64,000 nt of DNA. Source: Eubacteriales bacterium. Lineage in GTDB: Bacteria > Bacillota > Clostridia > Oscillospirales > QAMX01. The position numbers were made by a program, and so were the translations under genes. The stretch is from positions 58,720 through 122,719 of the forward strand of contig JAZUCL010000011.1 in the NCBI GenBank assembly GCA_045639125.1. Direction: 5' to 3'. Of this stretch, positions 1-64,000 are shown in pieces; position 1 is the stretch's first letter, and the number at the start of each line of letters is the position of its first letter. The notes below the pieces were generated by a model. That model was not told the origin of the DNA and did not search any database. It saw nothing but the letters and a program-made list of their open reading frames with translations.

Positions 1-729
1 TGCAATTATGATGGATTTTTAAATGGCGGTAGTTATACTGTTGAATTATTTGTTGAAACACAAAATAACGCAAAAATCATTTCCTCTCCCCTGCCGTTTT
101 CAGTTGCTTATACCTCTACGTTTTTAAGCAATGATTTTAAAGTAGAGACATTAAAAAACGAACCCGCAATTATGTTGGACTGGAGTGACGCTGTAGTTAT
201 AGCGGGCGTCTTAAAAGATGCGGATGACAACATAGTTAGTGTTCAGAATACGACCTTTAAAACAAATTATCCCGTGGAAAAACAATGCTCAATAAAAATT
301 CCTGATAAATCTAAGGTGGTATATGATTATAGTGCAAGTTTGAATTTAGATATAAGTGAGGATTCTTATATAGCATTTAGCACACAATTATTGTCTGACA
401 GCAAAACAATATTATTTTCTGCTGAAGGAAGCGACAAAAATTATGAGTTAAAACGTCAACTTTCGTATGATGCTGGCGAATTTGAATATTTTGTCGTTGG
501 GCGGAAAGGAGTTGTTGCGTCTGCAACATACAAGGTTAAAAACAGACCTTCTGAGTATGTTTGGTATAATATCCTTATGTCTCCGTTAATAAATTCTGAA
601 GATGATGAATATAGCGTTAGCTTTGAAGTCTTTGAGAGTAAGGTCGTTGATTATATTTATCCAAGAGAAGATTTATATCCAAAGGAAAGTTTTTATCCTG
701 TTTTTGGCAAATGGGTAAAGGAGGAATAA
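1..729 (+). CDS. Phage tail/structural protein, C-terminal part
   Basis: Frame of ORF 172..729 is open back to base 1; first gene of the tightly packed rightward tail cluster. Confidence 0.6.
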   Translation, partial: CNYDGFLNGGSYTVELFVETQNNAKIISSPLPFSVAYTSTFLSNDFKVETLKNEPAIMLDWSDAVVIAGVLKDADDNIVSVQNTTFKTNYPVEKQCSIKIPDKSKVVYDYSASLNLDISEDSYIAFSTQLLSDSKTILFSAEGSDKNYELKRQLSYDAGEFEYFVVGRKGVVASATYKVKNRPSEYVWYNILMSPLINSEDDEYSVSFEVFESKVVDYIYPREDLYPKESFYPVFGKWVKEE

Positions 730-733
730 TTGC

Positions 734-1789
734 ATGGGATATAACAAAATTATACTTGGTGGCAATCAAGTGTGTGACTTTTTGTACATAACGACATCGG
801 CAGACGACCAAATTCAATTCCAAGATATTGATAAAGAGCCAGATGGGTGGCATGACGGTACTATTATGTTGGCAAAATTTAATAAAGATAATATGTCTGC
901 GGGCAACTCTTCATTAACAGAAAATATTAATGGTTACGAAATTAGAAGGAGAACTGGGGACAATCCACATACAGAATATGTGGGAACAGTTAAAGAATAT
1001 TCAGATAACCCAAGCCCTAAAAAATATATTATCGACTATATGGTAAAAAACAACACGGATTACACTTATTATTTATATCCCTCCGCAACGCATTCTAATA
1101 ACGGCATTTTGCTTTCCCCTTCTGTTACAAGCGATGTAAAAACAGATTGGGGTTATTGGAGTTTGTTGGTTGTTGACGAATCCGAAGAGGAGAATGTGTT
1201 TTATCTCAATAAAATGTTTAAGTTTGAATTAAATATAACCACAAACCCGATGAGTAATAATGCGTCGGTTTCTGTATTGCAAAATTTTACAAAATACCCC
1301 ACTATTCAGTATGGTACTGCAAACTATTGGAGTGGTGGATTAAGTGCTTTGTGTGGCTATGTGTCTTGTGTTAATGGTGAGTATGTGCAAACTCCGGATA
1401 TGGTTGAAGAACTTAAGAAATTAACAAGCGACACAAGGCGTAAGTTCTTAAAAGATATTGAGGGCAACATATTGGAGGTTAAAATTACTTCCCCAATTAG
1501 TATAACAGCAAACGACAACCTGATTCAATCCGTAAAGACGGCTAAAATCTCTTGGACTGAAGTTGGAGAGATTTCAGGGATATCAATCATTAATAATCCT
1601 AACACCTCCGTAACGAACTGGAATCTTACAAAAACAGGCGAGGTCGTACCCTATATTGATGACGTATGGGATGATCACTCCAGTTGGAACAACTCATACA
1701 AGTGGACAGCAAAAGAAGACGTATTGCAAACTAAAGAATCTAATATGGGTAGAGAAATATATTACGTAGAAGGTGGTGTCAATGATTAA
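734..1789 (+). CDS. Phage tail-associated protein
   Basis: 351 aa; SD AAGGAGG at 719-725; position in the tail cluster. Confidence 0.6.
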   Translation: MGYNKIILGGNQVCDFLYITTSADDQIQFQDIDKEPDGWHDGTIMLAKFNKDNMSAGNSSLTENINGYEIRRRTGDNPHTEYVGTVKEYSDNPSPKKYIIDYMVKNNTDYTYYLYPSATHSNNGILLSPSVTSDVKTDWGYWSLLVVDESEEENVFYLNKMFKFELNITTNPMSNNASVSVLQNFTKYPTIQYGTANYWSGGLSALCGYVSCVNGEYVQTPDMVEELKKLTSDTRRKFLKDIEGNILEVKITSPISITANDNLIQSVKTAKISWTEVGEISGISIINNPNTSVTNWNLTKTGEVVPYIDDVWDDHSSWNNSYKWTAKEDVLQTKESNMGREIYYVEGGVND

Positions 1790-1891
1790 GACATGGGAAA
1801 CTAGTGCGAGCGGTGGCGATATATGCAGATAACTGGAATAACAACAGCATATATATACCGTTTTCCCGTTTGACGGAAAGGTAGTAATAAA

Positions 1892-3172
1892 ATGAGTTTT
1901 GACAGATATTTAAAGGTAATAAAAGAGGATTTTCGCCCGGCTATTAAAGTAGAATGGTTAAACCCCGATGAATCTGTAAATTTTGAATTTACAAATGCTC
2001 TATACAAAATTGATGTGGATTTAAGTGTTAATTACACCAATGGTAGTAGACGAAGTTGCACTTTAACCCTAAATAATGACAGAAATGTATTTCCCGTTGA
2101 TTTTGACAATATATGGATAGGTCAAAAGTTCAAACTTTGGATGGGGGTATATTTAGATGAAAAGACTCCTTATTATTTTCCACAAGGAGTCTTTTATGTT
2201 ACCAATCCAAGTGATACTTATAACCCAGACACAAGAACAGTTACAATAAATGGGGCAGACAAGTGGGTTTATCTGGATGGTACTCTATTCGGAATGTTGT
2301 CTGGCACTTATCAAACCAGCGTAGATGTTAACTTATATTCCGCGATAAGAGGACTTTTGAAATTATCAAGGTTTAAAGATGATTTCGGTGGAACAGACAA
2401 TAAAGAGGAAATGATAGATCCTATTCCCCCATTATTGTCTCCCGCTTTTATAAATAAAACAGCCAAAATGACAACAATAAATAAAGACACTGGTAAAACA
2501 CAAACGATAGAGAAGAGTGTTTTGGATTGCCCATATACGGCGGTTGTTGAAAGAGGCGGAACACTTGCAGATGTTTTGTTAGAATATGCCACTATTTTGT
2601 GTGCTAACATATATTACGACGCGAATGGTAGGCTTGTTTTAGAACCCATGATTGATACAGCCGAAGATATAACAGACACAAACAAAGAAATTCTTTGGCA
2701 TTATACTGTTGACGAGAAAACATTTTTAGGTCTTACGCAGAAACACGATTTTGAAAAAATTCATAATGACTTTATAGTATTAGGTAATATTGTGAACGGT
2801 TATCAATTTAAGGGCAGAGTCCAAAATCGCAACCCTTTAAGCAATACCTGCGTACAAAAAATAGGTTTGAGAACGAGGGAGCCATACGAAGATAACCAGT
2901 ATTACTCTGATGAACAGTGCATTGAATTAGCCAAATACTATGCGAAAACCGACACTGTACTGCAAAAGAGTGGAGATATTACGTCGGTAACGCTGTATCA
3001 TTTAGATGTCAACAAATTGGTGGCGGTATCTACGCCAAATAATAATATGTCAAAAGAGTTATTTTTGATTACAGGATTTTCTCTGTCTGCATCTGGGGAA
3101 ATGACATTGAATATTGCAAGCGTCAACATTCTACAAGATTTTAAGGTTGTGGAGGCACAAGTGTATGAATAA
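1892..3172 (+). CDS. Phage minor tail / baseplate hub-like protein
   Basis: 426 aa; motifs resemble siphophage hub proteins (RRSCTLTL, PQGVFY, YYDANGRLV, NDFIVLG). Confidence 0.6.
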   Translation: MSFDRYLKVIKEDFRPAIKVEWLNPDESVNFEFTNALYKIDVDLSVNYTNGSRRSCTLTLNNDRNVFPVDFDNIWIGQKFKLWMGVYLDEKTPYYFPQGVFYVTNPSDTYNPDTRTVTINGADKWVYLDGTLFGMLSGTYQTSVDVNLYSAIRGLLKLSRFKDDFGGTDNKEEMIDPIPPLLSPAFINKTAKMTTINKDTGKTQTIEKSVLDCPYTAVVERGGTLADVLLEYATILCANIYYDANGRLVLEPMIDTAEDITDTNKEILWHYTVDEKTFLGLTQKHDFEKIHNDFIVLGNIVNGYQFKGRVQNRNPLSNTCVQKIGLRTREPYEDNQYYSDEQCIELAKYYAKTDTVLQKSGDITSVTLYHLDVNKLVAVSTPNNNMSKELFLITGFSLSASGEMTLNIASVNILQDFKVVEAQVYE

Positions 3173-3443
3173 CAAGCAAGTTGAAGAATTTGTAAATATA
3201 CTATACCCTTTCTTTTTAAAAAAAATGAGAAATGACGGGTATTTTAAGAATAATGTAAAAATGAAGAATGCAACTGTTGTTAAGTCAGCAGAAATAGAAG
3301 AAGATGTTGAAGTAAGATTGCCTTATGATACAACTTCTTTTTTTGTTCGTAATGAAACAGGCAAAACGTTAAAGGAAGGCGATTTAGTTTGTATTATGTA
3401 TTGGGTTGATTTAAAAAATGCGGTTGCAATATTTAAGGTTTAA
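3165..3443 (+). CDS. Small phage tail protein
   Basis: ATG at 3165 with GGAGG SD, overlapping the upstream stop; in frame with track ORF 3114..3443. Confidence 0.55.
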   Translation: MNNKQVEEFVNILYPFFLKKMRNDGYFKNNVKMKNATVVKSAEIEEDVEVRLPYDTTSFFVRNETGKTLKEGDLVCIMYWVDLKNAVAIFKV

Positions 3444-3460
3444 TAGGAGGAATATATATT

Positions 3461-3886
3461 ATGGCTTATGAAAAGAAAGTTTGGTATAACGACGGCATAT
3501 TACCCGACGATGCACCCGAAGGAACTGTCGCTCCTCATTTAGATGCCGAAAATATGAATCGAATTGAAGAGGGAATTGAAGAGGCTTTGAGTTCTGTGAG
3601 TGCCCATACTCATTCAAAAGACGATGTTGGTCTTAGTGATGTTGACAACACTTCAGATGCAAATAAACCCGTATCAGATGCACAAAAAACCGCAATAGCA
3701 GATGCAAAGAAAGCAGGAACAGACGCACAAAGCAATTTGAATACTCATACATCAAACAAGTCAAACCCACATAAAGTAACTATTTCTCAGATAGGAGCTG
3801 CACCAGCTTATGGTTATGGCACAGAAGACCTTAAAGCAGGAACGAGCAATTTAGGAACTGGCAAACTCTACTTTGTCTACGAGTAA
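3461..3886 (+). CDS. Tail fibre adaptor/proximal protein
   Basis: N-terminal MAYEKKVW...LDAENMNRIEEGI; phage tail repeat VGLSDVDNTSDANKPVS; C-terminal GKLYFVYE. Confidence 0.7.
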   Translation: MAYEKKVWYNDGILPDDAPEGTVAPHLDAENMNRIEEGIEEALSSVSAHTHSKDDVGLSDVDNTSDANKPVSDAQKTAIADAKKAGTDAQSNLNTHTSNKSNPHKVTISQIGAAPAYGYGTEDLKAGTSNLGTGKLYFVYE

Positions 3887-3898
3887 GGTGGTGCTTAT

Positions 3899-5041
3899 AT
3901 GAGCAAAGGAGTTTACATAGGTGTAGTCAATAAAGCGAGAAAGGTAAACAAAATATATGTTGGTGTAAATGGTATTGCTAGAAGAATTAAGAAGGCGTAT
4001 ATCGGTATAGGCGGTATTGCCAGACCATGTTTAAATAGTGATTTGGTGTATTATGGAACTACCGAAACGCCTTTAAGTTCGGGTAGGTTTAATTTAGCCG
4101 CAACAACAGTTGGAAATTATGCTTTGTTTGGCGGTGGTGAGTGGGCTGGTAGCAGCTTGTCAAATGCGACAGATGCCTATAACACATCTTTAACAAAAGA
4201 GGCTAATGTGCCATCTCTAGTTTCACAAAGAAGTATCTTAGCAGCAATAACGATTGGTGATTATGCATTATTTGCTGGCGGAAATGAAGGTGGAGGTACG
4301 TCTTCAACCATAGTAGATGTTTACTACTCATCTTTAACAAAAGAAAGAATATTTTTAACCTATTCAAGATACGGTTTAGCAGCAACAACGATTGAGGGTT
4401 ATGCATTATTTGGTGGTGGTAGTAGTCATGGAGATGTTAGTGGATATTCAAATGCAGTAGAAGCCTATAATGAATCTCTAACGAAATTCGAGTTTTTGCA
4501 ACCTTTATCAGAAAAAAGAACAGGTTTAGCCGCAACAACAGTTGGAGTGCGGGCTTTGTTTGGCGGTGGTTTCAATGGAGGTTATTCAAGCACGGTAGAT
4601 GTTTATGATGCATCTTTAACGCTATCAGCAGCAGAGTCTTTAACTACACCAAGATACGGCTTGGCTGCAGTAACAGTTGGTGATTATGCATTATTTGCTG
4701 GCGGAAATGAAGGTAGTGAATATTCAGACGAAATATGTGTTTACGACCCATCTTCAACGAAAATAGAAACTTCGCCGCCAAGCTTAAGTTTAGGTAGACT
4801 GGGTTTAGCAGCAACAACGATTGAGGGTTATGCATTATTTGGTGGCGGTTGTAGTGGTAGTAGTAACAAAGCCAGTTTTTCAAGCACGGTAGATGTTTAT
4901 GATGCATCATTAACAAGAATCGTCGCAACATCTTTAGCTATACCAAGAGAATATTTAGCCGCAACAACAGTTGGAAATTATGCTTTGTTTGGCGGTGGTA
5001 GGGGTGGTAATACAAATATAGTAGATGTTTATACAAACTAA
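3899..5041 (+). CDS. Putative receptor-binding protein with seven Kelch-like repeats
   Basis: Basic N-terminal (YIGV..ARK)x3 attachment segment, then 7 copies of R..LAATT[VI]G.YALFGGG...VDVY. Confidence 0.75.
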   Translation: MSKGVYIGVVNKARKVNKIYVGVNGIARRIKKAYIGIGGIARPCLNSDLVYYGTTETPLSSGRFNLAATTVGNYALFGGGEWAGSSLSNATDAYNTSLTKEANVPSLVSQRSILAAITIGDYALFAGGNEGGGTSSTIVDVYYSSLTKERIFLTYSRYGLAATTIEGYALFGGGSSHGDVSGYSNAVEAYNESLTKFEFLQPLSEKRTGLAATTVGVRALFGGGFNGGYSSTVDVYDASLTLSAAESLTTPRYGLAAVTVGDYALFAGGNEGSEYSDEICVYDPSSTKIETSPPSLSLGRLGLAATTIEGYALFGGGCSGSSNKASFSSTVDVYDASLTRIVATSLAIPREYLAATTVGNYALFGGGRGGNTNIVDVYTN

Positions 5042-5054
5042 AAAGGGGTAAATT

Positions 5055-5453
5055 ATGAAAAGATATAAAATTTGGAATAAAAAAGATAATATATTAACGC
5101 CTATAGGCGAGGTTTTAACACCTGAACAATGGATAGAACGCTATCCGATTGCGGGAATCGAAAGCGTTGCGGTAGTGTGTGCAAACGGCGAAATTAACGG
5201 AGCGTTTTTTGGAACGCTGGGTTCGATGGTAGAAACATACGAAAGACAAGATGTTGATTTTTCAACCTGTATTACCGATGAAGATAAACTTGCTAAGATT
5301 GAAGCGTTTATCGATGAAAGGGAAAAGAGGCAGACGGAAGCATCTGCAAATAGTATTGCAAACGAAGAACTTACAGCGACATCTCTTGCGAGTATAGCCG
5401 CAAGTATGGAGTACCAAAATATGCTTACTTTGGAAGACACGGAGGTAGAATAA
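5055..5453 (+). CDS. Tail-fibre associated protein (chaperone-like)
   Basis: Lies between the RBP and an XkdX gene; SD present. Confidence 0.5.
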   Translation: MKRYKIWNKKDNILTPIGEVLTPEQWIERYPIAGIESVAVVCANGEINGAFFGTLGSMVETYERQDVDFSTCITDEDKLAKIEAFIDEREKRQTEASANSIANEELTATSLASIAASMEYQNMLTLEDTEVE

Positions 5454-5454
5454 T

Positions 5455-5583
5455 ATGAGTTTTGAGAGAATTAAATATTATTATAACGCAGGGCTTTGGA
5501 GTAAACCTATGGTGAAGATGGCTGTAAAGAAGGGCATTATAACCAAGGAACAGTATAAGGAAATTACAGACGAAAATTATTAA
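5455..5583 (+). CDS. XkdX-family small phage protein
   Basis: Not in the ORF track: MSFERIKYYYNAGLWSKPMVKMAVKKGIITKEQYKEITDENY, with GGAGG SD. Confidence 0.85.
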   Translation: MSFERIKYYYNAGLWSKPMVKMAVKKGIITKEQYKEITDENY

Positions 5584-5602
5584 TAACAAATATGGTTGCA
5601 AG

Positions 5603-5642
5603 AAAAATAGGGATAATCTTTTATAGATTATCCCTATTTTTT
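5603..5642. terminator. Bidirectional intrinsic terminator between late and early arms
   Basis: AAAAATAGGGATAATCT / AGATTATCCCTATTTTT inverted repeat with A and T tracts. Confidence 0.9.
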
Positions 5643-5659
5643 ACAATTTTCATTATTGT

Positions 5660-6094
5660 TCACTTAACTCCTGTACTACCAAATCCGCCCCGATCTGTGT
5701 TATCGAGTTCGTCAACTTCTTCAAACCTTACCTCTGGCATTTTTTCTACAATTCTAAACTGACAAATTCTGTCGTTTACGTTTATTGTGGTGTCTCTATG
5801 TGCAAGAGCAGGAAACTTCCAAATATCATTTGTTCCCGAATATGAGTTATCTACAATTCCACAATGGTTTGTCTGAGTTATTCCAAAGTTTTTAAAAGTA
5901 GAACTTCTCGGCACAATATGGGCTTCATATCCTTCGGGCAATTTCATAGAAACGCCAAGAGAAATAAGTTTAAACTCCTCTGCTCTTAATGTGACTGTTT
6001 CAGCCGATCTCAAATCTATCCAGTCGCCCTCATTGATTTTTTTAATCTTGTCTATATTCGGATTGTGGTATTTAATCTTAATTGTTTTAGCCAT
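5660..6094 (-). CDS. dut: Trimeric dUTPase
   Basis: [29 protein letters not shown] motifs. Confidence 0.95.
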
Positions 6095-6269
6095 TGTTTG
6101 TCTCCTTTAACTGTTCGTTGAGTTTCTTGATTGTTATTGCTTTGCCGTCGAGTTTGAATTTATACCCCGCCTTAGACATTAAATTTAAGGTGTCTTTGTC
6201 ATAAATACAAGACGGGCTTGTTGTGCTCATTACAACCTTATTTTTGTCGTTTACTACTTCAAATTTCAT
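6087..6269 (-). CDS. Phage hypothetical protein
   Basis: 60 aa; translationally coupled to both neighbours. Confidence 0.6.
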
Positions 6270-6454
6270 TATTCCTTAACTTTGTAGAAGAGACCACAAT
6301 GACACTCTCCACTCTCCTGTTCTCTGAATTCCTTACAAGGACATTTTGTGTCTTCACTCTGCTCTAAACGGCAGGGGCAAAACCCAGCGTTTTCTTTAAG
6401 TTTTGCCTTAATGCTTGCTACCAATTCTTTGTTTTCCGATACTTTAATTCCCAT
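6269..6454 (-). CDS. Ferredoxin:thioredoxin reductase catalytic-subunit-like protein
   Basis: CPC...CPC...CHC signature. Confidence 0.85.
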   Translation of the reverse strand: MGIKVSENKELVASIKAKLKENAGFCPCRLEQSEDTKCPCKEFREQESGECHCGLFYKVKE

Positions 6455-6455
6455 A

Positions 6456-6929
6456 TCAACTTATCCTCTCTGCATGCTGGTTATCGCTTGCTAACCAAAC
6501 TCCTAAAGTGTCATCATAATGTTTTTCGTGTCCCGGAAGATATCTACCGAATTTCACTATGATATTAGGACATCTCTTTAGAATGTCGATTTTATCTGTA
6601 ATTTCTTCCTTATAATACCCTGTATATACTACAACTGTATCTTGTGACTTTTCTCTGAATCTCTTTATGAACAACATTAAATCTTCCCAAGAATCCATCG
6701 GTTCAAGTCCACCACAGACCACTGCTGTTGTCAATTTATTATTAAGGTATCTATTTATAATCTCATCTACAGAAACCTCAATATTTTTTGCAGTGGCGAG
6801 TACGCCATTTTGACATACTCGCATACCACATTCTTTTTCACATTTCCAACTACATCTTGGAAAGCCTATTAGCATAGATGGCTTATTGTAATTAGAAAAA
6901 TCTTCATCAACTATTGCTTTAATTATCAT
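6456..6929 (-). CDS. nrdG: Class III RNR activase (radical SAM)
   Basis: CxxxC..C cluster, GGLEP and YTGY motifs; directly follows nrdD. Confidence 0.85.
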   Translation of the reverse strand: MIIKAIVDEDFSNYNKPSMLIGFPRCSWKCEKECGMRVCQNGVLATAKNIEVSVDEIINRYLNNKLTTAVVCGGLEPMDSWEDLMLFIKRFREKSQDTVVVYTGYYKEEITDKIDILKRCPNIIVKFGRYLPGHEKHYDDTLGVWLASDNQHAERIS

Positions 6930-8691
6930 TGGAACTCAACTGCTTTCTGTCTTTAAACTCGGCAGCCTTTCCTCTATTGTAGTTATCCACACAACGAAGA
7001 TAGCCAGTGATTCTCTGGAACATTTTTAGACGTTTTTTGCAAATTGGGCATTTATCAACAACCTCTTCAATATATCCATGTTCATCACAAAAACGTGAAA
7101 TCGGCGACAAGCTCATGTAAGGAACGGAATAATTTTCAAACATCGATTTGACAATACTCTTTGCTTGTTCGCCTGAAACTCGTCCCTCAAGCATCAGATG
7201 AATTACTGTACCGCCTGTAAATTGAGACTGTAATTCTTCTTGGTGCTTAAATGTAGCATCAATACCTTCAATCATTTTAACAGGGATATGACAACTGTTG
7301 GTATAGTAGCAATCTTTTCCACTGCCCTGTGTTATGATATCGGGGTATTCTTTAAGGTCATTAAGTGCAAGTCGGTAGGATGTCGATTCAGCAGGTGTAG
7401 CTTCGTAATTAAACAGATTTCCCGTCTCTTCTTGAAACTCTACAAGTTTTTCTCTGATGTGTTTTCCCACCTCTTCGGCAAACAGTTTCCCTTTTTCAGA
7501 TACAATATTTGAATTATCATCAAAGAAATTCTGACACATTTCATTCATACCTACGATACCTATTGTAGAGAAGTGATTATTCATAGTGCCGACATATTCT
7601 ATGTAAGCAGGAATCGCATTTGTATCTATGATGTTCTCCTGAATCCACTTTCGCTTAATTACCAAACTCTCTTTTGCAATGTTTAGATAGTGGTCTAATA
7701 CCTTATAGAACTTCTGTTTATTCATTTTGTTCTCATAGGCAATACGTGGTAGATTAATTGTTACAACGCCGATAGATCCTGTACTATCACCGCTACCAAA
7801 CAAACCGCCATTACGTTTGCGGAGTTCAGTTAAGTCAAGTCTTAAGCGGCAACACATACTTCTTGCATCTTCCGGATTCATATCGCTATTGATATAATTT
7901 GCAAAATATGGTGTACCAAATTTGCCTGTCAGTTCCCACAAAAGTTTATTGTTAGGATTATCCCAATCGAATCTTTTGTGTATGTTGTATGTAGGAATTG
8001 GGTACGAGAATAATTTGCCAACAGAGTCGCCTTCTAACATAATCTCAAAAAATGCCTTATTAAGCATGTCCATTTCCTTCTGACAAGAACGATATGTGAA
8101 ACTTTCGAGTTCTCCTCCTATAATAACATATTCATCCAGCAAGTCTTCAGGAGGAGTTAAGTCAAGTGTAATATTGCTAAATGCGGGTTCTGCACCCATT
8201 CTACTGTTTGAATTTACACTGTAAATATAATTCTGCATCGACTGCTTAACTTCGGTATATGTCAGTCTGTCATTTTTAATAAATGGTGCTAACAGTGTAT
8301 CAAAACTGTTAAGAGCAACAGCGCCCATTATTTCATTTTGAAATACCGTTAACAGATTGGCTATCTGATTTAACACGCTGTCAAAATGTTTTGCAGGTGA
8401 CGATGTAGGGATATTACCAATACCCTTTACACCTTTTAACAAAATATCTTTAAGCGAATACCCACAACAATACAAGGTTAGTCCACCCAAATCATGAAGA
8501 TGCATATAATTTTTAACATATGCCTGAGCAATGTTTTCGGGATATACTTCTCTGAGCCAATAATCTTTGCTCACTTCTCCAATGATGTACTTTCCAAGTC
8601 CACCATAACTAAACGGATTACTAGAGCTTTCTTTTACTCTCCAATCTTTTTGCTTTAAATACTCTTCTACAATGCTTTTGCTACTTTTCAA
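6919..8691 (-). CDS. nrdD: Anaerobic (class III) ribonucleoside-triphosphate reductase, no ATP cone
   Basis: HLHDL, SMCCRL, TPAES, YYTNS, Zn-ribbon Cys pairs and glycyl loop RITGYL. Confidence 0.95.
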   Translation of the reverse strand: MKSSKSIVEEYLKQKDWRVKESSSNPFSYGGLGKYIIGEVSKDYWLREVYPENIAQAYVKNYMHLHDLGGLTLYCCGYSLKDILLKGVKGIGNIPTSSPAKHFDSVLNQIANLLTVFQNEIMGAVALNSFDTLLAPFIKNDRLTYTEVKQSMQNYIYSVNSNSRMGAEPAFSNITLDLTPPEDLLDEYVIIGGELESFTYRSCQKEMDMLNKAFFEIMLEGDSVGKLFSYPIPTYNIHKRFDWDNPNNKLLWELTGKFGTPYFANYINSDMNPEDARSMCCRLRLDLTELRKRNGGLFGSGDSTGSIGVVTINLPRIAYENKMNKQKFYKVLDHYLNIAKESLVIKRKWIQENIIDTNAIPAYIEYVGTMNNHFSTIGIVGMNEMCQNFFDDNSNIVSEKGKLFAEEVGKHIREKLVEFQEETGNLFNYEATPAESTSYRLALNDLKEYPDIITQGSGKDCYYTNSCHIPVKMIEGIDATFKHQEELQSQFTGGTVIHLMLEGRVSGEQAKSIVKSMFENYSVPYMSLSPISRFCDEHGYIEEVVDKCPICKKRLKMFQRITGYLRCVDNYNRGKAAEFKDRKQLSSNDN

Positions 8692-8707
8692 TAATTTGTC
8701 CTCCTAT

Positions 8708-8914
8708 TTACTGATTGTTTACCCATTGAATTGCTGTTTTATAGTTCATTACCACTCCGCCGACATCAAGTATCGGAAACGCTGAATCGCCCAACCCTTT
8801 TGCGATAATTGTCTCCTTGTCTGAAACCTTTAAAAACTTAATGTTTTTGGCTTTAAGCTTTCTCTCTAAAACAAGACAATTAGGACAGTCTATTGTGTAC
8901 AACACAACACTCAT
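8708..8914 (-). CDS. Glutaredoxin/NrdH-like protein
   Basis: LYT..CPNC and cis-Pro FP motif; 68 aa, upstream of nrdD. Confidence 0.85.
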   Translation of the reverse strand: MSVVLYTIDCPNCLVLERKLKAKNIKFLKVSDKETIIAKGLGDSAFPILDVGGVVMNYKTAIQWVNNQ

Positions 8915-8984
8915 ATTGCTTTACCTCCTTATTTTTGTAAAGAATAGCGAGAGCATTATGCTTCTCGCTTACTCTCTCATTATA

Positions 8985-9077
8985 TTATTCTCCACTATTG
9001 TCATCTTTTGACACAAAAACATACATAAAAGCAGTCGTAAAAAGTGCGCCAAACATCATTGCTAATATATGACCCAC
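8985..9077 (-). CDS. Small membrane protein (30 aa)
   Basis: GTG start after AGGAG: MGHILAMMFGALFTTAFMYVFVSKDDNSGE. Confidence 0.45.
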   Translation of the reverse strand: MGHILAMMFGALFTTAFMYVFVSKDDNSGE

Positions 9078-9087
9078 ACTCTTTCTC

Positions 9088-9525
9088 CTATCTTAAATAA
9101 AAATCCTTAACGTAATCAAGCATTTTGTCAATGTTGTCAAATATTCTTTCTGCCATACATTTTAACCACGGATGCAACTCTCCGTTATCTTCATTTAAAG
9201 CAATGACCGGGATACCTCTATCGTATGCAATGGCAACTTCGGAAGTTGTACCCAAAGATTTCTTGTCGTTGTAGTTAACAATTACCAAGTCCGATTTTTT
9301 TAGATTATACAAGTCGAAACGCATAACCTCTGTTTCTGAGGAATATTCTGGTGTATCAGACTTAAACGAGAAATACATATTGGGGTTGAAGGTTTTAACT
9401 CTATATGTACATTCGCAGTTTTCTAATGCTTGTCTACAATACTCTCTCCATTTATTGCCTTCGTCAAAATTATCTTTGCCGAACTTCATCATTCCGCCCG
9501 ATAAATAAATTGTAAAATCTCTCAT
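9088..9525 (-). CDS. Nucleoside 2-deoxyribosyltransferase / nucleotide N-hydrolase family protein
   Basis: IYLSGGM, DL...SDLVIV, SLGTTSE motifs. Confidence 0.8.
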   Translation of the reverse strand: MRDFTIYLSGGMMKFGKDNFDEGNKWREYCRQALENCECTYRVKTFNPNMYFSFKSDTPEYSSETEVMRFDLYNLKKSDLVIVNYNDKKSLGTTSEVAIAYDRGIPVIALNEDNGELHPWLKCMAERIFDNIDKMLDYVKDFYLR

Positions 9526-9535
9526 AAACTCCTCC

Positions 9536-10087
9536 TTAGAGATAGCTACAAATTAAAATGTGCGGTTTCTCACCGCCCCCTACCTCATTCCAACAGATAA
9601 TTTCTCTAACAAATAATTTTGCCATTTTATCCAACTGTTCTAAAGTGCCATTATTTTCAATTATGTAGTCATATTCATAATCTTCTACGTTTGCGTCTGC
9701 GTGATTACCTTGAATCTTCTCGACGTTAGGATTTCTGATTAAGATAGTTTCGGCTCCAAATGTTTCTACTGCACGAGCAATATCTTTTGGGTCTCGCATA
9801 TCTATGAATAGAAGCTCATCTTCAATCAGATTGTTTTTAAAGTCAGTCACAACAGACAAAACATCTCTGAACGGGCTGTCATTATATTCTGTTGACAAAT
9901 CCATAATATCACTAAGGAACTTCCTATCCTTTTCGGTTTTGCCACCGTCCCATCCTAACACTTTGGCTGCTTCTTTTGGCAGGTCTACGATTGAGTATTT
10001 ATGAGTTGAGATATATTTGCCTACGAATTCTGCAAAAGTTCCTTTGCCTGATGTACCCACACCATTAAGTATAAAAACTTTCTTCAA
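9536..10087 (-). CDS. P-loop dNMP kinase-like protein
   Basis: N-terminal GVGTSGKGT, D.R.P and YDYIIENNGTLEQL. Confidence 0.75.
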   Translation of the reverse strand: MKKVFILNGVGTSGKGTFAEFVGKYISTHKYSIVDLPKEAAKVLGWDGGKTEKDRKFLSDIMDLSTEYNDSPFRDVLSVVTDFKNNLIEDELLFIDMRDPKDIARAVETFGAETILIRNPNVEKIQGNHADANVEDYEYDYIIENNGTLEQLDKMAKLFVREIICWNEVGGGEKPHILICSYL

Positions 10088-10786
10088 TCAATTCCCTCCT
10101 TTTGGGTTTCCACAACACATTTTACCCTCTTTACATTTGCCACGGATACAACTCGCTCCGGCTTTTGCAAAGATATTAGGTGCAATTTCTTTACAAATAT
10201 CAAGCATTATATCTGCCATTTGTCTTATTTCCCACTGAGCGCGATTACAACAACGTTCTTCAAAAAAATGCAACAAACTTCTGATATTCATAGTCATTAT
10301 AAGTTTTGTTTCGGTGCCATTTGGAAGAGCAAATCTTGCGTCCTCATTAGGAATGCCGTTTTCTACTGCACAATCGTAAAAATCTTGAATGTGCTTCATT
10401 AATTCACCATATTTTATTCTTAAAAAATCATCACTCGCAATTGTTGGCGGGGTAATATATTCAAATTGCCCCTCTTTTACATATCTTTGAGATTTCTGCG
10501 AATAAGATGCAATTCTATGTCTAACCAACTGATGTGAACAAGAGCGAGATATTCCCTCAATTCCAAAAGTAAAAGTACAATGTTCTAATGGGCTCTGATG
10601 CCCCAAATCTGTAAGTTTTTTAATAAAAACTTCAATCTTTTCTGTTGTCAACCCATTCATTAGTGTTTCAATATCGCTTAAGCTGTAGCAAAGTTTAGCT
10701 GCACTTGCTATAACCTTCTCTGGCTCAGGCGTATGGGTAATTAAAGTTACTTTCAATTTCTCACTTCCAATCTTCATAATTTTCAT
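10088..10786 (-). CDS. thyX: Flavin-dependent thymidylate synthase (true start probably TTG near 10756)
   Basis: RHRIASYSQKSQRY ThyX motif, EDARFALP, AQWEIR. Confidence 0.95.
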   Translation of the reverse strand: MKIMKIGSEKLKVTLITHTPEPEKVIASAAKLCYSLSDIETLMNGLTTEKIEVFIKKLTDLGHQSPLEHCTFTFGIEGISRSCSHQLVRHRIASYSQKSQRYVKEGQFEYITPPTIASDDFLRIKYGELMKHIQDFYDCAVENGIPNEDARFALPNGTETKLIMTMNIRSLLHFFEERCCNRAQWEIRQMADIMLDICKEIAPNIFAKAGASCIRGKCKEGKMCCGNPKGGN

Positions 10787-11003
10787 AGTCCCATTCTTTA
10801 GACTTAATGCCGTGGTATTTTAAGGCACAATCATCAGAGCAGAATTTATTGTCTTCATTGTCTGTGTAATATTCGTAGTCTTCTCTTAATTTCTTGTCAC
10901 ATTGTTCGCAACGCCCCCGTATTTTGGGTTCGGGGGCGTTAGGACACCGACTTGAACAAGGACTACTATGACACACTTCGCACATTATCGCCCCTCCATT
11001 CAA
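10761..11003 (-). CDS. Cys-rich small phage protein
   Basis: Multiple CxxC; likely start at MCEVC. Confidence 0.6.
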   Translation of the reverse strand: MNGGAIMCEVCHSSPCSSRCPNAPEPKIRGRCEQCDKKLREDYEYYTDNEDNKFCSDDCALKYHGIKSKEWDYENYEDWK

Positions 11004-11382
11004 AACCTTTATTGTTGTTGTCCATACAACCGTTACAAGGTGTGTTCTCTAACACATCGCAAGTGCCAAATTTAAAATCTTGACAAGACCAAACCCAGTC
11101 ATGATGACATCTTTTGTCGTCCCAGCAACCTTTGCCCTCACAATATTTTTCGCATTCTTTACCTTTGCACTCGACATTGTTTTTGCAGTAATGGCAAATA
11201 TTTTCAGACTTCATAACGAGTTCCATAAAGTCTTCTTTAAGTTTTAAGTATTGATTTTCATAATAATCCGAGCCAACTACTAATGACAGCTTTTCTATTT
11301 CGCTTTTTACAATCGCTGGATAAAACCCTTTATTAATTAAATTTTTCTTGAGTTTATCGGCATCTATAATATTCATTATCAT
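10966..11382 (-). CDS. Cys-rich phage hypothetical protein
   Basis: GAGGAGG SD; N-terminal IDADKL motif common in phage proteins. Confidence 0.65.
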   Translation of the reverse strand: MIMNIIDADKLKKNLINKGFYPAIVKSEIEKLSLVVGSDYYENQYLKLKEDFMELVMKSENICHYCKNNVECKGKECEKYCEGKGCWDDKRCHHDWVWSCQDFKFGTCDVLENTPCNGCMDNNNKGFEWRGDNVRSVS

Positions 11383-11403
11383 CCTCCTCTTGAAAGACTT
11401 GTT

Positions 11404-12072
11404 CTATTGACAATTTTTACCCCACTGCTCTGCCATAGCCTTTGCAATGCCCGGAAATGTTTTACTTGCGTCTTTTGCATTATGAGCAACACCTCTGCTT
11501 CCACCTTTCCCCCTAGCGAACCCACCTGTATTACTTGGTAGGTATGGTTTGTATTCATCTACAATTTTTGTTGGCTTCAGTGGTAATAAACCCTTTTGCC
11601 ATAATAAAGTGCGTTTTGAAAAAGGGTGCCCATATTCAAATGGTTGCACCACCTGACTTTCTTTCGGCAATCCAACGCATTTTAATGGGGTAGGATTTTC
11701 TACGCATATTCTTTCGCAATCAGCATTTAAAAACTTCATAAAAAATTCTTTTGCTTCCAATGCCTTCTTTAATCTATTCTCATCAATATTACCAGCCGTT
11801 GGATACATAAATCTTGCACCAGCCTTGCTCATATATGTACATGGTGGATGTGCAATAAGCAAATCCCATTTCCCATCAATAGTATGTTCAGCACCGTCAG
11901 ATGTTTTAAACTTGCAATTACCATTTATTAAAGGTAGTACATCTCCTTGTATGTGCCATTCTGGATGTCCACCAGAACATTCAAGAATATCACAAGAATA
12001 TGCTTCCCAACCTATTTCTCTAAAAGCCTTACATACTGTTTGGCTCTCTTCACATGCTACTAATAACTTCAT
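11404..12072 (-). CDS. Short phage C5-cytosine DNA methyltransferase-like protein
   Basis: LVACEES (motif I-like), HPPCT (catalytic PC), VENP (motif VI), KRT.LW, SKTFPGIAKAMAEQW. Confidence 0.8.
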   Translation of the reverse strand: MKLLVACEESQTVCKAFREIGWEAYSCDILECSGGHPEWHIQGDVLPLINGNCKFKTSDGAEHTIDGKWDLLIAHPPCTYMSKAGARFMYPTAGNIDENRLKKALEAKEFFMKFLNADCERICVENPTPLKCVGLPKESQVVQPFEYGHPFSKRTLLWQKGLLPLKPTKIVDEYKPYLPSNTGGFARGKGGSRGVAHNAKDASKTFPGIAKAMAEQWGKNCQ

Positions 12073-12197
12073 TACTACATAGGAGAAATGTACATTTAAC
12101 GGAATTCCAACTCGTTCCTCCTATTCTTTTGTAGGTGTTTGCAACCACCTAATTATTTTTATTTTTCTCCTTAAAAGCGTGGTTTTCATTGGCATTT

Positions 12198-12434
12198 TTA
12201 GTCGCAAATCACAAGCAAAGTGCCACTTCCCATAGCACCATTGCTTCGGGTCGAAATGGTTGGTGCCGCATCATTCACTTCTGTATCTATACAAACAACT
12301 TTTAATCCATTTCTTTTGCTTCTTAATGTAGGAACATAATTTTTGTAATATCTAATACCATCAAATCCTTGCGTATCATCAATACAAATAGCTATTCCAC
12401 CACAAGCAGAGTTTAATCTACTTGTGGATTGATA
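12198..12434 (-). CDS. -1 frameshift extension of the multispecific C5 MTase (78 aa, two TRD-like modules)
   Basis: Open -1 frame that begins exactly at the slippery heptamer: YQSTSRLNSACGGIAICIDDTQGFDGIRYYKNYVPTLRSKRNGLKVVCIDTEVNDAAPTISTRSNGAMGSGTLLVICD. Confidence 0.7.
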   Translation of the reverse strand, partial: YQSTSRLNSACGGIAICIDDTQGFDGIRYYKNYVPTLRSKRNGLKVVCIDTEVNDAAPTISTRSNGAMGSGTLLVICD

Positions 12435-14023
12435 AAATTTTCATCACGGCATACATATGTATCATCATACTGAGCTTTATATAGATGTTCAGCTAACAAT
12501 TCACAACAGTCCGTAATAATACCATTACCTGCTTGTTTATATAAATGAGTATCTACTACACCTATATTTCTGGCTTTATCGCAATCTTCAAATGTCAGCC
12601 CCATCAGTTTATAACATTCACGAGGAGTCAGTTTTCTAATTCTGAGGTCTTCACGGATACAATTTTTAATTGCAGATGTCAATAATGCATTACTCAACCC
12701 ATCTTTGCGAGTCTTAAATTGGTCTTCTCTTTTTGCACCATGTTTGTTATAGTTTCTGTCTTTGGGTCTTATTTGACCAGATTCAACAATCTTTGGCATA
12801 CGATTACCACCACTGCAAGTATCCAAAGTTGGAGACAAACACTCACTATTGTATACTCTACCGGCTTGAGGATTCGGTTCTCTTTCTGTTCCGTAAATCT
12901 GTCCAACTTGTTCCAAAACAGCAGTGCCCTCAGCCTTTCGATTTGATACGCCCCTATCTTCTCTTGAAGTTATGCAATTTGCATACTCAATCATTCGAGT
13001 ATCATTTACAGATTTATCAATACCAGATATGATTTTTACTGGGTCTTTATAGTCAGTCGCTCTTAAACCTTGTGATAGATCTTCAGCATCAAGAACTCTC
13101 ACTCTGTCCTGTACATTTTTATCTGGGTTTAATGAACCAGCTACCTTTATATCCGTTCCTTTGCTCTCTGAAAATAACTTAAATTTTCTTGTTGCAATAT
13201 CACTCAGGTAATACTTTTCGTCAACTACATCTTCAAGAATATCTTTTAGTCTTATGCCAGTATCAAAAGGAATGGGGAATGTGTATTTACCAGTATCAAT
13301 ATCTTTTCTAATAGAAATTACAAACACTCTTTCCCTATTTTGAGGAACACCACAATCTTTGCCATTGATTATAGACCAATACGAATTAAAACCGAGTTCA
13401 TCCAATACTTCAATAAGATTGTTGAAATATTCAGCGAATTTTTTGCTTGCAAGATTCTTTACATTTTCAAACATTATGTATTTTGGGAGAGTGTTATTTT
13501 CCTTTGCTTTCTTCAATAACTTGATATTCTCCCACAGCAAACTGCTTCTTGTACCACTATCGGGAGACAAGCCTTTCATTTTGCCCGCAACGGAAATATC
13601 AGTACAAGGGAATGAACAAGTCCAAAAGTCAGCATAAGGCAATTCTTCCATTCTGCTAATATCACCTAAATTTTTAGTTAGCTTACAAGCCAACCAATAT
13701 TTCTCAATGTCGTTAGTCTTTCTTTTTGCCAACTTAAACCAATCAAAATGCTTGTCTTTTTCTGGCTCATATCCCAAGTTAATATCTGTGAGATACTGTG
13801 CCATTTCATCTCTTGTAGGATAATTCTCATATGCTTCCACCATCTCATTGGTGAGACCACAATGTATTGCAGCATATGAAAGCACAGCCTCTTTGTTAAT
13901 ATCCGAAGTATTTAATACTTCAATATCAAATAAACCAGAGTTTTCAAAACCTCTTTCTTGACAACCTATACCAGAAAATAGTATATTGGCTGTCAGTTTT
14001 ACTTTTTCAACATTTGTATTCAA
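12413..14023 (-). CDS. Multispecific phage C5-cytosine DNA methyltransferase
   Basis: LFSGIG, SFPCTD, FENVKNL, PQNRERVF, RKLTPREC, YKQAGN motifs; long variable region with about four TRD-like repeats. Confidence 0.93.
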   Translation of the reverse strand: MNTNVEKVKLTANILFSGIGCQERGFENSGLFDIEVLNTSDINKEAVLSYAAIHCGLTNEMVEAYENYPTRDEMAQYLTDINLGYEPEKDKHFDWFKLAKRKTNDIEKYWLACKLTKNLGDISRMEELPYADFWTCSFPCTDISVAGKMKGLSPDSGTRSSLLWENIKLLKKAKENNTLPKYIMFENVKNLASKKFAEYFNNLIEVLDELGFNSYWSIINGKDCGVPQNRERVFVISIRKDIDTGKYTFPIPFDTGIRLKDILEDVVDEKYYLSDIATRKFKLFSESKGTDIKVAGSLNPDKNVQDRVRVLDAEDLSQGLRATDYKDPVKIISGIDKSVNDTRMIEYANCITSREDRGVSNRKAEGTAVLEQVGQIYGTEREPNPQAGRVYNSECLSPTLDTCSGGNRMPKIVESGQIRPKDRNYNKHGAKREDQFKTRKDGLSNALLTSAIKNCIREDLRIRKLTPRECYKLMGLTFEDCDKARNIGVVDTHLYKQAGNGIITDCCELLAEHLYKAQYDDTYVCRDENFINPQVD

Positions 14024-14118
14024 ATTCTCTTTCGGAGTAAACTATAGTTTTATGTCCGGACAAACTTCCTTACTCCTTTCAAATTTTTATGTACACTTTA
14101 TTATTCTCTAAAAGTATT

Positions 14119-14907
14119 TTAAAAAAGTCCCCATTCTGCAAACTTTTCAAATCCACCAACAGATACAATATATTCTCTTGCTTTTTCAACAATTTCAGAA
14201 TAAGGTACACCATCAATTTCAGTATCGCCAATAGCACAACATAAACTTACTGGTCTACCGATTTCTTGTGCTTTAAGGAAAGCATAAATATTTACGGATA
14301 CATCTGCCTTTGATAAATCTTTGCCATGAAGACCGCCACCTGTTACACTATCAGCCATATCAGAGCCGAGTTTTCTGTTAGTAGCACCAGTGTCTACATT
14401 TGTACCGCCTGTCCAATAACCAAGAGGATTAATAGCAGCATTAGGACAAATCTTTCTCACATCATCTTCTTCTGCGTTGCTCTGGCAAATTATGAGATTG
14501 TCACCATTCAAGATATACTTACCATCAGTTGGGAAATCTTTGTAAATATCTCTTGCTATCTGTGCCATAACTTTCTGCTCAGATGTAAGCGGTACACCCT
14601 TAAAGATACCATTATCTCCACACTTAAACCCATTGGTCTGATTATTTGCAAGATGCACGTCTTGTTTTACGCATTTGTAGTCAACCATAATTGAGTTATC
14701 TTTTGTAATTCTGTGTACTGCTTGGCACACATCAACTGCATCAACTTCAACTGAAGATTCAGCAATGATATGGCATACACTGTGTCCAATCAGTACCTCA
14801 ACCGCAATCTTTGGATTTTCTTCCATTTTATAAGCAAGGTCTACGATAGCACCTGCTATTCTGTCGGCAACCTTATCAGGATGTGCCGGATTTACCTTTT
14901 CTATCAT
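14119..14907 (-). CDS. metK: Compact phage-type S-adenosylmethionine synthetase
   Basis: EKVNPAHPDK, GDNG, DTGATNRKL, GGGLHGKDLSKAD; 262 aa. Confidence 0.9.
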   Translation of the reverse strand: MIEKVNPAHPDKVADRIAGAIVDLAYKMEENPKIAVEVLIGHSVCHIIAESSVEVDAVDVCQAVHRITKDNSIMVDYKCVKQDVHLANNQTNGFKCGDNGIFKGVPLTSEQKVMAQIARDIYKDFPTDGKYILNGDNLIICQSNAEEDDVRKICPNAAINPLGYWTGGTNVDTGATNRKLGSDMADSVTGGGLHGKDLSKADVSVNIYAFLKAQEIGRPVSLCCAIGDTEIDGVPYSEIVEKAREYIVSVGGFEKFAEWGLF

Positions 14908-14947
14908 TAAAATTCCTCCTATTTTGTCAATAAAACGAGCGTTTCAT

Positions 14948-15100
14948 TTAGCTGTCTAAAAACTCATCTTCCAAAACTACCACGTTGCATTCGCTTGTAT
15001 GAGCGGTGCAACGGTCAATGCCAATAATACCTTCAGCAAAACAAGGTTCCCAAATAGCATCTTCATCAAACTCACTTTTGCAACGACCAAGCATTTTATG
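14948..15100 (-). pseudogene. Displaced alternative C-terminus of the metallophosphoesterase
   Basis: HKMLGRCKSEFDEDAIWEPCFAEGIIGIDRCTAHTSECNVVVLEDEFLDS* aligns by eye to the last ~50 aa of 15640..16413. Confidence 0.8.
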
Positions 15101-15647
15101 CTATAACTCCATACCGCTCAAACAAACATCTTTGAGGAGCGGATTGACCAAAATATTTAGCTTCAGCTTGTAGGCGCATTTTAATCGCATCTTCTTTATC
15201 AACAAATATACCCAAATATTTTACTTTATCATCAACACATATTTGAGCAATCCACTTGTGTTTTGTATTGCTAAAATAAACGCCTGTAACACCAGAAGTG
15301 TTAGTTGATATAACGCCATTTCGATTTAAAATGTTTTGTTTCTTGGTAGCATTTCGTAAATTTCCTTTACGATTATCCAATTTATTACGATTGATATGGT
15401 CTACTAACTCATATTTGAAATCTGTAATAAATCTATGCATATATATCCACTTATCATCGGGAGTTTTTATTTTCATATATCCATTACTAAAATCTTTATA
15501 CCAACAATATTCTCTAATCTTATCGTAATCCTCTAAATCAAAATAAAACTCTTCACTGCAATTCGAAGCAATACCAATGCCGAAATTCTCGCTTAATTTA
15601 TATGTGTTATATTTCTTACGCACATTTAATGCTTTATCTTTAATCAT
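15096..15647 (-). CDS. HNH homing endonuclease with AP2-like DNA-binding domain
   Basis: MHRFI, VDHINRNKLDNRKGNLR, NTSGVTGV, W.AQI...YLG.F motifs. Confidence 0.92.
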   Translation of the reverse strand: MIKDKALNVRKKYNTYKLSENFGIGIASNCSEEFYFDLEDYDKIREYCWYKDFSNGYMKIKTPDDKWIYMHRFITDFKYELVDHINRNKLDNRKGNLRNATKKQNILNRNGVISTNTSGVTGVYFSNTKHKWIAQICVDDKVKYLGIFVDKEDAIKMRLQAEAKYFGQSAPQRCLFERYGVIA

Positions 15648-16413
15648 TTATAAAATTATCCTCTAATACTAAAATATTCACTTTGCCAGTATATGCGGTA
15701 CAAGCATCTACTCCAATATAATCTTTTCCATAGTAAATATCAAATTTAGCATCCTCTCCAAATTCAGAAATGCCTTGGTGCTGACTATAAGCATAGCTGG
15801 TATGAAAATGACCGAACACTATCGTTTTGCCTGTTTTGTTTAAGCCTTTCGATGCTATTTCAAATGGATTTCCCCACATTGCTTCATCCCATTCTTTTTC
15901 TGTTACGTTTCGCCAATCAGGATTAAAGTGATATTCTCTGTCTCTTGTGTAATATTTTGGATAATCGTCTTCTGCTGTTATGGGTATCCAACTGTGTACA
16001 AAGATATATTTTTTAGTTTCAAAGTAATTTACTAATAACTCCCTATATTTTGCTAACCTATCCCAAGTCATACAACAACATTCAGCAAAACTTCTTCTAT
16101 AGACCACACCTCCAAGGTCTTCGATTGTCTTAACAGTGCCGTTGGAAACATCGTGAGAATACGGAAATTCTCTCATACAACATTCTTCAAGTAAACTATC
16201 GTGATTGCCTTTTACGAGTATTTTTCTTTCAAGAGACATAAGAAGGTGTAATACCTCTTCGCTTTCGTTCCCGCGATCAAAACAATCGCCACAAACAATC
16301 AACCAATGTTCTTCGTTATTTGGGTCAAACCCAACTTCGTCAAGTGCTTTCTTCAATGGTGTATAAAAACTATGTATATCCGAAGTTACAAAAAATTTAG
16401 GTATCTTAATCAC
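15640..16413 (-). CDS. Calcineurin-like metallophosphoesterase
   Basis: SDIH, GDCFDRG, GNHD, FVH, GHFH motifs. Confidence 0.9.
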   Translation of the reverse strand: MIKIPKFFVTSDIHSFYTPLKKALDEVGFDPNNEEHWLIVCGDCFDRGNESEEVLHLLMSLERKILVKGNHDSLLEECCMREFPYSHDVSNGTVKTIEDLGGVVYRRSFAECCCMTWDRLAKYRELLVNYFETKKYIFVHSWIPITAEDDYPKYYTRDREYHFNPDWRNVTEKEWDEAMWGNPFEIASKGLNKTGKTIVFGHFHTSYAYSQHQGISEFGEDAKFDIYYGKDYIGVDACTAYTGKVNILVLEDNFIND

Positions 16414-16488
16414 CCCTTTTCACTTTAAAACTCAAATTCTATCGTGATTTTTAGGCTCCGAAACGCCCTATTTAAGCCATTCTTGAAA

Positions 16489-17334
16489 TCAATAATTTGT
16501 AATTAAAACCTCAATATCTTTACTTCGGTCAATTTTATGATAATTACAATTTACATAATCTCCATTTAAATAATGAATATGGTACTTGTCCTTCCACCTA
16601 TCCAAAAACGGATTGTCATATTTCAGATTGTTAGACAACGCCCATCTTGTGCCTTGTGCGTCTAACTTATCCAACAACTCAAGTAATTTCTTTTCGTGTT
16701 CTTCTGTCCAACCTTCAAATCCTCGTTTACCATCGTTGTAGTTACCAACTGATGCAAAATAAGGTGGGTCAAAATACAACAAATCATTTTCGTCAAAGTC
16801 AGAGTAATCAATATCAGTAAAACTTTTTGATGAGAAAACAATATCCGTACTTATATTTTTCTTCATTGCATATAAGTCTTCTCTCTGCCTATCCGAAAAA
16901 TAACTTCTGTTTTTACCAAAACTACTATTGTATTGGTGATTATTGTTGAATCTAAACTGATGATTAAATGAATGGCACATCAATGTATAAAGAGTAGTCC
17001 AATCATTCTTCCCCGCATTATAGTCATCACGAAGTTTTTCAAATCCTTCTTTGTTAGTTTTACTAAGTGAATACTCGGCGATTATATTTTCTATTTTCTT
17101 AACAACTGCATTTGTATCTTCTGTTGCAAGCCCTTCAAAGATGCTTGATACATAAGGATTTATGTCGTTATATAGATAATGTTCTGCTTTGGTATTTATT
17201 AAGACTGTTCCTGAACCACCAAATACATCAACAAACATGCTGATTTTATCCGGGAATAAAGGAATTATCTGTCCTATAAGCTTATACTTGTTTCCTATAT
17301 AATTTATAGGCGATTTTATGTATTTATTTTTCAA
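16489..17334 (-). CDS. Dam-family (alpha class) N6-adenine DNA methyltransferase
   Basis: YIGNK, DVFGGSG, DPPY and E.LITNY motifs. Confidence 0.92.
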   Translation of the reverse strand: MKNKYIKSPINYIGNKYKLIGQIIPLFPDKISMFVDVFGGSGTVLINTKAEHYLYNDINPYVSSIFEGLATEDTNAVVKKIENIIAEYSLSKTNKEGFEKLRDDYNAGKNDWTTLYTLMCHSFNHQFRFNNNHQYNSSFGKNRSYFSDRQREDLYAMKKNISTDIVFSSKSFTDIDYSDFDENDLLYFDPPYFASVGNYNDGKRGFEGWTEEHEKKLLELLDKLDAQGTRWALSNNLKYDNPFLDRWKDKYHIHYLNGDYVNCNYHKIDRSKDIEVLITNY

Positions 17335-17460
17335 TGTATCTTAGGAGTAAACACTGTGTTTTCGGTATACCAAACCTCTACTCCTTTCATTTAATATGAC
17401 ATTTGCAACTGCCACACTATATTATTCTCCATAAATTTCTCGATAAAAGAGAAATTCTAT

Positions 17461-17730
17461 CTATATTTCAAACATGTCCCCAAACATCTTCATAACACCA
17501 GTAACTTCTGGTGTTCCCTTTTCGTGCAAAGGACATCTTTCAAACATCTTACCTTCGGGAATTTCTTTTCCTTGTTTACACTCCATCTTTTTGATTCCGT
17601 CTGTACTACAATGTTTGCAAGTCAGACAACTTTTCAAGTTGTAGTTTTTGTTACAAGTTTCTTCATGCTTCAATACATCTTCTTCGATTCCTGTAAAATC
17701 ACAATATTCACATCTGTATATCGGTTTCAT
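17461..17730 (-). CDS. Zn-finger phage protein
   Basis: YRCEYC...HE..C and CLTCKHC. Confidence 0.65.
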   Translation of the reverse strand: MKPIYRCEYCDFTGIEEDVLKHEETCNKNYNLKSCLTCKHCSTDGIKKMECKQGKEIPEGKMFERCPLHEKGTPEVTGVMKMFGDMFEI

Positions 17731-17745
17731 CTCAAATTACCTCCA

Positions 17746-18651
17746 TTAATGTGCTTTCTTGTCGGCTTCGTGCAATCTCATAACCTTTTCAAAAAGTTCA
17801 TTACCCCAAAGTTTCTTATATTTGTTCATAGTCTTTTCACCGTTCTCAGCATCTTTCTCCCAAAAATAAGGTTGCATATGAAGATTGATAATAGTTGAAA
17901 CTTCTAATGGATCAACATCGTCAAGATAAATGTAAAACAGACTATCATATGCCCCTACGCAATGATGCTGATAATAGTGGGCTATATCTGTCTCTTCGCC
18001 CTTTGAATTGATAAAGGACTTTGTGTATGGTTTACCACAATCATGCATCATACCAGCACACAGCAGTGTTCTATCCTCTTCTAGTGATTTGCCGACAGTC
18101 GCACAATGCTCTCCCAAAGTCATACTGTGATGTGGATTATCCTGATTGAATTTCATATGGTCAGCAATCCAAAATCCTACAATATTGGTTTCGTATTCGT
18201 CACGCTCAATTATTATAGAGTCCCAACCTTCAAAGAAATATGGCGTGTTCCAGTTTTTATACATTCTCTCAACAACTTCTACTGGAATAGTTCTTTCTCT
18301 TGATTCATTTCTTTTACAACACTCTTCAAAAGGAACCGCAATTATCACACAATTTTTATAGCAAGGAATATTTTTGAGTTCTGATAAAAACGCCCTGCGT
18401 CTTTTAGAGTTAATATTTGTGGCATCGTAAATCACACTTTCACCATTTGCAAGGTGTTCTTTAATTCTTTTATGTAATAATTTGAATACTTCTTCATTAC
18501 TGGTCTGTGAGTTTATATCGCCAGTCAACTCTTCTCTAATAGCATCAGAACTACATAACTTTGCATTAGTTCTATCGGCTAATTCTTTGGCATAGGTAGA
18601 CTTACCTGAGCCGGGCAAGCCTACCATCATTGTAAAAGTCGGTTTATTCAT
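17746..18651 (-). CDS. Polynucleotide kinase (AAA_33) fused to HD phosphohydrolase
   Basis: GLPGSGKST, DATN, then H...HDCGKP...H.AD; ATG at 18651 has an SD. Confidence 0.9.
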   Translation of the reverse strand: MNKPTFTMMVGLPGSGKSTYAKELADRTNAKLCSSDAIREELTGDINSQTSNEEVFKLLHKRIKEHLANGESVIYDATNINSKRRRAFLSELKNIPCYKNCVIIAVPFEECCKRNESRERTIPVEVVERMYKNWNTPYFFEGWDSIIIERDEYETNIVGFWIADHMKFNQDNPHHSMTLGEHCATVGKSLEEDRTLLCAGMMHDCGKPYTKSFINSKGEETDIAHYYQHHCVGAYDSLFYIYLDDVDPLEVSTIINLHMQPYFWEKDAENGEKTMNKYKKLWGNELFEKVMRLHEADKKAH

Positions 18652-19936
18652 TATCTTTTGTCTCCATTTCACATAACTTCATATACCTGCCGGACTTACT
18701 TTTAACTAAGTTATATTCCTTGCCATAATATTTTTCTCTCACATACGCTTTAATTCTGATTGGAACGTTATCTTTTACCCAAACCATAAATTCTTTTTTA
18801 TCGTTTTTGGGAGCCTTATCAAAATAATCTTTAATTTCTAACTCAGTATTGTGAATGTACTTGAATACAACATTTGCAGTTTTCAAAACTCTATCTTTAT
18901 AAGCTGTAGGAACTTTACTTATCATATCGTCAAATGTTCCGTCGGCAATATTCTTAATAACTAAGTTAACGGAAGAAATCTCAGATAAAACACGATGCAT
19001 ATTTACATAGTCATTATATTTGATCTTAACTTTATAACCATCAATGTTGACAACAAAACCTTCAGCTTCGTTTGATTTTTTATCATCAAGTTCTTTGATA
19101 ACCTCGTCCAACGTTTTGTCAAAAACTGTTGTGGACGGAATGCTATACTTATCGGCAAACTCTTTGATAGTTTTGTAAGAATACTCTTCGCCAGTCACAG
19201 AGTTTCTAATGCCTATGAGATATAAACCTTCTTGCTCTTTAGAATAAACTACGACATGGGCATCTTTCATTGATATGTACTCAAATATAAATGTGAGCAA
19301 AGGATTGTCCATAACAAGGTCTATGTAGCCAGCCCTGTTAAATAACATTTTATATCCGTCTTTTAATCTCCAAGAAAATTCAGGATTAAGAGATGTGCTA
19401 CCGCACATTACAATACTGTCGTTGTAATATCTTACGGCTTGCATCGAGCCGTCCAATTTGTCAGAAAATTCAACACATTTTGCATCCTTTATTCTTTTTG
19501 AAATATTTTCAATACTTGTTTCTTCGCATTCATTGAGGTTTCTGAACTTCTTGAACGGAGTTATCACTAATCGATTTTCTTTGATGTCAATTACAACACT
19601 ACGACATTCTAAGTAAAAGCCGTCGTACTTGTCCCAAAATTCATCGGGTGTTACATCGTCTTCGCCACCAAACACATCTGCATAGTTGCCATATCTAATA
19701 AGAAGCAATCCGTTATGCTCGATTAATTGTAATGGCTTAATCAGTTCTGTGTATTCGGGATTATCGAGTTTTTCAACCCAATACTCCAAACAGGTTGTTT
19801 TACTTGTGTTATAATCCCACAATCTATTTGTTGAGAACATTGATATGTATGCATTTTTTATTTCAATAAATTTATTTAATACCGGATTCCAACTCAGTGT
19901 TATCACTCCTTTGACCAATCTAATGCTTGCCCACAT
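18644..19936 (-). CDS. T4 Rnl1-like RNA ligase (likely start near 19897)
   Basis: ECRSVV, KKFRN, KLDGS (motif I), FEY, EGFVV, KVKIK. Confidence 0.9.
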   Translation of the reverse strand: MWASIRLVKGVITLSWNPVLNKFIEIKNAYISMFSTNRLWDYNTSKTTCLEYWVEKLDNPEYTELIKPLQLIEHNGLLLIRYGNYADVFGGEDDVTPDEFWDKYDGFYLECRSVVIDIKENRLVITPFKKFRNLNECEETSIENISKRIKDAKCVEFSDKLDGSMQAVRYYNDSIVMCGSTSLNPEFSWRLKDGYKMLFNRAGYIDLVMDNPLLTFIFEYISMKDAHVVVYSKEQEGLYLIGIRNSVTGEEYSYKTIKEFADKYSIPSTTVFDKTLDEVIKELDDKKSNEAEGFVVNIDGYKVKIKYNDYVNMHRVLSEISSVNLVIKNIADGTFDDMISKVPTAYKDRVLKTANVVFKYIHNTELEIKDYFDKAPKNDKKEFMVWVKDNVPIRIKAYVREKYYGKEYNLVKSKSGRYMKLCEMETKDNE

Positions 19937-20142
19937 TTAGGACAGTATTCTAATTGTCCACAAAAAGAATGTCTACATATATAACATTCTCCATAATCTC
20001 CATTGTGATTTACAACTTTAGCTGGGATTTGTTTTCTCATGGCACTCAACGCAGTTTTAACATACTCGCATTGCTTACCATTGTGCTGTGTTGTATATCT
20101 TTTTTGGAGACTTTCAAAGTGTTTTATTGATTCTTTTAGCAT
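19903..20142 (-). CDS. Phage Zn-ribbon protein
   Basis: KQIP...C..C...YCPKCGQALDWS pattern; AGGAGG SD. Confidence 0.7.
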   Translation of the reverse strand: MLKESIKHFESLQKRYTTQHNGKQCEYVKTALSAMRKQIPAKVVNHNGDYGECYICRHSFCGQLEYCPKCGQALDWSKE

Positions 20143-20177
20143 AAAAACCTCCTAATTTTGCCAATGAAATGTGTATT

Positions 20178-20447
20178 CTATCTGCTCACTAATTCAACCC
20201 TATATCCTAATTTATCTTCGATTTCTTTTAATGTCATTTTCTTTATGTCTGTCCCTAAGAGTTTCCAACCGCTAACATTCATAATGTCGTTAATGTCCTT
20301 AAATGCATTTGCAGCCCAAGGTTTACCGTTAGAATCAAAGAACCCTTTTTCAACAGAGTATCGCATATCTTTGGCAATATATGTTTTACCTGTCTTCTCC
20401 GCTTCGTTCATCATATTCAATGTTTTCATAATATCACCAACTTTCAA
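20178..20447 (-). CDS. Phage hypothetical protein
   Basis: C-terminal KKMTLKEIEDKLGYRVELV typical of phage small proteins. Confidence 0.7.
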   Translation of the reverse strand: MKVGDIMKTLNMMNEAEKTGKTYIAKDMRYSVEKGFFDSNGKPWAANAFKDINDIMNVSGWKLLGTDIKKMTLKEIEDKLGYRVELVSR

Positions 20448-20631
20448 TTCTAAATAATATATTTCCCAACCATCTTGGGACTCTTACTCCAAAGAAGGTT
20501 GGTTTGTAGTGTGGACATTTTTCACATTTGTCACTCATACAGTTACCATACCCACAAGGGTTGCTCATAAAGACCATAAATATAACCTCGTTAACACATA
20601 TTTGTATGTTCGTCCATAGGACTAGTATCAA
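20434..20631 (-). CDS. Small Cys-rich phage protein (true start probably internal)
   Basis: Fills the gap in the operon; GAGG precedes MVFMSNPC. Confidence 0.45.
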   Translation of the reverse strand: MILVLWTNIQICVNEVIFMVFMSNPCGYGNCMSDKCEKCPHYKPTFFGVRVPRWLGNILFRIESW

Positions 20632-20779
20632 TTTTCCTTACGCCCGGCTTATGATAATCTGAAAGAATATAGCTTGCACATCCACCTTTGTTGTCTATCG
20701 CAACATTTTTAAGTAAACATCCGTTGCTAAAACCATAATACTTACACTTTTCATTTGCACAGGTTATTCTATGTCTCAT
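20591..20779 (-). CDS. Small Cys-rich phage protein
   Basis: C....C.Y....C...I...G.C pattern; GAGGTG SD. Confidence 0.55.
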   Translation of the reverse strand: MRHRITCANEKCKYYGFSNGCLLKNVAIDNKGGCASYILSDYHKPGVRKIDTSPMDEHTNMC

Positions 20780-20813
20780 ATTTACACCTCAATTTCACCA
20801 TAAAATAAATGTT

Positions 20814-21017
20814 TTAAATCTTTTTCCAATACATAACTTCATTTGTAATGGGTCTACCTATAGGCAATAAGAAATCTTCTCCGTCCCACCTTACAGAAGT
20901 TTTTAGTGTCCCATCATCCCATGTTGAAAATGGGTTGGTGTGAACAACTTTTACATTATAAAAACCGCATTCGTTTGGTTCAACCTTGTCGAAATTGTTC
21001 CAACTATTCTCTGTCAT
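20814..21017 (-). CDS. DUF551-like phage protein
   Basis: W....P..G.Y.V ... V.YW pattern; AGGAG SD. Confidence 0.55.
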   Translation of the reverse strand: MTENSWNNFDKVEPNECGFYNVKVVHTNPFSTWDDGTLKTSVRWDGEDFLLPIGRPITNEVMYWKKI

Positions 21018-21044
21018 ATCTGATTCTCCTAATAAAATGAGTGT

Positions 21045-21800
21045 TTAATTAAGTCTTTGTGTTGTAATTTTAATAGCATTTTCGTTGACATCGCATCTGA
21101 GGTAGTTTCTGCCAAGTTCCTTCGCAACAACACAACTTGTCCCGCTACCGCAAAAGAAATCTGCAACAAGTCCACTTTTAGGGCAACTACTGTCTATTAT
21201 CTTATATAAGAGTTCCTTTGGCTTTTGAGTTGCGTAACCCACCCTCTCGGTTTTATCATTCTGTCCAAGTATATTAATTTTCCACACATCATCCATAATC
21301 TTACCTCGACTGTCATAATACTTTTCTTTCTCATAACCTCTTGGTGCTGTCGGAGAATATGCTTGTCTTATGTACTGACTATCTTCATTAAAATAATAGT
21401 CATCTGTTTTACTATATCGGAATATGGTATCGTGGCGTTTGCCAAAATCTTTCTTCTTGCGGGGGGCGGAATTATACCACCATATGATTTCGTTTCTAAA
21501 ATTATCGTATCCAAAAATGTTATCTAAACAGATTTTAATATAGTGAGATAAATTGTAATCACATTGAATATAAATTAACCCAGTATCTTTAAGGACTCTA
21601 AACATCTCTGAAAGTCTTGGTTTATACCATTCTAACGCTTCTTGTGGTGTCCCTAAATTATCGTTGTAATCTTTGAATTTTTTACCAGTGTTGTATAATA
21701 TATCGCAATATATCAAATCAACACTTTTATTTGGAAGTCTTTTCAAAAGTGTTAAGTTATCTTCGCAAAACAATTTATTTATATATTCTATTTGATTCAC
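21045..21800 (-). CDS. Beta-class N4/N6 DNA methyltransferase
   Basis: N-terminal motif IV variant DILY, TQKP, and C-terminal motif I DFFCGSGT. Confidence 0.88.
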   Translation of the reverse strand: MNQIEYINKLFCEDNLTLLKRLPNKSVDLIYCDILYNTGKKFKDYNDNLGTPQEALEWYKPRLSEMFRVLKDTGLIYIQCDYNLSHYIKICLDNIFGYDNFRNEIIWWYNSAPRKKKDFGKRHDTIFRYSKTDDYYFNEDSQYIRQAYSPTAPRGYEKEKYYDSRGKIMDDVWKINILGQNDKTERVGYATQKPKELLYKIIDSSCPKSGLVADFFCGSGTSCVVAKELGRNYLRCDVNENAIKITTQRLN

Positions 21801-21856
21801 CTCCTGTTATTAAGTCACCCACACTATATTATTCTCTATATATTTGCAAAAAAATA

Positions 21857-21885
21857 TTGAATCATAACCAACTATATGATAAAAT
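21857..21885 (+). promoter_or_regulatory. Sigma-A promoter of the integrase
   Basis: TTGAAT-17-TAAAAT with extended -10 TG. Confidence 0.6.
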
Positions 21886-21921
21886 AAGTGATGATATAGC
21901 GAAATAAAAGGAGCGGCGAAC

Positions 21922-23589
21922 ATGAATATTCATACTATTAGAGAAAAAATGAAAATGCACTCAATATACGAAATACCTATGCGGGTTACTTTTTATGCTC
22001 GCGTTTCTTCTGAAAAAGATGAACAGCTTAATTCTTTAGATAATCAAATAGCATACTATACAGACTTAATTAAAAATAACAAGCATTGGGAATATGTGCC
22101 CGGATATATAGACGAGGGCTTATCTGGAATCTCCACCTTAAAACGAGAAAATTTTAATCATATGATATCGGATGCAAAAAACGGAATGTTTGATTTTGTG
22201 ATCACGAAGGAAATATCAAGGTTTGCACGCAACACCCTAGATAGCATCAGGTATACCCGAGAATTACTGGGTTGCGGCGTTGGCGTATTTTTTCAAAACG
22301 ACAACATCAACACTCTTGATGAAGATTCAGAACTTAGACTCTCTATTATGTCTTCCATCGCACAGGACGAGCTTAGAAAGCTATCTTCGCGTATTAAATT
22401 TGGTCATCAACAGGCGATAAAAAATCATGTTGTGCTTGGCAATAGCAGAATTTTTGGTTATGATAAAAAAGATAAAAAGTTAGTTATAAACGAAGAAGAA
22501 GCGAAAATGGTACGCGAGCTTTTTGAGTTATATGCAACTGACCAATACAGCATGAAACAAATTGAAAACATATTTTGGGAAAGAGGATATAGAAACCGAA
22601 ATGGTAATAAGATAGCTCACACCACAATGTCAAACACAATCTCTAATCCCAAATACAAAGGCTATTATGTAGGCAATAAGGTAAAGGTTGTTGATATGTT
22701 CACAAAAAAACAACACTTCCTTCCACCGGAAGAATGGGTTATGTTTAAAGATGAAACGGGCGATATAGTACCCGCTATTGTCAGCGAAGAACTCTGGAAT
22801 GCAGCTAATGTTATTTTAGAAAGGCGCAGCAACGATGTGAAAAACAAGCATAACATATGTAATCACGAAAATCTCTTGACAGGAAAATTATTTTGTACCC
22901 ATTGCGGAAATGCGTATTATCGACGCGAAAGCATGGATAAAAAGGGCAATAAAAACAGTAAGTGGATTTGTAGTGGCAAAATAAAAAACGGTGCAGAGTC
23001 CTGCCCGTCATTAGCAATTTTTGAAAATGAAATTAAACCGATTCTTTTTGATGTATTTAATGAAACCTCTCCAGTAGCCGAGGATTTGGTTGACTCCTAT
23101 ATCGAAATGTATAAAACAATCGATGCAAGCGGCGAGATAATTAAAGATATGGAAAAATTAAAATTAAAAATTGACCACGAACAAAAAAAGAAACGCAAAA
23201 TCCTTGATTATAATCTGAACGGCGATTTGTCCGATGAAGAATATATTCAGATAAACAAAGAATGTAATCATATTATCAGTGAACTTGAAAAAGATCTTTT
23301 TGATTTACAAGAACAACAAAATTCCAAAGACGATTTTAAGAAACATATTGACGAAATCAAGCAAACGCTACTTGTTGCAAAAAGAGATGCTGCGAATGGG
23401 ATCATATCAAGAGAGTTTGTAAATAAGTATATAGATAAAATTTTCGTAACTCCCGAGGATGGATCTCTTAAACTTGAAATTAAGATATTTACCGGAAAAA
23501 CTTGTGAAAAACATCTTTTAAGTCTTAGAAGTCGCTCGGGTCACATTAGTAAGAAAATGATTGAAGCCTACGAAAACGGCATGAAGTAA
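21922..23589 (+). CDS. Large serine recombinase (prophage integrase)
   Basis: YARVS catalytic motif, DEG.SG, SRFARN, recombinase domain, Zn-ribbon C..CG...C...C and coiled coil. Confidence 0.96.
   Translation: MNIHTIREKMKMHSIYEIPMRVTFYARVSSEKDEQLNSLDNQIAYYTDLIKNNKHWEYVPGYIDEGLSGISTLKRENFNHMISDAKNGMFDFVITKEISRFARNTLDSIRYTRELLGCGVGVFFQNDNINTLDEDSELRLSIMSSIAQDELRKLSSRIKFGHQQAIKNHVVLGNSRIFGYDKKDKKLVINEEEAKMVRELFELYATDQYSMKQIENIFWERGYRNRNGNKIAHTTMSNTISNPKYKGYYVGNKVKVVDMFTKKQHFLPPEEWVMFKDETGDIVPAIVSEELWNAANVILERRSNDVKNKHNICNHENLLTGKLFCTHCGNAYYRRESMDKKGNKNSKWICSGKIKNGAESCPSLAIFENEIKPILFDVFNETSPVAEDLVDSYIEMYKTIDASGEIIKDMEKLKLKIDHEQKKKRKILDYNLNGDLSDEEYIQINKECNHIISELEKDLFDLQEQQNSKDDFKKHIDEIKQTLLVAKRDAANGIISREFVNKYIDKIFVTPEDGSLKLEIKIFTGKTCEKHLLSLRSRSGHISKKMIEAYENGMK
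23551..23589 (+). other. Putative attR: 3' end of a host alpha/beta-type SASP gene fused in frame to the integrase
   Basis: KKMIEAYENGMK* matches the clostridial SASP C-terminus that follows GSVGGxMV. Confidence 0.7.
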
Positions 23590-23606
23590 ATCTTCATGTC
23601 ATGAAA

Positions 23607-23640
23607 GAAAACTCCGACAGAAATATCTGTCGGAGTTTTC
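23607..23640. terminator. Intrinsic terminator between integrase/SASP end and pth
   Basis: GAAAACTCCGACAGA / TCTGTCGGAGTTTTC perfect stem. Confidence 0.9.
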
Positions 23641-23723
23641 ACTTTTATTCATTATAATAACAAGAAACCTTGACCTATACTCTTTAAGTATCACAAGCGT
23701 TAAAATAAGGTAAGTTTTATACC

Positions 23724-24350
23724 TTATTTACCGTTAAACTTATTTGCCGCACTTTCAACACCTGATACAAGTATTTCAATTGCCGCATCTGCTGCTTTTT
23801 TCGTACTTTCAACCATAACTTTCATATCGTCATCAGAGAACTTGCCAAGTACCCAATCAATAATATCGTAGTCAGGGTGTGGTGGAATACCTACGCCGAT
23901 ACGCACTCTTGCAAATTCATCTGTGCCAAGCAAAGCAATAATGTTTTTAAGCCCATTATGACCGCCGTGACTCCCCTTTTTTCTCACTCGGAGTCTTCCT
24001 ACGTCAAGGGTAATATCGTCGCACAAAACAAAGATATTCTCTGTCGGCACTTTGTACCACGCACTCGCCTCTTTTACTGCCTCACCACTCAAATTCATGT
24101 AAGTTTGAGGTTTCATGAGAAGTACACGCTTGTCACCAATCATACACTCCCCTGTTAAAGCCTTAAAACGCAAACGATCAATCTTTGTGCCTTTAGCAGA
24201 CGCAAGACAATCTATTGCCATAAAGCCAGCATTATGACGTGTATTGTCGTACTTATTGCCATAGTTGCCAAGACCTACAATAATGTGACTTACTGTGGCT
24301 TTTGTGTTTCTTTCACTTTCAAGTTTTTTGAATATATCAAATATGGACAT
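23724..24350 (-). CDS. pth: Peptidyl-tRNA hydrolase
   Basis: GLGN, TRHNAGF, KPQTYMNLSG, GGHNGLK. Confidence 0.97.
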   Translation of the reverse strand: MSIFDIFKKLESERNTKATVSHIIVGLGNYGNKYDNTRHNAGFMAIDCLASAKGTKIDRLRFKALTGECMIGDKRVLLMKPQTYMNLSGEAVKEASAWYKVPTENIFVLCDDITLDVGRLRVRKKGSHGGHNGLKNIIALLGTDEFARVRIGVGIPPHPDYDIIDWVLGKFSDDDMKVMVESTKKAADAAIEILVSGVESAANKFNGK

Positions 24351-24370
24351 AGATTTATCCTTTCATCAGA

Positions 24371-26011
24371 CTACAATGTGGAGATAGTTTCAGCACGTAA
24401 AATAGCCTTTTCAAAGTCCGTATGTATATTTTCCTCACCAATAGCCTCAGTCAAACCGCTTCTGTCGAACATAGTGCGAACTTTAGGCTGTACGCCTGTG
24501 AATACTACGCTGATATTCTTTTCTCTGTATTTATTGTACAACTCCAAAAATTCGTCAGCACCTGATATATCCATCATTGGAACACCACCCATTGAGAAAA
24601 TCAGAAGTGAAATGCCGTCAAATTCAGCAAGTTTAGAGTCAAGTTTCTCGACAGTTGCGAAGAATACAGGGCCTGTGACGGTTACTATTTTTGTCATTCC
24701 ATAGTCACGAGTTAAGTCAATGCCACGTGCTTTAAGACGGTTTTCATCAACATCAGATACGTCTATGGAAATATCCGCTACACTTACAACAAATGCAAAT
24801 ACGGAAAATACAACACCGATAATAATTGCAACTGTCAAATCAAATACAACAGTCGAAATCATGGTGATAAAATACATTGCAATAGCACTTTTGAATTTTT
24901 TCTTACAAATACGCTCTATAGTTTCCCACTCATTCATTCTCCAAGCAGTCATCATAAGGACACCTGCAAGTGCGGAAAGTGGAATTTGCGACATAACAGA
25001 GCCGAGCAAGAACATAGATGCCAAAAGTCCAACAGCATGGAAAATGCCTGTCATTCTCGTTACGCAACCTGACTTAATAGCAACGCTTGTACGGGCAATC
25101 GCCGCTGTTGCAGGAACACCGCCAAAGAATGGAATTAACATATTACCGATACCTTGTGCTACAAGTTCACGGTCTGCATCAAGTTTCTCACCTTTCATCT
25201 TACCTGCTGCTGCACCGCAAAGCAGACTTTCAATCATGCCAAGTGCCGCAATTGAGAATGCCGGAGAAATTAGTTCACCGATTTTATCAAATGGGATATT
25301 TGAAAAAGTCATACGAACTTCAGGGAACAGTGTCTTTGGTATTTCTCCAACAACTGCCACATCAAGTTTCAAAATCATATTTGCCACAAGAGCAAGTATA
25401 ATACCTGCAAGTGATGATGGGAAACGAGCATTCCACTTTTTCGGCCATAAAATCATTACAATTACAACGAGCATACCCATTGCAACTGCACCCCAGTTTA
25501 CATGAAATCCGTTTGTAAAATAAGACGAAATTTGCTCAATAACACCTTCTCCAGAAGATGTAGTACCAAAGAAATTATCTATCTGTCCTGCGGCAATTAT
25601 CACAGCAATACCAGATGTGAAACCTGCAATAACCGGTCCCGGTATGTAAGATACAAGTTTGCCGATTTTGAATAGTCCTGCAAGAAGTAAAATTACACCT
25701 GCAAGCAGACACGCAAGAAATACACCGGGCATTTGATACTTCATTACAAGTCCTATCAAAATTGCAGTCATTGCACCTGTCGGACCGGAGATTTGATATG
25801 ATGCACCAGACAGTGCACCAATAACAAGTCCTGCAATAATAGCAGTAATAAGTCCTGCTGCTGCATCAGCACCGCAACTTACACCAAATGCAAGTGCCAA
25901 CGGTAACGCAACTGCGGTTACTGTAAGACCTGCCATAACGTCATTGCCCAGTTTTGCTCCGTTGTAGCCATTAAACTCACGCTTAATATCAGAAATAAAT
26001 TTCTTAATCAA
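24371..26011 (-). CDS. SulP-family anion transporter with STAS domain
   Basis: ALPLALAF, ISGPTGA, multiple TM segments, C-terminal STAS (GPVFFA, D.SG). Confidence 0.93.
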   Translation of the reverse strand: MIKKFISDIKREFNGYNGAKLGNDVMAGLTVTAVALPLALAFGVSCGADAAAGLITAIIAGLVIGALSGASYQISGPTGAMTAILIGLVMKYQMPGVFLACLLAGVILLLAGLFKIGKLVSYIPGPVIAGFTSGIAVIIAAGQIDNFFGTTSSGEGVIEQISSYFTNGFHVNWGAVAMGMLVVIVMILWPKKWNARFPSSLAGIILALVANMILKLDVAVVGEIPKTLFPEVRMTFSNIPFDKIGELISPAFSIAALGMIESLLCGAAAGKMKGEKLDADRELVAQGIGNMLIPFFGGVPATAAIARTSVAIKSGCVTRMTGIFHAVGLLASMFLLGSVMSQIPLSALAGVLMMTAWRMNEWETIERICKKKFKSAIAMYFITMISTVVFDLTVAIIIGVVFSVFAFVVSVADISIDVSDVDENRLKARGIDLTRDYGMTKIVTVTGPVFFATVEKLDSKLAEFDGISLLIFSMGGVPMMDISGADEFLELYNKYREKNISVVFTGVQPKVRTMFDRSGLTEAIGEENIHTDFEKAILRAETISTL

Positions 26012-26711
26012 TTACTTCATCTTCTTCCTTATGTTCTTCATTTTTACATTCAAGTACAATAGGCTCAGGCGGTGTCATTGAAAAATTCGCCGCAATTCGC
26101 TTTATTTTAATACCTTGTGAGGAAAATCTCTCCTCGTACTCAGTCATAATGTTAGGAATATCGGTTGAATGGAGGTCATACGTTACTTCCATATTCTCCA
26201 TACCAAACTCTTTAAGAGACCAAACAGAGTATCTAAAAAGTGCATCGTTGTCTGTCTTAAAATAAAAATTTCCACCGGGTACTGTAATTTGACGATAGAG
26301 TTTCAAGAAATTCTCATGAGTCAGCCGCCGTTTTGCGTGCCTGTTGCCTGTCCATGGATCACAGAAGTTTACAAAAATTGCATTAACTTCTCCTACTGCA
26401 AAGAAACTGAGCAAGTCTGATGCATCACCAGGGATAAAGTAGAGATTTTTAATCTCCTCTCTAACCGCCTTTTCCATTGCAAGAACAACTGCACTTTTCT
26501 CTTTTTCAATCGCAATATAAAGTACATCTGGATTTGAAAGTGCCATTTGCTTAGAAAATCTGCCTTTTCCACAGCCGATTTCAACGTAAATTTCCTTAGC
26601 AGCAGGTTTCAGTGACCGCCAATTACCTTGGTACTCAGAAGGATTTAATATTGTAACACTTTCGCATCGCTCAAGACGTGGCTCAAGGTTACGTTTTTTT
26701 CTCATTCTCAT
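26004..26711 (-). CDS. trmB: tRNA (guanine-N7)-methyltransferase
   Basis: MRMRKK start, EIGCGKG, NFCDPW, KRRLT, FKTD, TEYE. Confidence 0.95.
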   Translation of the reverse strand: MRMRKKRNLEPRLERCESVTILNPSEYQGNWRSLKPAAKEIYVEIGCGKGRFSKQMALSNPDVLYIAIEKEKSAVVLAMEKAVREEIKNLYFIPGDASDLLSFFAVGEVNAIFVNFCDPWTGNRHAKRRLTHENFLKLYRQITVPGGNFYFKTDNDALFRYSVWSLKEFGMENMEVTYDLHSTDIPNIMTEYEERFSSQGIKIKRIAANFSMTPPEPIVLECKNEEHKEEDEVID

Positions 26712-26908
26712 GTAAGATAATACCCTTTCTACATACAATTCACATTCGGTCACAAATAATGTGACCACCTATAAATATAATCCCTTTTTCTAAAAAACGC
26801 AACAGAAAATGACACATTTTCGGAAATTCCATTGAATGTACAAAATTCTAACTTCAATTAGGTAAAATAATAACACAGCCCACAAAAATAGACGTAAAAT
26901 AACGGCAA

Positions 26909-28828
26909 CTATCTGCGTTTTTGTCGTTTATTTCTCACATTAGGCTTTGTCGATTTTCGCTCAACTGCCTTATTGTCATTTGCATTTATGCTATTTCGAC
27001 TTCGTGACGGACGAATGAGGCATCGTTTGTCAAAGCCAATTAAATCCTCACGATGTACTATACGAAGTGCTTCCTCAATTATAGGACGATTTTGAGGCTT
27101 TCGCCATTGTAGCAACGCACGTTGCATTGCCTTCTCCTTGGCAGTTTTAGGAACGTATACATCTTTCATTGTCCGTGGGTCTATACCTGTATAGTACATA
27201 CACGTTGAAAGTGTACCCGGGGTTGGATAGAAGTCCTGCACCTGTTCAGGCATGTGACCAAGTGCGTTTAGATAAACTGCAAGTTCAATAGCATCTTCAA
27301 GAGTACACCCCGGATGTGAACTCATAAGATATGGAACAAGAAACTGCTTTAGACCATACTCTTTATTGTATCGTTCAAATCGTTCAACAAACTTTTCGTA
27401 CACTTGTACATCTGGTTTGCCCATATAGTAGAGTGTATTTTTACTAATATGTTCAGGTGCAACCTTTAACTGACCGCTAACATGATACTTTACAAGTTCA
27501 CGGAAAAACTCGTCATTTTTATCGGCCATCATATAGTCATAGCGTATACCTGAACGAACGAAAACTTTCTTAATGCCTGCAATATTACGCAATTTCCTAA
27601 GTAGCGTCAGATAGTCCTCGTGGTCTGCATTTACAGCCTCACAAACCTTTGGATATAGGCACCTCTTGTCCTTGCAAAGACCGGCTTTTGACTGTTTCTT
27701 ACAGGCACTGCGTCTAAAGTTGGCAGTCGGACCACCAACATCGTGAATATACCCCTTAAATCGTGGATTTTTAGTAAATAATGTTGCCTCTTCCACTACA
27801 CTGTCGTGGCTGCGAGATGTAACCATACGTCCTTGGTGGAACGCAAGAGAACAGAAATTACATGCACCAAAACAGCCCCTATTGTGAATTATGGAAAACT
27901 CCACTTCTTCAATTGCAGGAACACCGCCACGTTCACTATACATTGGATGCCACGTGCGAGTATAAGGAATTGCAGCAAATTTATCGTAATCTTCTTGTGA
28001 CAGAGGCATCTGTGGTGGATTTTGAACCATATATCGTTCACCGTGTGCCTGAATAATTGCCTTGCCAATTACAGGGTCATGCTGAACGTATTGAATTTTT
28101 GTACTTTCAGCATAAGCACGTTTATCTCGTTTTACTTTCTCACTTGACGCACAAAAAATAAATTCGTAAGGGCACAAACTTACATCGTCAGTTAAAAAGC
28201 ACGTGCCTTTAATATCGCAAATTTGGGTGATAGGTACACCTGCGTCAAGGCGATTTGCAATCTCAAGTGCTGTGTACTCACCCATTCCATAGTTTATCAT
28301 ATCAGCACCGGACTCAACAAGAATCGAATCGTGTACAGTGTCATCCCAGTAATCATAATGGGCAAATCTACGTAATGATGCCTCCAAACCACCCAAAATT
28401 ACAGGTAGGTCAGGGTATGCACGTTTCATGCACTTAGTATAAACTACTGCTGCATGGTCAGGACGATAGAGATTTTTACCTCCCGGGCTGTACGCATCTT
28501 CATGTCGGCGTTTTTTTGATACGGTATAGTTTGCAACCATTGAATCAATGTTTCCGCCTGTTATTAAAGCCGCAAGACGTGGTCTGCCAAGAGAGCGAAA
28601 TGCATCTAAACTGCGTACATCGGGTTGTGGAAGTATAGCAACACGAAATCCAGCCTGTTCAAGCACCCTGCCTATGACGGACACGCCAAACGAAGGGTGA
28701 TCAACGTATGCGTCACCAGTTACCAAGAGAAAATCATAATAATCCCAGCCTCGTCTTTCCATATCTGCTACAGAAACAGGCAGAAATTCTTTTGCGTATT
28801 CCATAAATGGTTTCCTTTCATATATCAC
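26909..28828 (-). CDS. YgiQ-family radical SAM protein
   Basis: GDAYVDHPSFG, RGCFGACNFC, DFYPTP. Confidence 0.95.
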   Translation of the reverse strand: MIYERKPFMEYAKEFLPVSVADMERRGWDYYDFLLVTGDAYVDHPSFGVSVIGRVLEQAGFRVAILPQPDVRSLDAFRSLGRPRLAALITGGNIDSMVANYTVSKKRRHEDAYSPGGKNLYRPDHAAVVYTKCMKRAYPDLPVILGGLEASLRRFAHYDYWDDTVHDSILVESGADMINYGMGEYTALEIANRLDAGVPITQICDIKGTCFLTDDVSLCPYEFIFCASSEKVKRDKRAYAESTKIQYVQHDPVIGKAIIQAHGERYMVQNPPQMPLSQEDYDKFAAIPYTRTWHPMYSERGGVPAIEEVEFSIIHNRGCFGACNFCSLAFHQGRMVTSRSHDSVVEEATLFTKNPRFKGYIHDVGGPTANFRRSACKKQSKAGLCKDKRCLYPKVCEAVNADHEDYLTLLRKLRNIAGIKKVFVRSGIRYDYMMADKNDEFFRELVKYHVSGQLKVAPEHISKNTLYYMGKPDVQVYEKFVERFERYNKEYGLKQFLVPYLMSSHPGCTLEDAIELAVYLNALGHMPEQVQDFYPTPGTLSTCMYYTGIDPRTMKDVYVPKTAKEKAMQRALLQWRKPQNRPIIEEALRIVHREDLIGFDKRCLIRPSRSRNSINANDNKAVERKSTKPNVRNKRQKRR

Positions 28829-28860
28829 AATAAGCCGAGGTGCACCTCGGCTTATTGAAA

Positions 28861-29388
28861 TTAGTTTGCTTTCAAAATACGGACAATCTCACCAATAAAC
28901 TGATAGTGGTGGTCAGGTTGCGGATAGCACGCTTCGTTAATTTCAGGTACGACAAAACAGGACGGCGAAAACTGCTGCTTATATAATTTTCGGCATACTA
29001 TAACTAACTCTGCCTCACGAAAATAGGTAATACCATTTTCGCAAACAGGTGTCAAACCACATTCCTTCGCCTTATCAACGTCTCTGCCAGAATTTTTACC
29101 ACAGTATGTCAAAACATCTCTATACTTCTCAGAGAAAAACGACAATGTGTAATAGTCGTTACTGTCCACATAACCGAGTGTGTGTCTGCCTGTACGGATA
29201 TAACAGTGGGCAACATTCTTTTTCCACAGAACACCAAGTGCACCCCAACTGGCAGTCATAGTGTTAAAGCCGTTTTCGTCACCTGCTGTAATCAGCATCC
29301 ACTGCTTACCAATTAAATCAAATACATTGGTCAGACTCTCAGGTGAAATATTCGTAAATGAACTCATGGGTTTTCTCCTCTCTATCAA
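28861..29388 (-). CDS. Flavin reductase / flavoredoxin-like protein
   Basis: NTMTASWG, CG..SGRDVDK. Confidence 0.85.
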   Translation of the reverse strand: MIERRKPMSSFTNISPESLTNVFDLIGKQWMLITAGDENGFNTMTASWGALGVLWKKNVAHCYIRTGRHTLGYVDSNDYYTLSFFSEKYRDVLTYCGKNSGRDVDKAKECGLTPVCENGITYFREAELVIVCRKLYKQQFSPSCFVVPEINEACYPQPDHHYQFIGEIVRILKAN

Positions 29389-32126
29389 TCAAATCTGCGT
29401 AACTTCATTTCCTGCCAATCAGTCTTAGACATTACAATAGAGCGAGGCTTTGAGCCTTCATAACCGCCGATTATTCCACGCATTTCCATTTGGTCAATAA
29501 TTCGTGCGGCACGGGCATAGCCGAGTTTTAACTTACGCTGTAACATAGATGCAGACGCTTGCTGAGTTTCCATAACAACATCGACAGCATCATAGAACAT
29601 TTCATCTATATCATCGTCAAAATCGTCACCCTTACCACTCTGTTCATCACGTAAACTGTTTTCAATATGGTCAATAATTTCTTGTGAGTATTCTGCTGTA
29701 CCTGACTTCTTAATAAACTCTACAACTGCTTCAATCTCCTCACTGGAAAGGAAACAACCTTGAACACGTACAGGCTTACCTATACCAATTGGTGAGTAGA
29801 GCATATCACCACGACCGATAAGTTTATCAGCACCGCCTGTATCAAGAATAATACGGCTTTCGATTTGTGAAGAAACAGTAAATGCAATACGTGATGGTAT
29901 ATTAGACTTCATAAGACCTGTCAAAACGTCTGCTGAAGGACGCTGGGTAGCGATAATTAAGTGCATACCTGCAGCACGAGCCTTTTGTGCAATACGGCAG
30001 ATAGACTCCTCTACTTCCTTAGCAGCAGTCATCATAAGGTCTGCCAACTCGTCAATGATTATAACTATTTGCGGTAGTTTATCGTAGCCATTTTCCTCAG
30101 CAATTTTATTGTAACCAGCAAGGTCACGAACACCATTTTCACTAAGGAGTTTATAACGGCGTTCCATTTCAACAACTGCCCAATTCAATGCACCAGAAGC
30201 CTTTTTATAGTCAGTTACAACAGGGATAAGCAGATGTGGTATACCGTTATAATTGCCAAGTTCAACCATCTTAGGGTCAATCATAATGAGTTTTACCTCA
30301 TCAGGTGTTGCACGATAGAGAATACTTATGATAATTGAGTTAATGCAAACGGATTTACCTGAGCCAGTAGTACCTGCAATAAGCATGTGTGGCATTTTGC
30401 CAATGTCACCAACTATACAGTTACCTGTAATATCCTTACCTATTGCAAATGCAATCTTACTCTTCATATTTGCCATTTCTCGTGAAGTCAATACGTCACG
30501 AATATAGACCGTCTGTACGACTTTATTGGGAACCTCAATACCGACAGCACTCTTATCAGGAATTGGTGCAATACGCACATTTGCAGCACCAAGAGCCAGT
30601 GCAACGTCATCTTGCAAAGAGGTAAGACGAGAAAGTTTTACACCTCGGTCAAGTTGCATTTCATACCGTGTTACACTTGGACCTCTTGTAACATTGATAA
30701 TTTTCGCCTCAATACCAAAACTTGACAGCGTATCACTTAATTTCTGTGACCTACTGCGAAGTTCCGCTGTTGCATCTTCTGACGCTTGAAAAACTGCATC
30801 AGTAAGAAAATCAATCGGTGGAAACGGATATACGGCTGTCTTTTGTACTGTCTTAAGAGCCTTCTCACCTAAAGTCTTTTCTTTTTCCAAATGGGTATCA
30901 AGGACCTCTACGTCAACTTCTGAATCTCTAACAGGCTCATCTGTTACTGTTGCCTCTTCCTTTGCAGTTTCTGAGTTGGACTCTGATGCGGTATCGACAA
31001 TTTCTTCAACAGGTTTAGAATCATCAACTGTTAAAACAGGTTCTTTGGACGCAGAAACACCCTCGTCATCAAGGTCAAACGGAAGGTCAGAATACTGCGT
31101 CTCTTTCATACGAATTGGAGTAAGGCAGATTGTTTCTTCGCCATCTACTTCGCCATTTCCAAAACGTCCAAAACGTTTTCCCAACGGCTCGTTTTGAGAA
31201 GCGTCACTACCCTTTGTAGTAGGACTTAACGGAATATCAATTCGTCTTCTAACATCAGCATAGGCATCATGGGGTATATCAACCGTAGACTTAGTCGGTT
31301 TTTCCTCTCCAAAAGCATAATCGTCTTCCATAACAACAGAATCATTCTTCGAGGTAGGAACTAATACTTCGTAATCATCGTCATACTCGTCAAAACCTTC
31401 GTCTTCCTCTATAACTTCTTCAGCCTCTACTTCTTCGGCACGGCGACTCTTTTTCTCATCAAGACGTTCTTTTGACGTTAGAATTAAATCGAGAACATTT
31501 GATATTCTCACACCGCACAAATACAGTACTGCACCAACAAAGACGATGCCTATTAAAAGTATGGTTGCAATGCTTGAAATTGCTCCTGAAAGGAAAAGTG
31601 CTATACCTCCTGATAAAAGGCCTCCTGACGCAAGTTCTGCACCTGTTTGAAACAAAGTAGAAATAGCGTGTGTCTTAAATGATACATTACAAAATACTAA
31701 ATGTTCAAGGCTACCAAATGTTAATGGTAAAAGTGCAATCGATATTATTTTTCCTGTAACAGACTCCTCTTTTGAAAATAGCAGGGTTATTGATACGCCA
31801 AGGCAAGCAAATGGCAGTACAAACGCACCAACACCAAGCGTGCCTTTTAAGAATACGCTGATTGGTTTTAATATATATCCGTCCATACCAAATACGGAAA
31901 ATGCAGTTATGCAAAATACAAGGAACATACCAACTGTCCACATATCACGACGTTGCTTTTTTTGTAATGCCGCCTGTTTCATGGAGATTTGATTTGTCTT
32001 TTTAGTTCTTGAATTTTTAGTTGAACGTGTTATTTTTGTATTTCTTGTCGTTTTCTTATTTGTACTCTTTCTTGCAGTTGACGGTTTTCTTCCCCTACTG
32101 CTTTTAGTACTCTTTTGTTCAGCCAA
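29385..32126 (-). CDS. ftsK: DNA translocase FtsK/SpoIIIE
   Basis: N-terminal TM segments, GTTGSGKS, DELADLM, ATQRPS, gamma domain LGYARAAR. Confidence 0.96.
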   Translation of the reverse strand: MAEQKSTKSSRGRKPSTARKSTNKKTTRNTKITRSTKNSRTKKTNQISMKQAALQKKQRRDMWTVGMFLVFCITAFSVFGMDGYILKPISVFLKGTLGVGAFVLPFACLGVSITLLFSKEESVTGKIISIALLPLTFGSLEHLVFCNVSFKTHAISTLFQTGAELASGGLLSGGIALFLSGAISSIATILLIGIVFVGAVLYLCGVRISNVLDLILTSKERLDEKKSRRAEEVEAEEVIEEDEGFDEYDDDYEVLVPTSKNDSVVMEDDYAFGEEKPTKSTVDIPHDAYADVRRRIDIPLSPTTKGSDASQNEPLGKRFGRFGNGEVDGEETICLTPIRMKETQYSDLPFDLDDEGVSASKEPVLTVDDSKPVEEIVDTASESNSETAKEEATVTDEPVRDSEVDVEVLDTHLEKEKTLGEKALKTVQKTAVYPFPPIDFLTDAVFQASEDATAELRSRSQKLSDTLSSFGIEAKIINVTRGPSVTRYEMQLDRGVKLSRLTSLQDDVALALGAANVRIAPIPDKSAVGIEVPNKVVQTVYIRDVLTSREMANMKSKIAFAIGKDITGNCIVGDIGKMPHMLIAGTTGSGKSVCINSIIISILYRATPDEVKLIMIDPKMVELGNYNGIPHLLIPVVTDYKKASGALNWAVVEMERRYKLLSENGVRDLAGYNKIAEENGYDKLPQIVIIIDELADLMMTAAKEVEESICRIAQKARAAGMHLIIATQRPSADVLTGLMKSNIPSRIAFTVSSQIESRIILDTGGADKLIGRGDMLYSPIGIGKPVRVQGCFLSSEEIEAVVEFIKKSGTAEYSQEIIDHIENSLRDEQSGKGDDFDDDIDEMFYDAVDVVMETQQASASMLQRKLKLGYARAARIIDQMEMRGIIGGYEGSKPRSIVMSKTDWQEMKLRRFD

Positions 32127-32159
32127 GACAGTTGCCTCCTTTCTAAGCGGTTATCTCGG

Positions 32160-32990
32160 TTAAGAGAAAAATCCTGTAATAATTGTGATTACACCAATAA
32201 TAGTGCAATATATTGAAAATACATGAAAGTTCGACTTTCTTGTAATCATTTTCACCATTTGAATTGCGAGAATACCTGATACGGCGGCGATAACAACGCC
32301 AAGTGCATAAGGAAGAAATAGTGACATATCAAATCCCTCTTTAACAGCATCAGCAATGGAAAAAATATTTGCACCGATAATAACGGGAATAGATAGAATA
32401 AAAGAAAACTTTACTGAAAACTCACGGGAAAAGCCACGGAAACGACCACCTGTAATTGCAGTTCCTGAACGAGATATTCCCGGAATAACAGCCACAAGTT
32501 GCATTAGTCCAACGAGTAAAGAATCAAACCAAGATGCGTTAGATGCGTCTTTTTTGCCCTGCTTTACTCTATCACCTACCCAAAGTAGTACGGCTGTGAC
32601 AAGTAACATTACTCCTACAAGTACGGGAGATGTAAAAATAAAGTCAATATCGTCCTTAATAAAGGGCATAATTACCATAGGCGCTGTGGCAAGTAAAATC
32701 ATAAATATCATACGACGCATGGGGGTTTTATTGATTTGAGGCTTGCCTTTGCACAAATCAGGAATAAATCTAAAAAACTCAACAATTAACTCTCGAATAT
32801 CCGACCAAAAACAGATACAAACAGATACAAGTGTGCCTAAGTGGAGCAATACATCGAAAAGCATATAGTTATGCTCAATATCGGTTCCAAGCCATGACTG
32901 TATTAAAACAAGATGTCCCGAACTTGACACAGGCAAAAACTCTGTAAGGCCCTGCACAAGTCCCATTAAAGCCGCTAACCACAAAGACAT
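32160..32990 (-). CDS. uppP: Undecaprenyl-diphosphate phosphatase
   Basis: QGLTEFLPVSSSGH, PGISRSG. Confidence 0.96.
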   Translation of the reverse strand: MSLWLAALMGLVQGLTEFLPVSSSGHLVLIQSWLGTDIEHNYMLFDVLLHLGTLVSVCICFWSDIRELIVEFFRFIPDLCKGKPQINKTPMRRMIFMILLATAPMVIMPFIKDDIDFIFTSPVLVGVMLLVTAVLLWVGDRVKQGKKDASNASWFDSLLVGLMQLVAVIPGISRSGTAITGGRFRGFSREFSVKFSFILSIPVIIGANIFSIADAVKEGFDMSLFLPYALGVVIAAVSGILAIQMVKMITRKSNFHVFSIYCTIIGVITIITGFFS

Positions 32991-33094
32991 ATTTGATACC
33001 CAAACCTTTCACATACTTATAAACTGACTTACACTAAATGGCTCAACTGCAGGCGATCAATTTTGTGCCGTCTGCAGCCTTAACGCCAATTAAA

Positions 33095-34282
33095 TTACTT
33101 ACTGAATACAACCTTACCGCCGACGATTGTCTTGCATACATCAACATTCTCACCGAAGATAACAATATCAGCATCTTTCTCAGGAGCAAGAACGCCCTTT
33201 GTATCTGAAATACCCATGATACGAGCGGGAGTCGCAGTACCCATACGAACAGCGTCAACTATGTTACAGCCAGCCAAGTTGACCATATTGCGAACAAGGC
33301 GGTCAAATGTGGAAACACTGCCAGCAAAGGCACTTCTGTCGGGAAGTTTAGCAACTCCGTCTTCTATGATACATGGTAGTCCGTTATTTTTAGAACCAAG
33401 AATTGTGGGGCCGTCAGGCATACCTGCACCACGGATAGAGTCAGTGATAAGTGCAATGTTTGCCGCTCCCTTTACCTTAACAATCATACGAAGAAGGTCA
33501 GCGGGTAGATGGCAACCGTCAGCGATAATCTCAACTGCAAACTCGTCAATGGCATATCCAGCCTCAAGTACACCTGCATAACGATATGCATTGATACGGC
33601 GAACCATACTCATACCGCTATAAAAGTGTGTCATAAGAGAAAAGCCATTTTCAAGTGCCTCTACACAATGCTCATAGAGAGCGTCTGTATGTGCAATAGC
33701 CGCAACAATTCCTCTCTTACGAAGTTCACGACCCATTTGCATTGCACCCGGAAGTTCAGGAGCAAGACTCCATCTTGCAACGTGGTCGGTCATACCAAGA
33801 TATGCTGTATACTCCTCAAAATCGGGGTTTTTTAGATATCTCGGGTCCTGTGCACCACGCTGTGAATCAGCAAAATACGGTCCTTCCATGTGAAGACCAT
33901 AGAGGATTGCACCGTCAGGATTGTTTGAACGTGCCATATTAAAATATTCAAATGTTTTCTTTGTATCTTCACGGCTACCTGTTGTACAAGTTGGCAGAAG
34001 AAGTGTAGTACCATACTGTGCGTGCATTTTTGCTGCACCAAGGAACGCTTCAACGCTACCGTCCATGAAGTCATAGCCACCTGCACCGTGAGTATGTATA
34101 TCAATAAAACCAGGTGCAACATATTTACCTTGTGCATCAATAATCTCGCAGTCCTTAGTGGAACATTCGCCCTTGACAATGTCAAGAATTTTCCCATTTT
34201 CGATAAGTACTGTTGCACCCTCAATCATACGATACGGTGTAATTACCTTGCCGTTAATAATCGCCGTTCTCATACTATTCAA
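33095..34282 (-). CDS. nagA: N-acetylglucosamine-6-phosphate deacetylase
   Basis: PGFIDIHTHG, HMEGPY, IADGCH, ITD. Confidence 0.93.
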   Translation of the reverse strand: MNSMRTAIINGKVITPYRMIEGATVLIENGKILDIVKGECSTKDCEIIDAQGKYVAPGFIDIHTHGAGGYDFMDGSVEAFLGAAKMHAQYGTTLLLPTCTTGSREDTKKTFEYFNMARSNNPDGAILYGLHMEGPYFADSQRGAQDPRYLKNPDFEEYTAYLGMTDHVARWSLAPELPGAMQMGRELRKRGIVAAIAHTDALYEHCVEALENGFSLMTHFYSGMSMVRRINAYRYAGVLEAGYAIDEFAVEIIADGCHLPADLLRMIVKVKGAANIALITDSIRGAGMPDGPTILGSKNNGLPCIIEDGVAKLPDRSAFAGSVSTFDRLVRNMVNLAGCNIVDAVRMGTATPARIMGISDTKGVLAPEKDADIVIFGENVDVCKTIVGGKVVFSK

Positions 34283-34294
34283 TCACCCTTTTTA

Positions 34295-35608
34295 TTATTC
34301 CTGTGTGGGAACAGTCAGCCTTTCCCACAACTCAAAATATTCTTCCTTGCTCATGCGATTTGACTTTTTGCATACGTCACAAGCAACTTTAGCATCGTCC
34401 CACAAAAGATCAATGACTGTCATAGCCATAGCCTTTGCCGCTTCAATGTATGCTGCCTCTGTATCAGTGGGTGCAAATTCTTTACTGTGTAGATTGCCGG
34501 TAAATCCGCCCATACAAGGCTGAATTGACGGCAAAACCTGACTTATATCGCCCATATCAGTTGAGCCTACCATATCGACTCCCTCGATTATGTTCTCTTC
34601 TCCACAAACTTCTATAGCATTTGCCTTAAACAGTTCGCTGATATCCTCATCTTGTTCAAGAGGAAGATATCCAGGAAACTCATTTATTTCAACTTTCGCA
34701 CCGATAATATATGCTGCACCATTTAATGCACGATTTACGGCATTATTTGCATTGACAATTCCGTCTATAGTCTTGCCACGAACATAGGTTTCCATCTTTA
34801 CCTCAGCAGGCACAATGTTGACTATGTCACCACCCTTTGTAATGATTGGGTGAATACGAATTGCATCTTCATCACGAAATGTCTCTCTTAACAGCCCGAT
34901 AGCAGACATTGCCAAAGTTGCGGCATTAAGTGCGTTTATTCCCTCAAAAGGACGGCTTGCATGGGCTTCTTTGCCGATAAAACGCATAGTCTTTGATACG
35001 TTACCAAGGCTACCTCCATTTACATACGCTTTTGAGTGAGGTTCATTTGCCTGTGCGTGTACAAGCATTGTAATATCTACATCATCAAGAACACCGGTAC
35101 GTAAAAACTCCTGCTTACCTGAGAAGAATTTAATTTCGCCTTTCTCAACTAAATCGGTACGAAATTCAAGTTCAACCAGTTCCTCTGCAGGAACACCCAT
35201 AAATACAACATCACCGTCAAGATATTCCATCGCTCCGCTGTCGATAAGACCGTAAGCAACGCCCAGCATATTTGAAACTTGGAAATTGTGACCGCAGGAA
35301 TGAGCCGCACCTGTTGAACTGTCAGCGTATGGGTGTGTGGGACAAATTACAGCGTCCATTTCACCAAACACGCCGACCGTTTTGTTAGATTTTCTTCCCT
35401 TGGCACGAGCCTTTACACCTGTAAGTGCAAGTTCATCTTTGTATGTAAGACCAAGTGACGAAAACTCATCTTTAATTAGTTGTGCCGTCTTATATTCCTT
35501 GAAACCCAGTTCAGGTTCTTGTCTTATTTTATCTGCTATTTCAATGATTTTATCACGGCGTGCGTCAATGGCTTCGTTGACACGTGCTTTCAGTTCCGCC
35601 TTTGTCAT
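34295..35608 (-). CDS. M20-family amidohydrolase
   Basis: PELGFKE, EMDA, HSCGH, PAEE, GSTDMG. Confidence 0.9.
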   Translation of the reverse strand: MTKAELKARVNEAIDARRDKIIEIADKIRQEPELGFKEYKTAQLIKDEFSSLGLTYKDELALTGVKARAKGRKSNKTVGVFGEMDAVICPTHPYADSSTGAAHSCGHNFQVSNMLGVAYGLIDSGAMEYLDGDVVFMGVPAEELVELEFRTDLVEKGEIKFFSGKQEFLRTGVLDDVDITMLVHAQANEPHSKAYVNGGSLGNVSKTMRFIGKEAHASRPFEGINALNAATLAMSAIGLLRETFRDEDAIRIHPIITKGGDIVNIVPAEVKMETYVRGKTIDGIVNANNAVNRALNGAAYIIGAKVEINEFPGYLPLEQDEDISELFKANAIEVCGEENIIEGVDMVGSTDMGDISQVLPSIQPCMGGFTGNLHSKEFAPTDTEAAYIEAAKAMAMTVIDLLWDDAKVACDVCKKSNRMSKEEYFELWERLTVPTQE

Positions 35609-35709
35609 ATATCTTTAACCTCCATGTTAAAACACCAAATAGTCCAAATTATATTTTACACAAAAATCTCAATTATGTCAACGAAATAACGACAAATGAT
35701 ATGTAAAAT

Positions 35710-36471
35710 CTAAATTACAATGCCACCATTTGGACTAAGTACTTGACCTGTGATAAAAGATGATTTTTCATCAGCAAAATACAGTACCGCCTGTGCAATA
35801 TCCCACGTTGTTCCAATGCGTCCAATTGGCGTTTCATCGCACAAAGCAGAAATGACTGACTCACTTAAACCACTATTCATTTGAGTATCAATGACGCCCG
35901 GGGCAACACAGTTTACTGTAATACCTGACGGGCCAAGTTCCTTGGCAAGTGCTTTTGTCATACCGATTAGTGCTGCTTTTGTTGTTGAGTATGCAACCTC
36001 GCATGACGCACCGGTTATACCCCATATAGACGATATATTTATTATACGTCCAAAATGCTTTTTAAGCATATCACGTATTGCATATTGCGTACAGAATATC
36101 GCACCATTGACATTTATTCCATTTAATGTCTGCCACTGAGATTCGGTAATATCAGTAAATAGACCTACATGGGATATGCCAGCATTGTTTACGAGAACAT
36201 CTACATTACCAAATGTATTGTGAATATCCTCATACATTTTTGCAACATCAGTCTGCTTCGACACATCAGCATAAAATGCCTTAGCAATATATCCATTTTG
36301 ACACATCCTATCGGCAAGAGCATTTGCCATATCACTACTGTTACAGTAGTTTATAGCAACTTGATAACCATTTAATGCGAAAAGTTCCGCACAAGTCGCA
36401 CCAATACCACGTGATGCCCCTGTAATCAATACTGTCTTTGCCATAACTACCTCCAAAGTCATAGTGCTCAA
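35710..36471 (-). CDS. SDR oxidoreductase, FabG/YmfI-like
   Basis: TGASRGIG, NNAG, YxxxK in GASCEVAYSTTK (YmfI-like). Confidence 0.9.
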   Translation of the reverse strand: MSTMTLEVVMAKTVLITGASRGIGATCAELFALNGYQVAINYCNSSDMANALADRMCQNGYIAKAFYADVSKQTDVAKMYEDIHNTFGNVDVLVNNAGISHVGLFTDITESQWQTLNGINVNGAIFCTQYAIRDMLKKHFGRIINISSIWGITGASCEVAYSTTKAALIGMTKALAKELGPSGITVNCVAPGVIDTQMNSGLSESVISALCDETPIGRIGTTWDIAQAVLYFADEKSSFITGQVLSPNGGIVI

Positions 36472-36571
36472 TACATATAAGTATATCGTTTTGGACTAAA
36501 AAAGTCAAAGAAATTATCTTAGAATTTATATAAAAATCCGCACAACCAGTTGATTGTGCGGATTAAATCAC

Positions 36572-36967
36572 TTATTCGCCCATATAAGCAATGACTTCAA
36601 TTTCAATCATTACATTTTTCGGCAATGCGGCTACTTGATATGCCGCACGTGCAGGAAGTGGACTGGTATTGAAGTATGTTGCATATATCTCATTAACTGT
36701 AGTAAAATCACCGATATTGGAAAGCAAAACAGTCGTCTTTACAACATCACAGTAATTCTTGCCGGCGGCTTTGAGAATTGCACCAATATTTTCAAAAACC
36801 TGTGTTGCCTGTTCCTTAATACCACCGTCAATAACAGCACCCGTTTCAGGAACAATTGGAATTTGCCCAGATACAAACATCATATCACCTGCTACAACAG
36901 CCTGAGAATATGGGCCAATTGCAGCAGGAGCATTCGGCGTATTTATACTAAATACCTTATCACTCAT
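36572..36967 (-). CDS. ridA: RidA family enamine/imine deaminase
   Basis: PAAIGPYSQA, SGQIP, PAR, IEIE. Confidence 0.93.
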   Translation of the reverse strand: MSDKVFSINTPNAPAAIGPYSQAVVAGDMMFVSGQIPIVPETGAVIDGGIKEQATQVFENIGAILKAAGKNYCDVVKTTVLLSNIGDFTTVNEIYATYFNTSPLPARAAYQVAALPKNVMIEIEVIAYMGE

Positions 36968-36982
36968 TAAAATACGCCCCTT

Positions 36983-38221
36983 TTAGTACAAAGGATACTT
37001 GGAAACAATCTTCGTAACTTCTTCTCTTATGTAATCAGCCTTATTGTCAAAGTCAGAAGCAGTTAAGTAAATAAGTTCGGAAAGAACATCCATATCAGCC
37101 TCTACAAGACCACGGGAAGTAGCAGCAGGAGTACCAATACGAACGCCACTTGTAAGAGATGGCTTTCTTGGATCGTTAGGGATAGCATTCTTATTAACTG
37201 TGATATACACTTCGTCAAGACGATTTTGGAGTTTCTTACCACTGATATCAAATTTACGAAGGTCAACGAGCATAAGATGGTTGTCAGTGCCGCCAGAAAC
37301 AAGGTCAAAGCCCTGCTTCAAAAGGCCGTCTGCAAGACGAGATGCATTCTTTACAATCTGCTGCTGATATGCCTTAAATTCCGGCTTGAGTGCCTCACCA
37401 AAGCAAACTGCCTTAGCAGCAATTGTGTGCATTAAAGGACCACCCTGCATACCGGGGAATACAGCCTTGTCAATCTGCTTTGCAAGTTCTTCCTTACAAA
37501 GAATCATACCGCCACGAGGACCACGGAGAGTCTTATGAGTTGTTGTTGTAACAACGTCTGCATAGGGTACAGGATTCATGTGAAGTCCTGCTGCAACAAG
37601 ACCTGCAATGTGTGCCATATCAACGAAAAGATATGCACCGACACTCTTTGCAATCTCTGCAAACTTGTCAAAACGAATTTCACGAGGATATGCAGAAGCA
37701 CCTGCTATAATCATCTTCGGCTTATGCTCCTGAGCAAGAGCGTAAACTTGATCATAGTCAATAAAACCATCGTCATTTACATCGTAAGGAACAACATTAT
37801 AGTAGGAACCAGAAATATTAACCGGACTACCGTGGGTGAGATGTCCACCATTTGCAAGACTCATACCCATAACCGTATCACCGGGCTCGACAAGTGCAAA
37901 ATACACAGCGGCATTTGCCTGTGCACCTGAATGAGGTTGTACGTTTGCATGCTGTGCACCAAAGAGTTCTTTTGCACGTGAAATAGCAATCTCCTCTGCA
38001 ATATCAACGCATTCACAACCGCCGTAGTAACGCTTGCCGGGATAACCCTCAGCGTATTTGTTTGTTAAAACAGTACCCATAGCCGCCATAACTGCAGGGC
38101 TAACGAAGTTTTCAGATGCAATCAACTCAATATTTCTGCGTTGACGCTCATATTCCTTTACGACAGCAGCACCTACTTCAGGATCTGCTTGCATCAAAAA
38201 GTCCATTGTTTCTCTTACCAT
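36983..38221 (-). CDS. glyA: Serine hydroxymethyltransferase
   Basis: [32 protein letters not shown]. Confidence 0.98.
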
Positions 38222-38357
38222 TGTATCGTCCTCCGTTTATTCAATTATATACCATTTAAGACAAATGTGATGATATACCTTCCTTAAAAGCAAGTACCTA
38301 TATTATAAATCTATTCGACAAATATGTCAACCTGTCGATTTTAGTCGAAAGAAAATT

Positions 38358-39635
38358 TTAGTTAAGTACACGAATTACAGATAAAACTTCCTCTCCGTCC
38401 GCTCTGTATGCGTTGAGTCTTGCCTCAAAGTCAGATACTGAAAGTTTAGGTGTGATAAATGCACAATCAGTACCAGGTGCAGAAATGTACTGAGCACCTG
38501 CAAAATGCTTTTCAACAGATGCCTTTGTCCAACTGCGAACACGAATATAGAAAGAGTATTCCATATCAGTATATGGTGCAACGAAACCGTCTTCACAAGC
38601 AGTCCAACCAAGATGCTTTCTTGCAGAAAGGTGCTTGACAGCATCAATAATATCAGCGACAACCGCACTTGCAGTAGGACGTGCTCCCGCTCCTCTGCCA
38701 TAGAACATTACGTCACCTACTGCATCACCTGTTACCATAATTGCATTGAATACGTCAGATACACTTGAAAGCGGACAATCGTTGGAAATAAGGTGAGGTG
38801 CAACAAGGATATTTATTTTTCCGTCATCACGGCGAACACATCTGCCAATTAGTTTAATAGCCTTGCCTGCTGCCTTTGCGTAGTTGACATCTTCAAGAGA
38901 AATTCCACGAATACCCTCTGTGTAAACACAATCAGGGTCAATACACTTTCCATAAGCAAGGTTTGTCAAAATACAAATCTTACGGCAAGCGTCAATACCA
39001 TCGACGTCTGCAGATGGGTTTGCCTCCGCATATCCGTTTTGCTGTGCCTCAGACAATGCCTCCTCAAACGTCTTACCTGCCTCAATCATTCGAGTAAGAA
39101 TATAGTTAGTAGTTCCGTTTAAGATACCGCAAATCTGGTCAATATTATTAGCAAGCATACACTGACTCAAAGGACGGATAATCGGAATACCACCACCAAC
39201 ACTTGCCTCAAAGAGATAGTTTGCGTTATTCTCCTTTGCGATTGCAAGAAGTTCTGTACCATGAGTTGCAACAAGTTCCTTGTTGGAAGTTACAACGCTT
39301 TTACCTGCAAGCAAAAGACGCTTTGTAAAATCATAAGCAAGAGTCTTGCCACCAATTGTTTCTGCTACAACACGAACTTCAGGGTCATTTTCAATTATAG
39401 AAAAATCCTTAATCAGTTTATCTGCAAAGGGACTGTTAGGGAAATCTCGAATATCGAGAATATACTTAATCTCAATATCCTCATGGGAACCACTTGAAAT
39501 TCGGCTACGATTTTCAGTGAGAACTTCCGCAACACCTCCACCAACAGTACCAAATCCCATAATTGCAACTTTTATCATAGATATATCTTCCTTTCTGCAA
39601 ACACCGCTATTAGACGGCACTTGCCAATACTCCAA
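38358..39635 (-). CDS. hom: Homoserine dehydrogenase (true start probably MIKVAIMG)
   Basis: GFGTVG, EASVGGGIP, NGTTNYIL, GRGAG. Confidence 0.95.
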   Translation of the reverse strand: MEYWQVPSNSGVCRKEDISMIKVAIMGFGTVGGGVAEVLTENRSRISSGSHEDIEIKYILDIRDFPNSPFADKLIKDFSIIENDPEVRVVAETIGGKTLAYDFTKRLLLAGKSVVTSNKELVATHGTELLAIAKENNANYLFEASVGGGIPIIRPLSQCMLANNIDQICGILNGTTNYILTRMIEAGKTFEEALSEAQQNGYAEANPSADVDGIDACRKICILTNLAYGKCIDPDCVYTEGIRGISLEDVNYAKAAGKAIKLIGRCVRRDDGKINILVAPHLISNDCPLSSVSDVFNAIMVTGDAVGDVMFYGRGAGARPTASAVVADIIDAVKHLSARKHLGWTACEDGFVAPYTDMEYSFYIRVRSWTKASVEKHFAGAQYISAPGTDCAFITPKLSVSDFEARLNAYRADGEEVLSVIRVLN

Positions 39636-40056
39636 TTTTCAATACTCCTCGTAGTTGTGCTGCACGCTTAATTAGTTGTTCCACATCTCCCGACATACCG
39701 CCGGTGCGAATGGAAATAGTCAAAGCAGCCTGTCCATTTACAGGAATTGTCTGATTTATCGTCAATATATTCACTTTGAAATCGGCAAACATATTGAGAA
39801 ATTGGGACAACACCCCTGCCTCATCATTGAGATTAGCCTGCAACGTCACAATTTTATCGTTTGATGCCTCGATAAACTCGTTGACACGGTCACGATATTT
39901 ATAAAATGCACTGCGACTTAAACCGACTTGTTTAACTGCATCATTTATAACACAGCCTTCTCTCGAAATAAGACGTTTTGCCTCTACGACTTTTAATAGT
40001 ACCTCAGGCACTGCCGATGATTCAATAATATAGTACTTATTGTCTATTCCATTCAC
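39610..40056 (-). CDS. thrR: ThrR/PheB-like HTH-ACT regulator
   Basis: LSRSAFYKY HTH plus ACT (NILTINQTIP); directly upstream of hom. Confidence 0.85.
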   Translation of the reverse strand: MNGIDNKYYIIESSAVPEVLLKVVEAKRLISREGCVINDAVKQVGLSRSAFYKYRDRVNEFIEASNDKIVTLQANLNDEAGVLSQFLNMFADFKVNILTINQTIPVNGQAALTISIRTGGMSGDVEQLIKRAAQLRGVLKIGVLASAV

Positions 40057-40315
40057 AGTAAAACCTCCGATACTACATAATTTTCTTATGGTTTCTCCAT
40101 CTGATCTGTTTTCTTGTAAAATGAGATTTTTCCGTCATAGATAAAACAAATTCCACAACAGACAGACAAATGTTTACGCCATGCGTTATATGATAACACA
40201 CTTAGTCAAATTTTGCAAGAGGTTTTTCATATTTATTCCTAAAAGTATTTTTCTGCAAATTTCTTATAACAGAAAAGTTTGGGTATAATTTGGACAAGGT
40301 CCCACTATAATTATA

Positions 40316-41446
40316 TTGAACACTAATGAAAGGAGAGAGAGAATGGAACAGGCAGAAAATAAAAAATTAAATATTTGGCAAAAGTTACTCGGAGTCGTTT
40401 TAGGTGTAGTTTTAGGTTATGTATTCTTTAAGTTTGCACTTCCTTGGCTTATGCCATTTTTCCTTGCTCTCACCTTGGCACGGTTACTTGAGCCTTTAAT
40501 ACAATACACACAAAGACGTACAAAAATTAAGCGACAGATTATTGTAGTAGTTTTTCTTTCTCTGTCCTTTACTATATTAAGTAGTATAATTTATCTCGTT
40601 TTATCCTATTTTGTCAGGGAAATTCTTGACTTTATCCGTGTACTTCCAGACTACATCAATAAATTCCCCGCAATTTTAGACGTATTTCGACAGAAATTTG
40701 AAGAAATAGTATCTTTTCTCCCCTACGATATTTCTAAATGGCTACTTTCATCATGGGACAAGATAATAGGAAGTATCAACATTTCCCAGGAAACAGTAAG
40801 AACGCTATTCACACGTTTAGGGACATTTGCAGTATCTTTGCCAAATGCCTTAATTTTCATAATAACTTTATTCGTCGCATCATTTTTAATATCCTTTGAC
40901 TATGAAAAAGTCACTAAATTTCTTGTATTACAGATTCCTCAAAAATGGCGACAGCGGTTTTATCGCACGAAAGAACACCTTATAAACACAGTATGGAAAT
41001 GGTTAAAAGCCATTTCCATACTGTTAATTATAACTTTTGTTGAATTGTTTATTGGCATGATAATCCTTGACGTCGACCACCCAATATTTGTAGCGGCAAT
41101 AATTGCACTTGTGGATATGCTGCCAATACTTGGTGTTGGTACTGTGCTTATACCGTGGGCAATTTATGAGTTTATTATCGGAAACATAACTCGTGCCGTC
41201 ACAGTTTTAATCCTTTACGCAATAATAAATCTTGTCCGCAACATAACAGAACCAAAGATAGTCGGCTCACAGATTGGACTTCCCCCTATTGTAATGCTCA
41301 TTAGTGTCTATATCGGATTAAAAACACTTGGAATTATCGGTATGTTTTTAATTCCTATAATAATGATAACACTACTGAAATTTCAGGAATGGGGTTACAT
41401 TAAACTGTTCAAATTTCCTACTGACAATAAGGATTATGAGTCGTAG
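40316..41446 (+). CDS. ytvI: Sporulation integral membrane protein YtvI (AI-2E family)
   Basis: D.LPILG.G.VLIPW and EPKIVG.QIGL motifs. Confidence 0.88.
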   Translation: MNTNERRERMEQAENKKLNIWQKLLGVVLGVVLGYVFFKFALPWLMPFFLALTLARLLEPLIQYTQRRTKIKRQIIVVVFLSLSFTILSSIIYLVLSYFVREILDFIRVLPDYINKFPAILDVFRQKFEEIVSFLPYDISKWLLSSWDKIIGSINISQETVRTLFTRLGTFAVSLPNALIFIITLFVASFLISFDYEKVTKFLVLQIPQKWRQRFYRTKEHLINTVWKWLKAISILLIITFVELFIGMIILDVDHPIFVAAIIALVDMLPILGVGTVLIPWAIYEFIIGNITRAVTVLILYAIINLVRNITEPKIVGSQIGLPPIVMLISVYIGLKTLGIIGMFLIPIIMITLLKFQEWGYIKLFKFPTDNKDYES

Positions 41447-41973
41447 TCGTCAAGCAATACGTCTAATATGCGGTCGTATATTTTTTCAGCATGACGTTGA
41501 AAATTATCACGAAACAGTTCAGACTGTTTTTCGTTAAGTACCATAATTTCAAATGCAAACACAGGAACTTTTCCGTCCATTACAGCAAGTTCAACGGCAT
41601 TTGATCCGTCATCACGGGCTTTATCTCGACAAACGATAGTAGCATTACGGCGAATTCTGCGTACAACACGTACTGCACTACGTTGTGCCGCCTCTCTGAC
41701 AACGCTCGGAAGGCGTTTTTCAAATGCCTCTGATGTCTTTCTTCCCTTCTCTGTTATCGTATAGAGAGTCGGTGTGCCCACAGTTTTCAAAATATGCTCT
41801 GAGTCTACAAGTTCATTTGCAGCCTCGGCATACTCAAAGTAACCGAATGCATCGTCGCACATAACCATATCTGCAAGATCCTCAAAAGTAACTCCCTCTC
41901 GCAGAAAAGTCATTACGTAGAGTATTAAAAATTTAACATCGTCTTTTTCTCTTATAAAACCGTGTCTTGCCAT
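41434..41973 (-). CDS. DUF4364-like winged-helix protein
   Basis: K.LILY, YF..., YTITEKG pattern. Confidence 0.7.
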   Translation of the reverse strand: MARHGFIREKDDVKFLILYVMTFLREGVTFEDLADMVMCDDAFGYFEYAEAANELVDSEHILKTVGTPTLYTITEKGRKTSEAFEKRLPSVVREAAQRSAVRVVRRIRRNATIVCRDKARDDGSNAVELAVMDGKVPVFAFEIMVLNEKQSELFRDNFQRHAEKIYDRILDVLLDDYDS

Positions 41974-41994
41974 TCCCTGTCCCTTTCCAAATAA

Positions 41995-42993
41995 TTACTC
42001 CTTATTCGTTTCAAGAGATTGACGAAGTTTATTAGTTTCGTCAAGAAGTAAATCGTATGCGGCTGACGTCTTTTCGCTTTCTGATACACAGGCATTACGT
42101 GCTTTAAGTAAAGCATCAGACAACGCACTTAAACGCTTAGCAAATGTGCTTATACGTTCATTTGCCTCTGCACGCAAAGCGTTTGCCTTAGCATAAGCAT
42201 CAAGTTCTATACGTTTAGCCTTAGCATAGGCACTATCTTCCGCTGTACGAATACGAACTTTGTCAGACTCATATTTACGAAGTTTTGCCTCAAGGTCTGC
42301 AATTCGTGCTGACAAGTCAGCGTTTCGAGTTTCAAGTGTGGAAATAATAATTTTGTCAGCTGTCGTCTGTCCGCTCGTAGATTGAGGTATCGTCACTTGC
42401 ACATTTGCAACTGCCAATTCTTCCTCTAATTCTAAAATACGTGCCTCTGCCGCATTGAGTTTTTGGATATAGTCGCCCTCAGCCTTTACAGAAGTATTTG
42501 CTTCATTGCCTAAATTCAGCAGTTCATTTCTAAGTTGGGAAATTAACGTTTTGTCCTGTGCAGATTCTGCCTTCAAAGACGCAACTTGCTCGGATAATTC
42601 AGCACAAGTCTTTGCCGTTTGTTCAAAAGACTCAGCACCGCTTTTTAGATTTACAATTGTATCATTTGCAGATACAAGTTCCTCTTTCATGGTTGTATTG
42701 TAGTCTGCAAGTGCATGATTTTCCAATTTGAGTTTTTCACAAGTGTCTTCCCACTCGGTAAGGAGTCTATCCTTTTCATCAATGGCACTCTTTACAGCAT
42801 CAAGTTTCTCTGACAGTTCACGTCTTTCCTGCTCCAACTGTTTTAAGTTGTCAAGATATTTCTCGTTGTCTTTCTTACGGCTACGAACCATACGTTCAAT
42901 ATAGTCAAGAACGTCTTCTTTGTTAAAGCCGCCAAAATAAGCACTGCGAAATAGGGTATCATACTCGTTATTCATATTTACTGTATCACTCAT
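41995..42993 (-). CDS. Coiled-coil protein with DivIVA-like N-terminus
   Basis: FRSAYFGGFNKEDVLDYIE followed by long heptad repeats. Confidence 0.7.
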   Translation of the reverse strand: MSDTVNMNNEYDTLFRSAYFGGFNKEDVLDYIERMVRSRKKDNEKYLDNLKQLEQERRELSEKLDAVKSAIDEKDRLLTEWEDTCEKLKLENHALADYNTTMKEELVSANDTIVNLKSGAESFEQTAKTCAELSEQVASLKAESAQDKTLISQLRNELLNLGNEANTSVKAEGDYIQKLNAAEARILELEEELAVANVQVTIPQSTSGQTTADKIIISTLETRNADLSARIADLEAKLRKYESDKVRIRTAEDSAYAKAKRIELDAYAKANALRAEANERISTFAKRLSALSDALLKARNACVSESEKTSAAYDLLLDETNKLRQSLETNKE

Positions 42994-43068
42994 GTCAATT
43001 ACCCCCTATATTGAAACTTACTTCTTATAGTATAGTAAAAAAGTCGAAAGATGTAAAGTGTTTTTTTA

Positions 43069-44382
43069 TCACTTTATCTTTGCAATTTCTTGTCTAATGG
43101 CTGTTCGTGCAGGATTTATAGCGTAAAGAGAACCACATGAAAGAACAATATCGTCTTTTCGTGCAATACGTAATGCAGTTTTTACCGCAACAGAAATATC
43201 TTCGTTATAATATACTTGATTGCAATACCCCTTTGCTTCGTTTGCTAAACTAATTGCAGGCAACGCTCTGTGGTAGTCAATTTGACTTGCAATAAACACA
43301 TCGGCACGGCTTGCAACTTCCCTTACACATTGACGATACTCTTTATCCTCAAACATCGACATAACCACAATCAGACGTTTATCGCCACGCAGAGCGTCAA
43401 TACTCTCACACATGGCACGAACACCGTCCGGATTGTGTCCGCCGTCAATAATACAACATACAGGGCTATCACTCACAACTTCCATACGACCGGGGAAACG
43501 TGTTGAAGAAATGCCGTTTTTAATATCATCATCGTCTATTAAGATACCCTTACGCTGTAAAATACGAATTGTTTCAATTACGCTTAACGTGTTGTATATT
43601 TGATACTCTCCCACAAATGGAATATGTACATTTAGTCCGTCATATAAAATATCAGTACCTGACAAGTTTTGTGATATAACATTTAATTTTGACAAATCCG
43701 GTACGTACAAAGATGCTTTAACGTCATTACAACGTGCAAAAATTACGTCATAGGCATCTTTTTTCTGTTTCGCATAACAAACAACAGACGTACCGTTTTT
43801 AATAATACCGCTTTTCTCTTGGGCAATTTGTGCTAAAGAATTACCAAGCACTTTCGTATGGTCTAAAGATATTGAAGTTATAACTGCTGCAAGAGGTGAT
43901 TCTATAACATTAGTACAATCATATTTACCGCCAAGACCGACTTCAAGTACAACATAATCACACTTTTGCTCTGCAAAAAAGTCAAATGCAAGAGTTGTTA
44001 CTATTTCAAATTCAAGAGGGTGAGTAAATCCAAGTTCTTTTACCTTTTCAATTACAGGTAATAAGCGTTCAAGATGCATACAAAGTTCATCTTCTGTTAT
44101 ATAACGGCCGTCAACTTGTATACGTTCACGAAAATCCTCCACAAAAGGTGATATGAACATACCAACCCTGTAGCCCGCACTACGCAAAACGCTTGCAGTC
44201 ATTGCGGTTGTACTTCCCTTTCCGTTTGTACCTGCGACGTGGATAAACTTCATATTCTTTTGGGGATTGCCTAAACGTAAAAGCATTTCACGAATACGGC
44301 GAAGTCCCGGTTTTGTACCGAATTTCAGCGTATTATGAATGTACGCTAAGGCTTCTTCGTACTTCATAGGATTTACCTCCAA
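43069..44382 (-). CDS. folC: Folylpolyglutamate synthase/dihydrofolate synthase
   Basis: HVAGTNGKGS, EVGLGG, DGGHN. Confidence 0.95.
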   Translation of the reverse strand: MEVNPMKYEEALAYIHNTLKFGTKPGLRRIREMLLRLGNPQKNMKFIHVAGTNGKGSTTAMTASVLRSAGYRVGMFISPFVEDFRERIQVDGRYITEDELCMHLERLLPVIEKVKELGFTHPLEFEIVTTLAFDFFAEQKCDYVVLEVGLGGKYDCTNVIESPLAAVITSISLDHTKVLGNSLAQIAQEKSGIIKNGTSVVCYAKQKKDAYDVIFARCNDVKASLYVPDLSKLNVISQNLSGTDILYDGLNVHIPFVGEYQIYNTLSVIETIRILQRKGILIDDDDIKNGISSTRFPGRMEVVSDSPVCCIIDGGHNPDGVRAMCESIDALRGDKRLIVVMSMFEDKEYRQCVREVASRADVFIASQIDYHRALPAISLANEAKGYCNQVYYNEDISVAVKTALRIARKDDIVLSCGSLYAINPARTAIRQEIAKIK

Positions 44383-44426
44383 GATTCATGAGGGAATGCA
44401 TAAGCACTCCCCCATCTAAATATAAA

Positions 44427-47063
44427 TTATGCACGGATAGATTGAATACTCTCATCAATTTTTTCAAGTAATGCAGTAAGTTTTGCCGCTTTTTCCTGCT
44501 CTCCTGCAACTACGTTTGCAGGTGCTTTTGCAAGGAAACCGGCGTTTGAAAGTTTGCCGTTTATACGAGCAAGGTCAGCCTCTGCGGTTGCCTTCTCTTT
44601 TTCAAGACGTGCAAGTTCTTTCTCAAAGTCAACAAGTTCACGAAGTGGCAGATACATTGTTGCCGCATCTGTTACGCAACTTACAAGACCATCAGTAGAT
44701 GACGGTGCAGCCTTTGTAACTATTAAATCAGAAGCGTATGCAAGTTTCATAATATATGCCCTACCACTTTCAAACGCAGATGTGTTTTCAGTAACGATAG
44801 TCAACTGTGCCTTCTTAGAGGGTGGAACATTCAACTCACTTCTACGGTTACGAACGGCACGGATTACATCCATAATCATTTCCATATCAGCCGCATCACG
44901 CTTAAAGTCAGATGAAGTATCAACAGTCGGCCACTTAGAAATCATAATTGACTCAGGTTCGTCATCGGTATGAGGCAATGCCTGCCATACTTCCTCTGTG
45001 ATAAATGGCATAAACGGGTGAAGCAGTTTCATTGTACCGCCGAGCACATAGCAAAGAACTCTCTGTGCCGCCTCGTTTGATACAACATTTTCCTTGTCGT
45101 AAAGACGTGTCTTTGTCAACTCAATATACCAATCGCAGAAACTATCCCAAATAAAGTCGTAAAGTTTCTGTGCAGCGATACCAAGTTCGTAACTTTCAAT
45201 ATTAGCAGTTACATCTGCAACAAGGGTATTGAACTTCTCCAAAATCCACTTGTCTTCAAGAGCAAGTGTTTCAGGAAGTCTGTCATCTGTAATTGTAAGA
45301 TTCATAAGAACAAAACGTGCAGCATTCCAAATCTTATTTGCAAAGTTACGGTTAGCCTCAACACGCTCATAATAGAAACGCATATCGTTACCGGGGCTGT
45401 TACTTGTAGCAAGAGTAAAGCGAAGGGCATCAGCACCATACGTTTCAATAACTTCAAGTGGGTCGATACCATTGCCGAGAGATTTTGACATCTTTCTGCC
45501 TTGTGAGTCACGAACAAGACCATGTATAAGCACCTTATCAAATGGCTTTTCACCCATCTGCTCAACACCGGAGAAAATCATACGTGATACCCAGAACGGA
45601 ATAATATCGTAACCAGTAACGAGCACACTTGTAGGATAGAAGTATTCAAGTTCCGGAGTCTTTTCAGGCCAACCAAGAGTGGAAAACGGCCAAAGTGCAG
45701 ACGAAAACCATGTATCAAGAACATCCTCTTCCTGACGCAGTGCAGTAGAACCACACTTTTCACATTTTGTAGGTGCTTCCTTTTCAACCATCATGTGACC
45801 ACATTCACAGTAGTACGCAGGAATACGATGACCCCACCACAACTGACGTGAAATACACCAGTCATGTACATTTTCCATCCAACGAAGATAGTTCTTTGAA
45901 AATCTATCGGGAACGAATGAAATATCGCCGTTTGTAACAACTTCCATTGCAGGACCTGCAAGAGGCTCCATCTTAACAAACCACTGTGCAGAGGTAATAG
46001 GCTCAACAGTTGTACCGCAACGATAACACGTTCCTACATTATGAGTATATTCCTCAATTTTAACAAGATAGCCCTCTGCCTCTAAATCAGAAACAATCGC
46101 CTTTCTTGCCTCATAACGATCCATACCGTTATACTTACCGCCGTTAATAATCTTAGCATCTTCATCAAGAATAAGAATTTCCTCAAGATTATGACGTTTA
46201 CCAACCTCAAAGTCGTTGGGGTCATGGCAAGGTGTAATCTTAACGCAACCTGTACCAAATTCACTTTCTACGTACTCGTCTGCTACAACAGGAATTTCAC
46301 GGCCAACAAGAGGCAAAATAAGCATCTTGCCAACAAGATGAGTATAACGCTCGTCTGTTGGATTTACAGCAACAGCAGTATCGCCAAGCATAGTTTCAGG
46401 ACGTGTTGTTGCAATAGTTACAAACTCATCGCTGTCTTTAACAGGATAGCGGATATGCCAGAAGTGTCCGGGCTGTTCCTTATACTCAACCTCTGCATCA
46501 GATAAAGCAGTACGACAATGTGGACACCAGTTAATAATACGGCTGCCCTTATAGATAATACCCTTTTTATATAGATTAACAAATACTTCCTTTACAGCCT
46601 TTGAACAGCCATCGTCCATCGTAAAACGCTCACGACGCCAATCACAAGACGAACCCAACACTTTAAGTTGTTGGATAATACGGCTACCATACTGATGTTT
46701 CCAATCCCAAACACGCTCAAGGAATTTCTCACGGCCAAGGTCATAACGAGTCAATCCTTCCTCCTTACGAAGGTTTTCCTCAACCTTAATCTGCGTAGCA
46801 ATACCTGCATGGTCAGTACCAGGAAGCCAAAGTGCAGAGTAACCCTGCATACGCTTTGTACGAATAATAATATCCTGCAAAGTATTATCAAAAGCATGAC
46901 CCATGTGAAGTTGACCTGTTACGTTGGGTGGCGGAATTACGATAGTAAACGGTTTCTTTGTTTCGTCTACCTCAGCGTTAAAATATCCGCTTTTTTCCCA
47001 CTTTTCATAGAGTCTTGACTCAGACTCCTTTGGATCGTATGTCTTTGGAAGTTCTTTTCTCAT
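44427..47063 (-). CDS. valS: Valine-tRNA ligase
   Basis: [28 protein letters not shown]. Confidence 0.98.
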
Positions 47064-47087
47064 ATCTGTTCCTCCTAAAAAAATTCA

Positions 47088-47362
47088 AAAAATAAAAACT
47101 CCACCCTAAACTTAGGGCGGAGATTATCCACGGTACCACCTAAATTGATGCTTACGCACCATCTTAATCAGGACACTATCATATCCTTGTCCGATAACGG
47201 TGGACAACCGTCAGAGTCTACTCGCATACGCTTTCGGTCTGAGGCTCAAAGGCTACCTTCATCCGTCCCGTCACGACACGCTCCCACCACATTTGCATCT
47301 GCAAACTACGTATCTCTCTTTGCTTTCGAAAACGGAGTACTCCTCCTCTTCAACGCCTTTAC
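47088..47362 (-). promoter_or_regulatory. T-box riboswitch (Val specifier GUA) with terminator
   Basis: T-box AGGUGGUACCGUG at 47129-47141, specifier GUA at 47254-47256, terminator stem 47099-47122 with U tract. Confidence 0.92.
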
Positions 47363-47546
47363 ATATTATTTCTTGCATTATAGCACATTTTATGTGGCTT
47401 GTCAAGAAATAAACCTCCAATTTGTCCGTAAGTTATACCACAACTATCTAAATTATCGCATTCTAAGCAGAAAAGCATTTACATCGTAACTTTTTCGTGG
47501 TATGCTTAATGTATAACATTAAAAGGAGTAGTATAATACTGCAACT

Positions 47547-48737
47547 ATGAAAACTATCATTGAAATATACGATGATGAACCAATAAACAATGTCCTTGCT
47601 CCTACTGTACTATGTCCTGAACAAGTTGTTTATATTGGCGGTAATCGTATCACCGGAAAGCGAATAAAAAATAAAATAATCCGCTACTTTGAAGAACGTA
47701 AGTTAAACACCTACGCTTTCTTTTATCCTACAAACATCTATGATTGTGCAAAAGTGACGGAAACCCTTGAAATGCTTATTGAGCGTTTTCCAGATTGTGC
47801 AATTGACGTTACTGGTGGAAACAGTGTCCTCGTATTTGCTATTGGTATGTTCTGTGCACTACATGAAATACCCGCCTTTGCATTTAACGCAAAGACTAAC
47901 GCATTTTATAACATCTACGCTTGTGATGAAATCGAGACACTGCCTGGAGATCTTTCTTTGACAGCAAGAGAGTGTCTTGCCATGGCAGGTGCATCACTTA
48001 TGCGTCATGGTCATATTGACGGAGAGTTGTTGACAGCCGAGGACTTGCACGACATCTTCTCCGTTTGGGAGATTTTCAGACGCAACCAAAATTCATGGGC
48101 ACGCCATACACAGTATTTACAGACGATTGCAAGTACAAGTGATGGTATCGGTGATATGTCTCTTGATGTTAATGCTCCCGTTTCAGTTAAAACCGGGTTT
48201 AATAAAAGTGCCTCAATAAATCAGCACATTTGTCTTAAACTTTCAGAACATGGCATTATTCGCAACTTTACGGTAGACGAAAAACGTGTAAGTTTTTCAT
48301 TCAAAAACTCGCTAATACACCAATGTTTACTTGACGTTGGTATTTGGCTTGAATTGTTTATATATCAGACTTGCCGCACATCTGGCTGTTTCGATGACGT
48401 TCAAATCAGTGTTGTTGTAGACTGGAATGGCGATGAGGATGAAGCAATAAATACAATCAATGAGATTGATGTTGTACTCACACAAGGCATTACTCCCGTA
48501 TTTATATCTTGTAAAACTGGAGTTCCCACAACTACAACCCTCAATGAACTTCATACCCTGACTGAACTTTTTGGTGGAAGATACGCAAAAGGTGTTCTTG
48601 CTACAATGTGTAAGTTGTCGGAAGTGTCCCCATCGACATATAAACGAGCGCTTGATATGGGCATTCACGTTATCACTTGTGAGGATATTACACCCCAAAC
48701 GCTGATTAAAAAACTAACAAATATAATTAACACTTAG
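47547..48737 (+). CDS. DUF1887/Card1-like CARF-domain PD-(D/E)xK nuclease
   Basis: N-terminal CARF-like region with DVTGG; C-terminal G.WLE...NEIDV...FISCK. Confidence 0.8.
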   Translation: MKTIIEIYDDEPINNVLAPTVLCPEQVVYIGGNRITGKRIKNKIIRYFEERKLNTYAFFYPTNIYDCAKVTETLEMLIERFPDCAIDVTGGNSVLVFAIGMFCALHEIPAFAFNAKTNAFYNIYACDEIETLPGDLSLTARECLAMAGASLMRHGHIDGELLTAEDLHDIFSVWEIFRRNQNSWARHTQYLQTIASTSDGIGDMSLDVNAPVSVKTGFNKSASINQHICLKLSEHGIIRNFTVDEKRVSFSFKNSLIHQCLLDVGIWLELFIYQTCRTSGCFDDVQISVVVDWNGDEDEAINTINEIDVVLTQGITPVFISCKTGVPTTTTLNELHTLTELFGGRYAKGVLATMCKLSEVSPSTYKRALDMGIHVITCEDITPQTLIKKLTNIINT

Positions 48738-48747
48738 TTATTAGTCC

Positions 48748-48793
48748 ATAATTGTCATAAACTAATTTTATAATTGTCATAAACTAATTTTAT
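48748..48793. repeat. Exact 22-bp tandem duplication
   Basis: ATAATTGTCATAAACTAATTTT x2. Confidence 0.9.
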
Positions 48794-48867
48794 GCTTTAC
48801 TTTTACCTAAAAACAATGTATAATTATTTCGAGAAGTTTAATTAAAATAAAAAGGAGCAAAACACTT

Positions 48868-49557
48868 ATGAAAACTCTTTACACAGGAAAAACAAAGAAC
48901 GTAATGCTTGACGAAGAAAAAAATATAGTCCACCTTTTCTTTAAGGATACGGCAACAGGCGAAAATGGCGTGTTTGATCCAGGCTCGAACACTGTTGGCG
49001 GTAGTGTTGAAGGTAAGGGTAAAATAGGACTTGCAATTTCCAAGTATTTCTTTGAATTGATGGAGAAAAACGGGATTCCAACCCACTACATAAACTGTGA
49101 TATTGATAAAGGCCTTATGCAAGTACGTAACTTGACAGTACCAAAACTTGAATTTGTTCTTCGCTACTTTACAGCAGGCAGTATGTGCCGCCGTTTCACC
49201 CTTGACGAGGGTATTGTATTTAATCCGCCTTACGCTGAGGTAACTCTCAAAGACGATATTCAAGGCGATCCTCTTATCAGCGAGCGTATCTGCATTATGA
49301 AAGGTCTTTTGAAGTCAGGTCAGTATGATGAGGCTTTGGATATTCTTGTTCGTGTTGGCGAAGTTCTTAAAAATGAACTTGCAACTATGAATTTAACACT
49401 CATCGACTTCAAGATTGAAATCGGTTATGACGAAACAGGCAAAATGTTCGTTGCAGACGAAATCACTCCTGACATTTGGCGTATTCGTGATGAGAATGGT
49501 AACATTCCAAATCAAATTGACTGTGCTAAAATGCTTCTTAAGAAAATGGAACGTTAG
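48868..49557 (+). CDS. purC: SAICAR synthetase (stand-alone)
   Basis: LYTGKTK, FKD.AT, GIPTH, DFKIE.G, ADEITPD. Confidence 0.88.
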   Translation: MKTLYTGKTKNVMLDEEKNIVHLFFKDTATGENGVFDPGSNTVGGSVEGKGKIGLAISKYFFELMEKNGIPTHYINCDIDKGLMQVRNLTVPKLEFVLRYFTAGSMCRRFTLDEGIVFNPPYAEVTLKDDIQGDPLISERICIMKGLLKSGQYDEALDILVRVGEVLKNELATMNLTLIDFKIEIGYDETGKMFVADEITPDIWRIRDENGNIPNQIDCAKMLLKKMER

Positions 49558-49592
49558 GGCGTTTTAACGTCTGTTGCAACTCAAATTTACAC

Positions 49593-49620
49593 TTGACAAA
49601 TTTGAAAATATGTATATAAT
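49593..49620 (+). promoter_or_regulatory. Sigma-A promoter of tRNA-Val
   Basis: TTGACA-16-TATAAT. Confidence 0.75.
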
Positions 49621-49652
49621 ATAGTCTGTGAGTTTTCACTCACAGATTATAC

Positions 49653-49728
49653 GGACACTTAGCTCAGCTGGAAGAGCACCTGCTTGACGTGCAGGGGGTC
49701 AGGGGTTCAAGTCCCTTAGTGTCCACCA
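49653..49728 (+). tRNA. tRNA-Val(GAC)
   Basis: Cloverleaf with acceptor GGACACT/AGTGTCC, anticodon arm CCTGC-TTGACGT-GCAGG, GTTCAA and encoded CCA. Confidence 0.97.
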
Positions 49729-49731
49729 AAA

Positions 49732-49769
49732 AGCCCTCCAATGTTTTGTAACTTTGGAGGGCTATTTTT
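49732..49769 (+). terminator. Intrinsic terminator after tRNA-Val
   Basis: AGCCCTCCAA / TTGGAGGGCT stem plus T tract. Confidence 0.8.
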
Positions 49770-49914
49770 ATACCATTCACCACAAGATCTTCAGAAATCG
49801 TTGAAACAGAGACAAAAGAGGAGTATACTGTTGGTGAGAATGGCAAGTATGAATATTCCGAAGAAATACCAGTTTCTATGGGTAGTTTTGAGAATAAACA
49901 GGAGGGAAGAAATA

Positions 49915-50076
49915 ATGTCAAGTTGGGAGAAGCATCCGACGAAACAAACCCCAGAGGACAAGAACAAAAGACGGGACCCGTGGGAGAAAAAGTCGCCCAC
50001 CGAAAAGGCAGCACTTCAGACGACGTTGCGGGAAGAATTAACGAAATATTACGAAAAGCGTATGCGAAGAATCTAA
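49915..50076 (+). CDS. Overprinted small ORF (53 aa)
   Basis: AGGAGG SD, ATG at 49915, upstream TTGAAA-17-TATACT at 49801-49829; different frame from the large ORF. Confidence 0.5.
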   Translation: MSSWEKHPTKQTPEDKNKRRDPWEKKSPTEKAALQTTLREELTKYYEKRMRRI

Positions 50077-51954
50077 ACAAAACATCTGACAAGACATCAC
50101 GAACAGAGAAAAAGGAGTCACGAGACGCTTTCGAAGAACGTGCCCGTAACGATGACTATATGTACATCGAGGTCATGGGCGGGCGAGCAGCAACGGCGTT
50201 TAAGTATGCTGATGAAGCAAATTGGAATAAAAACGCCAAAACTGCTGAGCGGGAACTCTCTGCCTTGGGGTTTGACGTAATCGTGTTTTCTGGAGAACTG
50301 CGTCGCAACATGAACGGCATAACCGAGGAATCCACAGAAGGAACAACCATGCGAGGCGTTGGCTCTGTTACGATTTTTATCTCTGCAAACCTCGATATAG
50401 ATGGCTTGGAGACCACTTTCCACGAGGCGTTTCACGCGGCTAAACGCGGTCTGCATACCGCAAAGTATTACAATGCATTGTCTGCTGCTATTGCAGACGG
50501 GGTAAATGTTGATTCTGAGGCTTTTGAAAATTTCGTTTCTGCCATAGCAGATGCCTATTCGTATGCTGTGCGAGAGGTATCTCTTAAAAGATTTTCCGAG
50601 GAAGTCACAGAGGAATTCTATGCATGGTATATTGGCAAAAGCTACGCGACCGACGGTGGAGTTATGCGTATATACATGGACGAATTTTCCAACGTTGATG
50701 CTGTGAAAACTAATCTTGATACGATATTCTCAAAAATGGAGGGCGAAAGCAATCCTCACGAAAGAAAAACAATCACTTCACAGAAGATAAAGCCTAACTA
50801 CGGAGAGAACGGAATGAAAACGTTCAAATCTCTTGCGGAGGAGAATCCTGATATGGATCATAGCGAACTTGTGGCTCGTTTCGATGCTCCGTATCAGGCA
50901 GGTTTAACGGGAGTGGAGAGACGGCGTATTGAGTTGTTGAACGATTTCCAAGTTGACGCATACGAAGCGGGTCGTTTGGACTATTTCGTTGCACAGGCGA
51001 AAGATGCACAACATAAACCTTCTACTATCTTAAAGGATAACATTAGTTCAAATAATATTGCAGACAGTTTTGGCATTACTAATATCAATGACTATGTTGG
51101 CGTACAAAAGGCAGTGATAAAAACCTTAAAAGAGGAAGGGTTTTTCCAAAAAGAGGGGGAACACTTCTTTGTAGCTGTGTCTACCGCCGACGGGCTGACC
51201 GTGGAAATTACTCCAAAAGGCATTAAAGAAACCTTAGGATCGGAGGAACGGTTTGAGTTTCTTGGCGTTAATATGAAGAAAAAGAAACTTGCGATAATCC
51301 GACAGCTGCCTGACCTACTGAGAAAAGCCAAGGTTGTTTCTGACGACAACTCCAATTATCATAATCCCAAAAGCAAAGCACAGTACACCTACATGAAAAC
51401 AGAAACGCAGATTGACGGCGATGCTTGTACTGTTAGGCTTGTAATACGTAATTCTCCTCAAAAGAACCTCTTTTGGATACATTATGTTGATATAAAAAAA
51501 CAAGATCATCCGAACAATCCGTTGAGCGATAACAAAATCGAGTCGAACGGTAACAGGACTGATGACCTTGCTGACACTACTATATCACAGGAATCTTCGT
51601 CTGTCTCTATTCAAAACGACCAAAAAACAATCTCCCCACAAATGCAAATTGCTACAAAAGTGCTACGTTACGTTTCAGAGGGGCAAGATTTTACCTCTGA
51701 CCGTCTATTCAAGATTGCCGATGCTGCCAGTGGCGGCTCCATACGCAAAGAACAAAATAGCGGAGCCACAGGAGTAGATAATCGCGGGAAATCTGTTTCA
51801 ATTCTGCAGACAAAGCATAATTACGGAGAGATAAGCGAAGAAAGCAACGTCCCAATCTATGAAACTTTGGATACGCAAAGAAAAACAACCGCCTCAAACA
51901 TTGAAAACGTAAACGACGGTAAACCTTTGATTTATGCACAGGAGGTAGCAACAA

Positions 51955-52173
51955 ATGAAGTCGTGGAAAGACAAAATGACGGAAATAATGAATATCAAAG
52001 ACCCGAACAAAGCGTTAATCGAAATGACGATGCTGGTAAACAGTCAGAAACTTGGGCTGACGGTTCTGGAGAAAGCCATATCCGAGTACAAGAAGAAGCA
52101 CGGAGTGTCTCAAGACGAGATGATGTTCGATCAGAACGGAGAGAGAGTGCTGAAAGCGGAAATGTTTCAATAA
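51955..52173 (+). CDS. Overprinted small ORF (72 aa)
   Basis: AGGAGGT SD at canonical spacing; helical protein-like composition. Confidence 0.55.
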   Translation: MKSWKDKMTEIMNIKDPNKALIEMTMLVNSQKLGLTVLEKAISEYKKKHGVSQDEMMFDQNGERVLKAEMFQ

Positions 52174-52358
52174 CCGATGATGGACTTAACCCTGTTGACA
52201 AACAGAACGTAGCAGCACTCGACGAGAGAATGCGGAAAGTGCTATTAAGACTCTTGAGCAGTTGAGAGACGAGTTTGAGCAGGCTATCGGTGAGGGTTTC
52301 CGAGTGGTTAAGCAAGCACGAGAGAATACGGAGACTACTTCCACCACGGAAACGGCAC

Positions 52359-52386
52359 AAAAAAACACCGGCCTTACGGACGGTGT
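52359..52386 (-). terminator. Antisense intrinsic terminator inside the polyvalent ORF
   Basis: Minus strand ACACCGTCCGTAAGGCCGGTGTTTTTTT. Confidence 0.65.
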
Positions 52387-53570
52387 GAAAATGTCTGCAA
52401 AAGAGAATCGGCAGGGCAACAATCCCTTTAGAACGGTGTTTGCAAAATTAGGACTCGATAAACTGAGCGAAAAACTTGGAGACCTTTTCCCCTTGTCCGC
52501 CAATTTTGAGACGGCCATTAGTAAAGACAATACCTCGTTGAGTAACATAACCATTTCTGCACACAGTACAAATAGGAACACCAGCGAAAGTTACTATTCC
52601 GCAACAAGAAGAGCAATTCGTGAGAATTTCCCGAAAGGATCTAAAATCGCAATTGAACAGGTCGGCGTTGATGCGGGAATAAATTTGAAATTTGCAGACG
52701 AAAGCATATCAAAAGCCTCCACAGGAACAGAAAAACAGATAATTCTTGATATTATTCCATATGTGAAGGACTTGCTTCCTCATAGTAGATTGTTGGCGGT
52801 AGAGAAAGTTCGACACACAGACAACAAAAAAACGTCTCTATTTTGCTACAGGCTTTACAACGCATATAACAGAATAGAGACGGATGTGTCAAATAATATA
52901 GTCAAGCGGCAACATGCTGTAGTATTTACTGTTGTACAAAACTTGGATGCTGCAGATGCATATCTGGTGACAGACATTAGGAGCATTGCCCCAGATAGTG
53001 GCCACACTGCTAATAATAGCAGGTCCACGCGCATCCAAAGCAATGCTCCTGTAGCTACTATAGCAGAACTATATAAAATTGTCAAGAAAATTCCACGCAA
53101 GAATGGCGGTCTTCTGTATTCAGATAGTCAGAAGCGGGAATATCTGTTTGATTATTCAGAGACAAACGATGGCAAAAAATACAGTTTGAAAGCAGACGAG
53201 GTGAAGCAGGATATTTCTACCACAAATACGAAAGCGAAGCAGAACGCAGATACAAATTCTACCCAGAATCTTGAAATAGAGACAAATGAGGGCTATAATA
53301 GATCTGTGAAACGTTTGCCGAAATGGCATACCGACTTAAGCAAAACACAGATTAAAGAAGTAGAAAAGTGGCTTCGTCAAGCGGGTAATCCCGAACACAC
53401 AAGAATTACCGATACTGTCAACTGGTATAAAGGCAGAATTGACGGAAAAGACTTATTTGTTATCTATAGCACGGAAGCACCCGATAACCCTACTATTTTA
53501 TATGAGGTAAAAGGCGAAAACGCTATTATTGAACGAGATATTTTATTGGATTTATTGGAGGATGAAGAAA

Positions 53571-53798
53571 ATGTCAAGAGTGTTGACGGAAAACCAAGTT
53601 TTGCTCAAAGGGTATCTGAAGGAAGTTGGATGCAAAATGTCAACGATAGTCAGCATAATTTTCGAGACTTGGGACGCGGACGCAACAATCAAAATGTTGG
53701 AGTTTTGCCGGGACAATCCCAACGCAACGGAAGCCGAGCTTTCCGCAGCGTCGTCGAGAATATCTTCGGAAAAGCGGAACGAGAGGGAAACTCACTAA
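53571..53798 (+). CDS. Overprinted small ORF (75 aa), candidate immunity protein
   Basis: GGAGG SD at 53557-53561, ATG at 53571; promoter TTGAAA-17-TATAAT at 53271-53299. Confidence 0.55.
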   Translation: MSRVLTENQVLLKGYLKEVGCKMSTIVSIIFETWDADATIKMLEFCRDNPNATEAELSAASSRISSEKRNERETH

Positions 53799-54837
53799 AT
53801 GTCAAGTACAACGTAAAACCGCAGGATAATTCTTCATCAAATACGAACACGAAGCAGAACGCACAAGAGGGAACAAAGAATATCTTAAATTTCGACTACA
53901 ACGAATTGGTATCAAAGCCGGATATGCCACTTGCAGAGATTGATGACAGCGTGAAGTATGACATCAACAAGCAGACTCGCAAAAACATTGTTCGCACTGC
54001 AATTAAAAATGCCGCAGCGATTGGCGATACCAATTCAAGCGGCGGTGTGTCGGTGTTTGTTCGAGATATTGATACTGACGTTATTCTTTCCACGCACGGA
54101 TTACAGCATGGTCTCGACAGGCGTTTGCAGAACAATGCTGCGGTGGTCATCAATGCCGGAAAAATCATGCAAAATGCAATTCGTATTAACAAACTTACTC
54201 CGAAGAGTGAGAATGTGGCAGACAGTTACGTCCTTTTAGGTGCAGCGAAGGGGAAAAGTGGAAACCTGTATATAGTTGAATTTGTTGTCAATAGTTTTGA
54301 CAATTCTGTTGCCTCGGTTGACGTGCTCTACTCTGTAAACGCAAAAAAAGAATCGGCTGTGCTCAATGCACCTGCGATTACGGAAAGTCCGCTACGCATT
54401 ACCGATTCTACTATCAGTATAGCACAATTATTGGATATGTCAAGGAGAAGTTTCCCTGACGTTCTTCCGGAAAGTGTGCTGCGACATTTTGACTATGATA
54501 GAAGACCAGGCGGAGCCATCGGTGAGTCGGCTCTATACTCTCTCAAGGAAGATAAAGACTTTCAGCGCAAGTACGAAAGACTGCTTGAGATAAATCAATC
54601 CCTCAGAGAGCAGTTTAAGATTACCAAGTTTGCGAAGGCTGACAAGAAGGCACTCGACGCATTTACTAAGAAACTGCTTAAAGATAATTTCAACGATCAA
54701 GACACCGACATAAAGGACGCTATTGCCGAACTGTTTGAGTATATGGCAAACGGCGAGGACGGGCAACCGCCTATATTTTCCATTTTTAAGTTGTCGAATG
54801 GTGTCGTAAAGATTTATCCCCTTAACAAACTTTATTC

Positions 54838-54866
54838 TTTACATTTGTATTTTATAATGGTATACT
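54838..54866 (+). promoter_or_regulatory. Sigma-A promoter of tRNA-Arg
   Basis: TTTACA-17-TATACT with extended -10 TG. Confidence 0.7.
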
Positions 54867-54878
54867 GTATCTGTAAAC

Positions 54879-54954
54879 GCTCCCGTGGCTTAATGGATAG
54901 AGCACCAGATTCCGGTTCTGGCGGTTGGGGGTTCGAGTCCCTTCGGGTGCGCCA
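54879..54954 (+). tRNA. tRNA-Arg(CCG)
   Basis: Anticodon arm CCAGA-TTCCGGT-TCTGG, GTTCGA and CCA; acceptor GCTCCCG/CGGGTGC has one mismatch. Confidence 0.93.
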
Positions 54955-54956
54955 TG

Positions 54957-55038
54957 AAAAAAGTCTCTTTTGTCCACTGACAGAAGAGACTTTTTTGTGC
55001 AACAAAAACTCCCAAAACCTGTGTTTTGGGAGTTTTTT
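54957..55038. terminator. Two adjacent terminator hairpins (tRNA-Arg and convergent GH13 gene)
   Basis: AAAAAAGTCTCTT/AAGAGACTTTTTT and AAAAACTCCCAAAAC/GTTTTGGGAGTTTTT. Confidence 0.85.
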
Positions 55039-55039
55039 A

Positions 55040-56926
55040 CTATCCTTTTACAAATGCCGCCTGCATGGAATCAAGGCAGTCTCCAATTTCCTTTCCTGTG
55101 AGTAAATCCACACCATGTAAAGAAAATGGAATTTTGCGGTTTTCTGCCCCTCTATTTATAATAACAGTTACAGTTTCTGTTTCTGTCTGCCTCTTATATG
55201 CAAGTACGTCACCAAGAGCATATATAAATTTAATCGTTCCGCTACGCAAAGCATCACTTTCATTATACACATTACAGATACGCTGATACCAAGACAGTAT
55301 CTCCCAATCTTCTCTGCCCCATGGATAACACATACGGCAAAACGGATCTTCAAAACCCTCCATGCCTGCCTCGTCACCATAGTATATTGTCGGTGAGCCC
55401 GGAAATGAAAACTGAATTGCCGTTGCAAGACGCAAAAGGGCCTTACCCCTCTGACGCTCCGTGTCGTTTAATCGGTATACGGCACGGCCATCTCTTCCGA
55501 GGCTGTGTGCATCTCCCATAAATCCCAGAGATGTCAAAATACGCACCGTATCGTGTGTACCGACAATGTTCATTAGACTATTTAATACTTGTGTCGGATA
55601 ATTTGAAACAATTGACTCCATTGCAGTTCGAAATGCAAGTGCATCACCACCACGCAAATATGAAAGAATGGCATCTCTCAGAGGATAGTTCATAACGCCG
55701 TCAAGTTCAAATCCGCCAAAGTACTCACGAGTCTTAGAGTATGCTACCTTGTTAGATGCATCTTCCCACACTTCCCCAATAATAACTGCATCGGGATTCT
55801 CCTCTTTTACTGCCTGTCGCAGTTTACGGATAAACTCATCAGGAAGTTCGTCTGCAACATCAAGACGCCAGCCTGACGCTCCAAGACGTATCCATTTTCT
55901 AACTATACTTTCACAACCTGTAACGATATAGTCAAGATACGATGGTTCCATTTCCTTTACCGCAGGCAAAATCGAGATACCCCACCAAGACTCATATTTA
56001 TCCGGATACTCCGTAAATGTATACCACGGATAATATTGGCTTTCATTACTTTGATATGCTCCCACACAGTCGTAATTTCCAAACTTATTAAAGTAGATAC
56101 TGTCTGCTCCTGTATGTGAGAAAACGCCATCTAATATGATACGTATACCTCGCTTTTTAGCCTTTTCACAAAGAGATACAAATTGCTTCTCTGTACCAAA
56201 CATAGGGTCAATGTTCTCGTAATTTGCTGTATCGTATCTATGGTTAGATGCCGCCTCAAAAATGGGGTTTAGGTAGATTGTGCGAACACCCAAATTTGAA
56301 AGATAGTCCAACTTATCAATTATACCTCTGATGTTTCCGCCGTAAAAGTCGTTATTAGGCAAAAAATTGTCATATAGCGGCTTATACTCAGGTAAATCAT
56401 ACCAATCTTCATGTACTACCCGCTCCGCCTTACAGCCGTGCTTTCTCGGCAGATGGCTTCGTGAAAATCTGTCAGGGAATATTTGATACGTTATTCCCTC
56501 GCCGTACCATTTTGGTACAGTAAATGACTTGTCATATACTGTAACTTGCCACATTGGAGGAATTTCATTGTAAATGCCTCCCGTAATATGCGGATTTTCA
56601 ATTGTAGGCAACATTTTACCATACCAATAGGGTTCTCCTCCGTCACGACGCAATCTGAAACAGTAAAACATCGGGCCTGTCCGTGACTCATCGGCAAAAT
56701 AAGTCGCAGTAAATCGGTCATATTCTCCGCACGACTGACGTGACATTGGCATATCAAAATTTGTATCGTTAAATGAAATTTGTAAGTATGCCTCACACAC
56801 TTCATACTGGCTTGGTACATCTATATTAAGCGTAAGTTTTGTTTCAGTCGGTATTGCACCGACAGGACAGCGATATTCAATGTCTTGTGGGTTATGTTTT
56901 GGATAATCCATTGTTATACCTCGCAA
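55040..56926 (-). CDS. GH13 neopullulanase/amylopullulanase-type glycogen-degrading enzyme
   Basis: YQIFPDRF, DGVFSH, GWRLDVA, GEVWE, THD. Confidence 0.92.
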   Translation of the reverse strand: MRGITMDYPKHNPQDIEYRCPVGAIPTETKLTLNIDVPSQYEVCEAYLQISFNDTNFDMPMSRQSCGEYDRFTATYFADESRTGPMFYCFRLRRDGGEPYWYGKMLPTIENPHITGGIYNEIPPMWQVTVYDKSFTVPKWYGEGITYQIFPDRFSRSHLPRKHGCKAERVVHEDWYDLPEYKPLYDNFLPNNDFYGGNIRGIIDKLDYLSNLGVRTIYLNPIFEAASNHRYDTANYENIDPMFGTEKQFVSLCEKAKKRGIRIILDGVFSHTGADSIYFNKFGNYDCVGAYQSNESQYYPWYTFTEYPDKYESWWGISILPAVKEMEPSYLDYIVTGCESIVRKWIRLGASGWRLDVADELPDEFIRKLRQAVKEENPDAVIIGEVWEDASNKVAYSKTREYFGGFELDGVMNYPLRDAILSYLRGGDALAFRTAMESIVSNYPTQVLNSLMNIVGTHDTVRILTSLGFMGDAHSLGRDGRAVYRLNDTERQRGKALLRLATAIQFSFPGSPTIYYGDEAGMEGFEDPFCRMCYPWGREDWEILSWYQRICNVYNESDALRSGTIKFIYALGDVLAYKRQTETETVTVIINRGAENRKIPFSLHGVDLLTGKEIGDCLDSMQAAFVKG

Positions 56927-56976
56927 TTAAAATTTATGAAACTGCGAAGTGCAAATGTTGCACTTCGCAGTTTTTG

Positions 56977-59409
56977 CTATGCATTGTAGTTTGTAGATAC
57001 GTTCCATATCTTCTTTGCGTACTCATCAATAGCACGGTCAGCAGCAAATCGTCCTGCTCCTGAAATATTGATAGCAGACATTTTATTCCACTTACTTCTG
57101 TCACGATAGCACTCGCTCGCTTGACTTTGTGCAACACAATAACTTTCAAAGTCTGCAAGAAGCATATACGTATCAGGATTATCACCAAGAAGCAAGCCGG
57201 ATACAAGTTCTTGATAGCATACACCGTCGTCAAAACCGTGACTAATTAAGTCAAGAACCGCCCTTAAACGTGGATTTGAGGCGTAAATCATTGACGGATT
57301 ATAATATGGACGAAGTTCATTCACTTCATGTGCTTTCAATCCAAACAGGAAAATATTGTCGTCTCCGACAGCCTCATGAATTTCTACATTTGCTCCGTCA
57401 AGAGTTCCCATAGTTAATGCACCATTTATCATAAACTTCATATTACCTGTACCGCTTGCCTCTTTACCGGCAACGCTTATCTGTTCAGACAACTCGGCGG
57501 CAGGCATTATAATTTCTGCCAACGACACACGATAGTTTTCCAAGAATACAACACGAAGTTTATCTCGTACAGCCTCGTCCTTTTCTATAAACGATGCAAC
57601 AGAACATATAAGTTGAATAATCTTCTTCGCCGTATAATAGCCCGGAAACGCTTTTGCACCAAACAGGAAAGTCTTTGGTACAAAGTCCATATTGGGGTGT
57701 TCTTTGATAGTCAAATAGCAATCAAGAATTTGAAGTACATTGAGTAACTGACGTTTATACTCATGGAGTCGCTTTACTTGTACATCAAAAATTGAAGATG
57801 GATCTACTTTTATGCCGTTTGCCTTTTCAATATACTTTGAAAGGCGAAGTTTATTTTCGTGTTTAATCTCATCAAGACGCTTCTGTACGTTTTTGTCATC
57901 GGCATATCCTTTGAAGTCTGCAAGTTTAGACGGGATTTTCTTAAAGTCATCACCGATACAATCACATAAAAGGTCAGTCAGTTTTGGGTTTATCTCACAC
58001 AGCCAACGGCGGTGAGCGATACCATTTGTGACGTTTGTAAACTTACCAGGCATTAAACGATAATAGTCTGAAAATACATCGTCACGAATAATTGCACTGT
58101 GAAGTTCCGATACACCATTTACAGAGAAACTTGAAACGACTGACAAGTTAGCCATACGTACCATGTCATCGCATATAAGACTCAATTTACTTATCTTGCC
58201 AAAGTCACCTGGGTAAATTTCCCAGAGGTATCCGCAGAAACGCTGATTTATCTCGCACAATATGCTCCAAATACGAGGTAAATGCATTTCAAACAGACTT
58301 GCGGGCCATTGTTCAAGTGCCTCTGCAAGAATTGTGTGGTTTGTATATGCAACACATTGAGATACAATTTCCCACGCCTCTTCCCATGTATATCCTTCTT
58401 CATCAAGGAAAATTCGCATAAGTTCAGGCACTACCATTGCAGGATGGGTATCGTTTATCTGAATAACGTGCTTTTGAGCAAAGTTCTTCAAAGTACCATA
58501 CTGAGTACGATGTTTTGCTACAATGTCTTGTACTGTTGCTGATACAAAGAAATACTGCTGTTTTAATCGAAGTGATTTTCCCTCTAAATGCTTATCATCA
58601 GGATAAAGAATCTTTGAGATAACTTCTGCCATTGCATGCTGTTCCAACGCTTTAAGGTATTCACCACGAGAAAACAGTTTCATGTCAAGTTCCACAGGAG
58701 ATCTCGCACTCCAAAGACGGAGCGTACACACGTTGTCTGTATCATATCCACAGGCAAGCATATCGTATGGTACTGCAAGTACAGGAGTGTAGTCCTTATG
58801 AACAGCCACCATTCTTCCCGATTCCCAATGTTCCTCAATATGACCACCAAATTTAATCTCACGAACCTCGTCCATGTCAGGTATTAGCCACGCCTCACCA
58901 ACATCAAGCCAACTGTCAGGCAATTCAGTCTGCTGTCCATCAACAATCTTTTGTTTGAAAAGTCCATGCTCATATCGAATTGAGTAGCCGATTGCAGAAA
59001 TACCTAAACTTGCCATGGAGTCGATATAACAAGCGGCTAAACGGCCAAGACCGCCATTTCCAAGTCCAGCATCAGGTTCTGTTTCAAGTACATCTGTAAT
59101 ATTCACTCCGTACTCATAGAGTGCCTGTTCCATTACATCTTTAATGCCAAGATTATAGATATTATTCAGAAATGACCTACCCATAAGAAATTCAAGTGAC
59201 AGATAATGTACCTGACGCTCACTATTCTTCTCTACTCTGTTTTGGGTATCTACATACTTTGCTGACATTAAATCTCGTGCGACAAGGGCACACGCCTTGA
59301 ACAATTCGATTTTGCCTGCTTCTTTTACTTCACAACCAAAGTGACGGCGAAGTTTTTCGCCGATTGCCTGCTTCATTTCTTCTACTGACATTTGGTTTCC
59401 TTTTTTCAT
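56977..59409 (-). CDS. glgP: Glycogen phosphorylase
   Basis: GNGGLGRLA, NDTHP, KRLHEYKRQ, EASGTGNMK. Confidence 0.97.
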   Translation of the reverse strand: MKKGNQMSVEEMKQAIGEKLRRHFGCEVKEAGKIELFKACALVARDLMSAKYVDTQNRVEKNSERQVHYLSLEFLMGRSFLNNIYNLGIKDVMEQALYEYGVNITDVLETEPDAGLGNGGLGRLAACYIDSMASLGISAIGYSIRYEHGLFKQKIVDGQQTELPDSWLDVGEAWLIPDMDEVREIKFGGHIEEHWESGRMVAVHKDYTPVLAVPYDMLACGYDTDNVCTLRLWSARSPVELDMKLFSRGEYLKALEQHAMAEVISKILYPDDKHLEGKSLRLKQQYFFVSATVQDIVAKHRTQYGTLKNFAQKHVIQINDTHPAMVVPELMRIFLDEEGYTWEEAWEIVSQCVAYTNHTILAEALEQWPASLFEMHLPRIWSILCEINQRFCGYLWEIYPGDFGKISKLSLICDDMVRMANLSVVSSFSVNGVSELHSAIIRDDVFSDYYRLMPGKFTNVTNGIAHRRWLCEINPKLTDLLCDCIGDDFKKIPSKLADFKGYADDKNVQKRLDEIKHENKLRLSKYIEKANGIKVDPSSIFDVQVKRLHEYKRQLLNVLQILDCYLTIKEHPNMDFVPKTFLFGAKAFPGYYTAKKIIQLICSVASFIEKDEAVRDKLRVVFLENYRVSLAEIIMPAAELSEQISVAGKEASGTGNMKFMINGALTMGTLDGANVEIHEAVGDDNIFLFGLKAHEVNELRPYYNPSMIYASNPRLRAVLDLISHGFDDGVCYQELVSGLLLGDNPDTYMLLADFESYCVAQSQASECYRDRSKWNKMSAINISGAGRFAADRAIDEYAKKIWNVSTNYNA

Positions 59410-60848
59410 TCTTTAGTTTCCTCACATATAGATTTATAGATTTCCATATATTTGGTGGCTTTATTTGACCAACTGAAATCAGTCATCATACCACGCTTCA
59501 TAAGACCATGCCAAGCATCCTTATTTCGATATACACTAAGTGCATATCGGATAATGCCAAGCATTTCGTGAGCGTTGTAGTTTGCAAATGTAAAGCCCAA
59601 TCCCTCATTTGTATATTCATTATATGGTAAAACAGTATCACGAAGACCGCCCGTTTCACGAACAATTGGAACAGTGCCATATCGCATTGCCATCATCTGT
59701 GCAAGACCGCACGGTTCACTGTATGACGGCATTAAGAGAATATCTGCACCTGCATACATTTTATTCGCCAAATCTGCTGAAAACATAATGTTGACAGCAC
59801 ACTTTTTCGGGTACTTCTCTTTCATTTGCATAAACATTTGCTCATACTGCCATTCGCCTTTACCAAGCACCACAAGATTTACGTCCTCTTGAAGAAGTTC
59901 GTCATATATAGGTGCAAGCAGATCCATTCCCTTATGTCCTGCAAGACGAGAAATAATTGCAATAACAGGTGTGTCGGGATTTTCTCTCAAACCAAATAGT
60001 TTTTGCAGTTCAAGTTTATTGGAAATTTTTCCCGACATATCTTCTTCACTGTATGAAGAAAACAGATGTGCATCTGTTCGTGGATTAAATATAACTGTAT
60101 CAATACCATTTACCACGCCTGATAGTTTACCACTACATTGTGACAGTACACCATCAAGTCCATATCCAAACTCTGATGTACAAATTTCTTTAGCGTATGT
60201 TTCGCTTACAGTTGTAATACGGTCAGAACATAAAATAGCACCTTTCATTAGTGAGATACCATCATCATAGGCAAGGAGTCCATTTCTAAAGTATTCATCA
60301 TCAATACCGACAACATCTCCAAGGAAATGACGGTCAAATCGACCTTGATACTGGATATTGTGAATGGTAAATACTGAACGTATATTGTTATACGCCTCGT
60401 TACCGCTATAAAGAAGTTTTAGATAAATCGGTATGAGTGCACTCTGCCAATCGTTTGCGTGAATGACATCAGGCATAAATCCAATAACAGGTAAAATATC
60501 AAGACACGCCTTTGAGAAAAATGCAAAACGCTCTCCATCGTCATAGTGTCCATATAACTCACGGCGTTCAAAATAATAGCGGTTGTCGATAAAATAATAG
60601 ATTATACCATCTCTTTTAAGTTGGAACACTCCGCAATACTGATTTCGCCATGACACACGGACGTTGAGATTGCAAAGGAACGTCATTTGACGTCGCCAAC
60701 GGTCGTCTACCATCTCGTAAAGAGGAACAACGACACGGATATCGGCTCCGCATTTTTCCAACGCTTGAGGCAGAGCACCAGCCACGTCACCTAATCCACC
60801 TGTTTTACAAAAGGGTGCCACTTCGCCCGATACAAATAAAATCTTCAT
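59406..60848 (-). CDS. glgA: Glycogen synthase
   Basis: KTGGLGDV, EPCGL, ETGGL. Confidence 0.97.
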   Translation of the reverse strand: MKILFVSGEVAPFCKTGGLGDVAGALPQALEKCGADIRVVVPLYEMVDDRWRRQMTFLCNLNVRVSWRNQYCGVFQLKRDGIIYYFIDNRYYFERRELYGHYDDGERFAFFSKACLDILPVIGFMPDVIHANDWQSALIPIYLKLLYSGNEAYNNIRSVFTIHNIQYQGRFDRHFLGDVVGIDDEYFRNGLLAYDDGISLMKGAILCSDRITTVSETYAKEICTSEFGYGLDGVLSQCSGKLSGVVNGIDTVIFNPRTDAHLFSSYSEEDMSGKISNKLELQKLFGLRENPDTPVIAIISRLAGHKGMDLLAPIYDELLQEDVNLVVLGKGEWQYEQMFMQMKEKYPKKCAVNIMFSADLANKMYAGADILLMPSYSEPCGLAQMMAMRYGTVPIVRETGGLRDTVLPYNEYTNEGLGFTFANYNAHEMLGIIRYALSVYRNKDAWHGLMKRGMMTDFSWSNKATKYMEIYKSICEETKE

Positions 60849-60924
60849 TAGACACCTTCCATTTCATATTAAGTATACCCAATTTCACTGCGTAAGTATA
60901 CAACTTTTAGTTACAATTTATAGG

Positions 60925-62052
60925 TTAAACAACGGAGTTTTTGCGAATTACACTTGGATATGAACAACTTCCCATTATCATTCCATTTTGCTTAAACACT
61001 ACATTTTTGTCTGCTATAACGTAGTTAATAAAGACATTTTCTCCAATGATACAATTCCTCATAACAATAGAGTTTTTAACTGTTGCACCTGTCTTAACGT
61101 GTACACCTCGAAACAGAATACTGTTTTCTACTCTACCCTCAATAATGCAACCATCTGCTATAAGACTTCCTTCTACATGAGCACTATCAGAATAGTATGT
61201 AGGAGCCTCGTCACGTATACGAGCGTAAATTAGATTATTTTTATTAAACAGACTGTTGCGAACATCTTTGTTAAGAAGTTCCATGCTATGTTTATAGTAT
61301 CCCTCTTGACTTTCCATTTTTGCCGCATATCCATCAAAAAAGTACGGCATAATTTTAAGTTCACCTAAAACACTTCTAAGCACCTCACGTTCAAAGTAGC
61401 ACATATCTCTGACTTTGCCGTAGTTTATAAGGTATTCAAGAAGGTCCTTCTTCATTAAATATATGTTAAGACTTTCGTTATCTCCTGCAACATCAGGATA
61501 TGCGGCAATACTTGTAGCATTTCCATCTTTTCCAAAAGTATAGTATACCGATTGATTTGGCTCTCCAACGTGCTTTTTCGCACACACAACAGTAATATCT
61601 GCACCACTTTTTGTATGGGCGTCAAACACAAGATTCATGTCTATATTGAGAACACAGTTACCATTCGCAAGGACAACATACTCACTTTCAGAGTTCTTGA
61701 TAAAATCAAGAATACTCAAAAGTGCATCAAGTTTACCTCTGAACTTTGAAGCGTATCTCTTTTCAGATGCTCCTGACTGCGTATATCCAAAAGGTGGTAA
61801 AAGTGCAATGCCCCCAAGTTTACGAGCAAGATCCCAGTCACGTCCGGAACCAATATGGTCCAAAAGGGATTGATATCCCTCCTGCATAATTACACCGACA
61901 TCATGTATACCTGCATTTGACAGATTGGAAAGCATAAAATCAATAAGTCTGTATCGTCCGCCAAATGGTATAGAGGAAGTTGTACGAGTAGCACTTAACT
62001 CACCCATTTTATCGTCGCCCTCATAGGCAAAAATTAAGCCTAATGCATCCAT
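60925..62052 (-). CDS. glgD: ADP-glucose pyrophosphorylase regulatory subunit
   Basis: PFGGRYRLIDF, G.DWDL; lies between glgC and glgA. Confidence 0.93.
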   Translation of the reverse strand: MDALGLIFAYEGDDKMGELSATRTTSSIPFGGRYRLIDFMLSNLSNAGIHDVGVIMQEGYQSLLDHIGSGRDWDLARKLGGIALLPPFGYTQSGASEKRYASKFRGKLDALLSILDFIKNSESEYVVLANGNCVLNIDMNLVFDAHTKSGADITVVCAKKHVGEPNQSVYYTFGKDGNATSIAAYPDVAGDNESLNIYLMKKDLLEYLINYGKVRDMCYFEREVLRSVLGELKIMPYFFDGYAAKMESQEGYYKHSMELLNKDVRNSLFNKNNLIYARIRDEAPTYYSDSAHVEGSLIADGCIIEGRVENSILFRGVHVKTGATVKNSIVMRNCIIGENVFINYVIADKNVVFKQNGMIMGSCSYPSVIRKNSVV

Positions 62053-62107
62053 TTCGACTCTCCATTCCCGCTATTAAGCGTTATTTCTTCAAAATGTATA
62101 TCTAAAT

Positions 62108-63313
62108 CTATCGGTTGCTGTCAAGCATTTCTCCTGCAGCAACAACAATATTATCTGAGATTCTTATTCCTGAGGCGAGTACGGTAATTTTACTGCCGTG
62201 TGCATCTATCACATCACCTGAACCAATTTGTGCATTATCGCCTACAACAGTATTCTCTGCCACTATTGCAAATTCTACTTTTGCATTCTTTCCAATCTTT
62301 ACACCGGGCATTAAAATAGAATATCGGACCTGTGCTCCCTCCTCTACTGTAACATTGTTAAACAGTACAGACTCTTCAACAGTTCCATGCACTTCACAGC
62401 CCTCTGTTATAGTTGCATGAGATACATGAGCAGACGGAGCAATATAGTGAGGTGGAGATACCGGGTTACGGTAATAGATACGCCATGACGGATCGTTTAA
62501 GTCAAGACCTGTACCAGGCGAAAGCATATCCATATTTGCCTCCCACAGAGAATGGATTGTTCCAACATCTTTCCAATATCCTTCAAAGCGGTAAGAAAAC
62601 ATTCTCTGTCCGTCAGCAAGCATTGTAGGCAAAATATTTTTTCCAAAATCGTTTTCTGAGGTTGGATCTTTCTCGTCTTTTTCAAGATATGTCTTTAATT
62701 TTTCCCATGTAAATATATAGATTCCCATAGATGCAAGAGTACTCTTTGGTGCTTTTGGTTTCTCCTCAAATTCATAGATGCTGCCATCGCTGTTTGTATT
62801 GAGAATACCAAAACGAGAAGCCTCCTCTAAAGGTACATCAATTGCAGCAATAGTACAATCTGCATTGTTTTCCTTATGGGCTTTAAGCATTTTATTGTAG
62901 TTCATTTTATAGATATGGTCACCGCTTAGTATCAGAACATATTCAGGAGCATAACTTTCCAAGAATGGTATATTCTGATAAATTGCATTAGCAGTACCTT
63001 TATACCACTCGCCAAACTCGGCTTGCATATACGGTGGAAGAATGTGAACACCGCCACTGTTTCTGTCCAAGTCCCACGGCTGACCTGAGCCAATATATGC
63101 ATTAAGTTCCATAGGCTTATACTGTGTCAGTACGCCGACAGTATCAATGCCGGAGTTGACACAGTTTGACAGCGGAAAGTCGATAATTCTGTATTTTCCT
63201 CCAAATGGTACAGCAGGTTTGGCAACGTCAGCAGTAAGAACATAAAGCCGACTGCCTTGACCACCTGCAAGAAGCATTGCGACACATTCATTTTTCTTGT
63301 ACATATTCTTCAC
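62108..63313 (-). CDS. glgC: Glucose-1-phosphate adenylyltransferase
   Basis: [28 protein letters not shown]. Confidence 0.97.
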
Positions 63314-63327
63314 CTCATCGTTACCGA

Positions 63328-64000
63328 TTAGTTCTTTGTATCTTCTTTTCCCTTTGTATCTGTCCTACGCCGTATAATTGTCGCACCCATACGAGGAATT
63401 GTAAAAGTTGCAGAGTATCCAAGCCCATTCCACGGAATTTCCGTTGCTGTCCGTGTAGGGTTATAAGCACCAAATCCGCCGTAGCACAGTGCATCTGAGG
63501 TGAACACTTCCTCATACTCACCCTCTTGCGGCAAGCCAATACGATAATCCCATCGTTCAACAGGAGCAAAGTTGAGTATGGCAATCAGTTCATTTCCCCT
63601 TGTGTCAATACGTCTTAGGACAAGAATATTCTCCGCACTATTGTCGCATGAAATCCACGAAAACCCCGACCAATCGTTATCATTATCCCACAGAGGTCTG
63701 TTTTCAAGATAGAAATTGTTCAGTTCCTTCGTATATCTTTGCATTGCACGATGCATTGGATATTCAAGTAAAAACCAATCAAGACTTCTATCAAATGCCC
63801 ACTCTGCAAACTGTCCAAATTCACTGCCCATAAATAGCAGTTTTCCTCCCGGATGTACTATCTGATACGCAAGTAAAAGCCTAAGTCCTGCAAACTTCTC
63901 CTCATACGTACCGGGCATTCTTCCTACAAGTGAATTTTTAAGATGTACGACCTCATCATGGCTTAGTGGCAGTACGTATTTTTCAGAAAATGCGTAAGTC
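63328..64000 (-). CDS. glgB: 1,4-alpha-glucan branching enzyme, C-terminal part
   Basis: Frame is open to the window edge and contains [10 protein letters not shown] and PG.KLLFMG.EFGQ. Confidence 0.93.

Follow-up and report, generated by a model that had tools for sequence, protein, structure and literature searches.

A conserved palindrome at accessory-gene junctions coincides with points of gene reassortment in apparently SPbeta-like phages

Introduction

What is the role of an 18-bp imperfect palindrome that recurs between the accessory genes of a prophage? The element lies in the window, the 64,000-nucleotide stretch of an Eubacteriales genome that we analyzed, in what looks like a large, SPbeta-like prophage. 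The original prediction, made from the sequence alone, described eight copies at gene junctions and proposed an integron-like cassette array or an operator array. We found no published description of the element in the literature.

Results

On the coding strand of the window prophage, the core of the element has the consensus WTRRAA-N6-TTTYAW. Six of the listed sites fit it exactly and two (12172-12189 and 21032-21049) are decayed; sequences and coordinates were confirmed. The sites, the arm that they divide and one further match are as follows:

11390..11407, minus strand: junction site ATAGAA-CAAGTC-TTTCAA, exact consensus match; its left-arm TAG is the stop of a 222-aa DNA methyltransferase-family gene (11404-12072; PHROG 757), and the SD GAGGAGG comes straight after
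12172..12189, minus strand: decayed site ATGAAA-ACCACG-CTTTTA, near-match, behind the stop codon that ends the out-of-frame Dcm tail
14930..14947, minus strand: junction site ATGAAA-CGCTCG-TTTTAT, exact consensus match, adjoining the TAA of a 48-aa ORF and upstream of the SD of a MetK-like gene (14119-14907)
16425..16442, minus strand: junction site ATAGAA-TTTGAG-TTTTAA with outer arms TCACG/AGTGA, exact consensus match, upstream of the GTG start of a metallophosphatase gene (15640-16413)
17443..17460, minus strand: junction site ATAGAA-TTTCTC-TTTTAT, exact consensus match, adjoining the TAG of an 89-aa ORF (17461-17730) and just upstream of a promoter-like element (17418-17430)
20164..20181, minus strand: junction site ATAGAA-TACACA-TTTCAT, exact consensus match; TAG is the stop of ORF 20178-20447
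20800..20817, minus strand: junction site TTAAAA-CATTTA-TTTTAT, exact consensus match; TAA is the stop of ORF 20814-21017
21032..21049, minus strand: near-match ATTAAA-CACTCA-TTTTAT, decayed copy; TAA is the stop of an N4/N6 methyltransferase gene (21045-21800)
11404..21800, minus strand: accessory-gene arm divided by the sites (Pfam, PHROGs)
6578..6595, plus strand: pattern match in an NrdG-like ORF, antisense

The element occupies the gap between the stop codon of the upstream accessory gene and the next SD, and this stop is often embedded in the left arm, whose TRR covers the three stop codons and is frequently the actual stop. As predicted, six sites overlap or abut a stop codon (inside the left arm at 11390, 20164, 20800 and 21032; abutting at 14930 and 17443), and every site is followed by an SD or start codon or, in the case of 17443, by a promoter-like element. 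Most sites lie within operons, where only 0-12 nt separate the right arm from the start of the SD, too little for a promoter. The units of the arm are the methyltransferase-family gene; a split Dcm with the MetK-like gene; HNH with metallophosphatase; Dam; a PNK/HD kinase with an RNA ligase; five small ORFs; and the N4/N6 methyltransferase. Sites cluster among small accessory genes and avoid core blocks (dut-nrd-thyX; yorF-yorL and nrdI-E-F in SPbeta). The original observation that dut-nrd-thyX junctions lack sites held throughout this block of the window; the sole match there, 6578-6595, is taken as chance and outside the system.

With its flanks, the element consists of ~11-bp arms and a 6-bp centre, 28 bp in total (11-6-11). 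The extended form is (TCaCg)ATAGAA-N6-TTTYAW-cGtGA in the window prophage and TcTaaATAAAA-N6-TTTTATa.AgA in Bacillus phages. Strong conservation covers only 5-6 bases per arm, and the outer arms are weak, most so in the L001 family. From sequence, this layout reads as the 28-bp geometry of Xer/dif sites, in line with the tyrosine-recombinase core geometry originally suggested.

Since the left arm often supplies the stop codon and the genome is AT-rich, a stop codon with an A-rich stretch, followed by a T-rich pre-SD stretch, might mimic a palindrome. Controls refuted this reading, which we consider to have a negligible chance of being correct. The window contains nine matches (at seven positions) against 2.02 expected, and at least nine occurred in 1 of 100 shuffles. 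Across the 1.52-Mb genome, the loose pattern matched 77 times, ~40 of them within ~105 kb of prophage DNA, while all 11 matches to the strict pattern ATAGAA-N6-TTTYAW fell in prophage DNA; seven of these 11 lie outside the range of the original prediction and were used as an out-of-sample set. Despite identical SD usage and ~13-fold more DNA, the host accounts for 37 of the 77 loose and none of the 11 strict matches. Within the prophage, 20 of 28 motif positions are intergenic, compared to 14.3% of the DNA (binomial p 1.2e-11); GC content is 0.324 in intergenic and 0.354 in coding DNA, and thus composition is not the cause of the intergenic excess. The sites are therefore junction-specific and enriched over the AT-rich background, a point that the original prediction had wanted tested. 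In addition, the TAG at C2 sites does not serve as the stop codon, the arms keep a fixed 6-bp spacing, and the symmetry reaches outward.

A de novo search in distant gut relatives, which also argues against compositional mimicry, returned TGAAA-N6-TTTCA as the top palindromic dyad (observed versus expected: 6 versus 0.1 in L001, 3 versus 0.3 in L019 and 4 versus 0.3 in L028). SPbeta itself carries the form ATAAAA-N6-TTTTAW. The loose pattern occurred 14 times in L001 (1.81 expected) and 26 times in SPbeta 100-134 kb (2.10 expected), counts matched in 0 of 100 shuffles; of the 34 plus-strand matches in SPbeta, 27 lie within the early 65-134 kb. Together, these results establish the element as real, enriched, located at junctions and conserved in three lineages.

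As the element is directional (ATAGAA in the left arm, nGnGA in the right flank) and always occupies the gap from stop to SD on the coding strand, it might act in RNA, the AU-rich inverted repeat serving as a processing site, a 5′ stabilizer, or a signal that couples or represses translation. Pairing of ATAGAA with TTTTAT is possible with one G-U pair. However, predicted hairpins over 19 sites were weak or absent (MFE 0 to -7.4 kcal/mol, mean z -0.79), ATAGAA and TTTCAW form an A-C mismatch, and the arms lack covariation between lineages or sites, the stem sequence rather than its pairing being conserved. No Rfam family matched the element. As crossovers at DNA sites would also be left unexplained, we regard an RNA-level role as improbable.

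Such crossovers are evident in relatives, where breakpoints of gene gain and loss had been predicted to fall at the sites. The identical 18-mer ATGAAAATTAAATTTCAA was found 39 times; its 2 upstream and 6 downstream contexts are paired in 10 combinations, and the flanks are unrelated right to the site edge. An unbiased 12-mer four-gamete scan of the L001 family detected 25 of 43 in-motif 12-mers versus 23 of 32,460 outside, with 8 of 10 junction groups on the motif. In nine Bacillus SPbeta-type phages, the corresponding values were 7 of 89 and 18 of 16,600, with three of four groups on the motif. In two independent sets of relatives, then, the motif is the exact point at which flanking genes reassort, as predicted. 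Mosaic blocks of the L001 family also end at many motif-less junctions (e.g., 2001, 2291, 2651, 3998, 4421, 4926, 7620, 8311, 13954), and thus mosaicism is possible without the motif.

Most exchange replaces a cassette within its slot rather than reordering cassettes; 3 of 56 upstream classes have a second centre. Relative to L001, L004 lacks a 5,976-bp segment and has the left flank of L001 site 2900 fused to site 8876 from its centre rightward. This event is a between-slot exchange with crossover at the arm, and such events are rare. In the L001 family, the centre shows higher conservation than its flanks (0.0045-0.0088 versus 0.014-0.029); this is not the case in the Bacillus group (0.067-0.077 versus 0.048-0.074).

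Mapped onto the window, contigs of closer relatives have breaks at 14941, 16438, 17461, 20157/20183, 20817 and 21026/21032, at or beside at least six sites, in one contig comparison at 85% likeness in which some joint sides are 20-30 nt. Homology of one contig (X2 record 11) ends at 14941, within the 14930 site, and that of another (X4 record 23) at 16438, within the 16425 site. In one relative, 17461 is fused to 17746 and the 89-aa gene is missing. Among the matches listed, joints or pieces also occur at 20142 near the 20164 site and at 20785-20793 near the 20800 site, and those near the 21032 site have short sides of 20-25 nt. At the decayed 12172 site, relatives' contigs (three in X1, two in X2 and one in X4, among the matches listed) have one base fewer at 12187, which regains the canonical ATAAAA-CCACGC-TTTTAA.

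The original prediction had suggested looking for a tyrosine recombinase in the rest of the prophage, and an Xer-like protein of 317 aa is encoded outside the window at C11:23779-24732, among late genes ~45 kb from the array. It looks catalytically intact; aligned to XerD, it keeps R, HxxRH and Y. Homologues are present in G063 (80% identity), G061, G064 and SPbeta (YomM). As YomM has K/A at the positions of the R/H, it may be non-catalytic in SPbeta. The recombinase gene has a site behind it in the window prophage; the G063 homologue has none, and that of G064 has only a one-mismatch site. One other recombinase was considered:

21922..23589, plus strand: large serine recombinase at the prophage end, adjoining host pth (23724-24350)

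This protein is the prophage integrase and was rejected as the partner of the junction sites.

Could the arm be a true integron, with attC-like cassettes captured and excised at attI by an integron-type integrase and sharing a common promoter? The short co-oriented cassettes, the inverted-repeat site at each junction, the tyrosine recombinase in the prophage and the rare events, which fit excision between two sites, are all compatible with this idea. However, we found no integron integrase (TIGR02249 28.5 bits versus a cut-off of 265), the recombinase gene is not beside the array, and same-slot replacement dominates. Moreover, attC structures span 57-141 bp, while the sites are perfect-geometry palindromes of 18-28 bp without attC structure or a GTTRRRY core. 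A true integron is thus very unlikely; of the predicted integron-like array, the cassette-junction part is supported and the strict integron is not.

The sites might instead be regulatory or architectural, a possibility that we consider less likely than the linker model discussed below. A dimeric phage protein (an HTH repressor or a non-catalytic MrpR-like fold) would silence, insulate or organize the arm, and recombination would be a by-product: as the only homology between unrelated cassettes, conserved sites would become passive crossover points, as with the PeSLs of T4-type phages (PMC2839356, in the text available). Operators typically have palindromic half-sites set at a fixed distance around a variable centre, as seen here, and the Bacillus centres, the potentially non-catalytic YomM and HTH_3 repressor-like genes at the other prophage end fit this picture. 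So does a promoter-like RGAGAATAAT, 10-14 nt downstream of the palindrome at three window-prophage sites and L001:5326. The available text of one study provides an SPbeta precedent, a dispersed element with a recombinase-fold repressor (PMC10516654). However, intra-operon sites right against the SD are an odd location for an operator, and sites follow accessory junctions rather than transcription-unit starts, avoiding early core genes. A promoter role for the element itself was ruled out by the SD directly after the right arm at most sites. In the SPbeta study (PMC10516654), the reported MrpR ChAP-seq peaks lie at promoters with its element, SPBRE, not at junction sites. The SPBRE core AATATGTATA, found in 9 of 10 MrpR target regions, is a different sequence; the original suggestion of SPBRE as the counterpart, and with it an SPBRE operator, was therefore rejected. 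No MrpR-like similarity was found for a 358-aa recombinase-fold protein.

Discussion

The explanation that we favor, with a probability of roughly 0.55, is that the element serves SPbeta-like phages as a conserved module linker, a directional, dif-like palindrome within which crossovers exchange cassettes. Each genome slot has its own 6-bp centre, and the same slot in different phages has an identical site, such that a crossover within it could link upstream and downstream cassettes in any combination with both genes intact. Half-site sequence and spacing are kept across lineages despite variable centres, and we therefore consider it most likely that the arms are bound by a phage protein. The YomM-family, Xer-like tyrosine recombinase is the strongest candidate for this role and would either catalyze exchange or focus it. 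We infer the binding protein, the chemistry (site-specific or short-homology) and recombination as the selected function. Homologous recombination within 18-21 identical bases could generate the four-gamete patterns without a dedicated protein, and the phage encodes a Sak-type annealing protein. If the linker model is correct, the palindrome may be this phage group's means of shuffling genes.

Several known systems resemble this arrangement. Like integron attC cassettes, the units are co-oriented, mostly promoterless and separated by inverted-repeat recombination sites; the phage system lacks IntI, attI and attC structure. SPBRE, as described in the available text, is likewise a repeated intergenic element dispersed over SPbeta-type genomes and is bound by tyrosine-recombinase-fold MrpR (PMC10516654), but it is a 15-bp non-palindromic element of ~10 promoters, whereas the junction palindrome is separate, with 34 copies in SPbeta, mostly between stop and SD. 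PeSLs, according to the portions available, are short conserved elements that lie between non-essential genes in hyperplastic regions of T4-type phages, where they mediate modular shuffling and can yield mini-circles (PMC2839356; PMC4122927). They are strong sigma-70 promoters with terminator stem-loops; the junction element is neither, having recombinase-site geometry, weak hairpins and mostly no promoter room.

The difH arms, printed as AGTTATGAAAA and its partner, have the inner ATGAAA...TTTCAA in common with the relatives' motif (PMC5357621). difH/XerH and difSL/XerS also have inverted GAAAA/TTTTC-rich arms, a short centre and a single Xer-like recombinase, here a candidate. However, these are single chromosomal dimer-resolution sites beside the recombinase gene, whereas tens of junction sites, with different outer arms and putative binding and cleavage, occur per phage genome. 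In the Acinetobacter plasmid dif (pdif) modules, as far as the available text describes them, accessory modules lie between 28-bp Xer-type sites (PMC6449649, PMC13141974, PMC7399989), with 11-bp arms, a 6-bp centre, numerous sites per replicon and modules that recur in varied contexts, as in our phages. Whereas pdif sites are carried by plasmids and use host XerC/XerD, the junction sites are in phages, and their putative Xer partner is a single phage-encoded candidate. The phage sites are also co-oriented with transcription and overlap stop codons, and each slot has its own centre and undergoes mostly same-slot replacement.

A directional element at accessory-gene junctions

The right part of a prophage fills the window from position 1 to ~23,700, with a GC content of 0.33-0.38 versus 0.39-0.43 in the host part. 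The prophage extends to the start of the same contig (C11 of genome G000, on which the window spans 58720-122719) and over C2:~39,700-62,627 of a second contig, for a total of at least 105 kb. We call it SPbeta-like because of its architecture: a serine recombinase at one end, a SASP gene at the opposite (left) border, DNA polymerase III alpha, an HU gene, a homologue of the SPbeta recombinase-like protein YomM, and a shared junction element. The primase-helicase and Sak annealing protein also resemble SPbeta content. The label refers to architecture, as an 843-aa ORF of YonO-like size reaches only E 0.038 against SPbeta YonO. All genes between 5660 and 21800 are on the minus strand, and the accessory genes form an arm at 11404-21800.

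Genes of the prophage right part
5660-21800 (-), first block: dUTPase, NrdG/NrdD, deoxyribosyltransferase, dNMP kinase, ThyX
5660-21800 (-), then: 222-aa methyltransferase-family protein, split Dcm, MetK-like, HNH, metallophosphatase, Dam
5660-21800 (-), last: PNK/HD, RNA ligase, five small ORFs, N4/N6 methyltransferase
21922-23589: large serine recombinase, closing the prophage and adjoining host pth

The original prediction had placed eight palindromes at gene junctions between 11390 and 21049. All eight are present, and their proposed consensus, WTRRAA-N6-TTTYAW, is exact in six. Six sites also meet a stop codon as described, which lies inside the left arm at four and abuts the site at two. 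The site at 12172 had been called degenerate; this is true of the window but not of relatives, in which one base fewer at 12187 makes it canonical.

The window contains nine matches to the consensus versus 2.02 expected, a count reached by 1 of 100 shuffles; with a pattern chosen post hoc, this enrichment is weak alone. The strict form ATAGAA-N6-TTTYAW provided a stronger, out-of-sample test. All 11 copies in the 1.52-Mb genome fall in prophage DNA, 7 of them beyond the range first described. Moreover, 20 of 28 motif positions in the prophage are intergenic, compared to 14.3% of its DNA (p 1.2e-11), and the GC contents of intergenic and coding prophage DNA are nearly equal. Enrichment, which had been flagged for checking, was borne out across the prophage. 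Thirteen loose-pattern sites have the same orientation as the gene that follows, whose start lies 11-41 nt beyond the site, and a fourteenth qualifies if 15640-16413 starts at GTG. As had been noted for the dut-nrd-thyX block, sites keep clear of blocks of core replication and nrd genes and are concentrated among the small accessory genes.

Within this prophage, the element has a direction and is no true palindrome, with ATAGAA as left arm in 9 of 19 junction sites and TTTYAW, then nGnGA, on the right. Because the left arm is ATAGAA, a 5-mer dyad search of the window prophage saw no strict palindromic enrichment. In the C11 part of the prophage, ATATA-N12-TATAT was the palindromic dyad with the strongest enrichment (6 versus 0.2 expected), with copies at G000:C11:5521, 8819, 13024, 52519 and 59069 (the last at window ~350).

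Some arm genes have features of their own. The Dcm gene (12073-14023) is split into a 536-aa ORF that terminates at 12413 and a conserved C-terminal part, which runs on in another frame to ~12200; in relatives' contigs, the differences listed include an insertion of 105 bases at 12284/12285 as well as other replacements in this region. A DNA copy of the 222-aa methyltransferase-family gene (11404-12072), 72% identical, lies in locus L031 (G052:C22:10782-11464). In G052, a genome of another family in the same order, the copy sits in a different phage context adjoining an SSB-like gene, with junction sites absent around it. This copy was the sole match in a DNA search of 60 related genomes. The arm had no megablast match in the phage collection, the phage and genome collections contained no close relative of the window, and a metagenome scan found only one (L043, 2.4 kb), with a different upstream gene and no informative site. 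A further related genome, G063, has only the RNA-ligase region in common with the arm (65%). Among the sequencing runs listed with related sequence, none was an RNA set; all were small-share DNA contig sets.

The same element in gut-phage relatives and SPbeta

We located relatives via their RNA ligase (~55% protein identity). They lack ATAGAA sites and have TGAAA-N6-TTTCA in the same position, between stop codon and SD. In a de novo search of every 5-mer palindromic dyad with spacers of 0-12, this was the top-ranked dyad in three such loci (L001, L019 and L028), and L001 has 14 loose-pattern matches versus 1.81 expected. Of 34 plus-strand matches in SPbeta, almost all read ATAAAA-N6-TTTTAW, and the early 65-134 kb contain 27. 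Its last 34 kb contain 26 matches versus 2.10 expected, with the left-arm TAA being the annotated stop codon at 6 of 13 sites. There too, sites spare the core replication and nrd blocks and gather among small accessory genes. By these genome comparisons, the junction element is a family trait of SPbeta-like phages.

Alignment of 82 distinct sites from nine Bacillus phages gave the consensus TcTaaATAAAA-N6-TTTTATa.AgA; that of the window prophage is (TCaCg)ATAGAA-N6-TTTYAW-cGtGA. The extended site spans 28 bp, with a 6-bp centre between two dyad-symmetric 11-bp arms, whose outer parts are weak in the L001 family. This 11-6-11 layout agrees with the tyrosine-recombinase core geometry to which the shorter form had been likened. 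Of the two outer arms, the left one is the less conserved, which we attribute to the final codons of the upstream gene overlapping it.

Flanks reassort at identical sites

To follow flanks across relatives, we used a mosaic family comprising L001-L027 without L018 and L019 (the unrelated L028/L029 being excluded) and many metagenome loci, in which shared blocks are 88-99% identical. Block ends match L001 sites 2900, 3101, 4728, 8876 and 14528 within a few bases; many other block ends in this family lie at motif-less junctions. One site, ATGAAAATTAAATTTCAA, was found 39 times, with two upstream and six downstream contexts in 10 combinations and flanks that are unrelated up to the site edge. Control 18-mers within genes had a single context per side.

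We also performed a four-gamete scan, in which every 12-mer that was single-copy in at least eight loci was scored for reassortment of its adjacent 40-nt flanks. In the L001 family, 8 of 10 junction groups were on the motif, and 25 of 43 in-motif 12-mers were positive versus 23 of 32,460 outside (p 4.6e-63, descriptive only as the 12-mers overlap and the loci are kin). In nine Bacillus SPbeta-type phages, positives were 7 of 89 in-motif versus 18 of 16,600, with three of four groups on the motif. In the comparison of relatives' breakpoints that had been suggested, two phage groups have identical sites with reshuffled flanks.

Exchange between slots (site positions, each with its own 6-bp centre) is rare, with a second centre in 3 of 56 upstream classes. 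In one such case, the left flank of L001 site 2900 is fused in L004 to the centre and right-hand side of site 8876; 5,976 bp are missing and the crossover lies within the 6-bp left arm. At L050:4379-4396, the recombinant site has the centre TGTTTC, the reverse complement of the right-hand parent's GAAACA (versus L002:4378 and L001:5326). Since the orientation of the flanks is kept, this is a minute inversion of the 6-bp centre between palindromic arms.

At the window's own coordinates, we aligned contigs from four gut or bovine-gut metagenome runs at >=85% likeness.

Joints in relatives' contigs, among those listed
14941: homology lost/regained, inside site 14930
16438: homology lost/regained, inside site 16425
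17461-17746: joint in a relative without the 89-aa gene
20142, 20157, 20183: homology breaks
20785-20793, 20817: homology breaks
21026, 21032: homology breaks

Several of these joints have sides of only 20-30 nt, and we take those listed as supportive of, rather than decisive for, a role of the sites as junction points.

Regulatory and integron-like functions

The element could instead be a regulatory site at which recombination is incidental, a reading we regard as less likely than a recombination linker. It is not a promoter, as the SD begins 0-12 nt after most sites and most palindromes are inside transcription units. Nor does it resemble SPBRE, the SPbeta repeated element bound by the recombinase-fold repressor MrpR, whose core, AATATGTATA, occurs in the upstream regions of 9 of 10 MrpR targets. 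The prophage has no recognizable MrpR homologue, its 358-aa recombinase-fold protein showing no BLASTP similarity to MrpR or YopP. Compared to the promoter-early stem-loops (PeSLs) of T4-type phages, the element has no strong sigma-70-type promoter inside and no terminator stem-loop: both a G+C stem and a T-run are missing, and an MFE of 0 to -7.4 kcal/mol with a mean z of -0.79 makes a stable RNA hairpin unlikely. A consensus promoter/terminator scan was uninformative (88 versus 77.6 expected), and an Rfam scan of window 1-24000 gave only two sub-threshold chance matches.

Separate promoter-like elements do occur in the prophage. RGAGAATAATWWW, an RGAGAATAAT element running into a -10-like hexamer TAWART, is found four times on the coding strand versus 0.12 expected, upstream of likely transcription units.

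Copies of RGAGAATAATWWW
21825-21837 (-): upstream of the arm's first gene
17418-17430 (-): upstream of Dam
14097-14109 (-): upstream of Dcm
8981-8993 (-): upstream of the nrdD region

Similar copies lie at C2:~53080, C2:~52870 and L001:~5357, and the element is probably the early promoter type of this phage group. The Dcm and Dam leaders (14024-14090 and 17335-17400, minus strand) contain a similar SD-sequestering inverted repeat, GAAAGGAGTA ... GTTTACTCC. Both genes start with TTG and are preceded by short ORFs, and the two methyltransferases may be under common translational control. Outside the window, G000:C2:58313-58846 encodes a small sigma-70 family protein with ECF/SigK-like regions 2 and 4 (below family cut-offs); with this protein and the YonO-sized ORF, the prophage may have two ways of redirecting transcription. 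The 23602-23713 interval that separates the serine recombinase gene from pth contains a terminator with a 15-bp stem (23607-23640), which explains a weak His_leader Rfam match (E 0.63) and is probably close to the boundary of prophage and host.

The integron-like array that had been proposed failed in the strict sense, as hallmarks of IntI, attC and attI are lacking. The best prophage tyrosine recombinase scores 28.5 bits on the integron integrase model TIGR02249, for which the cut-off is 265. Integron attC sites are long imperfect inverted repeats with a conserved GTTRRRY core, whereas the junction sites are 18-28 bp long, with WTRRAA/TTTYAW arms and no GTTRRRY. Instead of an attI and common promoter by an integrase gene, the recombinase gene is ~45 kb off and the arm has four internal promoter-like elements.

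Candidate proteins and mechanism

Half-site sequence and 6-bp spacing are conserved in three lineages while the centre varies, which points to a dimeric DNA-binding protein. A tyrosine recombinase had been proposed as something to look for elsewhere in the prophage; two proteins with this fold are encoded there, of which the Xer-like one is the candidate partner of the sites.

Tyrosine-recombinase-fold proteins of the prophage
C11:23779-24732: 317-aa Xer-like tyrosine recombinase, among late genes, ~45 kb from the arm
358-aa recombinase-fold protein: PHROG 216 (E 2.5e-20)

The 317-aa protein aligns to XerD with R, HxxRH and Y kept, and scores below all NCBIfam Xer cut-offs. Homologues are present in three related genomes (G063, 80% identity; G061; G064) and, distantly, in SPbeta as YomM (E 6e-6). 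A site, TTAGAA-CTTCAA-TTTTAT, lies 2 nt past the stop of the Xer-like gene (G000:C11:24735-24752, outside the window) and is followed by a strong terminator. A site does not consistently follow the recombinase gene, as the G064 homologue has a one-mismatch site and the G063 homologue none.

The reading we favor, with a probability of roughly 55%, is that the element is a recombination linker bound by a phage protein. If exchange were site-specific and required matching 6-bp centres, this would explain why same-slot events are frequent and inter-slot events rare, why genomes are stable despite tens of co-oriented sites, and why joints are seamless. Short-homology recombination, in which the phage annealing protein recombines within 18-21 identical bases, accounts for the same patterns. 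SPbeta YomM is without the RH pair, and in the Bacillus group the centre is under no extra constraint; in the other group, extra constraint is seen. We therefore consider true site-specific catalysis at these linkers less likely than not, and about as probable as the regulatory reading.

A broader model, which we put forward tentatively, is that SPbeta-like phages, including SPbeta, encode an addressable cassette exchange. A YomM-family Xer-like recombinase would act at 28-bp dif-like sites overlapping the stop codon of each accessory cassette, with the 6-bp centre serving as slot address. Co-infecting or resident relatives would thereby exchange genes for anti-defence and nucleotide modification at matching positions, with seamless joints.

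Relation to known systems

How phages trade single genes so cleanly has long been asked. Linkers between modules were postulated by the modular theory but, to our knowledge, concrete examples are few. In both gut-phage relatives of this prophage and SPbeta-type Bacillus phages, a defined 18-28-bp element lies exactly at reassorted junctions. As SPbeta is genetically tractable, the mechanism is directly testable. Since DNA methyltransferases, a SAM-synthetase-like gene and an RNA ligase/kinase repair pair are among the cassettes that the sites bound, the element may govern how fast counter-defence genes spread through temperate Firmicutes phages. It would also offer annotators of this phage group a simple marker of cassette boundaries. 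In the main texts searched, including the SPbeta overviews PMC8270828 and bioRxiv 2021.11.22.469490 (by term), we found no description of it in SPbeta-type phages; the 1999 SPbeta genome paper could mention it.

A search for the host dif with a consensus sequence found none. The junction element resembles Xer/dif sites in its ~11-bp dyad arms around a 6-bp centre, as dif-type tyrosine-recombinase sites have two arms around a centre in the same layout (PMC5357621), and the inner arms of difH printed there share ATGAAA...TTTCAA with it. As with dif modules, the same module occurs between sites in different contexts; this is seen in relatives, while for the window the evidence is contig breakpoints only. 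Like PeSLs, the element is found at breakpoints of modular shuffling in variable regions. The closest known systems are the dif modules of Acinetobacter plasmids and the PeSLs of T4-type phages. Addressable exchange, if true, would be a phage counterpart of dif modules and integrons.

What the first reader, a model, noticed from the sequence alone, without database searches (positions are those of the whole stretch)
12073..17419. Shared leader hairpin in front of three unrelated DNA methyltransferases, each with a different palindrome at the apex
Seen on the minus strand: AUAGGAGGAA-cgagUU-GGAAUUCC-...-UUUCUCCUAU (12124-12079), GGAGUAAG-gaaGUUU-GUCCGGAC-auaAAAC-...-UUUACUCC (14076-14034) and AGGAGUAGA-gGUUU-GGUAUACC-gaAAAC-...-UUUACUCCU (17385-17343). 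In each, the strong SD is buried in the basal stem, a UUG at SD spacing opens a short uORF whose G begins the 8-bp palindrome, and the real start lies 9-10 nt after the anti-SD CUCC. Two leaders also have an upstream hairpin with the identical loop GUUGCAAA but different stems (12132-12151, 17392-17419). I saw this in front of no other gene. Inference: a cis-regulatory element specific to MTases. Options are (a) the palindromes (GAATTC, TCCGGA/CCGG, GTATAC) are cognate target sites used for autoregulation, (b) self-complementary loops drive RNA kissing or dimerisation, or (c) SAM/SAH sensing, given the adjacent phage metK.
Basis: partly seen in the sequence, partly recalled or inferred. Interest (0 to 1): 0.85.

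Follow-up and report, generated by a model that had tools for sequence, protein, structure and literature searches.

The report
Twin-palindrome leader before phage DNA-modification genes
A short, widely shared leader on the messenger RNA of prophage DNA-methylase genes hides the ribosome-binding site in a hairpin and carries two ever-changing perfect palindromes, which are not the recognition sites of the methylases behind them.

Summary
Three ~45-nt leaders (minus strand, 12079-12128, 14032-14081, 17342-17389) precede three DNA methyltransferase genes. A covariance model finds them nowhere else in the window or the 1.5-Mb genome.

They belong to a large family that Rfam 15 does not hold. I collected at least 80 distinct leaders from IMG/VR viral contigs and from prophages, mostly of Clostridia. 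The plan is: strong SD, then GAGGUUUG, palindrome P1, palindrome P2, then anti-SD UUUACUCC, with an SD-less start about 9 nt later.

The family is not MTase-only. It also precedes Mom, PAPS-reductase-like, sigma-like, Xis-like and zinc-ribbon genes. One of the window's four MTases lacks it.

Option (a), cognate sites, is refuted. MTases 88% and 99% identical carry different palindromes, and one palindrome precedes several MTase families. Option (c), SAM/SAH, has no support.

Both palindromes are self-complementary through their centres. The only exceptions are 5'U·3'G wobbles. No monomer fold explains this.

Best reading: a translational SD-sequestering operator for DNA-modification genes. RNA self-pairing (option b) remains open. 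Mechanism is inferred, not shown.

The parts
12079..12128 (-). Leader L1. SD arm AUAGGAGGAA (12124-12115) pairs with anti-SD UUUCUCCUAU (12088-12079) and encloses P1 and P2.
   Evidence: Sequence; fold; R1 hit 34.8 bits, E 9e-6.
12101..12108 (-). L1 palindrome P1, GGAAUUCC.
   Evidence: It occurs only once in the 189-kb contig.
12086..12097 (-). L1 palindrome P2, AAAUGUACAUUU.
12096..12110 (-). L1 mini-ORF, UUG GAA UUC CGU UAA. It starts 7 nt after GGAG.
12132..12151 (-). Upstream hairpin P0 of L1, stem AGGUG/CACCU, loop GUUGCAAA.
   Evidence: The same loop occurs with other stems in other loci.
11404..12072 (-). Small DNA methyltransferase, 222 aa, with no SD of its own.
   Evidence: No Pfam match; phrog_757 DNA methyltransferase, E 9.8e-45.
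14032..14081 (-). Leader L2. GGAGUAAG pairs with UUUACUCC and encloses P1 and P2.
   Evidence: R1 hit 62.1 bits.
14054..14061 (-). L2 palindrome P1, GUCCGGAC.
14039..14050 (-). L2 palindrome P2, AAACUAUAGUUU.
14007..14063 (-). L2 mini-ORF from UUG, 18 codons. It overlaps the MTase start out of frame.
12413..14023 (-). C5 cytosine DNA methyltransferase, 536 aa, TTG start 10 nt after CUCC.
   Evidence: PF00145, E 8e-50; phrog_116.
17342..17389 (-). Leader L3. AGGAGUAGA pairs with UUUACUCCU and encloses P1 and P2.
   Evidence: R1 hit 49.1 bits.
17364..17371 (-). L3 palindrome P1, GGUAUACC.
17349..17361 (-). L3 palindrome P2, AAACACAGUGUUU (13 nt, one unpaired centre base).
17341..17373 (-). L3 mini-ORF from UUG (MVYRKHSVYS, then stop). 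It ends 6 nt before the MTase start.
17392..17419 (-). Upstream hairpin P0 of L3, loop GUUGCAAA.
   Evidence: Compensated stems occur in L307 and L327.
16489..17334 (-). D12-class N6-adenine DNA methyltransferase, 281 aa, TTG start 9 nt after CUCC.
   Evidence: PF02086, E 8e-33.
17412..17429 (-). Promoter-like box GAGAATAATATAGTGTGG upstream of L3. It recurs at 21819-21836 (exact), and at 14091-14108 and 8975-8992 (3 mismatches each).
   Evidence: 4 matches against 0.05 expected. No transcription start was mapped.
21045..21800 (-). Fourth MTase of the window (N6_N4). It has the promoter-like box but no hairpin leader. Listed as contrast only; it is not part of the element.
   Evidence: PF01555, 167.5 bits; upstream sequence; no R1 hit.

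Best explanation
The three elements belong to a conserved 5'-leader RNA family of temperate phages and prophages, mostly of Clostridia-type Bacillota. The leader acts in cis on translation.

Anatomy: a very strong SD (GAAAGGAG) is base-paired to an anti-SD (UUUACUCC) 35-40 nt downstream. The real start codon sits a fixed ~9 nt after that stem, in an A/U-rich spacer with no SD of its own. The gene can therefore be translated only when the stem is opened.

Most likely entry route (inferred): a ribosome catches the SD, starts at the conserved UUG 7-10 nt behind it, melts the leader and re-initiates at the nearby start. This keeps potentially harmful DNA-modification enzymes, and a few regulators, at a low or conditional level.

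The two palindromes inside the stem are RNA-level self-complementary modules that evolve fast by compensatory change. They are not the recognition sites of the enzyme encoded downstream.

Shown here: the anatomy, its conservation, the covariation, the gene association and the mismatch with enzyme identity. Inferred: that the stem limits translation, the re-initiation route, and any trigger.
For: Family size and architecture:
- An architecture-only regular expression over all fetched loci gives 89 unique matches. In 80 of them both P1 and P2 are fully Watson-Crick or G·U self-complementary. Of the other 9, one is a member with a longer P1, two are reverse-strand echoes and six are unrelated.
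- The anti-SD was not imposed. There, 40 of 131 matches had a palindromic hexamer, and 39 of those 40 also carried P2 and the anti-SD. The 91 non-palindromic matches were unrelated sequence.

Folding and geometry:
- The minimum-free-energy folds pair the SD with the anti-SD in 45 of 49 unique leaders, mean -13.6 kcal/mol.
- The stem pair next to the SD core covaries: U-A 56, C-G 4, plus A-U in L277 and G·U in window L1.
- The anti-SD-to-start distance is 9 nt in 44 of 62 and 10 nt in 9 of 62. The SD-to-UUG distance is 7-10 nt in 62 of 62.
- The spacer before the real start has no SD-like trinucleotide in 51 of 56 cases and is 79% A+U.

Palindromes:
- On the 85 distinct model-aligned sequences P1 pairs in 100% of cells and P2 in 95%. 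Every P2 departure comes from 13-nt forms forced into a 12-column register.
- 0 of 500 shuffles reach the observed pairing or covariation score.

Genes regulated: C5, D12, N6_N4, MT-A70 and small MTases, an SNF2-MTase fusion, Mom, and PAPS-reductase-like proteins.

Precedent: the phage Mu mom modification gene is held off by a translation-inhibition stem that the Com protein relieves (PMC6483171; abstract and passages read).
Against: - No experiment and no transcript map exist. Whether the promoter-like box places the leader at the 5' end of the mRNA is unknown.
- The energies of the three window hairpins are not striking: z -1.6 to -2.9.
- RNAalifold found no consensus fold on the plain MAFFT alignment.
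- Most of the SD/anti-SD stem is invariant, so only one of its pairs gives covariation.
- The mini-ORF's stop position is not conserved. It falls into three classes, at about -27, -9 or +30 nt relative to the real start. Two leaders have UUC in place of UUG. A single coupling geometry is therefore not supported.
- The SD stays paired in both alternative monomer folds, so nothing in the sequence shows what opens it.
- The palindrome centres are unexplained by this model.
Confidence: 0.6

Rival explanations
1. RNA self-pairing switch. Two copies of the same leader pair through P1 and/or P2, by a loop contact that matures into a 12-16 bp duplex. Translation or decay of that mRNA species then depends on its own concentration. 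This can be an add-on to the SD-sequestering operator rather than a replacement for it.
For: - Self-complementarity runs through the centres of both palindromes, and those central bases cannot pair within a monomer hairpin.
- In 80 unique leaders all pair positions are Watson-Crick (P1 313, P2 465) or 5'U·3'G (7 and 15), with no mismatch. There are 19 different P1 octamers and 30 different P2.
- The central pair of P2 shows C-G, U·G and U-A states. GCCGGC, GCUGGC and GCUAGC all occur before homologous zinc-ribbon genes.
- All 7 distinct wobble-bearing P2 and the one wobble-bearing P1 put the U on the sense strand, so the pairing is kept in the RNA but not in its complement.
- The monomer P2 hairpin is in the minimum-free-energy fold of 0 of 49 leaders. 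Forcing it costs a median 5.6 kcal/mol.
- No second copy of the extended palindromes lies near the genes, so a partner would have to be another molecule.
- The P0 loop G-UUGCAA-A also holds a 6-nt palindrome between purines.
Against: - Dimer formation has not been observed.
- Cofold energies favour dimers for any hairpin, so one search is not a test.
- In the predicted full dimer the SD is still paired, in trans.
- All 22 wobble cells are 5'U·3'G and none is 5'G·3'U. Pairing alone does not predict that bias; sense-strand C-to-T mutation bias could contribute.
- Some genomes carry the same P1 in two leaders, for example GTCGAC in L055 and L064 of one contig.
- A review abstract says natural functional RNA oligomers have rarely been observed (PMC7357161; search listing and abstract only).
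Confidence: 0.25
2. Cognate-site autoregulation (option a). The apex palindrome in the DNA is the target of the MTase encoded downstream, which binds or methylates it to tune its own expression.
For: - All P1 and most P2 cores are 6-bp palindromes of the kind type II systems recognise.
- GTATAC and TCCGGA are not avoided in the window (observed/expected 1.02 and 1.25), while many other palindromes are.
- Autoregulation of MTase genes through sites in their control regions is known.
Against: - The window's D12 MTase (GTATAC) and the L051 D12 MTase (AAGCTT) are 248/281 identical with no gaps.
- The N6_N4 MTases of L024 (TGCGCA) and L210 (GTGCAC) are 99% identical, and that of L045 (GTATAC) is 84% identical.
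- GTATAC precedes four MTase types. TCCGGA precedes four MTase types and one Cys-rich protein of unknown function.
- The L3-type leader precedes a C5 MTase in L307. In L327 it precedes a PAPS-reductase-like gene, with GTATAC changed to GCATGC.
- Non-MTase genes carry the leader.
- Exceptions to palindromy are wobble-only and strand-specific.
- Hexamer density in the flanking DNA is unrelated to the leader's palindrome: higher in 7 of 15 cases for P1 and 8 of 17 for P2.
Confidence: 0.04
3. DNA-level methylation sensing by other enzymes. P1 and P2 are targets of other phage or host MTases, and their methylation state sets transcription through the leader.
For: - The palindromes are of restriction-site type, and ten hexamers are used in both the P1 and P2 positions.
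- The regulated genes form a DNA-modification set.
Against: - The wobble-only, sense-strand-only departures would destroy a DNA site.
- P1 extends to perfect palindromes of 12-16 nt, longer than such sites.
- P2 differs among near-identical leaders before the same gene: GCCGGC, GCTGGC, GTCGGC and ACTGGT.
- No convincing promoter overlaps the sites.
Confidence: 0.06
4. Small-molecule riboswitch, for example for SAM or SAH (option c). The three-way junction with conserved junction bases binds a ligand that stabilises the SD/anti-SD stem.
For: - Sequence between the helices is conserved (AAGAGGUUUG and the A/U linker) while the helix tips vary.
- The SD sits in the closing helix, as in translational OFF switches.
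- Most of the regulated enzymes use SAM.
Against: - No Rfam family matches, even at E up to 10.
- MetK lies near a leader in 2 of 153 loci.
- The leader also precedes Mom, sigma-like, Xis-like and zinc-ribbon genes.
- The element is small (about 44 nt), and its helix tips are constrained in a way no riboswitch model requires.
Confidence: 0.05

Closest known systems
Phage Mu mom translation-inhibition structure relieved by Com
   Same: A phage DNA-modification gene is held off at translation by a stem that occludes its start signals, with a second short hairpin just upstream. In this family, Mom-family genes themselves carry the leader (PF25680, L282).
   Different: No Com-like activator was found. 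The zinc-ribbon proteins that sometimes follow the leader have no homologue in this genome. There is no sequence likeness. Mu has no pair of variable palindromes. What I know of Mu comes from the abstract and passages of PMC6483171.
SD-sequestering translational operators and delayed-folding leaders (for example the MS2 maturation gene; recalled, not read here)
   Same: The SD is paired to a complementary stretch, and translation is possible only while the stem is open.
   Different: Here the paired SD serves a conserved UUG mini-ORF, and the real start has no SD. The family is shared by many unrelated genes. Twin palindromes lie inside the stem.
Retroviral dimerisation initiation site (kissing loop with a 6-nt palindrome)
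   Same: A self-complementary hexamer sits at the tip of a hairpin and varies between lineages while staying palindromic. The P0 loop G-UUGCAA-A has the purine-flanked layout. The comparison rests on recall, plus the listing of PMC5874298 and PMC7357161.
   Different: This is a bacterial-phage mRNA leader, not a genome-packaging signal. P1 and P2 are whole palindromes with no unpaired loop flanks. Dimerisation has not been shown.
MTase autoregulation through its own recognition site or operator in R-M systems (recalled)
   Same: A palindrome of restriction-site type lies in the control region of an MTase gene.
   Different: Near-identical enzymes carry different palindromes, and non-MTase genes carry the element. 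The constraint lies on the RNA strand.
T4 gene 25/38-type hairpins that bridge a distant SD to the start (recalled)
   Same: The SD lies far upstream of the start, with a folded segment between them.
   Different: In T4 the SD lies outside the hairpin and stays free. Here it is inside the stem.

Membership tests
Any Rfam 15 family | A covariance-model match at or above the family's gathering score. | tested here: not met
   In the window only two tRNAs reach gathering score. Over 11900-17600 at E up to 10 there are 5 weak hits, none near gathering; the best near a leader is GP20-b at 18 bits against 36.2. Seven other leader-bearing loci give one tRNA only.
SAM/SAH-type riboswitches | A match to the family model and a consistent link to SAM-cycle genes. 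| tested here: not met
   No Rfam match. A MetK homologue occurs in 2 of 153 leader-bearing loci. Ligand binding cannot be tested with these tools.
MTase autoregulation by cognate site | The site in the control region equals the recognition sequence of the encoded enzyme. | tested here: not met
   Tested by proxy only, because no specificity data are available. Enzymes 88% and 99% identical carry different palindromes, and one palindrome precedes several enzyme families.
SD-sequestering translational operator | The SD is base-paired to a cis anti-SD in a conserved helix. | tested here: met
   The SD pairs with the anti-SD in 45 of 49 minimum-free-energy folds. The anti-SD was recovered without being imposed in 39 of 40 palindrome-bearing hits. 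One stem pair covaries: UA 56, CG 4, plus AU and GU. This is prediction only.
SD-sequestering translational operator | Opening the helix raises translation. | not testable with these tools
   Needs reporter fusions or toeprinting.
Mu Com/mom-type control | A dedicated small zinc-finger RNA-binding activator is encoded with the target. | tested here: inconclusive
   tblastn with the family's zinc-ribbon and Cys-rich proteins finds nothing in the 1.5-Mb genome. Mu Com itself was not used as a query.
Kissing-loop or self-duplex dimerisation element | A self-complementary core is exposed at a hairpin tip and kept palindromic through change. | tested here: met
   19 P1 octamers and 30 P2 variants occur, with no mismatches in 80 unique leaders. 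The central pairs covary.
Kissing-loop or self-duplex dimerisation element | The RNA forms dimers. | not testable with these tools
   Cofold energies favour dimers for any hairpin and are no test.
T4 gene 25/38-type SD-bridging hairpin | The SD lies outside the hairpin and is single-stranded. | tested here: not met
   The SD lies in the 5' arm of the stem.

The most novel reading that the evidence does not exclude
The leader is a self-recognising mRNA switch. Each message carries its own pair of arbitrary palindromic 'addresses' (P1 and P2), through which copies of the same mRNA species pair with each other. Translation or decay of each DNA-modification gene would then be set by that mRNA's own concentration. 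This would be a gene-specific dosage sensor made of RNA alone, spread across many phages of gut Clostridia.
Probability: 0.2. Interest if true: 0.9.

Novelty: new variant of a known kind. Interest (0 to 1): 0.75.

Why it matters
Phage-borne DNA methylases and other modification enzymes decide whether a phage survives host restriction, yet little is known about how their expression is controlled. This work gives a sizeable, apparently undescribed leader family with a clear architecture and a defined set of regulated genes: at least five MTase families, Mom, PAPS-reductase-like enzymes and some regulators. It also supplies a covariance model to find more members. That makes the control of anti-restriction genes in gut Clostridia phages directly testable.

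The twin palindromes are the odd part. They stay perfectly self-complementary through their centres while their sequence changes freely, and ordinary hairpin logic does not explain that. If they mediate RNA-RNA self-pairing, this would be a rare natural case of mRNA homodimerisation used for regulation in bacteria.

There is a practical caution too. A restriction-site-like palindrome in front of an MTase gene cannot be read as that enzyme's specificity.

Tried and rejected
- **Rfam**: nothing.
- **GenBank phages by blastn**: 33 records, none covering 80% of the region. Nearly all matches are to the metK piece, so no close annotated relative was found.
- **RNAalifold on the MAFFT alignment A3**: no consensus structure. 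The SD columns are out of register there. I then used a model-guided alignment, which leans towards the structure I gave it.
- **Internal sigma-70 promoter** (TTG plus the first palindrome bases as -35, TTTACT as -10, 17-nt spacing; read): rejected. The -10 lacks the key A. Transcripts would be almost leaderless, yet two window genes start with TTG.
- **Hexamer statistics** in the window, contig and genome, and own-palindrome density in flanking DNA: no pattern either way, and low power.
- **Second copy of each extended palindrome** as an intramolecular partner: none near the genes.
- **Zinc-ribbon, Cys-rich, Xis-like and Myb-like proteins that follow some leaders, as a possible Com-like activator**: no homologue in this genome; the sigma-like queries in the same search matched other contigs (C15, C8, C2).
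- **Same-class genomes**: 0 of 150 others had a model hit at E up to 0.001. Strict filters applied and only 39 candidates were scored per genome, so this means 'not found in those searched'.
- **D12 MTase homologues L123 (93% identical) and L131 (51%)**: different, non-significant leaders. Fold z -0.32 and +0.08, and no R1 hit.
- **Dimer cofold energies**: not informative.
- **Sequencing runs**: only small shares (0.15 or less) in animal-gut runs, all kept as contigs. No starts, ends or strand could be read. Parts without cover mean nothing.
- **Open frame 12201-12410** after the C5 MTase stop: no match to PHROGs or to a related MTase.
- **Literature**: four searches found no description of this leader. 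Supplementary files were not consulted.

Full report
**The observation.** On the minus strand three leaders lie directly upstream of three genes.
- L1 (12079-12128) precedes a 222-aa protein. It has no Pfam match but belongs to phrog_757, annotated DNA methyltransferase, E 9.8e-45.
- L2 (14032-14081) precedes a 536-aa C5 MTase (PF00145).
- L3 (17342-17389) precedes a 281-aa D12 N6-adenine MTase (PF02086).

Each leader has a strong SD paired to an anti-SD ending in CUCC. Each has a UUG 7-9 nt after GGAG, whose G opens an 8-nt palindrome (GGAAUUCC, GUCCGGAC, GGUAUACC). The real start follows 9-10 nt after CUCC.

Predicted folds pair the SD with the anti-SD, but the energies are only modestly better than shuffles: z -1.88, -1.55 and -2.94. 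The two upstream hairpins with loop GUUGCAAA are present.

**Specificity within this genome.**
- The pattern GGAG..TTNCTCC hits only these three places plus one unrelated site.
- A palindrome-aware scan of all 22 contigs finds the full architecture only here.
- A covariance model built later (R1) scores the three at 62.1, 49.1 and 34.8 bits. The next hit in the window scores 11.7 bits, E 1.8. Nothing more turns up in the 1.5-Mb genome. The three sequences were in the training set.
- The window holds a fourth MTase (N6_N4, 21045-21800). It shares an upstream promoter-like box, GAGAATAATATAGTGTGG, with L3 exactly and with L2 at 3 mismatches (4 matches against 0.05 expected). It has an ordinary SD and no hairpin leader. 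So 3 of the 4 MTases here carry the element.
- A large serine recombinase at 21922-23589 (phrog_95) suggests that the MTase cluster lies at the end of an integrated element.

**A large family.** Rfam 15 has nothing here or in seven other leader-bearing loci.
The 43-48-nt matches share the inner plan GAGGUUUG, then a 6-nt palindrome, then C, a short linker, AAA-N6/7-UUU and ACUCC. Their apexes include GTATAC, TCCGGA, TGCGCA, GTCGAC, CTGCAG and ATGCAT.
- Two scans fixed only the 5' half and gave 131 matches. Forty had a palindromic hexamer, and 39 of those also had P2 and the anti-SD. The 91 without a palindrome were unrelated sequence.
Thirty-six are full family members. By their record titles they lie in Lachnospiraceae, Anaerotignum/Anaerotignaceae, Herbinix, Robinsoniella, Anaerovorax, Clostridium, Epulonipiscium, an Enterococcus, and several Clostridia, Eubacteriales or Bacillota MAGs. 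Two lie in MAGs labelled Bacteroidales.
- Over everything fetched, an architecture-only expression gives 89 unique matches. Eighty have both palindromes intact. Of the other nine, one is a true member with a 10-nt P1, two are reverse-strand echoes and six are unrelated.
- Records searched whole hold 2-3 leaders each.
- None of 150 other genomes of the window's own class had a hit, under limited scoring.

**What the leader precedes.** Of 35 downstream protein clusters (80% identity) in the viral loci and the window, about 24 are MTases. Twenty of these are confirmed by Pfam, PHROGs or tblastn; four are inferred from N-terminal likeness. They cover the C5, D12, N6_N4 and small types and an SNF2-MTase fusion.

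The other clusters are five proteins with repeated zinc ribbons, three PAPS-reductase-like proteins, one sigma-70-like factor, one Xis/HTH protein and one Cys-rich protein. In bacterial genomes the leader also precedes MT-A70, a Mom-family protein (PF25680, E 2e-46), sigma-like and Myb-like proteins. The element therefore marks DNA-modification genes plus some regulators, not MTases alone.

**Are the palindromes cognate sites? No.**
- The window's D12 MTase (GTATAC / CACAGTG) is 248/281 identical, without gaps, to the L051 enzyme, whose leader has AAGCTT / TGTACA.
- The N6_N4 MTases of L024 and L210 are 99% identical but sit behind TGCGCA and GTGCAC. L045, at 84% identity, sits behind GTATAC.
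- GTATAC precedes four MTase types. TCCGGA precedes four MTase types and one Cys-rich protein of unknown function.
- The L3-type leader precedes a C5 MTase in L307. In L327, a close relative of this element, the same leader has GCAUGC in place of GUAUAC, a two-sided compensatory change, and precedes a PAPS-reductase-like gene.
- Hexamer counts in the window, and the density of each leader's own hexamer in flanking DNA, show no link.

**What constrains the palindromes.**
- In the 80 unique leaders every pair position of P1 (313 Watson-Crick, 7 U·G) and of P2 (465 Watson-Crick, 15 U·G) is complementary, including the central positions. There are no mismatches.
- There are 19 P1 octamers, 30 P2 variants and 54 combinations. 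P1 never equals P2 within a leader.
- Pair counts on a plain alignment and on a model-guided one give 100% pairing for P1 and 93-95% for P2. All departures come from 13-nt P2 forms put in a 12-column register. Zero of 500 shuffles reach the observed values.
- P1's palindromy was partly imposed when I picked the rows. P2's was never imposed.
- All wobbles have U in the 5' half and G in the 3' half. The sense RNA therefore keeps its pairing while the complementary strand would not. This points to an RNA-level, or sense-strand, constraint rather than a duplex-DNA site. Sense-strand C-to-T mutation bias may add to the pattern.
- No monomer fold uses the central bases. The P2 hairpin is absent from the minimum-free-energy fold in 0 of 49 leaders, and forcing it costs a median 5.6 kcal/mol.
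- No second copy of the extended palindromes lies nearby.

**The stem and the starts.**
- The SD pairs with the anti-SD in 45 of 49 minimum-free-energy folds.
- The pair next to the SD core covaries: U-A 56, C-G 4, A-U in L277 and G·U in window L1.
- The anti-SD-to-start distance is 9 nt in 44 of 62 cases and 10 nt in 9 of 62. The SD-to-UUG distance is 7-10 nt in all 62. The stop of the UUG mini-ORF falls in three classes, and two leaders have UUC.
- The spacer lacks any SD-like triplet in 51 of 56 cases.

I infer that ribosome entry depends on the upstream SD and on transient opening of the stem, probably with re-initiation after the mini-ORF. This is not shown.

**Comparison with what is known.** The nearest functional precedent is the phage Mu mom gene. 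Its translation-inhibition stem is relieved by the zinc-finger protein Com, which binds a neighbouring hairpin (PMC6483171; abstract and passages). No Com-like partner was found here. The palindromic tips recall retroviral dimerisation sites (recalled; reviews seen only as listings). The SAM/SAH idea has no support: there is no Rfam match, MetK lies nearby in 2 of 153 loci, and many of the regulated genes are not SAM enzymes. Four literature searches found no description of this leader.

**Verdict.** This is a real, widespread and apparently undescribed cis-regulatory leader family. It most likely acts as a translational SD-sequestering operator for phage DNA-modification genes. Its twin palindromes are RNA-level features of unknown role. 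Self-pairing between mRNA copies is the boldest reading that the data do not exclude.

Noticed in passing
window 14948-16413 (minus strand): An HNH endonuclease gene (15096-15647, PF13392) follows a metallophosphoesterase gene (15640-16413). After it, a 48-aa ORF (14948-15094) repeats the phosphoesterase's C-terminus: 19/41 identical, E 4e-12. This looks like a free-standing homing endonuclease inserted with a duplicated gene end.
   Followed up: partly
window 14119-14907 (minus strand): A short MetK-like gene of 262 aa. Only the N-terminal SAM-synthetase domain scores in Pfam, and it matches phrog_1569. It is the one part of the region widely shared with deposited Streptococcus and gut phages (65-72% DNA identity).
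   Followed up: partly
window 8975-8992, 14091-14108, 17412-17429, 21819-21836 (minus strand): A shared box, GAGAATAATATAGTGTGG: two exact copies and two with 3 mismatches, against 0.05 expected. It is probably a promoter of this element. Related AGAGAATAA stretches lie upstream of many family leaders in other loci. No transcript start has been mapped.
   Followed up: partly
window 12132-12151 and 17392-17419; L051, L165, L307, L327, L358: A second motif: a hairpin with the constant loop GUUGCAAA (which holds the palindrome UUGCAA) and seven different, compensated stems. It lies 12-20 nt upstream of the SD in a minority of leaders.
   Followed up: partly
window 12201-12410 (minus strand): A 70-codon open frame with no start codon fills the gap between the C5 MTase stop and leader L1. 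It matches neither PHROGs nor a related MTase.
   Followed up: partly
window 21922-23589 (plus strand): A large serine recombinase/integrase (phrog_95, E 4.5e-110), divergent from the leaderless N6_N4 MTase. It probably marks the edge of the integrated element that carries the MTase cluster.
   Followed up: no
window 14072-14075: In one bovine-gut metatranscriptome library (X19, contigs only, depth 2.5-2.7) two contigs abut at the 5' edge of leader L2, while contigs from other runs (X1, and X20 which is probably DNA) cross that point. This comes from one study at low depth, so it is only a weak hint of a transcript end.
   Followed up: no
L012, L016, L045, L307 compared with window L3: An identical leader plus spacer precedes different genes in related phages: a 167-aa MTase, a 241-aa D12 MTase or a 266-aa N6_N4 MTase. 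The leaders therefore seem to serve as junctions where modification-gene cassettes are exchanged.
   Followed up: partly

Follow-up and report, generated by a model that had tools for sequence, protein, structure and literature searches.

The only detectable gene for an α/β-type small acid-soluble protein of spores (SASP) of the host, ssp, is very probably split by a temperate tailed phage of at least 105 kb that integrated through a large serine recombinase (LSR), with the attP site located within the integrase gene int itself; the integrase tail that is exchanged there probably has a functional role. The right junction, attR, falls into the 64,000-nucleotide stretch of DNA analysed here (the window; G000:C11:58720-122719) of assembly G000, which comprises 22 contigs and 1.52 Mb; positions given without a contig refer to the window. 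At attR, the integrase (Int) keeps its whole canonical LSR body, loses a conserved tail of ~32 aa, and gains the last 11 SASP residues together with the stop codon and terminator of ssp. At attL, SASP residues 1-53 run on into the Int tail, with a phage terminator behind it. If the element excised precisely, both a 64-aa SASP gene and a 576-aa Int would be re-formed.

The junctions of int and ssp

The int gene encodes a resolvase-type catalytic domain (Pfam Resolvase, PF00239, E 1.2e-27, residues 24-168), a Recombinase domain (PF07508, E 3.5e-19), and a zinc ribbon (Zn_ribbon_recom, PF13408, E 8e-11) with a coiled coil, an architecture that identifies Int as an LSR, that is, a phage serine integrase. 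R27, V28, and S29 are invariant across homolog sets of 33 and 36 sequences; judged by its position, S29 is the likely nucleophile. The C-terminus of the translated 555-aa ORF reads ...SLRSRSGHISKKMIEAYENGMK. Codons 1-543 are of phage origin, codon 544 falls within the core shared by the two att sites, and codons 545-555 and the stop are those of the host ssp gene (Table 1). The initial annotation had proposed that the end of int is taken from a SASP gene and that attR lies near 23550. Both claims hold: intact SASPs of same-family relatives are 62-65 aa long and end in ...GSVGGQMVKKMIE[AS]YENG[MIL]K, the ssp fragment is 81-90% identical at the DNA level to the 3' ends of intact SASP genes in eight relatives, a match not due to chance, and the hexamer TAAGAA common to attL and attR places the site exactly at 23550-23555. 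Inverted-repeat symmetry of the deduced attP is weak; the best centre within the core, at AA 23551-23552, matches in 10 of 24 positions and ties with one centre outside the core.

Table 1. Features of the split ssp locus, the prophage, and a related island. Positions are those of the window unless a contig is given.
Feature	Position	Strand	Basis or remark
Prophage right arm within the window	1-23549		Low GC, PHROGs; continues to C11:1, then gap, C2:39497-62627
Sigma-70-like promoter match 5' of int (TTGAAT, 17 nt, TAAAAT, with TG)	21857-21885	+	Consensus match only
int, LSR gene, prophage isoform, 555 aa	21922-23589	+	Pfam domains; homologs at 74-86% identity; homolog model aligns with solved LSRs
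attR core TAAGAA	23550-23555		6-bp identity with attL; crossover within hexamer
3' fragment of host α/β SASP gene, KKMIEAYENGMK plus stop, read as end of int	23551-23589	+	Matches to relatives
Intrinsic terminator of host ssp, now ending the int transcript (predicted)	23607-23640	+	15-bp stem, 7 GC pairs, T-rich tail
Host peptidyl-tRNA hydrolase gene pth, convergent with ssp	23724-24350	-	Pfam PF01195, E 9.8e-69
attL core TAAGAA	C2:39491-39496		Hexamer identical to attR core
SASP-Int-tail hybrid ORF, 85 aa	C2:39336-39593 (L001 1489-1746)		PF00269 plus phage tail
Island in relative G037	G037:C14:168116-192397 (L159, L160)		Bounded by attL/attR-type ends in the host's only SASP gene

A terminator scan of the region returned five terminator-like sites, against 0.8 expected from shuffled sequences. 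Sigma-70-like sites number ten, with 8.9 expected by chance.

The annotation had also called for the 5' half of the SASP gene at the other end of the prophage. This half is present on contig C2. When all six frames of the assembly were searched with PF00269, the SASP profile and the one Pfam profile on which the designation of ssp as the only SASP gene is based, there was a single match (C2:39348-39497, 86 bits) that covers profile positions 1-50 of 59 and ends ...GSVGGQMVK. The hybrid ORF that contains it reads MAKSNGS...QAGSVGGQMVKN, then ICPVRTRVCMRNNRNVNGHIESVTYKYNITI and stop; its junction, ...GSVGGQMVKN-ICPVRTRV...ITI, is followed by a bidirectional terminator. When the host halves are joined in silico at the 6-bp core TAAGAA, a core of the small size, identical at both element ends, that is usual for the short att sites of LSRs, they reconstitute in frame an ORF for a 64-aa protein ending ...GSVGGQMVK-KMIEAYENGMK. 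A whole-length fit to the PF00269 family needs both parts; the gene is split here and no whole protein is encoded. The lysogen would thus be unable to make a normal SASP unless the element excises.

attL and attR are located on different contigs (C2 and C11) of a 22-contig assembly, as might be found if the SASP-like ending of int were a coincidence or the contigs of different organisms had been combined in assembly or binning. We consider the probability of such an artefact negligible: the two ssp halves of G000 fit in frame, hybrid endings of the identical type occur in hundreds of independent assemblies, and in a relative, G037, attL, an element of ~24 kb, and attR lie on one 381-kb contig. 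The single-contig element and the recurrent endings among homologs contradict an artefact.

An uninterrupted site is present in metagenomic DNA. Contigs of four metagenome runs were compared with the window over positions 22900-24300; the sequencing runs found to contain part of the stretch were DNA runs with a share of 0.12 or less, and no RNA run was among them. A 192-nt contig (record 9 of run X2) begins with the 14 bases that adjoin the attL core on its left and passes directly into window positions 23550-23725. The contig, which differs from the window over 176 bases by seven substitutions and two one-base insertions, comprises an uninterrupted ssp 3' end, the terminator (with two substitutions and two one-base insertions), the intergenic flank, and two bases of the pth 3' end. 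An empty site at which ssp adjoins pth, as anticipated by the annotation, is thus found; the 14 bases left of the core also occur in the ssp genes of other hosts. Support for the empty site is modest because it comes from one short contig of a near relative. The 40 relatives searched include no same-genus genome, and the ssp genes of relatives in other genera have no pth or TIM-barrel neighbour within ~1.5 kb. No joints were reported in the metagenome contigs over 22900-24300. In another contig (run X1, record 2, 1654 nt), the match to the ssp 3' end is preceded, to the left of 23551, by an integrase-type sequence that is not that of the window; this contig probably derives from another lysogen of a related element in another host.

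Integrated and excised forms of Int

As read from the two junctions, the int frame contains attP at a point 32 codons ahead of its stop. Integration therefore yields two in-frame hybrid genes, and Int shows two traits of a BPs-type isoform change, an attP within a phage ORF (here int) and integrated and excised forms that differ at the C-terminus. The difference in C-termini, predicted earlier for the window, is borne out by the frame right of attL, which is open for 31 codons, and by the presence of the corresponding tail in 17 of 120 homologs and 38 of 63 viral loci.

The 120 best protein homologs of Int are 74-100% identical to it. Their C-termini are of the SASP type in 95, of the phage-tail type in 17, and of other types in eight. 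The SASP-type tails vary in sequence (for example, KKMIESYENSIK, KKMVEDYENKIK, and KKMIEKYEQDLANGQ); the phage-tail homologs are ~576 aa long and end like the sequence right of attL (for example, ...SNMICPVRKVEYIRNNRTVDGHIQTIEYEYKMVL). Among species-representative genomes, at least 544 of 600 candidate stretches encode a relative. The best 80 of these loci, 62-86% identical and from metagenome-assembled genomes of gut and rumen Clostridia, comprise 74 SASP tails, two phage tails, two other endings, and two cut sequences. The 63 loci on viral contigs from IMG/VR, many of them on contigs of 76-81 kb and others on contigs of 100-137 kb, divide into 38 phage tails, five SASP tails, 12 other endings, six cut sequences, and two loci with no ORF. 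Bacterial genomes thus hold mostly the integrated isoform and viral contigs mostly the excised one. The attL product recurs as well: a search with the last 40 residues of the hybrid ORF retrieved 61 PF00269-bearing proteins of 61-88 aa with the junction ...GSVGGQMVK-N-ICPVRT. A named phage collection contained no close relative of Int; the best match, 54% identical, is on a faecal phage contig that carries no annotation.

An integrase of 46% identity is present in its excised form on dozens of nearly identical viral contigs of 76-81 kb (L021-L076), most of which belong to a single IMG/VR dataset. In two of this set (L026 and L028) the same integrase is in the integrated form, with the tail ...FKKMIEQQERQMSG...; distant branches of the family therefore target SASP genes too. 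Within a separate sub-group (P0116-P0120, L109, L116, and L158), two other endings occur, ...SGQMSLTI in proteins of 546 aa and ...SGQMSFFMCVENEN... in proteins of 567 aa. They may represent the integrated and excised forms for a target other than ssp.

In an alignment of 22 excised-form integrases that are 42-89% identical to the homolog P0092, the length of the tail is constant and certain positions (R, R, G-H, Y) are conserved, with R556 and G563 of P0092 being nearly invariant. Most copies end in hydrophobic residues, and the tail is predicted to form a β hairpin. In divergent DNA copies, 31 codons are open after the junction residue in 10 of 10; the other two frames contain stops in both for seven copies and in one for three. 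The differences by codon position, 708/718/887, amount to only a mild third-position excess.

An AlphaFold2 model of P0092, built from the 22-row alignment and of middling quality (mean pLDDT 71, pTM 0.39), contains long helices at residues 405-491. A linker of low confidence (527-544) leads to a β hairpin, whose strands span 550-557 and 565-575 and have pLDDT 77-80. The model aligns with solved LSR structures (4kis, 9dxh, 9iu2, and 9tep, of which 4kis is LI integrase, 9iu2 Bxb1, and 9tep phiC31) at Z 11-13; a sequence search of solved structures matched N-terminal domains only. Because the solved LSRs align only up to residues 523-533, the crossover falls past the canonical LSR body, and the exchanged piece is, on this model, an accessory module beyond the canonical LSR fold. 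With the canonical body ending before the crossover, both isoforms should be catalytically whole. A complex prediction of the tail docking in trans (Int 170-555 with hybrid residues 46-85), run without controls, scored 0.00, which counts neither for nor against such docking.

The same observations bear on a simpler reading, in which ssp is just a landing site, the lysogens make SASP-deficient spores, and the overlap of attP with int has no regulatory meaning, so that the tail swap is neutral. LSRs commonly target conserved sites within coding sequences (PMC10083194). The predicted catalytic completeness of both isoforms and the rather variable sequence of the tail would also fit a swap of this kind. 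However, even integrases with an overall identity to P0092 of only 42-45% have a tail of the same length and frame with the same key residues, and the predicted hairpin is of fair confidence. An LSR half-site measures ~25 bp; the conserved tail reaches 93 bp past the crossover and thus beyond the half-site. We regard a neutral swap as possible but doubtful, and favour a functional tail by which the phage and prophage isoforms of Int may differ in stability or directionality.

The prophage, its relatives, and their hosts

The GC content is 0.32-0.37 left of the junction vs 0.39-0.45 in the host part. Low GC covers the last 23.1 kb of C2, beginning at C2:39.5 kb, and the first 82.3 kb of C11, up to the junction. 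The end of C2 and the start of C11 do not overlap; because this join is unassembled and the att sites are on different contigs, we infer the size and unity of the prophage; taken together as a single element, the arms would measure at least 105 kb.

PHROGs annotation covered 86 ORFs of both arms. Contig C2 carries genes for a DNA polymerase, primase/helicase, exonuclease, Sak-like annealing protein, and repressors. Contig C11 carries anti-repressors, a terminase-like protein, portal, virion proteins, endolysin, tape measure, and tail proteins, together with metabolic and repair functions (dUTPase, NrdD/NrdG, the thymidylate synthase ThyA, methyltransferases, polynucleotide kinase, and RNA ligase). 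Within the window are the genes for dUTPase, NrdD/NrdG, thymidylate synthase, polynucleotide kinase, and RNA ligase, as well as one for a tail protein and four for DNA methyltransferases. Those for portal, tape measure, terminase-like protein, and endolysin lie outside it, as do those for DNA polymerase and primase/helicase. By this gene content the element looks like a complete large temperate tailed phage.

Some further genes of the prophage deserve mention. A polynucleotide kinase/phosphatase and an RNA ligase are paired at 17746-19936, as in RNA-repair cassettes, and many HNH and GIY-YIG homing-endonuclease genes are found at 15096-19936 and elsewhere in the prophage. Two genes resemble tyrosine recombinases (PHROGs integrase families), one at C11:174-1289 on the minus strand (L166:174-1289) and one at C11:23779-24729 on the plus strand (L167:3779-4729). 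These two might serve in dimer resolution or might belong to a nested element or a second prophage.

Judged by the shared integrases and endings, the G000 element is one of a large clade of SASP-targeting LSR elements of gut and rumen Clostridia. Its members are phages of ~76 to 137 kb and, in at least one case, a 24-kb island that has no obvious virion genes, that of G037. The Int of this island has 581 aa and ends ...GHTFKKMIESYENSMK. The larger island ORFs encode an RHS-repeat/HNH protein (1580 aa), sigma-70-family proteins, a tyrosine recombinase, a Fic protein, and an HTH repressor, and there are no virion genes among its ORFs of at least 150 aa. The module of LSR and ssp site thus serves an island unlike a phage as well as phages.

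In the species studied, α/β SASPs are proteins of the forespore; they bind DNA in spores and are the main protectants of spore DNA. G000 encodes Spo0A_C, the SASP-specific protease Gpr, and SpoIVA. A PF00269 match is present in 35 of 41 genomes (this one and 40 relatives), and no same-family genome has more than one. In five of the 41 (G000, G010, G017, G037, and G038) this sole match is split, with the SASP ending at profile position 49-52 and continuing into a phage-type tail. A regular expression for forespore promoters, built on a forespore-sigma consensus, had no match in six ssp upstream regions.

The nature of the target raises the question whether the element acts as a developmental switch. 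SPbeta in spsM (SprA/SprB) and skin in sigK (SpoIVCA) of Bacillus subtilis, as well as the gin element in gerE and the yin element in yabG, are likewise LSR elements within the ORF of a sporulation gene. In systems of this type the LSR gene lies beside one att site and precise excision rebuilds the gene in frame, as predicted here. In a skin-like reading, the element would excise during sporulation and rebuild ssp; because α/β SASPs are forespore proteins in the species studied, this excision would occur in the forespore, that is, the germ-line chromosome. Several observations are consistent with it. The target is a sporulation gene that is single-copy here and in most same-family relatives, the hosts retain Gpr, and the clade, with its hundreds of relatives in Clostridia, is very common. 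The 24-kb element of G037, with the same LSR/site module and without obvious virion genes, is reminiscent of degenerate intervening elements. [quoted passage not shown] Forespore excision would cure the spore unless the circle were retained and re-integrated, and a conserved coding sequence makes a good attB for ordinary reasons. On these grounds we think a skin-like switch unlikely. A reversible germ-line switch would have the forespore excise the element and rebuild the SASP gene, the spore keep the circle, and the 576-aa Int re-integrate it at germination, with the tail exchange acting as a switch of directionality or stability; we hold this form of the reading to be very unlikely. Our preferred reading is the one given at the outset, a temperate phage integrated in ssp with attP within int and a functional tail.

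Known systems and implications

The preferred reading combines features of several known systems. Unlike elements of the SPbeta/skin type, this one has attP inside the int ORF, so that Int itself changes on integration; and the target is an α/β SASP gene instead of a mother-cell gene. A118-type LSR prophages of Listeria, which sit in comK, similarly interrupt a host gene for development or regulation within its coding sequence, but target and biology differ; the structure of the LI integrase (4kis) matches the P0092 model at Z 12.4.

The closest analogy for the isoform change is provided by mycobacteriophage BPs and its relatives, in which attP also lies in a phage ORF and the viral and prophage C-termini differ. 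In BPs that ORF encodes the repressor, and integration removes a C-terminal degradation tag (PMC3694055). BPs uses a tyrosine integrase with its own separate tag, whereas here the ORF is that of a serine integrase and a predicted 32-aa β hairpin is lost. Integrases of SSV-type archaeal viruses resemble Int in having the recombination site within the int frame (PMC7253208). These are tyrosine recombinases whose gene is split in two; here, the exchange is confined to the last 32 codons and leaves the canonical fold intact.

In the openly accessible literature searched, no prophage or LSR element in a SASP gene is described. The words 'spore' and 'SASP' are absent from the main text and six supplementary files of a large LSR survey (PMC10083194) and from the main text of PMC12884075. 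What we rate as new here is the combination of LSR insertion in a sporulation gene with an integration-dependent change of the Int isoform, each kind being already known. A forespore-side target that is single-copy in these hosts is unusual.

The natural occurrence of two forms of Int, told apart by a conserved predicted hairpin beyond the canonical LSR fold, offers a ready system in which to study how an accessory C-terminal piece tunes the stability or direction of serine integrases. For the hosts, the abundance of the SASP-splitting clade means that either many lysogens make SASP-deficient spores or a forespore-side excision programme has gone unrecognised. If the spores are SASP-deficient, the phages would impose a cost on transmission and survival. 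If the reversible switch were true, it would be the first forespore-side programmed rearrangement, and one widespread in gut Clostridia.
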